A stretch of 64,000 bases of DNA from Phyllobates terribilis (lineage: Eukaryota), in NCBI RefSeq assembly GCF_046119375.1, contig NW_027362769.1:126976001-127040000 (forward strand), read 5' to 3'. Under the pieces are notes generated by a model that saw only the letters and a list, made by a program, of their open reading frames with translations, was not told the origin of the DNA and searched no databases. Below are positions 1 to 64,000 of this stretch, piece after piece (positions within the stretch are counted from its first letter, which is position 1; the number at the start of each line of letters is the position of its first letter). The translations under genes were made by a program, and so were the position numbers.

Positions 1-476
1 AAGGTAGCCAGAAGAGTACAGTCAGTTTGGGAGGCCTACAACTCCGCCTGGCCAGGGGAGATCCCATCTGCTCAAGGACTGACCAGGCCCCGTTCACTAG
101 CAAGTACTCCGGGAGGGTCTATCGTTGTTACCAGTAAAGACCCTGAATTACACCGCACCGTCTCTGAGTGGTTCCTGCTACCCCCATCATCCACATCTGC
201 TGCCCTGAGGCCATACCCCTCCCGTTGGGGGTTATACCATCTACGCTGCACCATCCATCCACCGGCCTCAGCGGACTGTCCTGCAGCGGCAGCTCCATAG
301 CTGCATTCAACGGGTGGCGTAGTCGTCCTGCATCTACCGCTGTTACATCGCCGCTCAGTTTGACTCCCTGGGCACGGACCGGGTCACCGCCACGAGACTA
401 CAACCCTCAAGAGATCCGGCTCCGGGTAAGCTCCCGCGTGCGCAACGCAGCGCGACACAGGCCCAGGGGCGCGTCA
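1..476 (+). mobile_element. 3' part of an LTR related to Gypsy family A (truncated by window edge), inserted into the pol of Gypsy family B
   Basis: Collinear and highly similar to 22212-22690 of the family A LTR; ends ...GGGGCGCGTCA at 476 like both family A LTRs; abuts integrase-region sequence directly with no PBS or gag. Confidence 0.85.
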
Positions 477-2060
477 GAAGCGTCTCTCCAAGCAAACCAG
501 CTGTGGAACAAGAGAAGCCGGCTGTTTATCTACCGTGAGAAGCTGTGCCGGAGGTACGTCAATCCAAAAACCCATGAGATGGTATGGCAGATAGTGGTCC
601 CCAAGACAGACATCCAAATGGTGTTGGAGGCCTACCACGATCAGGCTGGGCACTTTGGCTGGAAAAAGCTAGAGACCCTGCTGAAGTGTCGATTCTACTG
701 GGTAGGAATGCGCAGCTCCATCGAGCGGTGGTGCCGGGACTGTGGACCCTGTGGCCTCAGAAGAAAGGACTACAGCAGCCAGAAGGCACCCCTGCAACCC
801 ATCAAGACGACTCGACCCCTGGAGATCGTGGCCCTGGACCATGTCAAGTTGTCACCCAGCTGGTCAGGGTACTCCTACGCACTGACCATGGTGGATCACT
901 ACTCCAGTTTCCTGGTGGTCGCCCCCGTCAAAGACCTGACGGCAGAGACAGCAGCAAAGACGTTCCAGGCGTATTTCTGTAGACCTCATGGATATCCTGA
1001 GCAGGTGTTGACGGACCAAGGCCCGGCCTTTGAGGCTGAGTTGTTCAAGGAGTTCTGCCATCTATACGGGTGTAAGAAGATAAGAACTACACCGTACCAC
1101 CCACAAACCAATGGTCTCTGTGAAAAGATGAACAACATCATCATCGACCTGCTAAAGACCATACCACTTGAGGAGAGAAATCAGTGGCCAGACCTACTAC
1201 CCGACTTAGTGGATCTGTACAACCATATACCAGTAAGTTCCACCAACTCCATTCCGGCATATCTCATGCGAGCAAGACCTGGGAAGCTGCCCATGGATCT
1301 GGAGCTTGGTGTTGTCGAGCCTGAAGCTGATATGACCACTGAGGATTGGGACACGACCAGACAAGAACAATACAGAAGGGTACAAGCCTGTGTCGAGGAC
1401 AGTCTCACTCGGGTGAGGGACAAGCAGGATGCTCAATACAACAGAGGTGCCCAAGCAGAACCTTTCACACCTGGTGAAACAGTATTGAAAAGAAAGAGAA
1501 GAAACCATAAACTTGATGACCAGTGGGAAAAAGAACCCTACACTGTGTTGAATTCAAGATTTGATAATAAAAAGACCTGCATAATTAGTAGAGATGGAGG
1601 AAGGACGACTGCAACAGTGTCCAGGGATCACCTAAAGTTGTGTCCAGATCTACTGAAACCCCAAAAAGAAGTGCCTCTCACCGTACCGGAGGAGCCTAAA
1701 GAAGCAGTGATACACACTGAGTTAGGAGATTTCCCGGCAGATTGGCCCCAACTAGGAGGAGCAGTAATCATCACTGTAATCACCTTCTACCCACAGCAAG
1801 AAGAACCTGTGAGTGCTGCAGAAGAGCCTGATCAAGCAGAATCCCTGGAAGAAGGATCCCCGGTTGGAACAGAGCAAGAAGGCCCAGCCAATGGTATGCT
1901 TGCTAGTCCAGTAGGGAGGTCAATACAGTCATGTAGCCCCTCCACACCTAGTACTGACACATTGGGAGGTAGTGCACCTACTAGTACTTCACGCATCCCG
2001 GTGCTACGCAGATCAACACGTAGCATGCGAGGTCAACCCCCTGACAGGTACAGAGAGTAA
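477..2060 (+). pseudogene. Gypsy (family B) pol 3' portion: integrase, interrupted upstream
   Basis: HHCC zinc finger (YHDQAGHFGW...WCRDCGPC) and D,D35E core (ALDHV / LTDQG / NGLCEKMN); clearly homologous to the integrase in 25788-28217; stop at 2060. Confidence 0.9.
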
Positions 2061-2651
2061 AGTAAAACTCTGAAAATGTAGATAGTTACCCCTGGGGTAT
2101 TATATAGCATTGAATTAAATTGTACTGTAGTATTGTGTGTTTTCATGCATATGTATATTATTTTGTGCTTTGCTTTATTATTGAACAGTTTAAGTTATAT
2201 GGACACTTTCCCTAATGACTTCCTTTATTGTTTACCTAAGAACTGCGTGGCTGAGGACTGTGTGCAGCCCAAAAACTGCTTCTTGTATATAATTGCACTC
2301 CCTGGAGTGCCCCTTCAGGTGACCTCAGAAGGAAAACCTGTCTGGAGTGGCTCTACTGGAGGTCCAACTCGGGATCTTCATGCCCTGAAGCCACCCCAGG
2401 GCCTACGTTGAGGGTTTGGGACAGGTCCCTCAAACCACCAAGTACTCTACCCTGTGAGATGGACATCCTATCTGGGAACCTCACCATAAGAGACTTGAAT
2501 TCTGAGGACGCTTTGTACCTGTTTATGTTATTATGCAACGTTTAAGAAATGTGCCTCCCATAAAGGGAAGAGTTATTGTATTGTTCATGTTTACTATTGT
2601 TGTTTTAAAATATACTTCAGCCCGGGAGGGCTGAGCTTTGCTAGGGGGGAA

Positions 2652-3777
2652 TGTGGAGCCCAGCTATGCTTGGTACCACAGATCCTAGAAGTGTGCATTG
2701 ATGGAATCCTCCACAAGAGGCCCCCATAAACATTCACACATCTCCACCTTCCACCTCATACCAGCAGAGGGAGCCCGTTAGGGATATAAATAGGGAAGGT
2801 GGAGCTAGGCAGCTCAGTTCCTCTGAAGAGTTCCTGCAGTAGAGAAGCTTGAGATAGGTCAGTCTGCAGTGGAGCTCAATCTAGTCTAGAGAACTCAGTT
2901 AATAGTTCAGCAGTGGAGCACGAGGCTCCAGCTAGCTAGATTCAGGGAGCTCAGTTACAGCTTAAGGTGTGCCGGCGCCATAAGATCGGTGAAGCGCGGA
3001 AAGCTGCCGTTAGTGTGTATAGCATAGTTTGGGCCCGAGTAGGTCGAAGGCGAGTGGAGAGTTAGTAACATAGGGGGCAGAGGAGCTTAACTAGCTCACC
3101 CCGAAGAATTTACCGGACACCAGTTCCGAGCTTACCGGGATCTCCAAGACCCAGTAAGGCATAACCGGAATCCCTGGAAGACTACAGGTCCCAGGTTCAC
3201 CAGAGAGCTGATACGTAACAGAGCCAGGAGACACATAGACCCCGTAAGCTGGGAGCTACCACACCGTCAGCCGGTGCAGGACAGAGACAAAGTTAGGCCT
3301 AGCTCCAGGCAGGTCAGAAACTTACTACGCAGAGGCAAGAAGCAGGAGGCCCTACACCCGCTCATTGGGGAGGATCCTGATATGCACCCTTCACCCTACA
3401 GTGCTCCGGGATGTGCCTGAGTTTCCACCAGTAAAAGGTACAGAAGTGACTACCGTGTCCGTCCCTGTTCTTGCTGTGACCCGGCTGGGTTTCGCCTGCC
3501 CTGCATCCCCTGCTCCATACGCTGCCCTGAGGCCTAGCTCCACCTGTGGGGAGCTATACCATCGAGCTGCCTTGTCACCGGCCTCAGTGGACTGCCGCAG
3601 CGCTGGTGATTCTCACTAGAAACCACAGGTGGCGTCACGAACTTTCATAAAATTTACAAACAATCCCCTTTTAAAAGCTGACCCCAGGGTACGGACCCGG
3701 GAGCCGACCACCGCGACATCCCCAAAGGCCAGGCAAAGGCCCGGGTACCGAGTCATCCCCATCGCCTGGGCTAGTCA
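2652..3777 (+). mobile_element. 3' LTR of Gypsy family B
   Basis: PPT AGGGGGGAA (2643-2651) immediately precedes TG at 2652; TATA-like GGATATAAATA and AGTAAA poly(A)-like signal; ends GGGCTAGTCA at 3777 after a U5 tail homologous to family A and C LTR ends. Confidence 0.8.
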
Positions 3778-3789
3778 CTTACTCCCCTT

Positions 3790-6700
3790 CTCTCTGCCAT
3801 CAATAACATAACTACCTGATTGGTGTCACCATTACCTAAAAACGCATTAAATACCAATATTACTGTTATACATAAAGAAGGAAAAGGCCCTGCTCAATGC
3901 TCTAGTTATCGCAAAATCTCTCTACTTAGTGTAGATCTTAAACTTAATACCAGGATCCTGGCAACCAGATTGGCACCTCCGCTCGGAGGCATCATTCACC
4001 ATGACCAGACTGGCTTCATGGCTGGCAAAGAGGCGAGAGATAACACTACCAAAGCCCTGAACCTTATTCCTAGAGCCAAATCAGATGATACCGCTTTGAT
4101 GCTGCACTCCATGGATGTTGAAAAAGTATTTGATAGAGTTAATTGGGTATCATGGAAGAATTACTGAAGATAATTGGATTACAGAGTTCTGTGTTAAAAT
4201 GGATAAGGGTCCCTTTATAATTCACCTACAGCCTGTGTCCGGATAAATGGTTTCTTTTCCAATGGCTTTCCTATTATTATTATTATTTATTTATATAGCG
4301 CCATTGATTCCATGGCGCTGTACATAAGGAGGGGTTACATACCAAATATAGATATCACTTACAGTAAACAAACTAACAATGATAGACTGGTACAGAGGGA
4401 AGGTGACCCTGCCCTTGCGGCCTTACATTCTGCAGGAACGGGGAAGGAGACAGTAGGTTGGGGGTTGCGATAGCTCCGGTGTTGTTGAGGTGGCAGAGGG
4501 CAAGGTCATGGCAGGCTGTAAGCTTGTTTGAAGAAATGGGTTTTCAGGTTCCGTCTGAAGGATCCAAGTGTGGCAGATAATCGGACTGGTTGAGGCACAG
4601 AATTCCAGAGGATGGGGGATATTCGGGAGAAATCTTGGAGGCAATTGGGCGAGGAACGAATAAGTGTGGAGGAGAAAAGTAGGTCTTGGAAGAACCGGGG
4701 ATTACGTAAGGGAATGTATCGGGAGATTAGTTCAGAGATGTATGGAGTAGAGAGGTTATGGATGGCTTCGTAGGTCAGTGTTAGTAGTTTGAACTGGATA
4801 CACTGGGCAATTGGGAACCAGTGAAGGGATTTGCAAAGGGGTTAGCAGAGGAGTAGTGAGGCGAGAGATAGACCAGTCGCGCAGCAGAGTTAAGGATGGA
4901 CTGGAGGGGTGTGAGAGTGTTAGCAGGAAGGCCACAGAGGAGGATGTTGCATTAGTCGAGGCGGGAGATGATGAGGGCATGCACAAGCAGTTTAGTAGAT
5001 TGAGGGTTGAGGAAAGGATGGATTCTGGAAATATTTTTGAGCTGCAGGCGACAGGAGGTGGCGAGGGCTTGGATGTGGGGTTTGGAGGACAGGGCAGAGT
5101 CAAGAGCTACTCCGAGGCAGCGGATTGCCAGTACAGGGGAAAGTGTGATGTCATTTATTGTGATAGAAAGATGAGGTGGAGAAGATATGCGAGATAGGGG
5201 AAAGAAGATGAGTTCAGTTTTGTTGACATTGAGCTTGAGTAAGCGGGAGGAGAAGAAGGAGGATATAGCTGCTAGACATGCTGGGATTCTGGACAGCAGA
5301 GAGGTGACATCTGGGCCAGAGAGGTAGATCTGGGTGTCATCAGCATACAGATGGTACTGGAAGCCATGGGATTTTATGAGCTGTCCCAGGCCAAGGGTAT
5401 AGATTGAGAAGAGTAGGGGTCCTAGTACAGAGCTTTGAGGGACTCCAACAGAGAGGGGGCGGGGTGAGGAGGTCATGTGGTAGTGGGAAAGGATAAATGT
5501 GTGGTTAGAAAGGTATGAGGAGATCCAAGATAGGGCAAGGTCTTTGACGCCGAAGGAAGAGAGGATCTGTAGTAGGAGGCAGTGGTCAACTGTATCGAAA
5601 GCAGAGGACAGGTCAAGAAGAAGGAGTACAGAGAATTGTCTGTTAGCTTTGGCTGTAAGTCATTGGTGATTTTGGTAAGGGCAGTTTCGGTGGAATGGTA
5701 GGGGTGGAAACCGGATTGTCAGCTGTCGAAGAGATAGTTAGATGAGAAGTGGGAGGAAAGTTCAGTGTGAACGTGTTGCTCAAGTAGTTTGGAGGCAAAT
5801 GGGAGCAGCGATATGGGGCAGTGGGAAATGGCACCCGCCAAGGTCGTGCCCTTTGCCCTCTTATCTTTAATCTTACCCTCGAACCCTTCATCTGTCCCAT
5901 TAGAGCTAATCTTGACATTTCGGGTTTAAAGATCCAAGATTAATCATATAAAATCGCTGCTTATGCTGGCAATTTGCTATTTTATTTATATCACTAATAC
6001 GATCATCTGCCTTCCTAATCTAATGTTGGAGTTCAAAAGATATGCATCTTTGAATATTTTAAGATTAATTTATCCGAAGCTCTGAATATCAATCTCCCAA
6101 ATAAGACCGTTTCCTCATTACAACGTACTTTTACATTTTGGTGGTCATCACAGTCTTTAAAATACCTGGGCATTTTCCTCCTTGCAGATCTACACTCCAC
6201 TTTTAGACTTAACTTTTTACCTCTACTCCAGGCTATTAGAGAAGATTGTGCAAAATAGTCTAAACATTTCTTCACTTGGTTTGGGAGATGTGAAATATTC
6301 AAAATAAATACCCTCCCTTGCGTTTTATATCTTCTCCAAACTCTCCCTTTTAAAATCCCTTAATTCTTTTTTAAAATACATTGATTCTCTGCAGATAGGA
6401 TTTATTGGCTTTATTTAGGCAAACAAACCAGCCAGATTACAGATTATACATTTTTTTTGTAGACCTAAAAAAGGGGACGGGTTGGGTCTTCTGGAATTAA
6501 GGGGCTAAAATCTGTCTACCCATGCGTCAAGAGTATTAGATTGGTGTAGACATGCTTCCTTGAAGCTGTGGGTGCAAATAGAGCACAGTTTTTCAGAAGT
6601 CTCTTTATCAGCTTTGTCTTGGCCAGCCAACATTAACTTTCCCTCATTGAAGTCTCATCTTACTATTAGTACCACCTTCCATTGCTGCTCCAATTCAGAG

Positions 6701-7480
6701 ATATGAAAACTTCTCTTACCCATCCCATCACCTCTTTCTCCTATTGTTGGTTCTCTTGAGTTTCCTCCAAGCTTAACAGAGCCATTCTCTTCCAAATTAG
6801 GCTCAATATGTACGTAAAACAACTGCATTTGAAAACATCTTTGTGGGAGAAGGTATAATCCGCCATACATTATCTATTGTCTGTTCCTTGCTTGTTAATC
6901 CAATGGATCAGCCACCTCTTGGATTCTTGCCCCAGTGGGAGGATGATTTGGGCACTTCTTTTACCTGATCAAAGGGTTAAGGTACTGTCCTCCTTGGCTC
7001 AAAAATCTTCAATAAGCTCACACCTTCAAGAATCGAATGATAAAATTTTGTTCCGATGGTATAAGGTTCTAACTAAATAAAATAAAACGTTCCCCTCGAT
7101 CGATCCTGTGTGTTGGAGATGTAGACTTCATGGGGCAATTTTTGCTATATCTTTTGGTCCTACCCAGTTCTACAACCCTTCTCGGCTGATTTTAAAAGCA
7201 TAATTAGGCTAGTCACTGGTTACACTTCAGAGATGGGTCCTAAACTGTTTCTCCTTCAGCTCTGCGAGACTCCTGCTTCCTCCTTTAAACGTCCATTCTT
7301 AAGATTCTTGGTGATGGCTGCCAGAGCCTGCATTCTTCTACTTTCAAAGACAACAAATCCTCCTAATATGTCCCTCTGGATTTCCAAGGACAGTGGCTTA
7401 ATGTATATGGAGGACCTGACGGCTTCTCTTTACAACAGATATGATGCCTTTTGCAAAACATGGTACAAGTGGATTTAGTT
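3790..7480 (+). mobile_element. Degenerate LINE-1 ORF2 (RT and C-terminal zinc knuckle), split by an L2 insertion
   Basis: 3820-4167 encodes RT motifs (YRKISLLSVDLK, HDQTGF, DVEKVFDRVNW); resumes near 5826 with NGTRQG-like sequence; CWRC knuckle near 7105; multiple frameshifts and stops. Confidence 0.8.
4273..5815 (-). mobile_element. L2/CR1-clade LINE 3' fragment
   Basis: ORF 4952-5476: [17 protein letters not shown]...[13 protein letters not shown] (RT); L2-type 3' end with (AAT)n tail at 4273-4295 on the minus strand. Confidence 0.85.
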
Positions 7481-8132
7481 TCAACGCTCCACAGAATATG
7501 GAAACCTAGCGCTCTCAGGCACCTCTCCCTGACTTAACCTCTTAATTGTTATTGATTGGTTGCATATTACAGTCCCCTACCACTCCTTCCCTTCGCTTTG
7601 TTTTTTTCTCCTTCCTCTCTCATCTCTCTCTCTTGCTTCTAATTTTTATTTTAGATTTTTACTCTCCCTAAAAAAGAGAAAATAAGCGAGACTAATCAGT
7701 TTGTTAAAGAACCTCACTTATATTATAAATCCCTCATCATATTTTTGAGGGACAAATGTAGTTCCAATTGCTTGATGCCATATAATGTTACTGAACTCCC
7801 CAGAGTACTATTCAAAGGTGACACATGACTGTAGAAAGGGGGGAACCCTCAACTTCTGGATCTTCTATTATCTATATTTACATTGAGTCCGGTTGTGTGC
7901 CTGGTTTCTTATTACTGTTGGGGGGCAGGAGATTAGGAAAAATATAACTTCTTGTCTCACTGTCTCCTCTTTTTCCTGCCAGAAGAGATGGCAGAAGAAT
8001 TTCCCACCCACCCCTTTGTTTGTTTGACACCCAAAAAATAACGTGTTGTGTTTTCTATTAGGCCATGTAGTTTTGGTTCATGCGCTAATAATGAGGGTCC
8101 ATGCCATATCCAGAAGTGATGTAATATGATGT

Positions 8133-8138
8133 TTTATT
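8133..8138 (-). promoter_or_regulatory. Candidate poly(A) signal (AATAAA) of the MAST-like gene
   Basis: TTTATT on + strand about 275 nt past the stop at 8413. Confidence 0.45.
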
Positions 8139-8412
8139 TCATTGCTGTAAGTGATGGTTGCAATAGTTTTTTAATAATAAAAAATAAAAAAAGGATAGAA
8201 GGATGAGGGCCAGATACCAGGTGATAGTAAAAGTCACATCAGGCGAGCAGTATGAATACCGCGGAGCCTGGTGACAGAGGTGATACATGTCCGGGTAGAG
8301 ATGTAACAGTCTGAAGGCCACAGTTAGTTGGTGAAGGTCCTTCTATACTGGTCCAGCAGTGATGGTGGATCTGCTGGACTTCAGGGCGCTGGATGCGGAG
8401 GTGTCCTGTCTT

Positions 8413-11400
8413 TTAGATGGTTTTAGGGCAACAGTGACAACATGCAAAAGCACGAGCAGCCCTGGATAATCCACGCCGGCAGGATGATAAGATCCGGCGG
8501 AAGATGGAACCTATGAGAAGAGAAGTAAATATAATGTAAGTGATGGGACTCCATATTACATGATGCTACTGTGCGGTCACTGTGGTCGGACGGCAGAGGA
8601 ATCTTATCATCTGGAGGTCAGGGATCATTGTCAGCCATCATACATGTCACAATCACATCACTGACAGATGACATCTGCTCCACATGAATTATTCTCACTG
8701 ACATCACACAACATGGAGCTGATTCTCACACTTACCTCGTCTCTTTTTCCCCTTTTCTACATTTTCTGATTTTTTTTTGCTCTTTACTCAGATTTATTGC
8801 AGATTTTCCTTCTTCCTGAGCTGGAAATTCTGATCAGAAAGTGAAAAAAAACCTCATTAATGATATATTCTTATGGGATCTGCTTTGTATCTTTCCTGTA
8901 TATAGTAAAATTGCTCTAGTCCTGTCTCCTATAGTCCTGGTAATCTGGTATTACATCATAATAGGGCATAATAAGTCCTATATACCACACAAGACCTCAT
9001 CTGAGGGGCATTAGATGTGTCACTAATATAGAGCAGTGAGCTCTTTGTGTGCCGCCATGTGGTGCATCCCTAATGAGCGATATTCTACTATAGGAGATTA
9101 TGTTACATTATGATAACGTAGGTAACTGGATACTACAAAGAAATTGACAGAATCCATGAACAAAAAACTGCTGTACAAAATTAGGGAAATAGGGACACAG
9201 TACGGGTTCATGGTCAACATAATTGGGATCCATGAAACATGGATGACATAGGAGACCTATTGCAGAAAACCATGTGGAAATGTTGGAGCCTTGAAGTCAA
9301 CACTCACATTGTTGGTGCTGTAGACATGTACATACCTAATAATGGGGACGAGGGTGGCAAGATGGTAATATCATCGTCTGTATTAGATACAGGAACCGAT
9401 TCTTCCTCCCTGTTCAGAAAAAGAAAAATGTGTAAATCACAAGTAATCACAGTAAAAAAAGGGGTTGTCTCACAATAAGAACAACGACTAAAAGGTCTAA
9501 TAGGACATATGACTGTCGTGGTGGGGAAGGTCTTCTGCTCCAAACTACCTTTTATAGAGCGAAGTGGAAAATAACTATCAAGAATATCTGGCATGTAATA
9601 CTACATCTCTACTATAGCGTGGGCAGCAGTAAAAAATTCATGACCGGTCACAATTGTGGGCTGTTATCACCAGCAGTTTCTAAAGCCAAAAGCACAATGG
9701 CCGCTAACCATGGGGCAGTGGATGCTGCATTTGATATTATGGTTTTTATGTCCTTTGTTACGTGTTGTGCACATGTATCAGTCTGGAGCTCCCAGTAATG
9801 ACCCCATAATCTACTCACATTTTTGAGGTGTTTGTGTTGGAGGCCGGGGTAAACTCTGGAGGGGACGTGGGATCCTCATCGCTCATCATCCCGGTAGTGT
9901 TGGTACAGAGCTAAATGAGGGCAATAATAAGGTTTGAATTATTTATTTTTCCTTTTAGAGGTCTTTTTTTTTTACATATTTTAGATTTATTGATCACATA
10001 CTTACTTTACAAACCTGTTCAGAAGATGGTGTAATTTTTAGGGAGAAAATGCTCTCATTGTTCTCCCTTGTGCCCTCCTCATCCTCTGAGACCTGATGGT
10101 TGATTTTATCAGAGTGATCTACAAGACATAGGTAATGAAGTATTATTAGAGGTTGTCAGTATAACAAAATCACCATTTATCACTAGATTACTGGATGTTA
10201 CAACATAAATCACAGAATACTATAACAAAAACTCCTGTATAAAATTAGGGAAATAGGGATAGAGTATGGGCCCATGGTCAACATAATTGGGATCCATGAA
10301 TCATTGATAACATAGGAGACCTATTGCAGAAAAACCATGTGGAAATGTTTGAGCCTTAAATTCAACATTCACATTGTTGGTGCTGAAGACATGTACATAC
10401 CTGATAATGGGGACGAGGTTGGCAAGATGGTAATATCATCATCTGAATTAGATACAGGAATAGATTCTTCCTGCCTATTTCAAAGAAGAAAAACGTGTCA
10501 ATCACAAGTAAACGCAGTATAAAAGGGGCTGTCTCACTATAATAACACTGACTATAAGGCCTAATAGGACATATGACTGTCATGGTGGGGAAGGTCTTCT
10601 GCTCAAAACTACCTTTTATAGAGCGGAGCAGAAAACAACCACCAAGAATATCTGGCATTCAATACTACATCTCTCCTACACCGTGGGCAGAATTAAAAAT
10701 GCATGACCGGCCATATTTATGGTCTGTAAGCACCAGCGATTTCTAAAGCCAAAAGCAAAATAGCCGATAATCATGGGGCAGTGAATGCTGCATTTAAAAT
10801 TATGGTATTTATGTCCTATATTTGGTCTGGTATACATCTATCAGCCTAGAGCACCAAGTAATGACCCCTTAATCTACTCACATGTCTGAGATATTTGTGC
10901 TTGATGCTGGGGTAGACTCTGGAGGGGACTTGGCATCCTCATTGTTCATCATCCCGGTTGTGATGGTACAGAGCTAAATGCAGACAACAAGTTATTATTT
11001 TTTTTTTACTTTTAGAGGGGTTATTTCTGAATATCTTGGGTTTATTGATCACATACGTACTTTAGGAAGCCTTTCAGAAGATGATGTGAAATTTAGGAAG
11101 TCAAAGCTCTCACTGTCCTCACTTGTGCCCTCCTTATCCTCTGAGACCAGATGGTTATTTATATCAGAGTGATCTGCAAGACATACGTAATGAAGGATTA
11201 TTAGAGTTTGTCAGTATAATATAGTCACCATTTATCACTAATATTAATGGGAACCAATGATCACATATTGGGGAAGATGAGACAAACAGTCGCTTAGTCT
11301 AGATGACGACTCATTTTACTTACTGATAAGAAAGCTGGTGTCCACGTTTGACTCAAGCTGAGGAATGTATTCCCTCTTCTGACTTAGAATGTTGTCAAAG

Positions 11401-14400
11401 TCCAAGTCACTAAGGAATGGATGACCCTTGATCTCAAATGCTCCTCCTGGAAAAATAAAAATAAAAGTGATGTGGATATTTTCAGAGATTTCTCCATATC
11501 TGACAAGTTTATCTTAATCTGAACACATGATATAACTGAGCCGACATGAAGGAAATAGACTGAAAGTCTTAGTATGGAGAACTAGAAATGGACAAGCTGA
11601 TAGAGAAGTGCTGGTCCTCATGGACATGAGTGATATGTCCTTGGTGTTATAAAGGAATATTAATACTATTATATATGTTACCTGTCCCAAGTCTATTCAC
11701 AGGATTTGTTCTTAGCAGCTCAGTGATGAGATTCTGAGCATCCGGGGGAGGAGCGGGATCACTATCCCAAATTATGTCTCCTGTTGTATAGAAAATAACA
11801 TGTTTTTAATGGACTGTACTATAAAGCAAAAGAAATAACTAAACCAATGTAACTAGTCAAAGTAAAGATCAAATAATTCTACTTACTAATGACAACATTT
11901 TTGTAAAGCCTATTAAGGGAATCCCCATCAAAAGGTACACATCCCACAAGAAATTCATATAGGATTATGCCCATTGACCACCAGTCAACAGGTCTTCCAT
12001 AGCCTTGCTTCAGGAGGACCTCTGGGGCTGTGTAATACAGGGTGCCACAGACCTGGAAACCAATAGAAAAAGGATGAGATTGATGAAACTATAATTATGA
12101 CAAGTTCTTGCCATAAAATCGGAATTTAAAGAAAATGAAATCAGAGGAAAAGTTCTCTAGAAATAAAGAACGTAGAGAGAAGACAATACAATGACATTTG
12201 TAAAGAACAAGCTGAGTTCTTGTAAGTGTTACCAACCTCTCGATCCTGGAACTCTCTGCTGATGTCCTGTGCTAATTCCTTATAGGTTTTGGTTTTTGGT
12301 ATCATTAGACCAAGCTTTGAAAGCCCAAAATCGGTGACTTTAATGTGTCCCGAAGATGTTATCAGGAGGCTGTGAAAGAGAAGATGGTTTTAGCCTCACA
12401 CACAATGTGATATTAAGTGATAACTTTACTCCCTTTATTATAATACAGGGGGCACTTACTTCTCCGGCTTCAGGTCTCTGTGCACCACACCGTAACTATG
12501 CAGGTATTCCAAAGCAAGAACCGCTTCTGCAAAGTACAAACGGGCCAAGGGGACAGATAAATGACCCCTGGTGCTTAGAAGGGTCCCACAGTCTCCACCT
12601 AAAGAAGAAAGAAAATATGACCGGTGAGGGGTTGATACAGCAGATCACCATGATGTATAATGAGAAGTGAGCGGAGACATTGGGGCAGGAGAGAATATAG
12701 AAAGATATAATGTATAGTGTCATAATATTAGTCTGAAGTCATGGTGAAATGTCCTCCATGTAACTAATAACATAAAGTGATGTGACGTCTACAGCTGGAG
12801 ATATGGACATACTCAGTGCGGACATACAGAGGAGATCACACAGATCAATGACTTTCCGGCCATCTTGGTATTAGATCACCTATAGTAAATGCTCTGTGGG
12901 GATGTAACCGTTCACATGGACAAGTCTTAATGATATGAGGTGATAAGAAGAAAGCAGACATGGGCTGAATATAATACAATGTAGGTGTCTTACCTCCTGC
13001 ATACTCCATGACCATACACAGGTGAGATCTAGTAGGGAATGAGCAGAGCATGGAGACCACGAAGGGACAATCTGCGAATGTTAAGATGTCCCTCTCCTGA
13101 AAGGCCCATTCCACTTTCTGTGGAGTATCCAGATTCTGCTTAGCCAATTTCTTCATAGCAAAGATCTGTTGGGAGTCTTTATGGCGCACTAAGTAGACGG
13201 CACTGGAGAGAAGGAGAATCCATGGGTTATAATAAATCCTTATTAACAGTCCGTCTATAGAAGTCATTATACGATCTTCTGTCCTAATGTTTAATACTTT
13301 AATACTAGAAGTCCGGCCGTCACTAGAAATCCACATCTAGAAATCCATGAAATATCACTATATAGATCACCTATGGGAGGTGGGCACAATGCCACGTCTG
13401 CCGGGACCCTCACCCCAGCCAATCAGTCTTATCAGCTTCATAATGGAGCCCCGAAAAAAGTGAAGAACGGCCAGAGGAGCGGAAAGCTCTGATGGAGGGG
13501 GCAGCATAAGGACAGATGAGGGTCTCGGACAGGCGAGGGTAATGTATTATTGTCATCTCTTTCCTTAACAGTTTGATTTGTTACAGATCAGTTTGGTCAT
13601 CTCTATATAAAAGACCTGCATAGTGACATTTAGATGTGGACAGTGATGTGGACTCATATCGTTTCCCTATGATAACACTGAATGGCCGAGCACAGAGGCA
13701 GAAGCATTGTCATAGGGAACCCTGAGAAATGTGGATTATGGTAGCAGAAATCTCACCCAAAAGCTCCACTGCTGATCAGTTTAGATGTCTCATAGTCGCT
13801 CATGTGCGGCTCTCCTGCCGGGACCAATGATTTGATCAAGTCCTAAAAAAGAATAAGAAATAACACTAAGATATAGAAGCTGCAGGAAAACATCTCAGGA
13901 CGTAAAATCTTCTCTCTCCTATATTATGTCCCGGCTGATTTACACTGATCCGATGTAGGTGACGATACAAGCAGGACGCTCCGCATGGATGTAATATAAA
14001 GGGGATCCTCTATACACCGGTATCATTGTATAGTGCTGGATAATACGCAAGATCACACAGGGGAGAACTTAAAAGGAATCTGTCAGCAGGTTTTTGCTAT
14101 GTAATCTAAGAGCTGCATGATGTAGCGGCAGAGACCCTCAGTCCAGAGATGTGTCACTTACTAGGCTGTGAGCTGTTGTTTCAATAAAATCAGTGTTTTA
14201 TCAGCAGAAGAATGTCACTAAAGGACTAGCTGTCTTATGCCATATAGTTCTATTGTTCTGTGCAACCCCGTCCCCACCACTGATTAGCAGGTTTGTGTCT
14301 ATGCACAGTTTACACAGAAAGCAGCCAATCAGTGGTGTGGGCGGAGTTATACAGAGGTCAGCATTCAGAGCACTGCTAGATCTGCTGCAGAGAAAACTGT

Positions 14401-16673
14401 GATTTTATCACAATTGTTGCAGCCAGTAGTAAGTAAGTAAGTGACACATTGCTGGAAACAGGGTCTCTGCCCCTACTACGTAATAATGCTCAAACATTGA
14501 GAAGCAAAATCCTGGTGACAGATTCCCTTTAATATAAAACCTAATTTGTAATTTGTAACACAGTAGTGTCATCTACCCTTAGGATAGAGATATCTCATGG
14601 TCATATGGGGGATAATGCTGGACGGGACATTTACACCCAGGGGCGTAACGATTGCGGTTGCAGAGGATGCCAATATAGTTGAAAACAATGATGGAAGAGG
14701 GAGCTATCAGCTGACGATCTCTCCGCCATCATACTCCCTCTGCGTCTGAGCTCTGACATCTCAGCGCAGCAGGTGCTATGTCGTCATTACATTGCGGGGG
14801 ACACACACGCTGAGGAGACCGGAGCAGCGGCGGTACAAAGAGCGGTGAGTATTTTTGTTTTCTTTTTTTGTAAATCAATGGGGACATTATACTGTTTGGA
14901 GAGCAGTGTGGGGGCCCTAAAAGAGTTTGCAGGGCTATATGGAGCCATTATAATATTTGCATGGATGGGAGTGGGCCATTATACTATTTGGAGATTTGGA
15001 GGGCAATGTTGGGGCCATTAAGCAGTTTGCATGCAAGACTATCTGGGGGCCATTATAGTATTTGGAGGGCTATGTGGGGGCCATTAGACTGTTTGGAGGG
15101 CTTGGTGGGAGTTAATATAATGTTTGGAGCTATGTGGGGGTTATTATACTGTTTGCAGGGCTATGTGGGGGCAATATTACAGTTTGGAGGGCTATGTGGG
15201 GGCCATGATAAAGTTTGCAGGGCTAGGTGTGGGCCATTATACTATTTGGTGAGCTATGTTGGGGCCATTATGCAGTTCACAGGATTATATGGGGGCCATT
15301 ATAGTATTCGGGGGGCTATATGGGGGCCATTAGACTATTTGGAGGGCTATGTGGGAGTTAATATACTATTTGGAGGGCTATATAGATAGGGTCATTACAC
15401 TCTTTGGGCGCTATGTGGGGCCATTATACTGTTTGCAGGGATATGTGGGGGCAATTATAGTGTTTGGAGGGCTATGTGGGAGTAAATATACTGTTTGGGC
15501 ACTATGTGGGAGCCAATACACTGTTTGGAGCTATGTGGGGGCAATTATACTGTTTGCAGGGCTATGTGGGGTGACTATACAGTTTGGAGAGCCAGTGTGG
15601 TTCATTATACAGTGTGGGGGCCATTTTACATTGTGGAGGGTTGTGTTGGGCTACCATACTGTGTATAGGATTGTGTAGGGGCCACCATACTGTGTGGAGG
15701 GGAGTAAGGGTCATAAAACTGTATGGAGGATTTTATACTGTATCGAGGGCTGTGTCGGGGCCATCATACTGTGTTGGGGTCACTGTGGGGGTATTATACT
15801 TTGCGGGATTCGGGGTAATGTAGGGTCATCAAACTATGCGTCTAGAGGCTGCTGTGAAAGATCTCACTGTGCGGGGTATAACACTGTGTTTGGAGGGCAC
15901 TTTTGTTGGCATCATACTTTATGGGGGCCATGAAAGTGGTATCTTAATGCATAGGAACACTAAGGGGCTTCAACTGGAGGAAAACCATTATGTAAAGGCT
16001 ACACCGTTGTGGGTTGTGCTCTTCTGTGACCCTTCGGATTATTCAGTTTTTTTAATTTTTGGGAGGCCAATTGGGATTTCTGCTATGGGGCCCCATGATT
16101 GCTATGCATGCCCCTGGATGGGTACTTACCGGGCATTCCAATGAGGGGGCCGTACATTCCAGTACAGACAGGACTTCTTGGGCCAGCTCTTTTATAAAAG
16201 CCAAATCTCCATTTTGAGATTTTTCTTCAGCCTATAAAGAAAAAAAGAAAAAGTAAAATCCTGAGTTTATGAGAAAGGGCACAATGGAGCCGGCCATTGT
16301 ATGTGACATCTGCTCCTGTGTCTGCAGATACAATGTCTACATATCTGGGGATTCATCATAATTTACACTGGAGGAAAGAAAAAGCTTCTCTCCCACCATT
16401 ATTATCTATTATTATAGAGAAGTTTTGTGCGGAGTGTCCGCCATTTACCTGGTGTAGTAATGTCCTGATGTTGTAATGTAAATCCGTCAGATAGTCTGAG
16501 GTAAGACGACGTTGTCGGTGTTTGGACAGGCAGTCCCTTACTAGCTCCACCATCAGCTGGTGAGTGAAGCTAAGGACGCCATCGGGTGGTAGAAGCTCAA
16601 TGTCAGGGCGATTATTGATAACAATCCCCCATAGGGCTTGTACCTGAAGATTGTCCAGAAGTAATTCAGCCAT
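8413..16673 (-). CDS. MAST-like Ser/Thr kinase (partial DUF1908 region + AGC kinase, no PDZ), 17 coding exons
   Basis: Exons (all splice sites GT-AG): 16449-16673 (5' boundary uncertain), 16130-16231, 13757-13842, 12994-13202, 12460-12598, 12237-12369, 11887-12052, 11682-11780, 11324-11446, 11061-11173, 10882-10973, 10401-10474, 10006-10118, 9819-9910, 9336-9409, 8736-8829, 8413-8510. Motifs [45 protein letters not shown] are intact. Phases are consistent except one +1 in exon 8736-8829. Confidence 0.88.
9140..11260. repeat. Tandem duplication, unit about 1.06 kb, carrying three exons per unit
   Basis: Exon offsets of 1055-1065 bp between paired exons; introns also align. Confidence 0.9.
11324..11780 (-). 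CDS. MAST-like exons 11682-11780 and 11324-11446 (subdomain XI and AGC C-terminal tail)
   Basis: [20 protein letters not shown] and [13 protein letters not shown]...[12 protein letters not shown]; AG/GT bounded and in phase. Confidence 0.88.
11887..12052 (-). CDS. MAST-like kinase exon, APE and subdomain IX
   Basis: [41 protein letters not shown]; 166 bp; AG/GT. Confidence 0.92.
12237..12369 (-). CDS. MAST-like kinase exon, DFG
   Basis: [22 protein letters not shown]; 133 bp; AG/GT. Confidence 0.92.
12460..12598 (-). CDS. MAST-like kinase exon, catalytic loop
   Basis: GDCGTLL...[27 protein letters not shown]; 139 bp; AG/GT. Confidence 0.92.
12994..13202 (-). CDS. MAST-like kinase exon, subdomains I-V
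   Basis: [18 protein letters not shown]...[20 protein letters not shown]...MVMEY; canonical splice sites. Confidence 0.92.
13757..13842 (-). CDS. MAST-like exon with glycine-rich loop ([16 protein letters not shown])
   Basis: AG/GT bounded, phase 0-2; joins the next exon to give GAVY as in MAST ISNGAYGAVY. Confidence 0.85.
14073..14528. mobile_element. T2/Kolobok-type MITE
   Basis: TTAA on both flanks (14069-72, 14529-32); TIRs AAGGAATCTGTCA / TGACAGATTCCCT. Confidence 0.8.
14638..16117. mobile_element. Non-autonomous DNA transposon-like element with internal ~30-bp G-rich tandem repeats
   Basis: Short inverted termini CCAGGGGC / GCCCCTGG; degenerate GGGGGCCATTATACTGTTTGGAGGGCTATGT array at about 14880-15900; no TSD found. 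Confidence 0.5.
16130..16231 (-). CDS. MAST-like exon ([21 protein letters not shown]...)
   Basis: 102 bp, AG/GT bounded, phase 0-0; matches the position and length of the MAST AHERSES...LLECL exon. Confidence 0.75.
16449..16673 (-). CDS. MAST-like exon: DUF1908-like region ([19 protein letters not shown]); probable first coding exon
   Basis: Resembles MAST DGVLSFIHHQIIELARDCL; GT donor at 16448-16447; ATG at 16673 in GCTATGG context. 5' boundary is uncertain (alternative acceptor gives start at 16643). Confidence 0.7.
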
Positions 16674-16679
16674 AGCTAG

Positions 16680-16820
16680 AAATTGCAAGTGCGATCAGTC
16701 ACTATGGAATAGCGAGAAACTGCAAGTGCGCTCAATCACTATGGAATAGCTAGAAACTGCAAGTGCGATCAGTCACTATGAAATAGCGAGAAACTGCAAG
16801 TGCGCTCAATCACTATGAAG
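16680..16820. repeat. 37-bp tandem repeat, about 4 copies
   Basis: GTGCG(A/C)TCA(G/A)TCACTATGGAATAGC(G/T)AGAAACTGCAA repeated directly upstream of the MAST-like start. Confidence 0.85.
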
Positions 16821-19008
16821 CCAACAAAGGCACCCGTGACACAGCGTACATTGTATAAGTAGGGACTGTGAGCCGTGATGTCATAATGGGTGACCATCAT
16901 CAGTGATGTCATCACGGAATCTTGTGATAGAATCTTAATGCTGAAAAAGCGACAATGTTGAACATACACTAATGATATACTCTGTCATATTATGGGGAAT
17001 ATTGTATATATTTAGTATCTCATGTATTTTTTTTTCACCATAGAACATTTAACTCACTGGTTGCATAGTTTACTATTAAAAACTATAGAAGAATTAATGA
17101 TATGTGACCTAAGTGATAAATCATTTACATCATTAATATTAATCGTTGTGTCTCTGGAAAGTTCCATCCTTTACCATGTGGGGTTTAGGTGGTGATCGTG
17201 CAGCTGCCGGAGCGGAGAGCTGCTGTCAGAGCCGGCCAGACTCCCTATAAAGATGGTTTATTACAGAGGACTGACAATCAAATCAGAAAAAGACGAAAAA
17301 TGCACGACACAAAGTGATATATTTATTATAATATACTAAACCCACGGCACAGATCAGCTCTGCAGCGGAGGCAGAAGCCTGAAAATGCTAATATCCAGCC
17401 CTAGTTACTGGGGAATTCAGCAATAAGAAACGCGTATTATAGTAGTGAAATGTCCCACTCTTATGTCTTTATGGTGAAATAAATGAAAGAGAAAGAAAAA
17501 GCAAGTTTGAAAAATGAAAGTCCCTTCCAGTACAAATTGCTGGTTCATAGCCCACCATATATCAACCTATATCAGTCCTATATATGTAATGCAATGATAT
17601 CATAAGTAAATGACAAATCTTCTGCACGTTCTCATTTAAAGCCATTTAGCTGATCTGGCCTTGAATATGTATAACACATCCATATAAAGATAAAATGTAG
17701 CATAAATGATTTATCATACGGGGTCCCATGACCCTTGTAAAGATGAAAAGCAGGAAGGACGGATTGGGAGAAATTGCAATAAATAAAAGATCCCTCTCCC
17801 AAACCGCGGGCAGCATGAATCAGAGTCCAGCTTCAAAATTGCTGCCAGGTATATTTTTCTCTGAAATTCTCCAGTGTTTATAGATGCGGCCGGGGACCAT
17901 AGCCAGAGACCAGACTAGTGCCACCTAGGTCCAGCTTTCTCCAGCGCTTCTGCAGGTGATTGACAGGTCTTTCCCTCGTGTGTACATAGGGAGAGACCTG
18001 TCCCTTATCTCTAGCAGTGCTGGGAAGAGTCTCATCTGTGGCTATGTTCCCCGGCCGAACCTCCAGACCATATTTGCCCTGAAATGCTGGAGAATTTCAG
18101 AGAATAGCAGACATGTTGAATTATGCAGCCAGGCTCTGATCCATGCTGCCTGCGGACTGGGCAAAATCAGAAGACAAGTTCCCATTAAGAAAGGGTCTGG
18201 TACCTGCATCGGTGTATTATAAGGGATAGAAATCTTACTGCTTTATGTAACAGATAAGAATCTCACAATTTGAAAGACATTTTGTGAGTCTACGTCAATG
18301 GCATTTTAGCATCATGGGTCATATTTACAACAATTGTACAGATTGGGGAGACGTTAGGTGCAATTGGTGCCCGACAAACCTTCCAAAGACACTTGACAGT
18401 AAGCCCTAGTGGAGGTGTAATCAGTCACACTCTTACAATTAGTGGATATGGAACTTAAAATCTTTATACAACTTTGCAGGATTCATTTTTATTGTTTATT
18501 TTCTTGCTAAATGCAATATAAAGCATTTTTTAAGACAGTTTTCATAATAAAACATTCTACTGTTTTGCTTCTGCAGACTGTTTGTAAATCTTTTACCTGG
18601 CTGAGTGATCTACAAAAATGATACAAATCCGTCAGAGACTGCTCATTCCTGACGGCTGTCTCTGCTGTCGTCTTCCGTTCTCTCCCTGGTGGGGATAGCA
18701 GCTTAGAATGGTTCGTACACATATCTCCACACATTTTGGGGAAGTGGCAAAGCATCTACCGTCTTAAGGAGGGCAGAGAAACAGGCGGTGGACAAAGAGG
18801 AAAACACTTGTATAAACAATAAGTTCAGGATAGAAGCTGTGCTGATATATTAGTGAAGGTCGCAGAAACCTAGATACACTGAGATCACATCCAACATGTA
18901 TTACTAGGAGAGTCATTAATACAAGAGAAAAATCTGAAACTACATGCCCCCATACACATTTCATGAAAATGAGCCAACAAACAATGATTCCTCAGATGTA
19001 CATATCTA

Positions 19009-19140
19009 TAGTGACATGTAAAAGTTTGAGCACCCCTGGTCAAAATTACTGTTACTGTGAACAGTTAAGCAAGCTGAAGATGAAATGATCTCTAAAAGGC
19101 ATAAAGTTAAAGATGACACATTTCCTTTGTATTTTAGGCA

Positions 19141-19202
<62 letters not shown>

Positions 19203-19297
19203 TTATTTATTTATTCATTCAACTTTTACATTTAAAAATTACAAAAATGAAAATGGTCCAATGCAAAAGTTTGGGCACCCTGCGTGGTTAGTACCTA
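19009..19297 (+). mobile_element. Tc1-like terminal fragment containing a (TA)n microsatellite
   Basis: Tc1-type end ...CATGTAAAAGTTTGAGCACCC with an internal direct repeat AAAAGTTTGGGCACCC at about 19265; (TA)n at about 19150-19200. Confidence 0.6.
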
Positions 19298-19785
19298 CAG
19301 TGGGGAGAATAAGTATTTGATTCACTGCCTATTTTACAAGTTTTCCTACCTACAAAGAATGGAGAGGTCTGTAATTTTTATCATAGGTACTCTTCAAATG
19401 TGAGAGACAGAATCTAAAAATAAAAAACATAAAATCACATTGCATGATTTTTAAATAATTAAATTGAATTTTATTGCATGAGATAAGTATTTGATCACCT
19501 TCCAACCAGCAAGAATTCTCGCTCTCCCATACCTGTTAGTTTTTCTTTAAGAAGCCCTCCTACTCTGCACTCATTACCTGAATTAATTGCACCTGTTTGA
19601 ACTTATTACCTGAATAAAAGACACCTGTTCACACACTCAATCAATCACACTCCAACCTCTCCACCATGGCCAAGACCAAAGAGATGTCTAAGGACACCAG
19701 GGACAAAATTGTAGACCTGCACAAAGCTGGGATGGGCTACAGGGCAATAGGCAAGCAGCTTGGTGAGAAGGCAACAACCAGAGGC
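19298..19785 (+). mobile_element. Tc1-like element 5' fragment with transposase N-terminus
   Basis: TA + CAGTGGGG...AAGTATTTGA terminus; ORF at 19666 [33 protein letters not shown] (paired-like HTH), then truncated. Confidence 0.8.
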
Positions 19786-22694
19786 GGACACACTGCTGGT
19801 GCAGTCGGTGCAGCTGCACCAGGGCCCAGAGGCAAGGGGGGCCCATGGATGTAGGGGCATACTGCTCATGACAGAAGACCATGCAACCGCTATGGGGCCT
19901 CTCAGTCAAGGGGCCCGATTTTGATTGACCCAATGTCACGCATAGTGTAGGAAAGACAAAGTGCAACACGAAGGGATGAGGGGAAGGGAGCCCAGACACT
20001 AAGGAAAGGGGAGATATCACCCTGTCTCCCCTACCATCCCTATATTGGTTCCTCACCAATCTCCGAACAGGAATCCTAAGTCCTGTCTTTCCCTAGAGCT
20101 TGGCCCTGGATAGGTAAGGGTGGGGATGAGCACTGGTCAGTCCCCACTAAACAACTAAAGACAAAAAGGAAAACAAACACAGGTGGAAGCAACTTAGCTT
20201 GAGCCGACTTCAGAGAGATTTAAGAAGTCGTCTGTAATGTCAAACAAAGTAACCTTCTGCAACCAGCTGCGGAACGACTGTCTGCTGCATCTGACACACC
20301 CGTGACACCCATCCACTCCCACCTGCCATACAGTGGTTTCAACATCCACTGTTAAAAAAAATGTCAATCTTTTAAGTACGAGTTTTACAGGATACCATTG
20401 TATGGAATAATGCAGCGTACTACAATATTCCATACTTTAATTTGTAGAATTCTACCAGATACAAGATGGTATCGATACCAGACATATAATGTAATATAAT
20501 ATAATATATACTTGGTTGGGCTCTGCCAGTTCCATCATTAATCACGTAACCACGAGGATGCACTTTGCACACTTGCTGTCATGTGCCAACTAGAGAGTCA
20601 GCCACGTCCTACAGTGTTCTAGTCACTGACACTAGCTGTCACTTGACTGCAAGTATGATTGTGCTGGAACCAGCAGAACCGAATCCTAACGGAGATATAC
20701 ACTGCTCAAAAAAATAAAGGGAACACTCAAATAACACATCCTAGATCTGAATGAATGAAATATTCTCATTGAATATTTTGTTATGTACAGAGTTGAATGT
20801 GCTGACAACAAAATCACACAAAAATCATCAATGGAAATCAAATTCATTAACCAATGGAGGCCTGGATTTGAAGTAACCCCCAAAATTAAAGTGGAAAAAC
20901 ACACTACAGGCTGATCCAACTTTGATGTAATGTCCTTAAAACAATTGAGGCTCAGTACCGTGTGTGGCCACCACGTGCCTGTATGACCTCCCTACAACGC
21001 CTGGGCATGCTCCTGATGAGGTTGCGGATGGTCTCCTGTGGGATCTCCTCCCAGACCTGGACTAAAGCATCCGCCAACTCCTGGACAGTCTGTGGTGCAA
21101 CATGACGTTGGTGGATGGAGCGAGACATGATGTCCCAGATGTGCTCAATCGGACTCAGGTCTGGGGAATGGGCGGGCCAGTGCATAGCTTCAATGCCTTC
21201 ATCTTGCAGGAGCTGCTGACACACTCCAGCCACATGAGGTCTGGCATTGTCCTGCATTAGGAGGAACCCAGGGCCAACCGCACCAGCATGTGGTCTCACA
21301 AGGGGTCTGAGGATCTCATCTTGGTACCTAATGGCAGTCAGGCTACCTCTGGCGAGCACATGGAGGGCTGTGCGGCCCTCCAAAGAAATGCCACCCAACA
21401 CCATTACTGACCCACTGCCAAATCGATCATACTGAAGAATGTTGCAGGCAGCAGATCGCTCTCCATGGCATCTCCAGACTCTGTCACGTCTGTCACATGT
21501 GCTCAGTGTGAACCTGCTTTCATCTGTGAAGAGCACAGGGCGCTAGTGGCAACTTTGCCAATCCTGGTGTTCTGTGGCAAATGCCAAACGTCCTGCACGG
21601 TGTTGGGCTGTGAGCACAACCCCCATCTGTGGACGTCGGGCCCTCATACCAACCTCATGGAGTTGGTTTCTAACCGTTTGTGCAGACACATGTGTGGCAC
21701 CCCAGGGGTCTGGTTTCCACAGTAACGGCAATGTTATGTCTGAGAGCAGGTGGGAGGTCTCTTGGTCAGGGATCCTATGCATGCCACACCTCCTGCCCAG
21801 TCCTGGGAGGGGAAGAACTTCCCCTATATAAACCTGGGGCTGAGGCAGGGTTAGTGAGAAGAGTAGAGAGAAGAAGAGAAGCAGTAATAGGAAAGGAAGA
21901 CCAGGAGCTCTGTGGGAATCGTGCTAAGAAGAGGTCAGGGGCTGGTAGCTGTAGAGCTCGCCCTGATCGAAGCTTTCTCACCGGACCCGGAGTCCGAGGC
22001 TGTGGGGACTAACTTTGCCCCAGCAGCAGAATCCGTCAGGCAGGGGATTTCCGGTCCTCTGGCCAAGAAACCCGAAGGCACGGTCACACGCGTGGGACCA
22101 TCACCGCCGTCTTGGAGCGGAAGCAAATAGAAGGCCCCGAGTCACCGGCCATACGGGTGAGCACCACACGGTACACTCAGGGACGTGAGCTACTTTTACC
22201 CGCCTCTAGCAAGGTAGCCAGAAGAGTACAGTTAGTTGGGAAGGCCTACAGCTCCGCCTGGCCAGGGGAAATCCCATCTGCTCAAGGACTGACCAGGCCC
22301 CATTCGCTAGCCAGTACTCCGGGAGGGTCTGTCTTTGTCACCAGTAAAGACCCTGAACTACACCGTACCGTCTCCGAGTGGTTCCTGCTACCCCCATCAT
22401 CCACGTCGGCTGCCCTGAGGCCATACCCCTCCCGTTGGGGGTTATACCATCTCCGCTGCACAACTGTGTCACCGGCCTCAGCGGTCTACCCTGCAGCGGC
22501 GGCTCCATAGCTGCATTCAACGGGTGGCGTAGTCGTCCAATATCTACTGCTACGTACACCGCCACTCAGTCTGACTCCCTGGGCACGGACCGGGTCACCG
22601 CCACAAGGACTACCACCCCTAATAGATCCGGCTCCGGGTAACCCCTGCGTGCGCAACGCTACATCAGAAAGCAGGCCCAGGGGCGCGTCAACTT

Positions 22695-22713
22695 TTGCCG
22701 TAGTCGGCAGGAT
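22695..22713 (+). promoter_or_regulatory. Primer-binding site (tRNA-Ser), one mismatch
   Basis: TGCCGTAGTCGGCAGGATT versus TGGCGTAGTCGGCAGGATT, the complement of the vertebrate tRNA-Ser(AGA/TGA) 3' end (recalled sequence). Confidence 0.8.
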
Positions 22714-23125
22714 TTCGTGCCCGCAACCACCGGGTACTGCGTGCCTGAAAAAGACTGTTCAAACTTACCAGTGGTGAAGATTCCCGCCATCCGGCGCCAT
22801 CTTCTACCTTCTTCCCGCCATCCGCGAAGTTTTCCCGCCATCCGGCGCCATCTTCTGCCTTCTTCCCGCCATCCGTGGAGTTTTCCTGCCGTTGGACGCC
22901 ATCTTGAGGACGCCGCGCGGGAAGAAGAGGGGCGTGGACTCCGAAAGCGCGCGAGAACTGAAGCCCCGCCTCACGTCCGGACGTTGCGTAAGGTCCTGGA
23001 AGGAGCCCAGCCGACGTCACAGGAGCGCGACGGAAGGTCCTCAACCCTGACGATCCACTGCGGAGCCGCGGCCTACGGAAGAGGATCATCGCAAGGTAGG
23101 CCACGGTCCACTAGGGGGGAGAAGG

Positions 23126-24106
23126 ATGTCGGATACGGAGGAGAGCTTCACCGCTCCAACCCCCGCCAGCGCCACCGCTGTTGCGGTCATGCCTTTCACC
23201 ATGCCCTATATCCCGGGGGCAGCCTGGCTACCCCAGTACTCAGGGGAGTCACATACCCTGCATGACTTTAGAGAAAAGCTGGATAGCCTCTTCCAGGTGT
23301 ACCCCCTCACAGAAGAGCAAAAAGTGAGCATTCTGGTGGCCCAATTAACCGGGGCAGCCCAAAGGGAGGTAAAGTCCTGGCCACCTGGGGGGAGGACTGT
23401 CGCAGGGATACTAACCCGGCTGAGGGACACCTTTGATACCCACACCTCAGCCGAGATCAAGCTTAGATTCTACGGGTGCAAGCAGCGAGCACAAGAGAGT
23501 ATAAGGGACTATGCTCTGAACCTACAAGAGGCCCTGAGAGCCATTAAGCAGACCGACCCTGATGGTGTGGGAGACGAGGACAGGCTGTTGACTGAACAAT
23601 TTATAGAGGGTTTATATTGCAATGCCCACCGAACTCAGTTGCGGGCAATGGCCTTACAGGACCCTCATCTGGGATTTGCACAGTTCAAGGACAGAGCCAT
23701 CCGGGTGCTCCGAGAACCAGCACCAGGTGGCGTTGTGACCCACAGACGCCCCACTACCACTTATCACCAGGAGGCGGCGCCCTTGTCGGCAGGGCCTGTG
23801 GGAACTGATGCGCAGGCTTTGAGCAATGACCCGGCTCCAGACCTGCACCATCAGGTCCAAGAGCTAGCTAAAAGCGTTGCTGCGCTAACCAGAACTGTGC
23901 AGTCTTTACAGGTTTCCACTTCGGGGAAGATCCAGCTGGCATCCGGACCGGAGGACATCCCGTGGCGTCGACCAAGGAGGACCCCACCGGCCAGAGGAAG
24001 ACCCAGCGACCGATACAACGAGGACGGACAACCCATCTGCCGCCGCTGCAATCAACCCGGACATATGGCAAGGTACTGTCCTTTAAACTGGCCCAACCTA
24101 GGGTAG
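23126..24106 (+). CDS. gag: Gypsy Gag (capsid-like region + CCHC zinc knuckle), 326 aa
   Basis: ATG start; retrotransposon-gag-like QESIRDYALNLQ...LLTEQFIEGL; CRRCNQPGHMARYC knuckle. Confidence 0.92.
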   Translation: MSDTEESFTAPTPASATAVAVMPFTMPYIPGAAWLPQYSGESHTLHDFREKLDSLFQVYPLTEEQKVSILVAQLTGAAQREVKSWPPGGRTVAGILTRLRDTFDTHTSAEIKLRFYGCKQRAQESIRDYALNLQEALRAIKQTDPDGVGDEDRLLTEQFIEGLYCNAHRTQLRAMALQDPHLGFAQFKDRAIRVLREPAPGGVVTHRRPTTTYHQEAAPLSAGPVGTDAQALSNDPAPDLHHQVQELAKSVAALTRTVQSLQVSTSGKIQLASGPEDIPWRRPRRTPPARGRPSDRYNEDGQPICRRCNQPGHMARYCPLNWPNLG

Positions 24107-24122
24107 AGGGCCAACCCCTAGG
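24082..24122 (+). promoter_or_regulatory. -1 ribosomal frameshift signal between gag and pol
   Basis: T TTA AAC heptamer in the gag frame at 24082-88; 8-nt spacer; stem CCTAGGG (24097-103) / CCCTAGG (24116-122); pol is in the -1 frame. Confidence 0.8.
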
Positions 24123-27100
24123 AAAAAGATCATCAGGCCCATCGAACTGGCGTGACAAATACGTGGGAGGACGTCCAGTCTTGCCTGTGGTACTGGATGG
24201 CATTCCTATGAGTGCCCTACTGGACACCGGGTCACAGGTCACCACCATCCCGTACGTGCTCTTCAAGCAGTACTGGAATGACTCGGATATAACCCGCTAC
24301 CCTGTCGACGACTTGAGTATCATCGCCAGCAATGGTCAGCTCGTGCCACAGATCGGATTTAAAGAGGTGACCATTAAAATCGGTAGAGTCGAACTGGCAG
24401 CACAGGGACTGATCATTGTAGACATTGACAAACACGAGAGTCACCCAAAGATAACTCTAGGAACTAATGTGATTGAAAATTGTCTTGCAGAAGTGATTTT
24501 CATTTTACAGCAGGTTGCCAAGAACGCCAGCTCCGGCGAGCAGCGAGTGCTCCAGAAAGAGATCCGGGCACTGATGCGACAGCAACAGGTGGAACTCTCC
24601 GGTGGTGAGATTGGTAGCGTGAGAATGTGTGACCCTTTCCCTATTGCCATGCCCCCAAAAAGTGAAATGATGATTTGGTGCCGGGCAGCTATTGGTCTGA
24701 GAGGTAGAGATTACCAGGCAATGGTAGAACCAGTTTACTCAGACAGTAGGCCCACCATTTTGACAGCACGGGGGGTGGTCAATGTACGCCATGGGAGGGT
24801 GCCCGTTCGCGTAGTGAATATCGGGAAGAGGGAAGTGTACCTGCCCAGGTATGCCACGCTGGCCAAATTGTATACCATCAATCGAAATTCCATACAGTCC
24901 ATAGAACCCTTGCCTCCATCTTCTCCGGAGGAAGGTAACGGCTCTGAGAAAACAATGGAGGACTGGTGTCAGCAACTACATTTGGGTACTGACTCCACTC
25001 CCTCACACCAGAAACAGGGAGTCTATCGGGTGGTTCAAGAGTATGAGAGAGTGTTTAGTAAACACCCGTTAGACTTCGGGCGAGTCAAGGGGGTAGAACA
25101 CCACATCCCCACGGGAGATCATCCTCCCATAAAGGAGAGATACCGACCCGTACCCCCTGCACATTACCAACACGCCAAGGGGATGCTCAGAGACATGAAG
25201 GAGGCTGGGGTAATCAGGGATAGCTGTAGCCCCTGGGCAGCTCCACTAGTCTTGGTTAAAAAAAAAGACAACACCATGAGAATGTGTGTAGATTACCGGA
25301 AAATCAACCATATCACACACAAAGATGCGTACCCTTTACCAAGGATAGAGGAGTCTTTGGCTGCTTTAAGATCTGCTAATTTCTTCTCCACTTTGGATCT
25401 TACTAGCGGGTACTGGCAGGTTCCTGTAGCAGAGGCGGACCGGGAGAAGACCGCATTCACCACCCCGATGGGACTTAGCGAGTTTACCTGCATGCCGTTC
25501 GGACTCTGCAACGCACCAGGAACCTTCCAACGGTTGATGGAATGCTGTCTGGGACACCGAAACTTCGAGACGTTCCTGCTATACCTGGACGATGTCATCG
25601 TCTATTCCAAAACCTACGAGGATCACCTGAAACACCTGGCGGAAGTGTTCGAAGCTCTGGCAAACTACGGCCTAAAGGTGAAACCCTCCAAGTGTCACCT
25701 CCTGAAACCAAAGGTGCAGTACCTGGGACACGTGGTGAGCGCTGACGGAGTGGCTCCCGACCCTGATAAGATCACCGCAATTAAGGAATGCCAAGTCCCT
25801 CCAGTGTAAAGGAAGTGCGGCAGTTCCTAGGGTTGGTAGGCTACTACCGCAGATTCATTCCCGGTTTCACCAAAAAGGCAGCTCCTATGCAGGACCTCCT
25901 GATAGGCCAGTCCCGGAAGGCCAAGAACCAGAAGCCGCCCTTCAGATGGGAGAAGTTAGAAGAAGAGTCCTTTCGCCAGCTGAAGATGGCCCTCACGGGG
26001 GATGAAATCCTGGCATACCCTGATTACAGCCAGCCCTTTATCCTCTACACCGACGCCAGTAACATTGGGCTAGGAGCCGTACTGTCCCAGACCCAGCAGG
26101 GGAAAGAATGGGTAATTGCTTACGCCAGCCGAAAACTGAGACCCACCGAAAGAAACCCTGAGAATTACAGCTCATTCAAGCTGGAGTTCCTGGCAGTGGT
26201 GTGGGCAGTCACCGAACGCTTTAAGCACTACCTCGCCTCTTCCCGGTTCACCGTGTACACGGATAACAACCCGTTGACGCATCTGGACACGGCAAGGCTC
26301 GGTGCCCTGGAGCAGAGATGGATGGCCCGCCTGTCCAACTATGAGTTCACAATCAAATACCGGGCAGGACGCTCCAATACCAACGCGGACGCCCTGTCTA
26401 GGATGCCAAACCTACCAGACGAGGGTGAGGATTCAGAAGATTTGGAAGAGGTCGAACTCCCTGCGTTCCACCGTCATGGGACTGTCCAGTATTCCCACCG
26501 TGTAAGGGGTAAGCAAGCCGCTACGTTCAACCCCTTACCTCACTACAACTGGGCGGAAACGCAAGACAGTGACCCTGCCGTCCGGCTGGTGAAGGAGATG
26601 CTGACTCAGCCAGAAGCTCGCCTTGACCCGGACGCTCCGGAGGAGACCAAGCAACTGTGGGCTGAGAAGAGTCGACTGTTCATTTACAAGGGGAAGTTGT
26701 GCCGCAGAATGGTTAACTCCCGGACGCATGAACTGGTCTGGCAAGTAGTGGTGCCAAGAAGGGACGCAGCTATGGTGATGGAGGCATACCACGACGGGGC
26801 TGGGCACTTCGGATGGACGAAGCTGGAGTTCCTGCTGCGCGGGCGGTTCCATTGGGTAGGCATGAGAGGAACCATCGAGAGGTGGAGCAGAGACTGTGGC
26901 CCATGCAACCTAAGAAGGAAGGACCGTGCCAGCCAGAAGACCCCCCTTCAGTCCATCGTCACCCGGCAGCCGTTGGAACTGGTGGCCTTGGATCATGTAA
27001 AACTGACCCCAAGCAGAAGTGGCTACGTCTACGCATTAACCATCGTGGACCACTACTCCCGGTTCTTGGTTGTCGTCCCCGTCAAGGACTTAACGGCTCA

Positions 27101-28217
27101 AACAGCAGCTAGAGCCTTCCAGCAGCACTTCTGCCGTCCACACGGCTACCCAGAGCAGGTGCTGACGGACCAGGGACCTGCCTTTGAAGCGGAGGTCTTC
27201 CAAGAGTTCTGTACTCTGTATGGCTGCCGGAAGATCAGGATGACACCCTATCATCCGCAAACTAATGGACTTTGTGAGAAAATGAACCAGGTAGTGATAG
27301 ATCTTCTAAAAACATTGCCCCTGGAAGAACGCAGTCTGTGGCCTGAGAAGCTGCCCGACCTGGTGGACCTATACAACTACATCCCTGTAGGTTCCACCAA
27401 CTGTACCCCGGCTTACCTAATGAGGGCAAGGCCTGGTAAGCTACCTGTTGACCTGGAGATGGGAGTCCTGACACCCGAGGACACTTCACCGGAAGCAGAC
27501 TGGGACACAGAGAGGCAGCAGCAGTACCGGAAAGTACAGGAGAGCGTGGAGCGAAGTCTCTGTCTGGCTAGGGAAAGACAAGAGAAAACTTACAACCAGT
27601 ATGCTCCCGCTGTTCCCCTGGTACCCGGAGAGCAGGTGTTGAAGAGGAAGAGACGGCTCCACAAGTTGGACGACCAGTGGGAGAAGGACCCGTACACCGT
27701 ACTGCCCTCAAGCCACGACAACCCAAAGGTTTGTACCATCAGTAAAGACGGAGGGGAAACCACAGCCATTGTATCCCGGGATCACCTGAAGAAGTGTCCC
27801 GAACAGCTACGGAACCCAGAAGGGGAACAAAAAGACCCTCGACCCGTAGAGGAAAGGGAAGATATGGTTAGTACTGTGCTCGGAGACTTCCCTCGGTCCT
27901 GGACTCAAGTCAATGGTGCAGTTGTGGTACCCGTCCTCACGTTCCTCCAACCAGCATCCCAAGTGCCTACGGAGCAACAGGTAGAGCTGGGAGAGCAGCC
28001 GGTCCAGGAGGCAAGGGACTCCACCCAAGCAGAACAGGAGGATCAACCCTCTGCTTATAGTGAGCCTGCCGTACCCCTAGTGAGCCAAAGAGCCCATAGA
28101 CAGCTGCCCAGTTTACCCTTGACAGCTCCTACACCCTGTAGTTCAGGGCCAGACAGTCAGCTCCGTAGGTCCACTAGGGCCACTAGAGGCCAGTTACCCG
28201 CACGTTGGAGGATTTGA
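24082..28217 (+). pseudogene. pol: Gypsy Pol (protease, RT, RNase H, integrase) with one frameshift near 25788
   Basis: LLDTGSQ (PR); YLDDVIVYS (RT); YTDASNIGLGAVL (RH); HHCC and DDE (INT). ORFs 23962-25809 and 25788-28217 are joined by an apparent 1-bp deletion (GAATGCCA where KEWP would need GAATGGCCA). Confidence 0.9.
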
Positions 28218-30158
28218 AGTGTTTAAATTGTTTTATTTGTGGTCACCTGTCTGTTACTTGTAAATAATTATGTGTTTCTAGTTATTTTTAGGAGTCCTTG
28301 GTGGATTTACCGGGAATCCTTGTACAATTGGTTGGAGCGTAACCTAGGAATGGACTAAAGACTGTTAAGGACTCGGGGCAGGACAGACCCCTACCTGGTT
28401 ACGTCTCCCTGTTTGGTGAAATGGACACCTTGCTTTTCTTCCAAAACTGCACCCGGTTGCGGATACGCCGTAACCATCTTTATGTGTTTTTCTTATTGTA
28501 TTATTATTGTTTATACCTTGTTATGTTTTTCTAAAAATATGTTTAGTCCCGGAGTACTAAATTTCACTAGGGGGGAATGTGGCACCCCAGGGGTCTGGTT
28601 TCCACAGTAACGGCAATGTTATGTCTGAGAGCAGGTGGGAGGTCTCTTGGTCAGGGATCCTATGCATGCCACACCTCCTGCCCAGTCCTGGGAGGGGAAG
28701 AACTTCCCCTATATAAACCTGGGGCTGAGGCAGGGTTAGTGAGAAGAGTAGAGAGAAGAAGAGAAGCAGTAATAGGAAAGGAAGACCAGGAGCTCTGTGG
28801 GAATCGTGCTAAGAAGAGGTCAGGGGCTGGTAGCTGTAGAGCTCGCCCTGATCGAAGCTTTGTCACCGGACCCGGAGTCCGAGGCTGTGGGGACTAACTT
28901 TGCTCCAGCAGCAGAATCCGTCAGGCAGGGGATTTCCGGTCCTCTGGCCAAGAAACCCGAAGGCACGGTCACACGCGTGGGACCAGCACCGCCGTCTTGG
29001 AGCGGAAGCAAATAGAAGGCCCCAAGTCACCGGCCATACGGGTGAGCACCACACGGTACACTCAGGGACGTGGGCTACTTTTACCCGCCTCTAGCAAGGT
29101 AGCCAGAAGAGTACAGTTAGTTTGGAAGGCCTACAGCTCCGCCTGGCCAGGGGAAATCCCATCTGCTCAAGGACTGACCAGGCCCCATTCGCTAGCCAGT
29201 ACTCCGGGAGGGTCTGTCTTTGTCACCAGTAAAGACCCTGAACTACACCGTACCGTCTCAGAGTGGTTCCTGCTACCCCCATCATCCACGTCGGCTGCCC
29301 TGAGGCCATACCCCTCCCGTTGGGGGTTATACCATCTCCGCTGCAGAACTGTGTCACCGGCCTCAGCGGTCTACCCTGCAGCGGCGGCTCCATAGCTGCA
29401 TTCAACGGGTGGCGTAGTCGTCCAATATCTACTGCTACGTACACCGCCACTCAGTCTGACTCCCTGGGCACGGACCGGGTCACCGCCACAAGGACTACCA
29501 CCCCTAATAGATCCGGCTCCGGGTAACCCCTGCGTGCGCAACGCTACATCAGAAAGCAGGCCCAGGGGCGCGTCACATGCACATTTGTGGCCTGCTAGAG
29601 GTCATTTTGCAGGGCTCTGGCAGTGCTCCTCCTGTTCCTCCTTGCACAAAGGAGGAGGTAACGGTCCTGCTGCTGGGTTGTTGTCCTCCTATGGCTCCCT
29701 CCACATCTCCTGGTATCTGCTCCATGCTCTGGACACTGTGCTGACAGACACAGCTACCCTTCTTGCCACAGCTCGCACTGATGTGCCATCCTGGATGAAC
29801 TGCACTACCTGAGCAACTTCTGTGGGTTGTACTGTAGACACCGCCTCATGCTACTGTACGTCTAGGGGTGAGAGCAATGGCAAAATGAAAAAGTGACCAA
29901 AACATCAGCCAAAAAGGATGAGAACAGAGAAATGGTCTGTGGTCACCACCTGCAGAACCACTCCTTTATAGGTGGTATCTTGATATTTGCCTATCATTTC
30001 TACCAGTTGTCTGTTCCATTTGCACAACAGCAGGAGAAATTGATTCACAATCAGTGTTGCTTCATAACTGGACAGGTAGATTTCACAGAAGTGTTATTGA
30101 CTTGGAGTTACATTGTGTTGTTTAAGTGTTCCCTTTATTTTTTTGAGCAGTGTATATA

Positions 30159-31795
30159 CAGTATATATTTGGACAGAGACAACATTTTTCTAATTTTGGT
30201 TCTAGACATTACCACAATGAATTTTAAACGAAACAATTCAGATACAGTTGAAGTTCAGACTTTCAGCTTTCATTTGAGGGTATCCACATTAAAATTGGAT
30301 GAAGGGTTTAGGAGTTTCAGCTTCTTAACATGTGTCACCCTGTTTTTAAAGGGACCAAAATTAATGGGACAATTGACTCCAAGGCTATTTCATGGACAGA
30401 TGTGGGCAATCCCTTCGTTATGTCATTCTCAATTAAACAGATAAAAGGCCTGGAGTTGATTTGAGGTGTGGTGCTTGCATTTGGAAGGTTTTGCTATGAA
30501 GTAAACATGCGGTCAAAGGAGCTCTCCATGCAGGTGAAACAAGCCATCCTTAAGCTGCAAAAACAGAAAAAAAACATCAGAGAAATTTCTACAATATTAG
30601 GAGTGGAAAAATCTTAAGTTTGGTACATCCTGAGAAAGAAAGAAAGCACTGGTGAACTCATCAATGCAAAAAGACCTGGACACCCACGGAAGACATCAGT
30701 GGTGGATGATTGCAGAATAATCTCCATGATGAAGAGAAACCCCTTCACAACAGCCAACCAAGTGAACAACACTCTCCAGGAGGTAGGCGTATCAATATCC
30801 AAATCTACCATAAAGAGAAGACTGCATGAAAGTAAATACAGAGGGTTCACTGCATGGTGCAAGCCACTCATAAGCATCAAGAATAAAAAGGCTAAACTGG
30901 ACTTTGCTAAAAAACATCTAAAAAAGCCAGCACAGTTCTGGAAGAACATTCTTTGGACAGATGAACCCAAGATCAACCTCTACAAGAATGATGGAAAGAG
31001 AAAAGTATGGCAAAGGCGTGGTACAGCTCATGATCCAAAGCATACCACATCATCTGTAAAACACTGCTGAGGCAGTGTGATGGCTTGGGCATGCATGGCT
31101 GCCAGTAGCACTGGGTCACTAGTGTTTATTGATGATGTGGCACAGGACAGAAGCAGCCGAATGAATTCTGATGTATTCAGAGCCATACTGTGTGCTCAGA
31201 TCCAGCCAAATGCAGCCAAACTGATTGGTCGTCGTTTCATACTACAGATGGACAATGACCCAAAATATGAAGCCAAAGCAACCCTGGAATATTCAAGCAA
31301 AGAAGTGGAATATTCTTGAATGGCCAAGTCAGTCACCTGATCTCAACCCAATTGAGCATGCATTTCACTTGTTAAAGACTAAACTTCAGACAGAAAGGCC
31401 CACAAACAAACAGCAACTGAAAACCACCGCAGTGAAGGCCTGGCAGAGCATCAAAAAGGAGGAAACACAGCGTCTGGTGATGTCCATGAGTTCAAGACTT
31501 CAGGCAGTCATTGCCAACAAAGGGTTTTCAACCAAGTACTAGAAATGAACATTTTGTTTACAATTATTTAATCTGTCCAATTACTTTTGGTCCCTTTAAA
31601 AACAGGGTGGCATATGTTAAGGAGCTGAAACTCCTAAACCCTTCATCCAATTTTAATGTGGATACCCTCAAATGAAAGCTGAAAGTCTGAACTTCAACTG
31701 CATCTGAATTCTTTTGTTTAAAATTCATTGTGGTAATGTCTAGAACCAAAATTAGAAAAATGTTGTCTCTGTCCAAATATATATGGACCTAACTG
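30159..31795 (+). mobile_element. Tc1-like transposon with long (~220 bp) inverted repeats and a decayed transposase
   Basis: 30159-30380 is the inverse of 31570-31795; TA flanks; transposase from ATG 30507 to 31542 (LWTDEPKINL, QMDNDPK, WPSQSPDLNPIE) with stops and frameshifts. Confidence 0.92.
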
Positions 31796-32099
31796 TATGT
31801 AGTAGTGGCTAGGCCTGAGGTGGTCAGCGTTTTGGCGCATATCCTACCTCCTCCGAGGATTGCTGGATGTTTTCCTGCTACTATCCCAGTTCTATGACTC
31901 CCGTTAAAACAAAGCTTCAGGTGATAAATGATGGATGAGGTGGTGGCAAAGGAGAAAGAGCAGGAGGAACAGGGACCATTCACATCAATATCAGGCCAGT
32001 CAACCACATATGTCTTGTAGGATATCTTTCTGCAACAAAAGGAGCGGTTCGGCTACACAGTTATAGAGCATTCAGTGAATGCAATGCCTACCAAAAATT

Positions 32100-35000
32100 T
32101 TGAGGCACTCCAATGCCCCTTGGAAATGACATGGAGGTCAGAGGGCCTTAACTAAACCGTTTTTTCCATTTATAGCAACTGGGTCTCCTGTACACTGTTG
32201 GCTTAAGCAGTGAATGGAAGGCTTTCCAAAAATTATGAGGAACTGCAATGCCCCTTGAAACAGACGTAGATTACAGCATACTAAAAACCTTCTACCCATT
32301 ATTGGGGAGTGGGTCTCCCTTAGTTTTCGCCTTTGCATTGAAAAGCAAAAGCTGACTAAAATTAGAAGGAAATGCAATGACCGTTGGAAGAGTCGTGGAG
32401 GTTAGAGGTAATTAAAAACAACATTTCAATGCCACTTGGAAGAGCTGTGGAGTTCAGAGTGGTTTAAGAAGACACTTTTAATGCCCCTTTGAAGAGACGT
32501 GGAGGTCACAGTAGCTTAACAAGACGGTTTTAATGCCCCTTGGAAAAGTGGTGGAGGTCACAGTAGCTTAACAAGACGGTTTTAATGCCCCTTGGAAAAG
32601 TGGTGGAGGTCACAGTAGCTTAACAAGACGGTTTGAATGCCCCTTGGAAAAGTGGTGGAGGTCGCAGTAGCTTAACAAGACGGTTTTAATGCCCCTTACA
32701 AGAGCCATACAGTACAGCATCTTAAAAACATTATTCCCATTATTGGGAAGTGGGTCTCCCATAGACTTTGCTTATGCCTTCCAAGCAAAAGCTGCCAAAA
32801 ATTAGGACGGAGGAACTTACAATGCCCCTTACAAGAGCCATGCAGTACAGCATATTACAAACATTATTCCCATTATTGGGGAGTGGGTCTCCCATAGTCT
32901 TTGCTTATGCCTTCCAAGCAAAAGCTGCCAAAATTTAGGATGGAGGAACTTGCAATGCCCCTTACAAGAGCCATGCAGTACAGCATATTACAAACATTAT
33001 TCCCATTATCGGGGAGTGGGTCTCCCATAGTTTTTGCTTATGCCTTCCAAGCAAAAGCTGCCAAAAACTAGGAGGAAATGCAATGCCCGTTCGAAGAGTC
33101 GTGGAGGTTACAGTTAATTAAAAACAACATTTCAATGCCCCTTGGAAGACCTGTGGAGTTCAGAGTGGTTTAACAAGACGCTTTTAATGCCCCTCGGAAG
33201 AGACGTGGAGGTCGCAGTAGCTTAACAAGACGGTTTTAATGCCCCTTGGAAAAGTGGTGGAGGTCGCAGTAGCTTAACAAGTTGGTTTTAATGCCCCTTG
33301 GAAAAGTGGTGGAGGTCACAGTAGCTTAACAAGACGGTTTTAATGCCCCTCGGAAGAGACGTGGAGGTCGCAGTAGCTTAACAAGACGGTTTTAATGCCC
33401 CTTGGAAAAGTGGTGGAGGTCACAGTACCTTAACAAGTGTTACGCTCGCGCCCGGACTGACTGGCGTGAGCGTGATTAGTGATCCCACTGTACCATGAAC
33501 CGAGGAGTGCCTGGAGAGGTGTAACTAAGTCGCATGGCAGCTAACGACTCCGTGAACCAAGGAGGAACCGAGCAGAGGGACCAGGTGCTACACCAGGTCA
33601 GACCCCGGTCACAGCTGTTGACCCACACCGGGGAATGCAGGAACAGGCAGGTTAGGCTGGCACACAGACAGGTGGGTATTGGCAGGCACGGCTTGTATGC
33701 AGACAGGGGGGTACTGGTAAGCACGGCTGGTGTACAGACTGGTGGGTGCTGACAAGCACGGCTGGAGTGCAGACAGGGAAATACTGGCAAGTTGGAGCGC
33801 TTGCTGGATAGAGTCCAGTACAGACTTGGAGACAGGAACAGAGCCACAGATGCGGTAGACAAGCGGAGTAAAGCGAAACCGCTGGAGCGGTGGACAAGGC
33901 AGAACAGAGAGGAACCGCCGGAGCGGTGAGCAAGGCAGAGCAGAGGGAAACCGCCGGAGTAGTGAGCCAGCAGAGCAGAACTAAACAGCAGGTGCGGAGA
34001 ACAAGGCAGAGCAGAGAGGAACCGCTGGAGCGGTGAGCAAGGCAGAGCAGAGAGGAAAAGCTGGAGCGGTGAGCAAGCAGAGCGGAACTAAACCGTAGGT
34101 GCGGTGAACAAGGCAGAGCAGAGAGGAACCGCCGGAGCGGTGAGCAAGGCAGAGCAGAGAAGAACCGCCGGAGCGGTGAGTGAGGCAGAGCAGAGAGGGA
34201 CCGCAGGTGCGGGGAACAAGGCAGAGCAGAACTAAACCGCAGGTGCGGTGAACAAGGCAGAGCAGAGAGGAACCGCCGGAGCGGTGAGCAAGGCAGAGCA
34301 GAGGGGAACCGCCGGAGCGGTGAGCAAGGCAGAGCAGAACAGGGCTGACGGTGCAGGCAGAGAGGACAGGGCTCTGTTCACATGGAACAGACTGAAGGAT
34401 ACAGAAAGATGGCTAGGACACAGGAGGTAGATACGGAAGAAGGGAAAAGGGACAAGCAGAACCAGATACACACAAGGTACTTACACTGAAGTAGCGAGTG
34501 GACACAAAACTCACAAACAGAAGTACAGAGACAACGAGTAGGAGTTAGTTGCTGGTTCAGACACTGCAGGAAAAGGGAAGGTACGAACATAGAGACAAAC
34601 AGATAACAGGCTAGGATACAGTTCAGATAGGAACTGCTACTGCAAGAGATACAAGAACAGGCCTGGGTATACGGCCCCCAGGGATGGCGGAAAGGACTAG
34701 AAGTCACAGATAACAGGTCTGGGAAGGCATTCCCCAGAGTGGCGGAGACGGACTAGAAGTCACAGAAAACAGGTCTGGGTATACAGCCCCCAGAGATGGT
34801 GGAAACAGGCAAGAAGCAGACTGGACCTGGCAACTTCAGAGTAAAGGAGCACACTGAATGTAAGTGTTGTTCAGGCACCTCCTACTGGGTGGAGGGGGTT
34901 TAAATATCCAGTGACTCATAGCAATAGGCTGGAGACACATTAGGGGTGTGCCCACAGCAGCTATAAGAACCAGGAAGTAACTGGGCCGCCGCCCTAAGCA

Positions 35001-35600
35001 GACAGTCAAGAGGCATGCACACGGCAAGAACTGGAGCACGGCTTGCAGGCTGGACTGATGGGTAAGATTGCGGTCTTGCATGGTGGGAGGTGGTGCACCA
35101 TGCAAGCATGCCACCAGGGATGTTACAACAAGACGGTTTTAGTGCCCCTGGGAAGAGACGTGGAGGTCGCAGTAGCTTAACAAGACGGTTTTAATGCCCC
35201 TTGGAAAAGTGGTGGAGGTCACAGTAGCTTAACAAGACAGTTTTAATGCCCCTCGGAAGAGACGTGGAGGTCGCAGTAGCTTAACAAGACGGTTTTAATG
35301 CCCCTCGGAAGAGACGTGGAGGTCGCAGTAACTTAACAAGACGGTTTTAATGCCCTTTGGAAAAGTGGTGGAGGTCGCAGTTGCTTAGCAAGACAGTTTT
35401 AATGCCCCTTGGAAAAGTGGTGGAGGTCACAGTAGCTTAACAAGATGGTTTTAATGCCCCTCGGAAGAGACGTGGAGGTCGCAGTAGCTTAACAAGACAG
35501 TTTTATTGCCCCTCGGAAGAGACGTAGAGGTTGCAGTAGCTTAACAAGACGCATCTTAAAAATATTATTCCCATTATTGGGGAGTGGGTCTCCCACTGTC
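32100..35600. repeat. hAT subterminal tandem arrays: 52-bp and ~120-bp units
   Basis: AATGCCCCTTGGAAAAGTGGTGGAGGTCACAGTAGCTTAACAAGACGGTTTT with period 52 (e.g. 32532 and 32584), interleaved with a longer CCCATTATTGGGGAGTGGGTCTCCC unit. Confidence 0.9.
33438..35127. mobile_element. Solo LTR (1690 bp) with internal ~39-bp tandem repeats
   Basis: TGTTAC...GTTACA termini; 5-bp TSD ACAAG (33433-37, 35128-32); GCAGAGCAGAGAGGAACCGCCGGAGCGGTGAGCAAG array at about 33850-34340. Confidence 0.85.
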
Positions 35601-35820
35601 TTTGCTTATGCCTTCCAAGCAAAAGCTGACAAAAATAAGGACGGAGGAACTTTTAATAATGGCAACACGGACCACGGTCACCCTGGTGGTATAGTGGTTG
35701 TGGAGGCTGAGGATAAGGAGAAGAACATAAAACAGCCAAAATGAGGAAGCGTATACCCATGTGTGGGTGTGAAGCGGTGCATGTGAATACACCTCCCGAA
35801 ATAACACAGTGGATTTGACT

Positions 35821-38800
35821 TTATGTTACTCTGCTGTCATTTGGTGGTGATGAGAAGTCTGGCCCAATCCAGCCCTTGTTCATTTTGATAAGGGTCAGCT
35901 TGTCAGCATTGTCAGTTGACAGGCGAGTTCGCTTATCAGTTATAATTCCCCCAGCGGCACTAAAAACATGCTCCGATAACACGCTAGCGGCAGGGCAGGC
36001 CAGGACCTCCAAGGCGTACAGAGCAAGTTCATTCCAAGTGTCCAGCTTGGATACCCAATAATTAAAAGGCACAGAGGAATCACGAAGGATGCTGGTACGG
36101 TCGGCAAAGTACTCCCTCACCATCTTTTGAAACTTTCCACTCCTTGCGAGAGTACCCCACGCCTCAGGGTCTGTCCGAAGGGAGGGTCTGAGAAAACTGT
36201 TCCAGAACATTGACAGTGTTCCCCTGCCTCTGCTGGATTGGAGTTGCGACTCTCCTGTACACCTTGGTTGGGCAACGAACTGTGACCTCTGCCGCTAGCG
36301 TGTTCAGATGGGAATTTTTTTAACAGTTCTACAGCAAGGGCCTTCTGGTACTGCCCCATTTTTGTAGACCTCTCCACCTCAGGAATAAGAGAGTGAAAGT
36401 TCTCCTTGGAGCGGGGGTCTAAAAGTGTCACCAACCAGTAATGACTGTCACCCATCATTTTGACAACGCGAGGGTCACGGTTAAGGCAATGTAACATAAA
36501 GTCAGCCATGCGTACCAGACTGGTAATGGGCAAGACTTCCGTGTCCTCACCAAGATAACGACTGACCATGCTGTCCTCCGTCCTCCTCCCACCTGTCCTC
36601 AGGCCAGCCATGCTGAACCGACGGTATGACAGTTGTACAGGTACTACCGTCTACAGTGCATGATACAAGCTCCTGTTCTTCCTCCTCCTCCTCCTCTCCC
36701 TGATTGTCCCCCAATGCACGTTGGGATGAGATGAGGCTGGGCTGTGTGTAATCGCCCGCTACGGCTTCTTGATCCATCTCATCATACTCTGGCTGCAATG
36801 CCTCCTCTTTAATTCTCTGCAGAGAGCGTTGCAAAAGACAGACAAGTGGAATGCTGATGCTAATGATGGCGTCATCGCCACTCACCATCTTGGTGGACTC
36901 CTCAAAGTTTGTCAGGATGGTACATATGTCAGACATCCAGGTCCACTCCTGAGGTCTTATGTGTGGAGTCTGAACTGAATGCCGATGGCATTGTTGATGC
37001 TGGTACTCCACAATGCTCTCTTCTGCTCACAAATCCTTTGCAACATGTGGAGGGTAGAGTTCCAACGTGTGGGGACATCACACACCAGTCGGTGTGACGG
37101 AAGCTGCAAACGCTGCTGCAACACAGGAAGGGCGGCGGAAGCTGTAGCCGACTTCCGAAAATGAGCTGACAGGCGGCGTACTTTGATGAGCAGATCTGGC
37201 AACTCGGGGTACGATTTAAGAAACCGCTGAACCACGAGGTTAAGCACATGAGCCAGCCATGGTACGTGTGTGATCTCGCCTCGCCTCAGAGCCGCCACCA
37301 GGTTGCGGCCATTGTCACACACGACCATGCCTGGATGTAGGTTCAGCGGTCTCAGCCACAGATCTGCCTGCTCTTTCATAGCTGTCCACAACTCACAAGC
37401 AGTGTGAGGCTTATCACCTAAGCTTATGAGTTTCAGCACAGCCTGTTGCCGCTTGGCTGAGGCAGTACTGCAGTGCTTCCAGCTTGTAACTGATGTGGTG
37501 ATATCTGAGATGGAGGCTGAACATGAGGAGGAGGAGGAGGATGCACAGGAGCTGCCTAAAAGGCAGCATTTCCAACGCAAGCAGTCGTGAAATGTGCGAA
37601 TTTAAGGGTCTGTGGGGCGTTGGCTGCGAATTTGCGCTTTCATTCAAAGGTCTGCGATATGGACAATTGAACGCTGCGGTGGGACGTGGACGTGGACGTT
37701 GATGCTGTTTCTTGAGAAACTGCCATAACAAGTGAAGACTGAGAGGAGGGGGCATCTTTGCATGCAGTATGGACAGGGGATTGCCTTGCACGCACAACAG
37801 GGGTTTCTCTTACATGCACAACAGCGGAAGAAGCAGTGGCGACACCCGCTGACACTGGTCATGGACCCTGGGGTTCGCCCCACAAAGTCGGGTGCTTTGC
37901 TGACATGTGCCTGATCATGCTGGTGGTGGTCAGGCTGGTAGTTTTGTCACCCCTGCTGATGCTGGCCTGGCAGGTGGTACAAATGGCCTTTTTGTGGTTA
38001 TCAGCAGAGTCTTTAAAAAAATTCCAGACTCTGGAAGACCTACCGGTTGTACTGGCAACGTCCCTCGTGTTGGTGTTACGGGGAACGGTTGCCCGCCTTC
38101 TGTCTGCGGCCACCACACTGCTTCTTCCAGCCTGTTGGGGTACTCTGCCTCCCTCCCCCTGTGTGCTGCTGGCCTCGCTCTGCGTGTCCTCCTGCCACGT
38201 TGGGTCAGTTACTAGATCATCCACCACCTCCTCCTCTTCCACTTCCGCACCACGATCCTCCTCCTCACTTCGTGGCAATTGTGTCTCGTCATCGTCCACC
38301 TCTTGTGACAAATTGCCAGCGTCGCCTTCCTGTGGCCGTGGCTGTTCAAATATTTGGCCATCGCTACATGGAATCTCCTCTTCCACCACTTCAAGCGGAG
38401 CAGGCGAGGGGCCCAAATATGGAAATGGACCAGTGAACAGCTCTTCAGAGTGTCCAAGTGTGGGATCAGTTGCTGTCTGACGACACTCGGCATGGTGGGA
38501 GGAAGGAGCATCAGGGTGAGGAGGAGTATGCGGTCGAAACTCAAAGCTACTAACACTTGACCGTGTGGAAGACAGACCGGAGGTGGTGGTGCCCAGGTGA
38601 CTGGAAGTATTATCTGCTATCCAATTAATAACCTGTTCACACTGATCAGTTCGCAATACTGGTGTTGTTATGTGCTTGTCAGGAAACAACACCCACTTTT
38701 GGGTCAGACCTTGCCGCTCTCTGTCGCCCCCTTATCCTGCTGGTCAAACACGGTATTGACCGAGGATAAGCACGGGTGCAGCTGCTCTAATTTATGTCGA

Positions 38801-40007
38801 CTATTGCGTCACGTGATGTGACAGGACATATATATACCACCAGTTCCTTCCAGGAACGTATATATACCTCCGACCAGCCACCCTCAAACCACAATATCAC
38901 ATAAATACTGGTATACTGCCACCACCGATCTCTTAACAGGTGGATCGGGTACCCGTTAGGTAACGTGAATTAGCGGGTGAGGAACGTGTTTGCTCGATAT
39001 AGGACAAGAAGAACGAAACTGGTAAATAATAATGATTTACTCCCGAAAGGGCAGTGTTTACAAAATATATACAAGATATTATAAAAGAGACAATTTACAT
39101 ATATGCATAAAACAGTTATTAAAATAAAAGGGATAAGTAATAGCAAAACCTGCTTCACAAGGTGATGGTCTCAGATTCTGTGGGGGGGACGGCTCCCCGG
39201 AAATTAGATGTGATTCTTCCACGCAGCGTGTAGGGCATGCGTCTGACGTCCCTGAGAAGAATCTGCTGGTTTATGGCCGTTCTGGTTTTTAGTATGGGGC
39301 CAAAACACCAGGAGACACCCATATCGCTTACCTCACACGGGGGCTCGGTTTTGTGAACCCACCCAGCTGCATAAGACATAAAAATCCTCCATCTTTCATA
39401 TCTTGGTGTGGGGGTGTCCCACATCCAAGATGGAGACATCATGTTTGCCGTCACTAATATTCATGCGGATGGCTATCAAATATGATATCTCTATGACGCT
39501 CAGAAGCTAAGAAACCATTTCCCACGTTTCCGGCGGTTTCCCAGCCATGCAAGATATACCAATGTAACTGGAAAAAAGTGAGCATTCCAAAAATGTGGTC
39601 CCTGGGTTTATGACAGTCATGTGCCTTATTAAATTCTACATTAATTGTACAAACTTTTAAACAATAGGATTTTTGGAGGGAAAGATCCAGGGTATACCAG
39701 TATACTTGCTCTGGGCTGAGGTTTTATGGCGTCATAAAAATTCCTGAGGGTTGGGGGAAGCTACAGTGAGTCCTATGTCTTACAAATGGACAGAGGGGTG
39801 GAAATTTAGGACATCTCTCATTTTTAAAACTAGGACAAAAATACATATTGCCTGACAGTGCTTCCCTAGTAATTCGGTCAAGAACTGGGAGCGAGAAGAT
39901 GTGGCTGTTGGTTGCGGCACATTTTCACCTTGGCCACGGCCCCGTCCTCTGCACACACCGTCACCAGAACGTCCAGTTCCACGTCCCTTGCCACGCGCCT
40001 TGCCCAT
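35821..40007 (-). pseudogene. hAT transposase: BED zinc finger, catalytic core, dimerisation domain; interrupted
   Basis: BED finger (VWNFF...AICTTC...SMIRHMSAKH); CDNGRN, HVLNLVV, CDVPTRWNSTLHML; dimerisation YWVSKLDTWNELA...PAASVLSEHVFS; split by solo LTR 38677-39857, an internal deletion near 37555 and frameshifts. Confidence 0.9.
38677..39857. mobile_element. Solo LTR (1181 bp) inserted in the hAT transposase
   Basis: Perfect terminal inverted repeat TGTCAGG / CCTGACA; 5-bp TSD GTGCT (38672-76, 39858-62); removing it restores the frame ELLGKH|ITTPVLRTDQ. Confidence 0.88.
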
Positions 40008-43000
40008 TGTAAATTAACTAAAATAGCTTACACTCGCACTATCAATGGCAAAAGGGTAATAAAAAGGAAATTAGAACCGTGGAAGAGGAAAACCACAGTT
40101 CTAGTTCTCTGGCCTACACCGGAATCTTTTAAACAGATATATTTGTGTCTGAACAGTCAGCGAGACACTCAAACTGTTTTTTTATGTAAAAAAGGCAAAA
40201 AAGTGGGTAATACAGAGATTTGAACCGTGGAACTGCAAAACCACAGTTCTAGTTATCCAGCCGAAACCAGACTCGTTTAAACAGATATATTTGTGTCTGA
40301 ACACTCACAGACACACACAATTTTTTTTTTTTTTTTGGGGGGGGAGAATACCAAAAGGTTAATGAGACAGGTATTTGTACAGTCTGACTGAGAGAAAAAA
40401 AAAAGAGGATTTAGATGAAAAAAAAAGGATTTTTCCTGGCCCCTGAGACCGGGAGCTAAGTCTAGTAATTTGACCAGCAGCAGCACACAGGACTGTAATG
40501 CAGTGTTTGTTGGTATAACCATTGCGTCTCCTATACAGCCTGCCTGCTTGATATCTGGGATGGATATTAGTCCTCAGAAGGACTGTTTGTTTGATTTGGC
40601 AGGCTTTATAGACCCTACACTACCTATTTTGCACTATATATCTCTCCCTAACTCAGCAACACTGATCCTACACTGTCTGATCCCGGGCGACTGTGTCCAA
40701 GATGGCGGCGCACGGTTTTAAATACTCGAGGTGACGCTGTGCGTCCAGCCAATCACTGTAATGCCCACAACATGGCTGCGGCATTACAGTGACTGGCTGG
40801 CAATCCCTGCATGTTCATTGGCTCTGTAAAGAGCGCCAAACATGCAGAGCGGAGACCGGAGCTCCCGCCCGAGTAACCCAGAAATGCTCGGTGCTCGCCG
40901 AACATCCCGAGTAGTGAGATGCTCGGGCGAGTACCGAGCAGTGTCGAGCATGCTCGCTCAACACTAGTGAATATCCATTGTACAATCTCCTGAAAGCGCA
41001 GACCCAGAAACGAATGGGAGAAATTCAGGAGGCCATTAAAACACTACAGATGGCAATGAGCTTACCGGGAATGAAAAAGGCCGGATCTTCTCTAAAGGCA
41101 AAAGGAAGAAAAGTAGAAATCGGAGCAAGTGACCGAGTGTCCATCTTCCTGGAGCTCGTCGATTGTCATAGCATGAACGGGGAGCAGGTAACGGAGGGAA
41201 AGCGTCCACTCACTCCGGTCCCATCACTACTAGAGAACTTGGTATCTTGTTTGTAAGAAATATACTTTGCTATCATTTACATACGGACGTATAAAGCCGC
41301 CTTTACAGTTACATGTCAGGTTTGCAATTGCATAGAAAACATCACTCCTCTCTGTAATCCGGTAATAAGAACTGTATACCTGCAGAGTATTAGTAAAAAG
41401 GGATTTATTGGCACATTTAAAGAGTAAAAAATAAAATGTATATGTGACGCGCCCCCTGGGCCATATTCTTTTAGGGGGAATATCCGGAGCCGGATCAGAT
41501 GGGGGTTGTAGTCTTCCGAGTGGCTGTGACCCGGTCCGTGCCCAGGGTGTCAAACTCAGTTGTATGTGGCAGTCATACAGATGTTATAAGTTCTTTATTG
41601 TCGACTACGCCACCCGTTGTGTTGCGGTCACTGTGGCCGCCGCTGCAGCAGGGTCCGCTGAGGCTGGTGGTGTAGGTGCAGCTTTGGTGATATAACCCCC
41701 AACGGGTGGGGTATAGCCTCAGGGGGATCAGGTGCAGAGGATGGGAGTTGTGGTGATGCAGTGTAGACGGCAATCAGAGACAGAGTCGGGTTATGCAGTT
41801 TAGGATGTTTTACTCACTGCTGATGTTCTGGTCACTCCAGCTTCGAGTGACCTCCCGAGCCGTGCTGCGTCCACCAGGTTCTGGATCCAGCCAACTCCCA
41901 AATAAGTCCGGAGCGTGACCCTGAGCTCTCCTTCAGTCCTTTCTCTGGCCGTCCCCACTATTGATCCACCCAGGTCCAGCTCCCTCGGGCCTTCTGTTGG
42001 GACACCCTTGGCCTTGGGTTCCCTGACCCTCCTCGTGGTATGCCTTCGTGGTGGATGTGGTGGGTGACCGTGGCAAACGCTGCCCACGGTCTCCGGTCTC
42101 TGGCTGGGGAGTGTTTTTACCCCCACCAGCTTGGGTTCCGGTACCCTGTGCCGACTCTTCACCCGGGGATTTAAGTTGGGTTCTTGGAGTCCTTTTCTTC
42201 TGGTTCCCCCTCTGGGTCTCTCTCTCTCCTCTCTCACTCTGGGTCTCTCTTCTCCTCTGCTCCTGACTTTCTCTCTGCAACTGACCCTGTTCTTAGTTGG
42301 TGCCCACCTTATATACACCCTCTATGTGTGAGCTCAGGTGACCAGCACCCAATGAGCTCCTATCTTTACCCAGGCTGCTCCCCCTATCTGCCCCTACACT
42401 ACTTGGGATGTTCCACCCCCCTCCCACTCCAGCCAGGAACAGACTCGGTCGTACCTGCACATTTCTAAGTGGGAGTACCGTCGGTCTGCTCCTCGGAAAT
42501 GGGATGTGTGTAGTGCATGCAGCCTACCGAGCTCAGTTCCACACTCCATCCTTACCTGGGAGTGGAATATCACACCTCTGGGTTGAGGTGCAATACCCCT
42601 GTAGCAGCCGAATCCTCAGGGTGCTACATTCCCCCCTGGTAAATCACAGCACGTCCTCGGGCTGTAAGACAAAAACATCACAAAACATACAAAATTTTTC
42701 ATAAACATATAAAACATATAAAACATATAAAACATTATATAAGTTAGCAGCATCAATAAAACTTTTTATAATAAACATTCTCGTCGTCTCTTGTTCCTCC
42801 TCCGGTCACTGTGCAACGTGTGACCGGGTAAAGTGCGACAGTCTCTCTGGAAAACTGGTTTTCCCTATAAAACCGGTAGGGGGCGCTTTAGGACGCGCAA
42901 CTATATACAGGGGATATGGCCGCTCTCAGTCCTCGGCCAGTTAGGGAGGGAAAGGGAATGGCTGCTCACAGTCCTCAGCCTGTGGGATTAAGGGTAAGCG

Positions 43001-43103
43001 GGTAAACAGTTCCCTCAGCTGGTCCCAACGGGGACTATATTTGCAGTAACAGTTTCTTTATACCCCGATCGGGTAACTATTTACAGCATCTACTCCGCTG
43101 TAC

Positions 43104-44870
43104 TCAACAACGTCTTCCTCCTGCTCTTTCTTTGGGGATCTCAGCTTCAGACCCGTCCGGATCCTCTTGCTCTTCCTCCTCACATCGCAGCTCCTCCTCT
43201 GTCAGGCGATGCACCTGGAGGGCGTAAGGTCCTTTAGCACACTTGTGCCGGGTGAAGGTGACCTCGTCCCCGATATAAAGGTCACGACCTCTGTGCCCCT
43301 CCGGCAGATGGGACTCCACATCTCTGCGCGTGACAAAGACGTCGCCGGGGGTGTTGTGGTCTCTGATGAAGCCCCACCCATGCTGCATGTTGAACTTAAT
43401 TACAGTCCCGGTGGTGCGGGGACTGTGCGCTGCACGGGGGTCCCTCCTGGTTCGGCTCTTCTGCTCGGCGCTCCTTACTTGAGCCTGTTGTTCCCGGACC
43501 CGCCTCTCTCTCCGCTCCCTCGCAAACTCCTCGAGCTGCTGTCGGCAGCACTCAGCACGCTCCGCTGCAGCTGCCCTGGTTTCTTGAGTGAACCCCATTA
43601 GGTCTTCTCCGGTGGGGTCCCACTCAAATTGGGTCTCTTCAAGCGGGGGCGAGATCCTTATCACGGGCTTCGGAGCCGGAATCAGGGGTGCACACATGGC
43701 CCCAACTCTCCTCTGGTGCTCCAGTTCATAATATTTCTGGGGCCAGATGAAAGGCTGCCCGTCCGGCCACGTGTGCTGGGCAAACAAGTCCTCTCCCAGA
43801 CGCGGCACCCTTGGTTTTACGGGTGCGGGCGCGGTGGTGGTGGCGCCCGGGTTGCCCAGGCCTTGCGGCCAGGCCTGGGGCACCTGGAAGGTGAAGGGCA
43901 CCGTCAGGACGGCGGCGCCCTGGGCTACCTGGCCTTGCGGCCAGGCCGGAGGCTCCGCGGAGGTAGGGGGCGCTGTTGGTGATGCGACGCCCGGGAATTC
44001 TAGGCCCTGCGACCAGGCTGGTGGTACTTCCTGCTTGGTCACGCTCGGGGTCGAGGCGTGTGACGTCACAGGGGTCGCGGCTGCGGCTTCCGGTTGAGGC
44101 CTAGTCTGTGGCGGTGACATGGCGTTTTCGGGCACAGCAGGGGGACTTTCGGGCTCTGCGACGGGGAGCTGGGGCAGGTAAGCGGTGTCCTGGTTTGGGG
44201 TATAGACGTCCCCTTTACCTGTCTCCATGCGTTCGGCTCCCTTCTCGGCGCCGTCTCCGGCCTTGGGTCCTCCCGCGCCATCCTCAGAGGCGGTCTGTCT
44301 CCTCATCTTGGCTGGCGTGCTCCGGGTCTTGGTTTGCTGGGCCATCTCTCGGCTCCACTCCGCCAATGTCTCTCGCTGTACCCGGGCCATCCTCCGTGCG
44401 AGGCCCTCCAGGGCAGTCTGTGCACACTCCCGGTCTCGGGGGAGCTGTGCTAGGACCTCCACTAAGCCTAGTGGGGTCGTGGTTTCCAGCAGGCTCCTGA
44501 CCAACGGGTCGGTGCTGCTCTGCTCTTCTTCCAGCAGGCTCCTGGCCAGCGGGCCGGTGCTGCTCTGCTCTCTGGACATCTCCGGGTGAGCTTCTCTGCT
44601 CCTCCTCTCCAGGCTTCTTGCCTCCGGGTGCGCTCGCTCCAGACTGCTCCAGGCGGCACCCATCTTTGTTCTCTCCTTTCGTCTCCTCCCCCTTCGAGGG
44701 CGGTCCCGGGGCCACTTGGTGACTGTCAGCTCCAGGGGCTGTTCTTTCACGCTGACAGACACCTCTAGCATCACAGTCTCTGTTGGTGGGGGCGGTTCCC
44801 ACTTTTGGCGCCATTTTCGGTCCTGGCCCACGATGGGAGGTGGCCTCTTGCCATCCTCTGGCACGCCCAT
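43104..44870 (-). CDS. 588-aa (from ATG 44870; up to 680 aa from ATG 45146) low-complexity protein with a C-terminal cold-shock (OB-fold) domain
   Basis: Uninterrupted ORF. CSD at about 43203-43415: TGTVIKFNMQHGWGFI (RNP1-like)...DVFV (RNP2-like)...GDEVTF...KGPYALQV. Upstream are Pro/Ala-rich and E/R-rich coiled-coil-like segments. ATG 44870 has A at -3 and G at +4. Confidence 0.82.
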   Translation of the reverse strand: MGVPEDGKRPPPIVGQDRKWRQKWEPPPPTETVMLEVSVSVKEQPLELTVTKWPRDRPRRGRRRKERTKMGAAWSSLERAHPEARSLERRSREAHPEMSREQSSTGPLARSLLEEEQSSTDPLVRSLLETTTPLGLVEVLAQLPRDRECAQTALEGLARRMARVQRETLAEWSREMAQQTKTRSTPAKMRRQTASEDGAGGPKAGDGAEKGAERMETGKGDVYTPNQDTAYLPQLPVAEPESPPAVPENAMSPPQTRPQPEAAAATPVTSHASTPSVTKQEVPPAWSQGLEFPGVASPTAPPTSAEPPAWPQGQVAQGAAVLTVPFTFQVPQAWPQGLGNPGATTTAPAPVKPRVPRLGEDLFAQHTWPDGQPFIWPQKYYELEHQRRVGAMCAPLIPAPKPVIRISPPLEETQFEWDPTGEDLMGFTQETRAAAAERAECCRQQLEEFARERRERRVREQQAQVRSAEQKSRTRRDPRAAHSPRTTGTVIKFNMQHGWGFIRDHNTPGDVFVTRRDVESHLPEGHRGRDLYIGDEVTFTRHKCAKGPYALQVHRLTEEELRCEEEEQEDPDGSEAEIPKERAGGRRC

Positions 44871-45103
44871 AATGGCGTCCGCTCTGACAAGGCGGGAAAC
44901 CTTTGGAAATGGCGGGAATCGCTTCCCAGTGGCGGGAAACTCTGCAGATGGCGGGAAAAAGCTGTTAATGGCGGACAACCGGCGGGAATCGACTGGTGAT
45001 GGGGTCCGATGGCGGGGACCCTCCAGAACCGGCAGGAGACTTCTTTTTGAGGTAAACTCGCACTTTTCTTCAGGCACGCAGTACCCGGGTGTTGTGGGCA
45101 CGT

Positions 45104-45122
45104 AATCCTGCCGACTACGCCA
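45104..45122 (-). promoter_or_regulatory. Primer-binding site, perfect 19-nt tRNA-Ser complement
   Basis: TGGCGTAGTCGGCAGGATT, 4 nt from the 5' LTR end. Confidence 0.9.
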
Positions 45123-47688
45123 AAGTTGACGCGCCCCCTGGGCCATATTCTTTTAGGGGGAATATCCGGAGCCGGATCAGATGGGGGTTGTAGTCTTCCG
45201 AGTGGCTGTGACCCGGTCCGTGCCCAGGGTGTCAAACTCAGTTGTATGTGGCAGTCATACAGATGTTATAAGTTCTTTATTGTCGACTACGCCACCCGTT
45301 GTGTTGCGGTCACTGTGGCCGCCGCTGCAGCAGGGTCCGCTGAGGCTGGTGGTGTAGGTGCAGCTTTGGTGATATAACCCCCAACGGGTGGGGTATAGCC
45401 TCAGGGGGATCAGGTGCAGAGGATGGGAGTTGTGGTGATGCAGTGTAGACGGCAATCAGAGACAGAGTCGGGTTATGCAGTTTAGGATGTTTTACTCACT
45501 GCTGATGTTCTGGTCACTCCAGCTTCGAGTGACCTCCCGAGCCGTGCTGCGTCCACCAGGTTCTGGATCCAGCCAACTCCCAAATAAGTCCGGAGCGTGA
45601 CCCTGAGCTCTCCTTCAGTCCTTTCTCTGGCCGTCCCCACTATTGATCCACCCAGGTCCAGCTCCCTCGGGCCTTCTGTTGGGACACCCTTGGCCTTGGG
45701 TTCCCTGACCCTCCTCGTGGTATGCCTTCGTGGTGGATGTGGTGGGTGACCGTGGCAAACGCTGCCCACGGTCTCCGGTCTCTGGCTGGGGAGTGTTTTT
45801 ACCCCCACCAGCTTGGGTTCCGGTACCCTGTGCCGACTCTTCACCCGGGGATTTAAGTTGGGTTCTTGGAGTCCTTTTCTTCTGGTTCCCCCTCTGGGTC
45901 TCTCTCTCTCCTCTCTCACTCTGGGTCTCTCTTCTCCTCTGCTCCTGACTTTCTCTCTGCAACTGACCCTGTTCTTAGTTGGTGCCCACCTTATATACAC
46001 CCTCTATGTGTGAGCTCAGGTGACCAGCACCCAATGAGCTCCTATCTTTACCCAGGCTGCTCCCCCTATCTGCCCCTACACTACTTGGGATGTTCCACCC
46101 CCCTCCCACTCCAGCCAGGAACAGACTCGGTCGTACCTGCACATTTCTAAGTGGGAGTACCGTCGGTCTGCTCCTCGGAAATGGGATGTGTGTAGTGCAT
46201 GCAGCCTACCGAGCTCAGTTCCACACTCCATCCTTACCTGGGAGTGGAATATCACACCTCTGGGTTGAGGTGCAATACCCCTGTAGCAGCCGAATCCTCA
46301 GGGTGCTACATATGTTTTAGGCCTTTTAATTCTGAGCAGATTGGTGAGGGACTGAGTCCTGAGACCCCCACACATCATTCAATAGGGTTGTGTGCTCAGT
46401 CAGGGGGTTGTGCGCTCAGCCGGGGTGGGGGGGGGGGTGTTTACGATCTGGCAGTAGTTCTGTGCTCCTATGACTTTTTAATTAATCCATACTCTGCTGT
46501 GCACTTGCTCTCCTGTCACCTGAGCTGCACACTCTTAAAAGTTTTTTTAAGCAATTGGCGGGGGGTTTCAGGACCTGGACCCCCACCTATCTGCTCAGAT
46601 TTAAAGGGCGTAAAATATGTATAAAAAATTTACAAAAGTTTCTTTACACTTTAAATGTAAGATCCCCACAATCATAGATCATAAAAATGGAGAAAGTGTT
46701 TCAGCTCTGCAGTCCCTCTAAACTCTTTCCCTGCACCGCTGAAACTGGCCACCACTGTTTAGAGTAACATATTGATTGCTGAGGGTCCAACCGTTAGTAC
46801 CCCCCACTCATCCAGAGAACGGGGAAATGGCCTCTTCATTCTCATTCACAGTCTTCTGTGATGGTGCCAGAGGTCGGACCCCCATATCTTGCTCATAGTG
46901 GTCATTATTATTGCCTTGCAGTCGGCCGACTGTGGCCACGGGTGCCGGATTATCAGATCTCCCCCAGGAGCTGCACTCTGAAAGCTGTTTTTTCTTAGGA
47001 GACAACCACCTTTAATTTCCAGAATATTTTTCTTCTAGCGAGTGTGTTGCATCTGTCCTGCCTCTTATAATAAATCTTTTCCACTTTCCCTTTTATATCT
47101 ACAGCACGAAGCTGCCAAAGTCTTACAAGATGCAATCAATGAATTCTCCGGGACAGCGGAGGAGCTGCGCCTCATGATAGCCAACGCTGAGCTGGCCCTG
47201 TCTCACGGGGACGTGGAACGAGCTTTGTCCATGCTCCGAAATGTTTCTCCAGAGCAGCCATATTTTGTCCAGACCAAGGAGAAAATGGCTGAGGTATATC
47301 TCCAGCACAGGAAAGATAAGAAGCTCTATATCGGCTGCTACAGGTGACATACAGGAAAATGTTCGCCGCGTGTCTCTCATGCATTTGTTACAGGGGTCTT
47401 CCATTCACCACTCATCCAGTAAACTACTTTTAAGCCACAAAAGTGAGGGGTTTATTGCTTATAGCACCCGTAATGTGCCAGCACTGATAACAGAGGCGTC
47501 AGGATAATGAAAACGTTCCAGAGAATGCTATCTTAGCAAGGAAATTAGTGATATAAGGTGGCAAAAAACACCCGTGAACACCATTACTCGGTATAAGATT
47601 TCTCTAGTATGCAAAGCTAAATTTTTATTTTGCAGAGATCCAATATGAAGAATCAAGTGAGATGATTCTATTACTGCAGCCACTAGAG

Positions 47689-49130
47689 CAGAGCTGGTCA
47701 AACTGTGGCCACATCCGGCCCTCTGGCTGTCCCAGTCCGGCCCACGAACCGAGACAGCCAAAGGGCTGGAACAGTGGCCCACCGGCCGCACCATGCCCTC
47801 AGCCACCCGCTGTCACTGCTGTCCGCATCATCAGGACGTAGGGGTAGACAGCGGTGAATACATTGGTGGAGGAAGGGTTGCCGGCTCCTTTTTCACCAAT
47901 CACCATGTGAGACAGCTGACACGATGACGTCACTTAATCGCATCTGCTGTGCCGAGAGTGAGTGCACCGGAGCAGAGCAGCGGGGGAACGGGAGTGAGGC
48001 GAGTATGTCGGGTTTTTTTCATATGTGTATGGGGACTTTACATGTATATAGGAGGCTATGTGGGGGCTCATACTGTATGTAGAGGGGCTGTGTGTGGGTC
48101 ATACTGTACATCGAAGGCTATGCGGGGTCTCATACTGTATTTAAGAGGCTATGTGGGGGCTCATATTGTATATAGGAGGCTAAATGGGGGATCATACTGT
48201 ATATAGTAGAATTGAGGAACACTGCCCTACATGGTATGATAGACACCACAGCGGCCCATGCGATATATCCACAACAGTCCCCCAATATACACCATGATGT
48301 TTACCAGAACCCCCCAATATACAGTATTATGTCCACCACAGCCCCATATACAAAATAATGTCCTCAACGGCCCCCTATACAGTATGGTCACCACAACCCC
48401 CAATACAGTATGATGTCTCCACAGCCCCAGTATAATGTCCCCCTTGGCCCCCTATACAGTATTATGCCTCCCCACATATCCTACAGAGTATGATGTAACC
48501 ACAGCCTAGGTATAATGTCCCCACAGCTCCCCGTATATTGTTTCCCATATAATATGATGTCCCCCACAGCCCCTCTTGTTATGTTCCCAAAGTCAGCACC
48601 ACGTAGGTCCCAAAAGCCAGCACCACGTATTTCCCCACAGCAAGCCTCACATTGGTCCCCACAGCCAGCTCCACAGCTAGCTCCATGTAGATCCCCACAG
48701 CCAGCCTCTCTTGCTATGTCCCCCATTCATTGGCAAACTAATAAGAAAAATGTAAAAAAAAGCTTATACTCACCTAATCTGTCTCCTCTTCTGTCTCGTG
48801 CAGAAGTGGACGCTGAAAGGCGTGATGATGTCACAGCATCGCGCCGTCCCCTGTGTGCGCCATCTCCTTCAGTGCGCAGGCCGGAAGTGGCCTGTGTTCA
48901 GGTGGAGGTCCCGGAGGAACAAGGGGCTGATTACAGCTCCTCTGCTCCTGTTCCGGGCAGTGCCGACATCAATTGTATGCATGTCTGACAGACGTGAGTG
49001 CAGGAAGGGAAAAATGGCTGGTGCACAGGCAGAGAGAGGGGCGAGAAGTGTCATTGACGGACACTGCTCCTCTGTGTGCCTGCGCCACGGCTGTCACTGT
49101 GCTGAATGCCTGTGGCTAGGGGAAGATACC
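47689..49130. mobile_element. Non-autonomous DNA transposon fragments with ~30-bp tandem repeats
   Basis: hAT-like terminus CAGAGCTGGTCAAACT; degenerate GGGGCTCATACTGTA and CCCCCATATACAGTA arrays; boundaries unclear. Confidence 0.4.
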
Positions 49131-49684
49131 ACAGGCATTCAGCAATGTCACTTTCTCCTCCCCAAGTGTGCCCATCTCAAGTAGGTCATAGGAAGCTGAA
49201 TAAAATGATACCTTGATATCGATGATCTGATATCTTATTCTAGAGAAATCCACCTTTTTTTTACTATGTAAATGAGCTGTTAAGATCTATGAGCCGGACA
49301 CAGATCTCCCCAAGAATCTGCCTCCAGAACTTATTATAAATGAAAGAGACATGTAATGACTGACAGTCTGCTCTCCTGATCTACATGTCTCAAAGTGGTG
49401 ACGTCTCCTTTTAAAATAAGCTCTGGAGCCGTGTTCAGTTTCCTGATGGTGACAATAGGTGACCAGAAGTGCCATTGGGCAGAAGAACTGTGTAACAGAC
49501 CTTCATAGGGGTCACTAGTTGAGTTCTTCAAGACTGTGGCCACCTGACCACATGTTCACATGTTACTTTCATGTGATTTACACCTTATTCTATGTCTTTT
49601 TTTTATATTTCTTAAAAGTATTGGCAAAGTTGAATTCACAGTAGGTTTGCAGTGCATGTCATCGGGAAATACACCTGACATATA

Positions 49685-50150
49685 CAGTACTGTGCAAAAG
49701 TTTTAGGCAAGTGTGGGAAAATGCTGGAAAGTAAGAATGCTTTAAAAATATCAGAGTTAATAGTTTATTTTGATCAATTAACAAAATGCAAAGTGAATGA
49801 ACAAAAGAGAAATCTAAATCCCATCAATATTTGGTGTAACCGCCCTGTGCCTTCATCACTTCTTCTAGGTACTTGCACACAGTTTTTGAAGGACCTCGGC
49901 AGGGAGGTTGTTCCAAACATCTTGGAGAACTAACCACAGATCTTCTGTGGATGTTGATTGTGTAAATCCTTCTGTCTCTTCATGTGATCCCAGACAGACT
50001 GGACGATGTGAGATCAGGGCTCTGTGGGGCCAAATCATCATTCCTTGTTCTTCTTTATGCTGAAGATAGCTCTTAATGACATTGGCTGTATGTTTGGGGG
50101 TCATTGTCCGGCTGCAGAATAAATTAAGGGCTAATCAGACGCCTCGCTGA
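49685..50150 (-). mobile_element. Tc1-like 3' fragment
   Basis: TA + CAGTACTGTGCAAAAGTTTTAGGCA terminus; transposase C-terminal remnant (PKHTANVIKSYL...LQDVWNNLPAEVLQKL). Confidence 0.75.
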
Positions 50151-50302
50151 TGGAAAAGTATCTGCCAGTATTTCAATATTATTAATTATGGAAAAAGGGG
50201 GTGATTCAAATTTTCACTCTCCCAGGTATGGTGCACGTTCAGATCCTGAACCCCCGCCATAGACAGGGGCAATTGACACATCACATGTCGGTAAGGGGTT
50301 AA

Positions 50303-50604
50303 AGAGGATCTGTCACCAGATTGCAAAATAAAAACTGAATATACAAATTAAATCTGTTAGACCCGATGAGGCTGGTATATTTACAATGAAAATCCTTGTC
50401 AGAACGGCTATATAATCCGGATAGTAAAATGTCCATTTTATGAGTCCTGCTGAGATCTGGACTCCTAAAATGCTCACTTTAATATTAAGGAGGGAAACAA
50501 AGGACTTGGATTTTTCTAAGTAAATACACCAGCCTCATCAGGTGTAAAAGATCTATTTAGTATTGTATGCTGCTTGTATTGTGAAGTCTGGTGACAGATC
50601 CACT
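50303..50604. mobile_element. T2/Kolobok-type MITE
   Basis: TTAA flanks; TIRs AGAGGATCTGTCACC / GGTGACAGATCCACT. Confidence 0.8.
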
Positions 50605-51360
50605 TTAAACTTCTGACCCGGCACCAAGTCAAATGTTAAAATAAATGGTCAATGAACCCCCTGACCGACGCAGTCACTGAAAGGTCTTTGCAGAAAAAAA
50701 AAATCAATTGCATCAAAACTGTTGTTCCTCATCAATAACACGAGAGTAGCCTGACAATATGATCAGCAATACGGAAGATAATTCCTGCATCGTGCTATAG
50801 ATGAGCATTATCCGGATCAGCTGCCTGTACGATCAGTAGGGCACCAGTGACTGACAGCCAGATTCCTACATAAGGCCATGTAAACTCCAGTGCACTGCAC
50901 TGATCGTGGAGATCAGGTCCCACCATTTATCACCTGCCAGTGGGGAGGCAACCAATACTTTTGCCTGAAATACCCCTTAGTGGATGCCATAAAATACATA
51001 TTTTTTTGCAGCTTTTACAATATAAAACCTTTCCCAAAAAAATAAAGTCCCTAAGTAGCTACAAAGCCTTAAAGTAAAAAAAAAAATATAGCTGATGCAA
51101 AATGAGGAGGCAGAAATGAAAACGTCCCCTCCGTCACTTAGCTCCCTCTGTGGCTGTAGCTCCACTCACTGACTATAGGAGCCCCCTGTTCTCCGGATTG
51201 GTCGGGGTCTCAGCAGCTGGACCGCCAGCAATAATACACGTACCATGTAGCCTTTTTTATAAGTCAAAAAAACTGTATTTCATAGGACAACACCTTTAAG
51301 TTAAAAAAATTGGCCCTTAAAGGGGTTTTCCTCTTTTGGGGACATTTTATTATTATTTAA

Positions 51361-51459
51361 AGGGAACCTGTCACCTGAAAAAAATTTGATTAACTGGCAG
51401 ACATGGGGTTGATCTGCAGGTTAATAGCATTGTGAACCTTTTCAGGTGACAGGTTCCCT
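51361..51459. mobile_element. Minimal T2/Kolobok-type MITE (~99 bp)
   Basis: TTAA flanks; perfect ~21-bp TIR AGGGAACCTGTCACCTGAAAA. Confidence 0.85.
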
Positions 51460-51859
51460 TTAAATGAAAATAGTTGGGCCTAAACAACAACGCAAAAATA
51501 AAAAAAAATACTAAATCTTTAAAGGGTTAACGGGTTGTCCACCATTACTGCTTTTTTTCCCTAATTGCTCGCTGCAGAATGAGTTGTAGCTCTTTTTGTC
51601 TCTTTTTCTGAGCTGCCCCTCCCCCCGTCATTGTAAGCCATCGGTGCCCCACGATCGCCTTGCGGGGGAGCAGACGGGAGCTGGTGCTCTCGATCACATG
51701 CGCGACTCTCATTTAAATGCCGCTGTCATCAGCGATCGACAGCGGCATATAACTGGTTAACACTTCCGTCACACCACAAAGGCCGACATATTATAACGTG
51801 CAGTGTATACAATGCTTTCCCTCTAGTGTTCAGGAATGATTACACTGACTATGAGAGAA

Positions 51860-52023
51860 CGTAAAGCGCTGGTGACGTCATCACGTAAATATTGTCTCCT
51901 AAGGACTCCGAGAACTTGGAGCCGCACCGGCCTTGTACTTCCGGTGGGCGGGGTTACAGGACTGGTCCTTAGTGTCAGCGGTGTCCGCTGTGGAGAGAGG
52001 CAGCATCCGGGCATTCCGGGAAC
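51860..52023 (+). promoter_or_regulatory. CpG-rich TTC21B promoter / 5' UTR region
   Basis: CRE TGACGTCA (51873-80), ETS-type ACTTCCGGT (51937-45) and GC box GGGCGGGG (51946-53) just upstream of the exon 1 ATG. Confidence 0.55.
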
Positions 52024-55000
52024 ATGGCTGCAGATGCTGCCGCCTCCAGTGCTCAGGTGGGAGCGGCTGCGACTTACTGGCTGTGCTATAGTGTAGATGG
52101 CGACTGAATAAGAGCGAATATGCGTTTATTATCAGCCCTCGGTCTGTCACATATAAGTCAGAGGGGGTCGAGCTCTGCTCCCTCCTTCACACTTAGGTGT
52201 TTGTGATTTTTTTCTTGCAGTTTTCACTAGTATAGTATTTTTTTTTGTTCATTTTATTCATAATTTTTTTTGCACGTATGTGGAAATGGCAGAAAAAAGC
52301 AAAACCCCATTCCCAAAGCAAAAGGACTCAAAAATGTACCAGGGACCGGAGAATGCCTCAGAATAGATTGTATCGTCTTTTATAGTTCACTATTGGCTGA
52401 CGGCGAACGTCGGGGAGGACTGACAGCGAATGTCGGGGGGGGGCTGACAGCGAACGATGGGGGGCCTGACGGCGAACATCGGTGGATCTGATGGCGAACG
52501 TCGGGGGAGGGCTGACGGCGAACGTCGGGGGAGGGGGGGCCGACGGTGAACGTTGGCTTCTGGCTTTGGCTTCCAAATACTGGTGTAAAATACTGATAAA
52601 ATACTGAATTTGTGAACGTGGTCTAAGAAGCATAGTGGATGATATGGGAGTAAAACAAAATCCATTAGGGTCAGTAATGACTCATGGAGCTGCTGCCTGT
52701 CTCACTTGCTGATTTTTTTCCCATTGAAATAAAAATATATCAACAGATCCCATTTTTTGTAGATTACTGAAAATCCACAACTTCTTAAAAATAAAAAATG
52801 TACAAAATAAAAAGGAAAATCACTTTTCAGTAAGTCGAAGATAAAAACAAATATTCTGTACTCAACTCCCCTGGTAAAACTCCCCTGGTTCCCTGCCGGT
52901 CTCTATAGCGCAGTCTGCTGCGATGACAACTCAAGAGACCAGGCTAGTAGAGGTGGTGCAAATCGCCCCACAGGACGCAGTCTGATGGCCACGACAGGAA
53001 CCCTGGGACCTGCCTCTTACCTGACAGCATCTGCCGCTCTTCATCTGATTAGCCGACCTGGCGTGACATCATCATCGCGGTGTGAAACACATATGACATC
53101 ACGCCAAAAGAAGAGCCGCCGATGCCATTATGTAAGAGGCTGTTCTCAGGGCTACCGTCTAGCAGCCACAGATCACTGGCCAATGGACAGGTTCCTGCCA
53201 ATCAATACGCGCCAACTCTACAGGCTGTTACCAGTGATTACTTTTCTTTTTATATTGCTTATTCTAAATCTATTCCAAAATCCATATGATTTTGTCTGGA
53301 TTTGCCTCTGCGCATGTTCCTGTGGCTTCTAGCAGAAATTTGTAGAAGTCTGCAGAATAGTGATGAGCGAGTATGTTTTCTTAACCCTTTCGCCGAGTAT
53401 GCTCGGCCGAGCACTGAGTATTTATAGCGTGCTCGGTGTTATGTTTGAATCACTCCCGTGTGCATGATTTGCGACTGTTTGACAGCTTTAATACATGTGA
53501 GGAATGTGTAAGAAGCAGACATTCCTCGCATGTATCATAGCTGTCAAAAAGTCACAAATCATGCACACGGGAGTGATTCAAACATATCACCGAGAACGCT
53601 ATAAGTGCTCGGCCCGAGCATACTCGCCGAAAGGGTTAACAAAACATACTCGCTCATCACTACTGCAGAAGCCTAGGCGGCACTTCTGCTGTGCCAGGGT
53701 GGTCCCTACAGAGGTGTAGCCATAGGACGCCATCACCTGGCGGAGAGAGAGAATGCAGATCACCAGAAGAGCAGTAATGGCCATCGATCTTGTGCTGGAT
53801 GCAGCCTGCAGATCTTCTCACACCTTTCCTTTTAGCCTGTGTTTCTCCAGAATCCTAAGAGTCAACATTGTGTTTTTCATGACCGTTCATGGAAATGTTC
53901 TTTGGGGATTTCTAGAAAGCGCCTACAATTGTAATTCTTTCCTCTTTTCAGGCATTAATCAATTACTACTGCCAGGAAAAGTACTTTCATCACGTGCAGG
54001 CAGCCTCTAATGAGGGGCTGAAGGAGTATGGGAATGATCCGGTGTTCTTCTTTTTCCGGGCCTTTGGGATGTTAATGGAAGGTAATGGATTTTAGCTGAA
54101 ACTCCCGGTTAACCCTTTCCATTTGAACCCTCCTTTTAACCCATGTTTGCTTTATTCTCTTTATCCGCAGATCAAGTGTCCGAGTCCATCCAGGAACTGG
54201 AAACGCTGAAAGACAAGGCGGATGTGTCTCTGTGTGCTGTAATGGCCTTGATCTATGCGCACAAGAAGAGCTCACACCCTGGTAATCCTCGCCCAGAATG
54301 AATAGTCTTATTAGTGGTCATACTGTGGAAAGTGAATAAGCAACTTACTGAATATGTAAGATTTGGACTTTTAAAAAGAAAACAGCACCACTCTTGGTCA
54401 TAGGATGTGTGCAGTATTGCAGCTGATCCCCAAGCAGGGCTGTGGAGGTGGAGTCGGTGTCCATTTTGGTGAAGTTGGAGTTGGTATAAAATGGACCAAC
54501 TTCAACTCCTAAAACATATAATAAATTGGGTACAGTAGTTCACTGCAGTTTGTGGGGAATATTTTTTCAAAAGAATTTGAGAAAGTTATGTAATGTCCTA
54601 TAAATGTCTGTCCTATTCCTGATCTAAGGGTCTAGACTTTTAGTGGAGATGAACCTGTGATACAGTAAATTTATCACTTAAACATGAGCCATGTATGAGG
54701 GAGTTGGAGTCGTGGAGTCGGTGTCATGGAAATTGAGGAGTCGAAGGTTTGACTTACCGACTCCACAGCCCTTTCCCCAAGTGAATTAATCTGGGCTGAA
54801 ATACAAAGGTCGATGGCTTATTAGATACAATTAGATATTTTCTTTCTCTTTCTCTTCTCTCTCTTCTCGATCTTCTCTTTTCTCTTCTCTCTTTTCTCTT
54901 TTCTCTTCTCTCTTTTCTCTTCTCTCTTTTCNNNNNNNNNNNNNNNNNNNNNNNNNNNNNNNNNNNNNNNNNNNNNNNNNNNNNNNNNNNNNNNNNNNNN

Positions 55001-58000
55001 NNNNNNNNNNNNNNNNNNNNNNNNNNNNNNNNNNNNNNNNNNNNNNNNNNNNNNNNNNNNNNNNNNNNNNNNNNNNNNNNNNNNNNNNNNNNNNNNNNNN
55101 NNNCTTCTCTCTCGTCTTCTCTCTCTCTCTCGTCTTCTCTCTCTCTCGTCTTCTCTCTCTCTCTCGTCTTCTCTCTCTCGTCTTCTCTCTCTCTCTCGTC
55201 TTCTCTCTCTCTCTCGTCTTCTCTCTCTCTCTCGTCTTCTCTCTCTCGTCTTCTCTCTCTCGTCTTTTCTCTCTCTCTCGTCTTCTCTCTCTCGTCTTCT
55301 CTCTCGTCTTCTCTCCCTCTCGTCTTCTCTCCCTCTCGTCTTCTCTCTCTCTCTGGTCTTCTCTCTCGTCTTCTTTCTCGTCTTCTCTCTCGTCTTCTTT
55401 CTCGTCTTCTCTCTCTCGTCTTCTCTCTCTCGTCTTCTCTCTCTCGTCTTCTCTCTCTCTCATCTTCTCTCTCTCTCGTCTTCTCTCTCTCTCGTCTTCT
55501 CTCTCTCTCGTCTTCTCTCTCTCGTCTTCTCTCTCTCTCTCGTCTTCTCTCTCTCTCTCGTCTTCTCTCTCTCGTCTTCTCTCTCTCTCTCTCGTCTACT
55601 CTCTCTCTCGTCTACTCTCTCTCTCGTCTTCTCTCTCTCTCGTCTTCTCTCTCGTCTTCTCTCTCTCTCTCGTCTTCTCTCTCGTCTTCTCTCTCGTCTT
55701 CTCTCTCTCTCGTCTTCTCTCCTCTCTCTCTCTCGTCTTCTCTCTCTCTCTCGTCTTCTCTCTCTCGTCTTCTCTCTCGTCTTCTCTCTCTCTCGTCTTC
55801 TCTCTCTCTCTCGTCTTCTCTCTCTCTCTCGTCTTCTCTCTCTCTCTCGTCTTCTCTCTCTCTCTCATCTTCTCTCTCTCTCGTCTTCTCTCTCTCTCTC
55901 GTCTTCTCTCTCTCTCGTCTTCTCTCTCTCTCGTTTTCTCTCTCTCTTGTCTTCTCTCTCTCTCGTCTTCTCTCTCTCTCTCTCGTCTTCTCTCTCTCTC
56001 TCGTCTTCTCTCTCTCGTCTTCTCTCTCTCTCTCGTCTTCTCTCTCTCTCGTCTTCTCTCTCTCTCGTCTTCTCTCTCTCGTCTTCTCTCTCTCTCTAGT
56101 CTTCTCTCTCTCTCGTCTTCTCTCTCTCTCGTCTTCTCTCTCTCTCTCTCGTCTTCTCTCTGTCTCTCTCGTTTTCTCTCTCTCGTCTTCTCTCTCTCTC
56201 TCGTCTTCTCTCTCTCGTCTTCTCTCTCTCGTCTTCTCTCTCTCTCTCGTCTTCTCTCTCTCGTCTTCTCTCTCTCTCTCATCTTCTCTCTCTCTCTCGT
56301 CTTCTCTCTCTCTCTCGTCTTCTCTCTCTCTCGTCTTCTCTCTCTCGTCTTCTCTCTCTCTCTCTCGTCTTCTCTCTCTCTCTCGTCTTCTCTCTCTCTC
56401 TCGTCTTCTCTCTCTCTCTCTCGTCTTCTCTCTCTCTCGTCTTCTCTCTCTCTCTCGTCTTCTCTCTCTCTCGTCTTCTCTCTCTCTCGTCTTCTCTCTC
56501 TCTCTCTCGTCTTCTCTCTCTCTCTCGTTTTCTCTCTCTCGTCTTCTCTCTCTCTCTCGTCTTCTCTCTCTCGTCTTCTCTCTCTCTCTCGTCTTCTCTC
56601 TCTCTCTCTTGTCTTCTCTCTCTCTCTCGTCTTCTCTCTCTCTCTCGTCTTCTCTCTCTCTCGTCTTCTCTCTCTCGTCTTCTCTCTCTCTCTCTCGTCT
56701 TCTCTCTCTCTCTCTCGTCTTCTCTCTCTCGCCTTCTCTCTCTCTCTCTCTCGTCTTCTCTCTCTCGCCTTCTCTCTCTCTCTCTCTCGTCTTCTCTCTC
56801 CCTCCAAATGCTGGAAAAACATTTTAATCCATTCACAACATTTGCCATATTTTTTACATTTATTTGTTTTAAATTAAATGGCATTAATAATTTTAATATT
56901 TTATTTTTCCCTTAATATTGTTATACTGACGTCAGGCTTATACATTGTTGTTCTGATTTCTTTAATATCAGAAATATATGCAACACTATGTGACCTTATA
57001 AGGTTGCTGTACGGTATTTACTTTGAAAATCCATGTCAGAATGGCTGTATAATCCTCTATGAAGTTTAGCTCAATCTCCGCCCACCTGGCCTGATTGACA
57101 GCTCCTCACTGTCCCTCCTCCCTACTGTGATCTCACACTGCTCAGTACAAGCTGCAGCTGTCAGTCAGGCTGGGTGGGCAGAGACTGAATACACCTGTAT
57201 AATTTTCCTACAGGTCATGTAGTCAGTCCAATATCGTCCCCACTGAGATGACAGATAATTAGGATGGACGTTTATTTTTGTGTAGCAGCCTGGTCCTCTG
57301 GGACACAGCCTCACTAGGACATGGATATTTTGGGAATCTATAACATACATATAGAGACCCCTGACATTATATCAATATTCTCTTTCTTTTCTTATTTTAA
57401 ACGGTTAATTATATTTCTGTGTCTAAAGACAATAAAGTTCCTTTTACTTTTGTGCAGACAGAGAAGCGATTCAGGATCTGGAAACGAGGATGAAAGAGCA
57501 GCGAAAGACTGCGGCGCCCAGAGCCTCATACTACGCCGGGCTGTTCCTGTGGCACGTGCAGCGTCATGACAAAGCGCGGGAGTATGTCGACTGGATGATT
57601 AAGATATCAAACGGAGACCGAGATGTAAGTAACACAGCGCCATAATACAACAATACCCTCATACACTCACTGGGCAGTATGCCGTGCCATAAAGTGGGGA
57701 TTGGTATCACTTTATGATCAGTGAAGGTGCGACCTCTGTGGGATTTCCAGAGAATGAAGAGACCACGTTACCACTGAGTCCCCTTCTAAGTTTTTCCTGC
57801 CGTCCGCCGATATGCAAGGAACTATAGCCAGCCCCATCCAAACTTATATTCAGGGTTATGCTCGTTGCCACTCAGACTGATATATTCTCCTAATAGCTTG
57901 ACTGAGGTTGTGCGCCATTATGGTGCACTGCAACCTGCAAAATAATGGGTCCGGTTCATCAAGACTGGAGTAGCCCATGCTAGTCTTACTGCAGTAGAAG

Positions 58001-59057
58001 GGGCTGAATTTATTACGTCACTTTTCTGCCGTAAAAGCTTTGATGAATCGGCCCTTATGTTTTTCTTTTTTATACATCAGTTTACCAGTTTTCACAATCT
58101 ACAGTCCTCCGCAACATATCATGTTCCTTACAGAAGCTGAACCAGCAGCGTGCTCCGTGGAGATATAAGGTCGCACTGCCTGAGTGCGACATCTGACATA
58201 CGAGTGCGACATCTGACAAGTCACCTTCTTGTATGCTGGCTCAGGAGCTGAACCTGCATCTTTTTTTTTTTTCTTTTCTACTTGCGCAATTTCACTGCAC
58301 TTGAAATCTTGTTTTCCTTGTTTTCTTGCACATTGAATGGTAGAAAAATGGCGACATTCAAAACTACAGCTCGTCCCCCTATACTTCAAGCCTTCATGTG
58401 GCCAAGTGGTCAGAGAAATAAATAATTTTGCTTTTGGAAGAAAAGGAAGAAAAACTTAAAAGCAAAAAAATGGGAAAGTGTTAAAGGGAAACTGTCAGCA
58501 GGTTTTTACTATGCAAGAGATAGAGGCTGAAACACAGAATTCAGGGATGTGTCACTTGACAAAGTGCGTGCTGTTGTCTACTAACTGTGAAGGATTTATC
58601 ACTAAGGGATTAACATTGGGACTACACTAGTCCGGCAATGCCCCCTCCTGTGATAAGCAGCTCTCTGTCTATGGACTTTGTACACAGAGAGCGCACGAGT
58701 ACAACATTTATAACCAAACATTTTGCATCTATATAAATCAAATCTTGTGTTTTATGCCTTAAGTAATTTTCCCAGCTTTTGCTTATCCAGGTATTTACAG
58801 GGTGGGTGGTGGGTAAAGACGGAGAGATGGTTCTCTGAAGCCGAGCACCGTCATCACGTTAGTCCTGAACAGCATGGACGCCTTGTTTTATTGTCTGACA
58901 AGATGAAATGAAATGTCGAGCTCTGGTCTTGCAGGGATTGGTTTTGAAAGGGTGGCTGGATCTGACCTGCGGGAGGGAAGCCAATGCTAAAAAGGCTCTG
59001 AAGTACTTTGAGGACGGACAGAGCGATGACGCGGACGTGTTCGCAATGATGGGAAGG
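52024..59057 (+). CDS. ttc21b: TTC21B / IFT139 (IFT-A TPR protein), exons 1-5; gene presumably continues beyond the window
   Basis: Exons 52024-52056 ([11 protein letters not shown], inferred), 53952-54081 ([15 protein letters not shown]), 54171-54281 ([15 protein letters not shown]), 57458-57624 (DREAIQ...AGLFLWH...HDKAREY), 58935-59057 (VLKGWLDLT...KKALKYFE). GT-AG sites, frame intact; lengths 130/111/167/123 match the recalled human exons. TTC21A orthology not formally excluded. Confidence 0.9.
53358..53662. mobile_element. hAT MITE
   Basis: Long TIRs TAGTGATGAGCGAGTATG...; perfect 8-bp TSD CTGCAGAA. Confidence 0.92.
53952..54281 (+). CDS. ttc21b: TTC21B exons 2 and 3 (53952-54081, 54171-54281; 89-bp intron)
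   Basis: Canonical splice sites; phase 0-1-1. Confidence 0.92.
54435..54773. mobile_element. hAT MITE
   Basis: TIR CAGGGCTGTGGA / TCCACAGCCCT; perfect 8-bp TSD TCCCCAAG. Confidence 0.9.
54838..56803. repeat. Polypyrimidine satellite [(CT)nCGTCTT]n with a 172-N assembly gap (54932-55103)
   Basis: Direct reading of the sequence. Confidence 0.97.
57458..57624 (+). CDS. ttc21b: TTC21B exon 4
   Basis: 167 bp, AG/GT, phase 1-0. Confidence 0.92.
58935..59057 (+). CDS. ttc21b: TTC21B exon 5
   Basis: 123 bp, AG/GT, phase 0-0. Confidence 0.92.
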
Positions 59058-60499
59058 GTAAGATCATCAAAAATGGTGGCGTGAATGCCGAGTTCATTGT
59101 TCTAGTAAATGTCTTGCTATCGATGCAGTTTTACTTAACCCCTTAATAACATCTGACGTACTAATACGCGTCTGTGCCCTGGGACTTAAGAGCCAGACCC
59201 GTATTAGTATGTCATCGCGATCGCGCGCGCACACAGGCTGTGCGGGCGCGATCGCCGTCGGGTGTCAGCTGATTGTCACAGCTGACACCCGGTACTATGT
59301 GCAGATACTCACCTCCTCTTCCGGCTTCCAGCGCTGTCTGCAAAGGCTTCCCGGGTGTTGCCATGACGACCCGATGTCGTCATGACAGCATCCGGGTCAC
59401 CAGACAGCAGGAAGATTGTTTGGACATGCGCAGTGCATCTCCAAACAATCTTCTCACTGTGCAGCGCTGATAGCCTGTATGACACAGGGATGGTGCTGCA
59501 TTCCTGTGCCATGCAGGCGATCAGAGAAAAAAAAGTGAAAGTCCCAGAGTGGGACAAAGTAATAAAGTATAAAAACTGTCAGTAAGTGAAAAAAAAAAAA
59601 AAAATTGCAAAAATATATAAAAAAAAACTATAAAATAATCCACCAAAAATAAAAATATAATGTACCCATCAATAAATATTATTATAAAAAAAAAAAAATA
59701 ATAAAATAAAAGTACACATATTTGGTATCGCCGCGTCCGGAACAACCTGACCTATAAAACTGTCCCACTAGTTAACCCCTTCAATGAACACGGTAAAAAA
59801 AAAAAAAAAACTAAGCAAAAAACAATGCTTTATCACCATACCGCCAAATAAAAAATGGAATAACACGCGATCAAAAAGACAAATATAAATAAAAATGGTA
59901 CCGCTGAAAACGTCACCTCGTCCCGCAAAAAACAAGCTGACAAACAGCTCCATCAGCCGAAAAATAAAAAAGTTATAGCTCTCAGAATAAAGCTATGCTA
60001 AAAAATATTTTTTTCTATAAAATTGCTCTTATTATGTAAAATTGCAAAACATAGAAAAACGATATAAATGTGGTACCGCTGTAAACGTACTGACTCAAAG
60101 AATAAAGCTGCCTTATCACTTTTACCACACGCGGAACAGAATAAAAAAAAAAAAAAAATTCCTGAATTGTTGGTTTTTGTTTATTCTGCCTCCCAAAAAT
60201 CGGAATAGAAAGCGATCAAAAAATGTCACGTGCCTGAAAATGGCACCAATAACAACGTCAACTCATCCCGCAAAAAACGAGCCGTCACATGACTGTCTGC
60301 CAAAATCTGGAAAAATTATAGCTCTCAAAATATGGCGATGCAAAAACTAGATTTTACAAAAAATGCGTCTTTTTGTGTGTGACAGCTGTCGGTCATAAAA
60401 ACCCGATATGATTCTGGTATCACTGTAATCGCACCGACCCGAAGAATAAAGTCATCTAATCACTTATACCGCACGAGGAAAGGCGCAAAAAATAAACTC

Positions 60500-60676
60500 T
60501 TGGGTTAGGATTGGGCTAGGGTTAGGGCTGGGTTTGGGGTTAGGGTTGTGCTAGGGTTAGGGTTGTGCTACGGTTAGGGTTGAGCTACGGTTAGGGTTGT
60601 GCTACGGTTAGGGTTGTGCTACGGTTAGGGCTGGGGTTGGGGTTAGGGTTGGGGTTAGGGTTGTGATGGGGTTGGG
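60500..60676 (+). repeat. Degenerate telomere-like (TTAGGG-variant) array
   Basis: GGTTAGGGTT interleaved with GTGCTAC/GTGCTAG variants, ~18-bp higher-order unit. Confidence 0.85.
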
Positions 60677-60717
60677 ATTTTTTTCAAAAGTAAGAAAAAA
60701 GATGACGATATGGCGAC

Positions 60718-60996
60718 TAGTGTTGAGCGCAAGTGCTCGCTACTTGAGTTTGCATCGGGTGCTCTGGTATGCATTGAGTATCGTGGGTATTTGAGTGACA
60801 TGCTCGCGGCCAAAAAAACTTTACGGGGATTGCCTGCCATGCACGAGCGATCCCCGCATGTTTTTTTTTGGGTGTCTAATAACCGTGAAACATGCGGAGC
60901 AGGGACTCGAGCATGTCACTCGAGCACACGCTGTACATGGTGCATACCTGAGTACCCGATGCAAACTCAAGTAGCGAGCACTTGCGCTCAAGACTA
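60718..60996. mobile_element. hAT MITE
   Basis: Long TIRs TAGTGTTGAGCGCAAGTGCTCGCTAC...; 8-bp TSD 6/8 conserved (ATGGCGAC / ATGACAAC); same TIR family as the hAT end at 40966. Confidence 0.85.
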
Positions 60997-63724
60997 ATGA
61001 CAACTTATTCAATATGATGACCTAATGTAAACAAATGCTGTGTCGTACCTCTGGGTTCAAAATGTTCACTATACACCTTAATAAAATCCTTGAGGGGTAT
61101 AGTTTCCAAAATGGGGTCACTTGTGGGGGAGCTCCACTGTTTAGGCACATCACGGGCTCTCCAAACGCGACATGGTGTCCGCTAACAAATTGAATGGAAA
61201 ATCGGCTCAAATTGTTAGCGGACGCCATGTTGCGTTTGGAGAGCTACTGCGTGTAACATGGTATCCGCTAACAAATTGTCGGCTCAAATTGTTAGCGGAC
61301 ATCATGTTGCGTTTGGAGAGACCCTGTGTGCCCAAACATTGGAGCTCCCCCACAAGTGACCCCATTTTGGAAACTAGACCCCCGAAGGCACCTATCTAGA
61401 TGCATAGTGAGCACTTGGAACCCCCAGGTGTTTCACAAATTGATTCATAAATATGAAAAAGTGTTTTTTTTGTCACATTTTCATTTTTACGAATCAATTT
61501 GTGAAGCACCTGGGGGTTCCAAGTGCTCACTATGCATCTAGATAGGTGCCTTTGGGGGTCTAGTTTCCAAAATGGAGTCACTTGTGGGGGAGCTCCAAAG
61601 TTTGGGCACACAGGGGCTCTCCAAATACAACATGGCATCCGCTAATTATTCAAGCAAATTTTACAATCAAAAAGTCAAATGGCGCTCCTTCCCTTCCGAG
61701 CCCTGCCGTGCGCCCAAACAGTGTTTTTTCCCCACATATTGGGTATCTGCGTGCCCAGGGAAAATTGCACAACAAATTTTGGGGTCCATTTTTTCTTGTT
61801 ACCTCTGTGAAAATAAAAAAAATTGGGTCTAAAGTAACATTTTTGTGAAAAAAGTTAAATGTTCATTTTTTTCTTCCACATTCCAAAAATTCCTGTGAAG
61901 CACCTGAAGGGTTAATAAAGTTCTTGAATGTGGTTTTGAGCACCTCGAGGGGTGCAGTTTTTAGAATGGTGTCACTTTTGGGTATTTTCTGTCATAAAGA
62001 CCCCTCAAAATGACTTCAAATGTGATGTGGTCCCTAAAAAAATGGTTTTGTAAATTTTGTTGGAAAAATTAGAAATCGCTGGTCAAATTTAACCCTTATA
62101 GCTCCCTAACAAAAAAAAAATTTGATTCCAAAATTGTGCTGATGTAAAGTAGACATGTGGGAAATGTTATTTATTAACTCTTTTGTGTGACATATCGCTC
62201 TGATTTAAGGGCATGAAAATTCAAATTTTGAAAATTGCAAAATTTTCTAAATTTTCGCCAAATTTCCGTTTTTTTCACAAATAAACGCAAGTGATATCGA
62301 AGAAATTTTACCACAATCATGAAGTACAATATGTCACGAAAAAACAGTCTCAGAATCAGGGGGATCCGTTGAAGTGTTCCAGAGTAATTATCTCATAAAG
62401 TGACAGTGGTCAGAATTGTAAAAATTGGCCTGGTCATTAACGTGCAAACCACCCTCGGGGTTTAAGGGGTTAAAGGGGTTTTTCCACAAACAAAGTTGTA
62501 TACAGACATTACAGCAGGGGATCACACCTGATTCTTTCTGTGAGATAAAACATTTTTTAAAAAGATGCAGAGAAATATTTTATCTCACAGAAAGAATCAG
62601 GTGTGATCCCGTGCTGTACTGTCTGTATACTCTTTTCCTTCCTCCCCTGCCCAGGAGCTGTGGTATGATCAGACCATGTTCCTGTATGGTCAGACACAGC
62701 CATTACACAGTACACAGCAGGGGCACATTTATAAGATTATCTCAGCACAGGAACATTTTATTTAAACACATCCAATTGTGGAAATTATTGTTATTCCAAG
62801 ATTTATTGATTAAAATCAACTTTAACTTACATCTGGATAATCTTGTAGATAATCTGGTCATAAAGGTAAAGTTTATTAGGAGCATCCAGAAAGGAGGGGA
62901 GTTAAGGGGGGCTTGTATATTGATGACCTATCGATCAATATTGGATGTGTGGGGGTCTGTTCCTCAGTGCACCCTTCGATCAGTTGTTGTCCTCTTCACT
63001 GACAGATGTGCACAGTGTAGTGACCATCTTTGGATGCTGCAGCTCCGCTTCTATTCACTTCTATAGGAGCTTCCGCACCCGAGAGTGGTCATAAAGCAGC
63101 GCATAGAGCTGTGCTCCTCTGCTCCTATACAGCTGGCTGCAGCTACAAACAGCTGACCGACGGATCCTCACCGATGTAGGTGCATTACTGAATATTGGGC
63201 AGCAGCATTCATATTGGGGATGCTGAAAGGCCCCATCAGTCCTTCTACATAAATGAGTACCAGTACTATAAATGTAGGCTTCTCTGACGCTTCACATAGG
63301 ATCTACTTACAGCGTAGGTGGTTTCACACGTCCGACATTAACGGTCTGAGCACCAACCGCAGTACCCGGGCTGGACGCAGTCTCCATGTATGAACTTAAG
63401 AGCCTTATATATGTCTAGGAGTCTGTAAAGTGGCGTCAGGAGACCCACAGCAGGTCCAGACATAGCGGTCCATACTCAGACCGTGAATGCTGGACATGTG
63501 AAACCGTCTAAGTTATAAGTAGATCCTTATGAAACATCATTAAATCCTACTTAAAGAGGCTTTCCCATGCTCATAGGACGGCCCATAAATGTCTCATAGA
63601 TGTGGTCCCACTTATCCCTAGAACAATGATCCCTGGCCACGTCCTGCCGCAAGAGTGAACGGAGATGAGCTTTACTATTGTAGTTCCAGAACTCTCATAT
63701 AAGTAAACGGGAGTCAGGGAATGA

Positions 63725-64000
63725 TATAGCCCAGTGACCCCCCTCCCTTGGTATAACCCAGTGACTCCCCCCCCCCCTTGGTATATCCCATTGACCCCCT
63801 CCCCCCTGTATAGCCCAGTGGCTTACCCCTCGGTTTAGCCCAGTGACCCCCCCCCATCCCGGTGTAGTCCAGTGACCCCTGCACCTCCTGGTATAACCCG
63901 GTGACTTCCTCTCCGGTATATCCCGGTGACTCCCTCTCCGGTATAGCCCGGTGACTTCCTCCCCGGTATAGCCCAGTGACCTTCCTCCCCGGTATAGCCC
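63725..64000. repeat. ~26-bp tandem repeat running off the window
   Basis: GGTATAGCCCAGTGACCCCC-type units. Confidence 0.85.

Follow-up and report, generated by a model that had tools for sequence, protein, structure and literature searches.

The window analysed here, a stretch of 64,000 nucleotides of the Phyllobates terribilis genome, contains a Gypsy element (family A) and, on the opposite strand, a second LTR element (family C) that lacks pol, which raises the question of how C has been able to transpose. The first-pass annotation proposed that it is mobilised in trans by the Gag and Pol of an A-like helper, and this proposal is well supported by the lack of pol in all 45 full C copies examined, by hybrid A/C insertions, by target sites and by ages. 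Judged from sequence, we give mobilisation of C in trans by the A clade a probability of ca. 0.85, the helper being the A clade as a whole and not the broken copy that neighbours C in the window. The features of both copies are given in Table 1.

Table 1. Features of the A and C copies found in the window
Feature	Position	Strand	Remarks
Family A, whole element	21693-29575	+	Gypsy; 998-bp LTRs; target duplication CATG
A 5' LTR	21693..22690	+	998 bp; 8 differences from the 3' LTR
A U5 block common to family C	22390..22690	+	by sequence comparison
A tRNA-Ser primer-binding site	22696..22713	+	one mismatch in the window copy
A leader	22714..23125	+	block common to C; four TCCCGCC repeats after it
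A gag	23126..24106	+	326 aa, CCHC knuckle
A pol	24208..28217	+	protease-RT-RNase H-integrase; two frames, split near 25790-25809
A polypurine tract (PPT)	28569..28577	+	
A 3' LTR	28578..29575	+	target duplication CATG
Family C, whole element	46310-41445	-	4.9 kb; identical LTRs of 1184 bp; target duplication CATA
C 5' LTR	45127..46310	-	1184 bp, no difference from the 3' LTR
C U5 common to A	about 45406-45127	-	within the 5' LTR
C tRNA-Ser primer-binding site	45105..45122	-	perfect, 18 nt
C single ORF	43104..45146	-	at most 680 aa; no gag or pol domain
Cold-shock domain (CSD)	43209..43412	-	PF00313, E 2e-8; dN/dS 0.08 in 36 copies
C polypurine tract	42629..42637	-	
C 3' LTR	41445..42628	-	target duplication CATA

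The A copy is a Ty3/Gypsy LTR retrotransposon by its TG...CA LTRs, primer site, PPT and gag-then-pol domain order; the Gypsy assignment comes from domains and gene order, the protease match being weak (E 0.089) and the PNMA and Retrotrans_gag profile matches of gag being weak and under their cut-offs. Since its pol lies in two frames, this copy does not possess the unbroken gag and pol of an autonomous element and is non-autonomous as it stands. At the gag/pol overlap, a TTTAAAC (24082-24088) accompanied by a short inverted repeat resembles what we take to be a -1 frameshift signal, and the exact 10-nt motif of this overlap is present in 20 of 46 A copies. The element is inserted within a Tc1/mariner-like element (20695-30157) having inverted arms at 20695-20738 and 30114-30157 and an ORF (20952-21404) that is presumably transposase-like. 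Elsewhere in the window, positions 1-3778 contain an A-type LTR end at ca. 476 and, immediately behind it, the integrase half of a different Gypsy family with its polypurine tract (2643) and what seems to be another LTR, an arrangement that suggests an A copy inserted into a second Gypsy family. A kinase-like ORF fragment occurs at 12845-13336.

Family C has the LTR pair, primer site, PPT and target duplication that, together with the lack of pol, define a non-autonomous LTR retrotransposon, and its ORF is composed of predicted helices and a Pro-rich region followed by the CSD. In most copies the frame is open across the primer site and leader (45146-44600 in the window; median 653 codons), a part of the ORF in which selection is weak, so that the true start codon is uncertain. 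Six more near-identical C copies, all on the same strand, occur near the window (G000:C9:123.0-130.8 Mb) and are probably segmental duplications. C is covered by four sequencing runs of uncertain kind, a coverage which says nothing on transcription.

Common signals, target sites and ages

As the first-pass annotation had described, the LTRs of both families end in GCCCAGGGG(G)CGCGTCA followed by ACTT and the primer site, and the common leader block, the AGGGGGGAA tracts and the two U5 motifs all lie where it had placed them. An alignment of A with C, which it had proposed as a check, gives 72% over 364 nt in BLASTN (E 1.6e-50). Local alignment scores reach 161 for U5 and 88 for the leader, versus 32 and 28 for the best of 200 shuffles, with a common leader stretch of ca. 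60 nt, and those of U3, R and the 3'UTR are at the level of chance (21 vs 25, 25 vs 29 and 26 vs 28, respectively; 200 shuffles). The statement that the U3 regions are unrelated is thus correct for U3 and incomplete, as the unrelated part of the LTR comprises U3 and R, with boundaries inferred from the TATA (LTR position 133 in A and 314 in C) and AGTAAA motifs (651 and 815). Regarding the target duplications, CATG was properly read for A, and the TATG given for C is in fact CATA, the TG of the LTR start having been taken into it; an ATG ending, put forward as a family trait, occurs at just 4 of 33 A sites and 7 of 36 C sites.

An antisense template oligonucleotide for a human tRNA-Ser variant, given in the accessible part of PMC3299991, begins with a sequence matching the primer site, and the tRNA-Ser assignment is taken from this source since no host tRNA-Ser gene was recovered: a motif search for such genes gave 73 matches, and the two loci that were read (L379 and L380) are primer sites of other elements at which ARAGORN detected no tRNA. 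These two belong to a further LTR group with the same primer site, a similar LTR end and a different leader. Both leaders in the window also carry TCCCGCC repeats (four in A, 22760-22900; five in C, 45030-44880) and, in the same intervals, GCCAT-type motifs; the two motifs are similar to E2F and YY1 sites, or may instead be packaging signals.

In the 10.6-Gb genome, the motif joining the PPT to the C U3 has 20,242 exact matches, its A equivalent (A PPT and A U3) 17,543 and the shared leader motif 48,119, or roughly 0.3 leader sites per 64 kb, so that it is no surprise to meet both families in one window. Our sample corresponds to the first 100 leader-bearing elements of contig C1, a single 21-Mb stretch, and comprises 46 A elements, 7 diverged gag-pol relatives, 45 elements with the C ORF and 2 mosaics in which A LTRs flank a C-type ORF tail. 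Helpers do exist, as gag and pol are both open in 17 of the 46 A copies.

Perfect 4-bp duplications were found at 33 unique A sites and 36 unique C sites, after one duplicate had been dropped; two elements (L124 and L145) display 5-base duplications, as opposed to the 4 bases seen in most. Both families favour TG-NNNN-CA around the duplication, with TG preceding it at 22/33 A and 20/36 C sites (random, 7%) and CA following it at 11/33 and 22/36 (random, 9%). The logos are indistinguishable (permutation p 0.70, r 0.88), so that the overlap in target preference posed as a test by the first-pass annotation is borne out, this preference being one that, with A and C as the only families compared, may be clade-wide. 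Ages, which had likewise been expected to overlap, do so: LTR divergence extends over 0-1.45% in A (median 0.52%, n=38) and 0-1.02% in C (median 0.17%, n=41), C being younger overall (Mann-Whitney p 1e-4) and, with such a median, recently mobile.

The cold-shock protein of family C

Among 36 aligned C copies, dN/dS is lowest in the CSD (0.08), intermediate in the ORF body (0.23-0.46) and the primer-leader part (0.60), and highest in the 3'UTR used as control (0.85); these ratios are descriptive because the copy pairs share ancestry. No indel affects the CSD, and 39 of the 56 found in the ORF body keep the frame. Comparisons among copies thus indicate that the CSD is under strong purifying selection. 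Against the PDB, the domain matches bacterial Csp and Y-box proteins with E values of 3.5e-5 to 8e-3, too weak for a donor to be named, and the single-domain proteins closest to it, all uncharacterised, belong to Ranitomeya variabilis, R. imitator and Anomaloglossus baeobatrachus. The sole close protein, P0001, may stem from the same genome and is therefore not counted as a second species. A single-sequence fold of the C ORF is of low confidence (mean pLDDT 46) and speaks neither for nor against a capsid fold, and an Atlas search, with a best value of 0.80, adds no information.

The CSD motif is absent from 6 of 45 C copies and is cut in a mosaic subfamily with A LTRs; since CSD-less copies have also transposed, transposition does not always require the domain in cis, and the protein is an aid rather than a requirement. 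An internal deletion that removes it (about 1369 to 1967 of the C internal region) recurs across many dispersed copies and was seen in L097, L223, L245, L247, L237 and L340; its carriers form a CSD-less sub-lineage that stayed mobile.

As the gene is carried by the passenger alone and is under selection, a benefit to C's own RNA is the simplest reading, and the protein is predicted to bind that RNA and to protect or escort it, which we consider likely. A more elaborate scenario, which we put forward tentatively, is that C is a parasite that captured a CSD protein in place of gag-pol and uses it as a cis-preferring RNA chaperone or adaptor to load its RNA into helper particles, with related proteins across poison frogs and with a genome that keeps direct fossils of intermolecular plus-strand transfer; if true, this loading of its own RNA let C rival its helper in copy number. 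It is unlikely that the relationship is instead mutualistic, in line with the first-pass annotation, which had the satellite contribute a CSD protein, with C supplying this protein in trans to A particles and so improving A replication: the dN/dS of 0.08, which does not itself tell which partner is served, the CSD relatives recorded from Ranitomeya and Anomaloglossus and the probable meeting of A and C RNAs in particles would agree with such an exchange, but selection on a passenger-only gene may be more simply explained by a benefit to its own RNA, and A gag already has its own CCHC knuckle.

Hybrid insertions and the source of the enzymes

Mobilisation of C by the A clade would bring the RNAs of both families together, and elements combining the two were indeed found. 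A/C mosaics represent 5 of the 100 sampled elements, and the identity of their blocks to the donor family reaches 96-100%. In one of them, L097, an A 5' LTR (97-100% identical to A copies) precedes a body and a 3' LTR of C type (92-100% identical to C copies), the whole being flanked by the duplication CTTA. An 80-nt junction search, in which the A end was exactly joined to the C leader, gave nine matches. Four of these, including L097, are discordant in the same way, a complete A 5' LTR standing before C-type body and 3' LTR sequence, and all four are flanked by perfect 4-bp duplications (CTTA, CAAT, CATG and TATG), the chance of such a match between two unrelated insertion ends being p 0.023. 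In the discordant elements the switch falls after the last A-diagnostic base of the LTR and before the first base beyond the primer site that is diagnostic of C, a location demanded by the search pattern for three of the four, which leaves L097 as the sole unselected case. One discordant element interrupts an older C LTR, the two halves of which can be put back together with an overlap of 4 bases (240/240 matched pairs).

Four other junction matches have C-then-A LTRs at both ends, all with duplications. These mosaic LTRs are 99.6-99.8% identical between ends and join ca. 30 nt after the TATA of A, near its inferred transcription start, in three cases at a short CAGAGAAAG overlap. The ninth match has C LTRs with an A-like end. 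The A-derived parts of hybrids are 97-99% identical to present A copies, and two mosaic subfamilies have been amplified to about 40 or more copies each among the best matches; of the copies read, 8 of 8 and 9 of 10 have duplications. In a U5 tree built from the 82 of 100 sampled elements that have the anchor motif, A and C are intermixed (8 label changes versus a minimum of 2), and C is monophyletic in 0% of bootstraps. The reciprocal hybrid, with a C 5' LTR and an A body, was found in none of the 53 A-type elements of the sample.

Several candidates were discarded. L186, at first sight a discordant hybrid, is a C copy nested in A pol, and such nested C-type copies with clean duplications occur at L186/L187 and L328. 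Three of six apparent cases of a C end joined to an A leader (L248, L015 and L167) are point variants of the C leader. A further DNA search for hybrids having an A LTR and a C leader yielded one new case, the other 28 loci read being ordinary C.

The structures retained are observed as such, and strand transfer between templates fits them. C RNA would be packaged with A RNA into particles made by A, co-packaging of the two being likely, and the reverse transcriptase and integrase of A would then copy and insert C. C has retained exactly the signals that the A enzymes would need, namely the primer site, U5, LTR ends, PPT and first leader block, and has its own U3 and R, the putative promoter. 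LTR reverse transcription includes a plus-strand transfer step; a jump at the primer site from an A to a C template during this step would place an A 5' LTR on a C body. A minus-strand jump from the 5' end of A RNA would give rise to C-then-A mosaic LTRs, a reading based on strand transfer during LTR reverse transcription as reviewed in the available text of PMC6894440. Such exchanges would be likely to keep the common signals in step.

Hybrids may also arise from DNA-level events (gene conversion, ectopic crossover or LTR-circle recombination) or from assembly artefacts, in which case they would be silent on packaging. The U5 and leader homology of tens of thousands of copies offers a substrate for such events, and the hybrids are known from assembled sequence, not from long reads. 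However, two insertions recombined by crossover would no longer be flanked by the duplication that 4 of 4 discordant elements keep, conversion of a whole LTR would have only ca. 10 bp of homology on the left side, and recombination of circles would swap U5 ends, whereas each LTR is of its own type to the last diagnostic base. The near identity of the mosaic LTRs within an element and their join near the inferred RNA 5' end of A also argue against a DNA-level origin, which we consider very improbable.

C-type 3' LTRs were further inspected at 60 loci, none of which lies after an integrase: all 30 picked by position, which overlap the 100-element sample in part, and all 30 having an A-like T before the tract (30 of 32 sites read) are found behind C-type sequence. 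With this sampling, a C-LTR family with pol would be detectable only above ca. 5% of copies. An A-type 3' end on a C U3 has no exact match genome-wide. The 158 matches to the pattern of a C 3' end on an A U3 correspond to a diverged A subfamily, none of the 30 read being hybrid. That C shares its signals with A by descent only and is moved by another, unseen autonomous family with C LTRs is thus very improbable: seven diverged gag-pol elements of the sample and a further element group with a different leader do use the same primer site, and sampling is partial, but pol is absent from the 45 full copies and the 60 3' LTR loci (partly overlapping sets), the genome-wide search for an A 3' end on a C U3 was empty, and descent alone cannot produce hybrid A parts so close to present A copies.

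Comparison with known systems

Helper/passenger LTR pairs, LTR swapping, pol-less frog elements and CSD capture by endogenous retroviruses (ERVs) are already known. Literature searches for a CSD-bearing non-autonomous LTR element and for discordant-LTR insertions found nothing relevant within a coverage that left most subscription papers, Repbase and bioRxiv supplements outside, and the terms "cold shock" and "non-autonomous" are absent from the main text of a poison-frog genome preprint. The pairing of a helper with its passenger is usually inferred from common ends, and such partnerships are described as hard to reconstruct in the accessible part of a 2026 survey (PMC13570524). Single insertions that combine an LTR of A with one of C and keep their duplication link the passenger C to a helper clade that can be named, and they allow the rate at which strands are transferred between families to be counted. 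At ca. 5 kb each, the more than 20,000 C copies would represent, by simple arithmetic, ca. 100 Mb of this giant frog genome, in an element that pol-based annotation does not allow to be classified, and a selected CSD as its only gene raises the question of how passengers compete for particles.

In mouse, the passenger RNAs of ETn/MusD and VL30/MLV are moved or co-packaged by the Gag-Pol of a helper; unlike C, the ETn and VL30 passengers are essentially non-coding and are retroviral, not Gypsy. LARDs and TRIMs have no coding capacity, TRIMs being also very short, and C corresponds to neither, with its 4.9 kb and an ORF under purifying selection. The partnership of SARE and SNRE in soybean, with LTR swapping, was reportedly described by Du et al. 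in 2010. It is presented as an autonomous-nonautonomous association in the available portions of PMC4079214 and PMC6894440, and, as far as these extend, A and C resemble it by an abundant passenger, common cis signals and LTR parts exchanged with the helper. Indeed, A and C display the features of a helper/passenger pair of this type in their cis signals, ages, targets and LTR and leader exchange. They differ from it, within the same portions of these sources, in being a vertebrate Gypsy pair whose U3 and R are unrelated and not subtypes, in the selected cold-shock protein encoded by C, and in single insertions that have two different LTRs and an intact duplication. The mosaic insertions, read as products of strand transfer, are akin to the recombination between co-packaged RNAs treated in the part of PMC6894440 consulted.

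The TR-GAG elements, as characterised in the accessible part of PMC4350172, have a single ORF that encodes Gag, while the only Pfam match of the C ORF is the CSD. Among frog LTR elements, 1A11 and Xretpos of Xenopus have, like C, an ORF without pol homology; according to the available text of PMC4585706, they occur in tens to hundreds of copies and their mobility is thought to be lost, in contrast to the abundant and recently mobile C, and that text names no helper for them, so that they are likened to C by description only. Finally, CSDs have been captured repeatedly by endogenous retroviruses of birds (46 ERVs in the accessible part of PMC12287698), as C carries one, with the difference that these are retroviruses classified by their RT whereas in C the CSD ORF is the sole gene.

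Follow-up and report, generated by a model that had tools for sequence, protein, structure and literature searches.

What is a retroelement with long terminal repeats (LTRs) that lacks gag and pol and carries a single long open reading frame (ORF) with a cold-shock domain (CSD) at its end, and what keeps that frame open? The question is raised by an insertion at 41445..46310 of the window, by which we mean the whole 64,000-nucleotide stretch of Phyllobates terribilis DNA that was analysed. A sequence-only reading had taken it for a young, non-autonomous element with a Y-box-like protein as its only cargo; our results are best explained if it is a satellite that lives off Ser-tRNA-primed Ty3/Gypsy elements of hyloid frogs and codes for a protein of its own.

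Architecture and genomic setting of the element

The insertion has the structure of an LTR retrotransposon, with direct LTRs, TG...CA ends, a short target-site duplication (TSD), a tRNA primer-binding site (PBS) and a polypurine tract (PPT) (Table 1). It lies on the minus strand, measures 4.87 kb in total and shows 0 mismatches between its LTRs across 1184 bp; the identical LTRs, TATG TSD, tRNA-Ser PBS and PPT first read from the letters were all borne out. The PBS begins 4 nt past the 5′ LTR, and its complement together with the tRNA T-loop motif marked a tRNA-Ser gene in 14/14 loci scanned, these being genes from other organisms and not from the frog. The 11-nt PBS-like motif within the LTR was found in 39/40 sampled elements and covaries with the PBS in family C. 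The 821-nt leader after the TATA-like box contains one ATG vs ten on the opposite strand, and across 36 copies the mean was 1.5 leader ATGs vs 11.0 antisense. The leader that adjoins the PBS combines low synonymous divergence with an absence of codon-position bias and is probably a packaging signal. The element was inserted antisense within the intron after a host TTC21-like exon, and this insertion has been re-copied by segmental duplication (7 copies on contig C9 have their flanks in common).

Table 1. Features of the CSD element and its surroundings in the window.
Feature	Position	Strand	Remarks
Neighbouring Ty3/Gypsy element, candidate helper group	21693..29575	+	998-bp LTRs, 9 mismatches
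Host TTC21-like exon	40968..41187	+	element antisense in next intron
TSD TATG, left copy	41441..41444	.	direct flank of element
3′ LTR	41445..42628	-	same sequence as 5′ LTR
PPT	42629..42637	-	adjoins 3′ LTR
Single ORF	43104..45146	-	680 aa from ATG 45146; 588 aa from ATG 44870
CSD (PF00313)	43209..43412	-	aa 581-648; Pfam 34.3 bits vs cut-off 27
Charged helix	43443..43577	-	45 residues, directly before CSD
Pro/Ala/Thr-rich linker	43653..44324	-	length varies; predicted disordered
N-terminal helical module	44325..44465	-	aa 230-276; conserved across families A and C, Ranitomeya and Anomaloglossus proteins
Leader	44891..45104	-	~72% identical to autonomous Gypsy leader; five TTCCCGCC repeats
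PBS	45105..45122	-	18 nt, complementary to tRNA-Ser 3′ end
5′ LTR	45127..46310	-	1184 bp
Second PBS-like motif	45284..45294 (also 41602-41612)	-	11 nt, within LTR
TATA-like box	45991-45997	-	within 5′ LTR
TSD TATG, right copy	46311..46314	.	direct flank of element

The encoded protein and the selection acting on it

The single uninterrupted ORF was confirmed and found to begin inside the 5′ LTR, within its final 20 nt; from stop to stop it covers 43104-45152 (682 aa), the first ATG is at 45146, and the ATG at 44870 is more widely conserved among copies. An ORF of at least 588 aa arose in 0/2000 order-2 Markov simulations. Amino acids 1 to ~110 come from translation through the primer site and the leader, which autonomous Gypsy elements also have, and constraint at the protein level begins only at about 44582 (aa 191). 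Since the ~190 codons before this point, probably packaging leader, are open without codon-position bias, ORF length alone is no proof of selection. A conserved W..xDLMGF motif precedes the charged helix. The ESM Atlas gave no match for the N-terminal module, Rfam gave one match, at chance level, and a homodimer prediction for helix and CSD scored 0.00, uninformative either way.

The CSD is real, since Pfam recognises it in the element ORF (E-value 2e-8) and an AlphaFold2 model gives a five-strand barrel whose top fold matches are CspA, YBX1 and YBX2, so that neither the domain nor an OB-fold is missing; PF00313 was matched in 21/22 family members with E-values of 0.5 or lower. Aromatic residues are retained at three RNP1/RNP2 positions; a Trp and a His on the RNA-binding face of YBX1 are substituted, and binding may differ as a result. 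The description of the protein as Y-box-like depends on loop length and best sequence matches, which favour YBX, and the best PDB sequence matches for the Bufo protein and for the relic L157 are Y-box proteins, with the long loop aligned gap-free; the residues of the Y-box face are lost, and the trees pick no donor (AU test, element with YBX p 0.22 and element with CSDE1 p 0.37, neither rejected, on 77 columns, the second tree omitting 9/45 rows). An ESM Atlas search with the CSD returned generic CSD clusters only (<0.9).

The absence of capsid, protease, RT, RNase H and integrase also held. Pfam found no Gag, PR, RT, RH or IN in 22 members, blastp and phmmer of the ORF against the neighbouring Gypsy proteins gave no Gag or Pol similarity, hhalign against the neighbouring Gypsy Gag gave a probability of 0.2%, a viral fold library contained no Gag-like fold for the protein, and no gag or pol lies between the LTRs of the sampled CSD copies. 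The element is therefore not an autonomous Ty3/Gypsy element (gag and PR-RT-RH-IN); it is possible that its helices hold a very divergent Gag remnant. Descent of the ORF from a Gypsy integrase tail or Gag was considered and gave no significant match. A CSD joined to a long polyprotein was found in 0 of 8000 candidates of 962-2745 aa, a weak test, and in a companion search for such a fusion P0001 was the sole match.

In 22 open copies dN/dS was 0.10 for the charged helix and 0.09 for the CSD, with 1.4-2.5 in shifted frames; it was 0.21 for aa 211-260, in the region of the N-terminal module, and 0.16 in families B and C. Across the three families the values on helix and CSD are frame-specific and range over 0.06-0.16, and informative sites are in excess at the third codon position (49/77 and 48/71, p 5e-8 and 4e-9). 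Helix and CSD are thus under strong purifying selection. The selection that had been proposed for the ORF does not cover the whole frame, since aa 1 to ~190 show no constraint at the protein level: selection is limited to aa ~191-682 and peaks on helix and CSD.

Copies, relatives and candidate helpers

Across the genome, 29,362 occurrences of the junction between LTR end and primer site were counted. Copies were sampled as the first 40 exact junction matches, from one contig and thus non-randomly; 27/40 contain a full CSD, and 7/40 are gag or gag-pol Ty3/Gypsy elements, the CSD elements outnumbering these candidate helpers in this sample. Far from showing disrupted frames and dN/dS near 1, 23 of the 27 CSD copies have an open ORF. 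LTR pairs of sampled copies are 99.8% identical in the median (range 98.4-100, n=26) and a 4-bp TSD flanks 23/26 testable copies; youth and non-autonomy were thus borne out by LTR identity and by the missing gag and pol. The CSD elements amount to ~20,000 copies in many subfamilies that amplified recently, falling into at least three diverged families (A, B, C), one CSD family making up ~1% of the 10.6-Gb genome. A one-off capture of a processed host transcript is ruled out by copy number and selection. The CSD has been lost in 4/31 evaluable A-type copies (L107, L114, L116, L129) and kept in 27/31; because the LTR pairs of these four are 99.1-99.8% identical, it may be dispensable for any given jump.

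Older CSDs occur in L055 and L157, where no flanking LTR pair was found, and related proteins in Ranitomeya, Anomaloglossus and Bufo. A genome search with P0013 at a strict E of 1e-30 gave no match, and a metagenome scan found no relatives. NCBI gene models cover some copies, one model joining a CSD piece to R3HCC1, and the Bufo relative is annotated 'Y-box-binding protein 2-A-like'. Contigs of RNA runs X1, X2 and X6 match the host exon and end at its splice sites, and so look like RNA, and they contain family sequence; we do not infer element transcription from them, because read-through into the introns that hold thousands of copies could give the same, as could DNA.

The neighbouring Gypsy element codes gag (CCHC, weak PNMA) and PR-RT-RH-IN; its pol is broken into two frames around 25785-25809, and there is one mismatch in the PBS. 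CSD elements and autonomous Ty3/Gypsy elements agree in TSD length and have the LTR ends, the PBS and the leader in common. From R through U5 to the leader, CSD and gag-bearing elements are 72-77% identical, with a maximum of 86% over 871 nt in L116, and 0 of 8 autonomous elements compared has a near-identical full LTR. Judged by their shared junction, the gag-bearing Ty3/Gypsy elements are likely helpers, and dispersed young copies without pol point to mobilisation in trans. That the leaders of autonomous elements hold a conserved upstream ORF was rejected, the same frame ending 21 codons past the PBS in 5/7.

Possible roles of the protein and comparison with known systems

With dN/dS near 0.1 and all core genes missing, replication of the element itself must gain from the protein. 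The reading that we prefer, and to which we give an even chance, is that the element is a satellite of Ser-primed Gypsy elements and that its protein binds the RNA from which it is made, to the benefit of RNA survival or packaging. Helper cis signals are retained (LTR ends, PBS, leader, PPT, 4-bp TSD). The LTR would drive an RNA in which the ribosome scans the AUG-poor leader to reach the ORF; the CSD protein would bind single-stranded RNA, favouring the RNA that encoded it, and form a coat on that RNA like the one that Y-box proteins form on stored mRNA. The coat would shield the RNA in germ cells and let it compete better for Gag and Pol supplied by autonomous elements, which would package, reverse-transcribe and integrate it. 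CSDs act as RNA chaperones and FRGY2 masks mRNA. The proposed cis preference would account for a helper-dependent element keeping a costly gene, and only 4/31 A-type copies without the CSD is the expectation if the benefit is in cis.

It is rather unlikely that the protein acts in trans, interfering with piRNA- or Y-box-dependent repression or binding LTR DNA as Y-box factors do, and so raises expression of the whole Gypsy clan including the helper. The young CSD-deleted copies would fit, the two conserved helices could serve as protein-interaction surfaces, and in the ova of poison frogs Gypsy elements are reported to be both abundant and expressed (PMC6278860). A shared product should, however, favour deleted copies, but 27/31 retain the CSD, and searches for a resemblance to known suppressors of silencing gave nothing. 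We give still less credence to a chaperone that enters the helper particle, where it would add to nucleocapsid by assisting tRNA annealing, dimerisation or strand transfer: CSDs melt RNA structure, and the subfamilies appear mosaic by eye in the alignment, as from frequent template switching, but the helper Gag already has a CCHC knuckle and the element protein has no Gag-like domain for particle targeting. YBX1 is reported to assist dengue virus assembly (PMC8903895), which would favour such a role. Selection for a benefit to the frog, as in a domesticated element with a developmental role like that of BHIKHARI, with mobility incidental, is improbable: some copies have NCBI models, including the fusion with R3HCC1, and zebrafish development is described as requiring BHIKHARI Gags (PMC13269885), but the constraint comes from comparing mobile subfamilies, all of which have fresh LTR pairs and differ in their TSDs, and hence points to selection while the element replicates and not on copies at fixed loci. 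That there is no protein function, the frame being a captured fragment or kept open only by its G+C content, by its youth or because it escapes nonsense-mediated decay, would suit the unbiased first ~190 codons but is largely refuted by the frame-specific dN/dS, the simulations also counting against it, and is very improbable.

The satellite that we favour can be placed among known elements. LARD elements keep LTRs, PBS, PPT and TSD and are moved in trans. TRIM, Cassandra, Helenus and Ajax are described as keeping them too and as moved by Gypsy/Copia partners with a common PBS region (PMC10886601). The CSD element has retained the same signals; these elements code no mobilisation protein, whereas it has a long ORF under purifying selection, and with 4.87 kb (TRIM <1 kb) and dN/dS of 0.09-0.10 it is neither TRIM nor LARD. 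Plant TR-GAG elements and BHIKHARI, which lacks pol, resemble the CSD element as LTR elements whose one ORF is of a structural type. For zebrafish BHIKHARI such an ORF is described in the source cited above (PMC13269885). In both the ORF is Gag; for that of the CSD element neither profile comparison nor Pfam nor fold shows a likeness to Gag, which places it outside the Gag-only class (TR-GAG, BHIKHARI, and 1A11 as described). Xenopus laevis 1A11 codes a 71-kDa protein, and the element is expressed in embryos; its description calls it Gag-like, with 20-30 ORF copies, and mentions no CSD (PMC4585706). Like the CSD element, 1A11 and Xretpos are LTR elements of frogs that contain an ORF and lack pol (PMC4585706); it is set apart from 1A11 by that description, and a sequence relationship is possible. 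The Y-box proteins YBX1 and YBX2 (FRGY2) have the same CSD fold at ~30-35% identity; unlike them, the element protein has Trp and His replaced, lacks the Y-box C-terminal tail, is intronless and sits in a mobile element. LINE-1 ORF1p and hepatitis delta antigen join a helical region to an RNA-binding module that coats its own RNA, and hepatitis delta is a helper-dependent satellite with one RNA-coating protein; folds and replication systems are unrelated to those of the CSD element and the likeness is one of analogy. A search of the published literature found no description of a CSD-coding LTR satellite.

Non-autonomous LTR elements are usually non-coding or Gag-only; here several young families keep an RNA-binding domain of cellular type, which makes testable how a parasite of retrotransposons reaches its helper and withstands the control of RNA in the germline. 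Having no pol, such elements would stay unclassified in repeat annotation by homology, and gene pipelines label CSD copies as host genes, as in Bufo and in the CSD-R3HCC1 model. In a Phyllobates study, 62.6% of reads were unclassified (PMC12208295). A broader and more tentative reading, which we hold possible but doubtful, is that a satellite lineage, of an age that spans poison frogs and toads, swapped gag and pol for a captured Y-box CSD, passes its RNA off as masked maternal mRNA and out-competes its Gypsy helper for particles. If true, this lineage would represent a new non-autonomous strategy and a contributor to the genome gigantism of poison frogs.

Architecture of the element and its encoded protein

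The cold-shock-domain (CSD) element has the architecture that the sequence-only reading had described, with two LTRs differing by 0 mismatches and flanked on both sides by TATG, an 18-nt PBS matching the tRNA-Ser 3′ end, a purine tract abutting the 3′ LTR and one uninterrupted frame. Among 2000 simulated sequences of similar composition none had an ORF as long as 588 aa. The complementary motif of the PBS fell in tRNA-Ser genes in all 14 metagenome loci scanned, from 110 stretches found. The element has an AUG-poor leader and lies inside an intron, antisense to a TTC21-like gene. Subfamilies do not conserve the AATAAA present in the LTR of this copy, which leaves the polyadenylation signal uncertain.

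Coordinates of features in the window
Feature	Position	Strand	Details
LTRs of CSD element	41445-42628; 45127-46310	-	1184 bp each
PBS	45105-45122	-	18 nt
ORF	45152 to 43104	-	682 aa
Retained Met	44870	-
AATAAA	45276-45281
Second PBS-like motif	45284-45294; 41602-41612		in LTR
Leader repeats, CSD element	44891-44988
Leader repeats, candidate helper	22781-22870
Ty3/Gypsy element	21693-29575	+	gag with CCHC knuckle, PR, RT, RNase H, IN
Further Gypsy remnant	1-2060		rearranged; LTR piece, then integrase ORF

In the ORF, the CSD claimed from sequence was recovered as the sole Pfam domain above cut-off (aa 581-648, E 2.2e-8), and AlphaFold2 (mean pLDDT 80.9) predicted a helix of 45 residues and, after it, a five-strand barrel resembling CspA, YBX1 and YBX2 in fold searches (E about 1e-6), the remainder of the whole predicted protein being two helices and disorder. 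Searches by blastp, phmmer, hhalign, Pfam (22 members) and viral fold comparison detected no similarity of the ORF to Gag or Pol, in agreement with the earlier claim. The CSD retains the RNP1 and RNP2 aromatics and has replaced the Trp and His that, in YBX1, take part in RNA binding.

The domain scores CspA and YBX1 about equally, with an alignment gap of one residue to YBX1 vs five to CspA, and a Bufo protein and the relic CSD at locus L157 match YBX best, with no gap. The tree, whose YBX rows are a decayed frog pseudogene and one unnamed protein, allows either YBX or CSDE1 as the sister; judged from these comparisons, a host Y-box gene is the likely donor. The relic (L157/L171, G000:C4:791.48-791.52 Mb) has about three local copies, keeps the RNP2 His and is gap-free to YBX; no LTR pair was found around it. 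Intronless CSDE1-like retrocopies lie in pieces at L147-L152 (G000:C1:734.44 Mb), and L167 is a decayed YBX-like pseudogene.

Copy number, relatives and a candidate helper

Both LTRs were present in all 20 best DNA matches to the element in the 10.57-Gb P. terribilis genome; 13 of these are separate insertions, and 7 (contig C9) are segmental duplicates with the window's flanks. A search with a 36-base LTR-end/PBS pattern, one mismatch being allowed, gave 29,362 sites, and the control gave 0. The family is multi-copy and not a one-off capture of a host transcript. The first 40 exact matches, a non-random sample within the first 17 Mb of contig C1, comprised 27 full-CSD copies, 7 with gag or gag-pol, 4 CSD-deleted family copies, 1 interrupted and 1 unassigned. 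The conserved Met-to-CSD frame was open in 23 of the 27, LTR pairs were 98.4-100% identical (median 99.8%, n=26) and a 4-bp TSD was found in 23 of 26 testable copies, in keeping with the recent retrotransposition first read from the window copy. Scaling 27/40 up from this non-random sample gives about 20,000 CSD-element copies (15,000-23,500), near 100 Mb; the 30,000-40,000 first-look candidates of protein searches are not usable as copy numbers. The TTC21-like region at G000:C9:122-131 Mb is apparently amplified: the Gypsy gag of the window has 20 same-strand matches there, and for 7 of them the CSD element lies 19.5 kb distant with identical flanks. This reflects either an array of some 19 units that arose very recently or an artefact of assembly.

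Distant-homologue searches, with 40 loci chosen for open frames, yielded further CSD families, among them B, with ~1025-bp LTRs, different ends and the same PBS as the element, and C, older, whose LTRs measure ~1250 bp and whose PBS is of another Ser type, presumably that of the tRNA-Ser CGA isoacceptor. Wherever an LTR pair was recovered no gag/pol lay between the LTRs; several older loci gave no pair. Related annotated proteins occur in Ranitomeya variabilis, R. imitator, Anomaloglossus baeobatrachus and Bufo bufo and probably sit in LTR elements there; Xenopus was absent among the 17 named of 123 matches. The tree places the 18 element-type CSDs together on one side of a moderately supported branch (82/82). 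The unnamed protein P0073 (252 aa), in which a helix precedes a CSD with a long loop, has a similar layout and falls outside that branch. P0002, an NCBI R3HCC1 model starting with a family-C helix-plus-CSD piece, is either an exonised element or an annotation error.

The Ty3/Gypsy element in the window shares with the CSD element the LTR 3′ end, PBS region, leader repeats, PPT and 4-bp TSD, and its family is also young (123 gag matches at 97-100%). The R-U5-leader is 72-77% identical between the CSD element and autonomous copies, and 86% over 871 nt in L116, a CSD-deleted copy in which an autonomous-type leader is joined to a CSD-family interior. On these resemblances the group is a candidate helper. 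A second PBS-like motif (also at L080, L082, L083 and L089-L091) lies 152-178 nt upstream of the PBS in 39 of the 40 sampled elements, among them autonomous ones. The motif is altered in family C to fit that family's PBS, and in family B none was seen. This suggests that tRNA pairs at a second site, as with a PBS in two parts, or that the motif is a target of tRNA fragments. Repeats of TTCCCGCC, numbering four to five, occur with a neighbouring GCCAT motif in the leaders of both element and candidate helper; they look like E2F and YY1 sites and may instead be packaging repeats.

Selection on the helix and CSD

Between the window subfamily and that of protein P0001 (1 vs 11 copies), dN/dS fell from 1.03 in the leader through 0.3-0.4 in the middle to 0.07 in the helix and 0.06 in the CSD. 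When all pairs among 22 copies with a frame open from the PBS were compared, dN/dS was 0.10 (helix) and 0.09 (CSD), as the proposal of a selected CSD predicts, with 1.4-2.5 in the two shifted frames. Because pairs are non-independent, informative sites were also counted, once each: third positions held 49/77 in the helix (p 5e-8) and 48/71 in the CSD (p 4e-9), with no excess at aa 11-94 (16/42) or aa 95-190 (25/72). Families B (16 copies) and C (19 copies), picked among good matches, gave 0.16. Shared indels were multiples of three in 22/34 cases in the coding part, 10/43 in the LTR and 17/79 in the 3′ UTR, the other coding indels falling mostly at two variable spots. Taken together, dN/dS, informative sites and indels identify aa ~191-682 as the selected protein, its start overlapping the RNA leader; selection on the 1.8-2 kb ORF, as originally suggested, thus holds for this part and not for the first ~190 codons. 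Of 21 open copies, 16 have ATG and 5 have CTG as the start in U5, and the Met in the table is retained in more distant subfamilies.

Proposed role of the protein

The element has cis signals, an AUG-poor leader and no core genes, has amplified recently and massively, and is under selection on helix plus CSD. Its ORF would be translated into a helix-plus-CSD protein that binds RNA with a cis preference, coating and protecting its own transcript and improving its access to Gag-Pol of a helper that would mobilise the element in trans. A gene selected in a helper-dependent element needs to benefit the copy that carries it and the CSD is retained in 27 of 31 evaluable copies, which favours this RNA-coating reading; the four CSD-deleted copies with young LTR pairs speak against it, and we give it about an even chance. 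A counter-silencer acting in trans is a possible but distinctly weaker account, and a chaperone at the particle stage is somewhat less probable still. A role for the host is unlikely, and a protein under such selection very improbably has no function.

TRIM and LARD elements share the dependence on a helper; the present element differs from them by coding for protein. Xenopus 1A11 is similar in layout, with a 71-kDa ORF and no pol, but that ORF is described as Gag-like (PMC4585706), unlike the one here. Accessory ORFs and non-autonomous elements are treated in the accessible parts of PMC6431247, PMC10886601 and PMC13269885; PMC11445987, in its available text, is unrelated to CSD-bearing elements. 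Among the papers listed by full-text literature searches, no description of a CSD- or Y-box-encoding retrotransposon was found, and 'cold shock' and 'Y-box' are absent from the available portions of three poison-frog genome papers (PMC6278860, 10.1101/2023.11.06.565769, PMC12208295), whose repeat libraries may hold such families unnamed. The element is thus a real, and apparently undescribed, variant of the non-autonomous LTR element.
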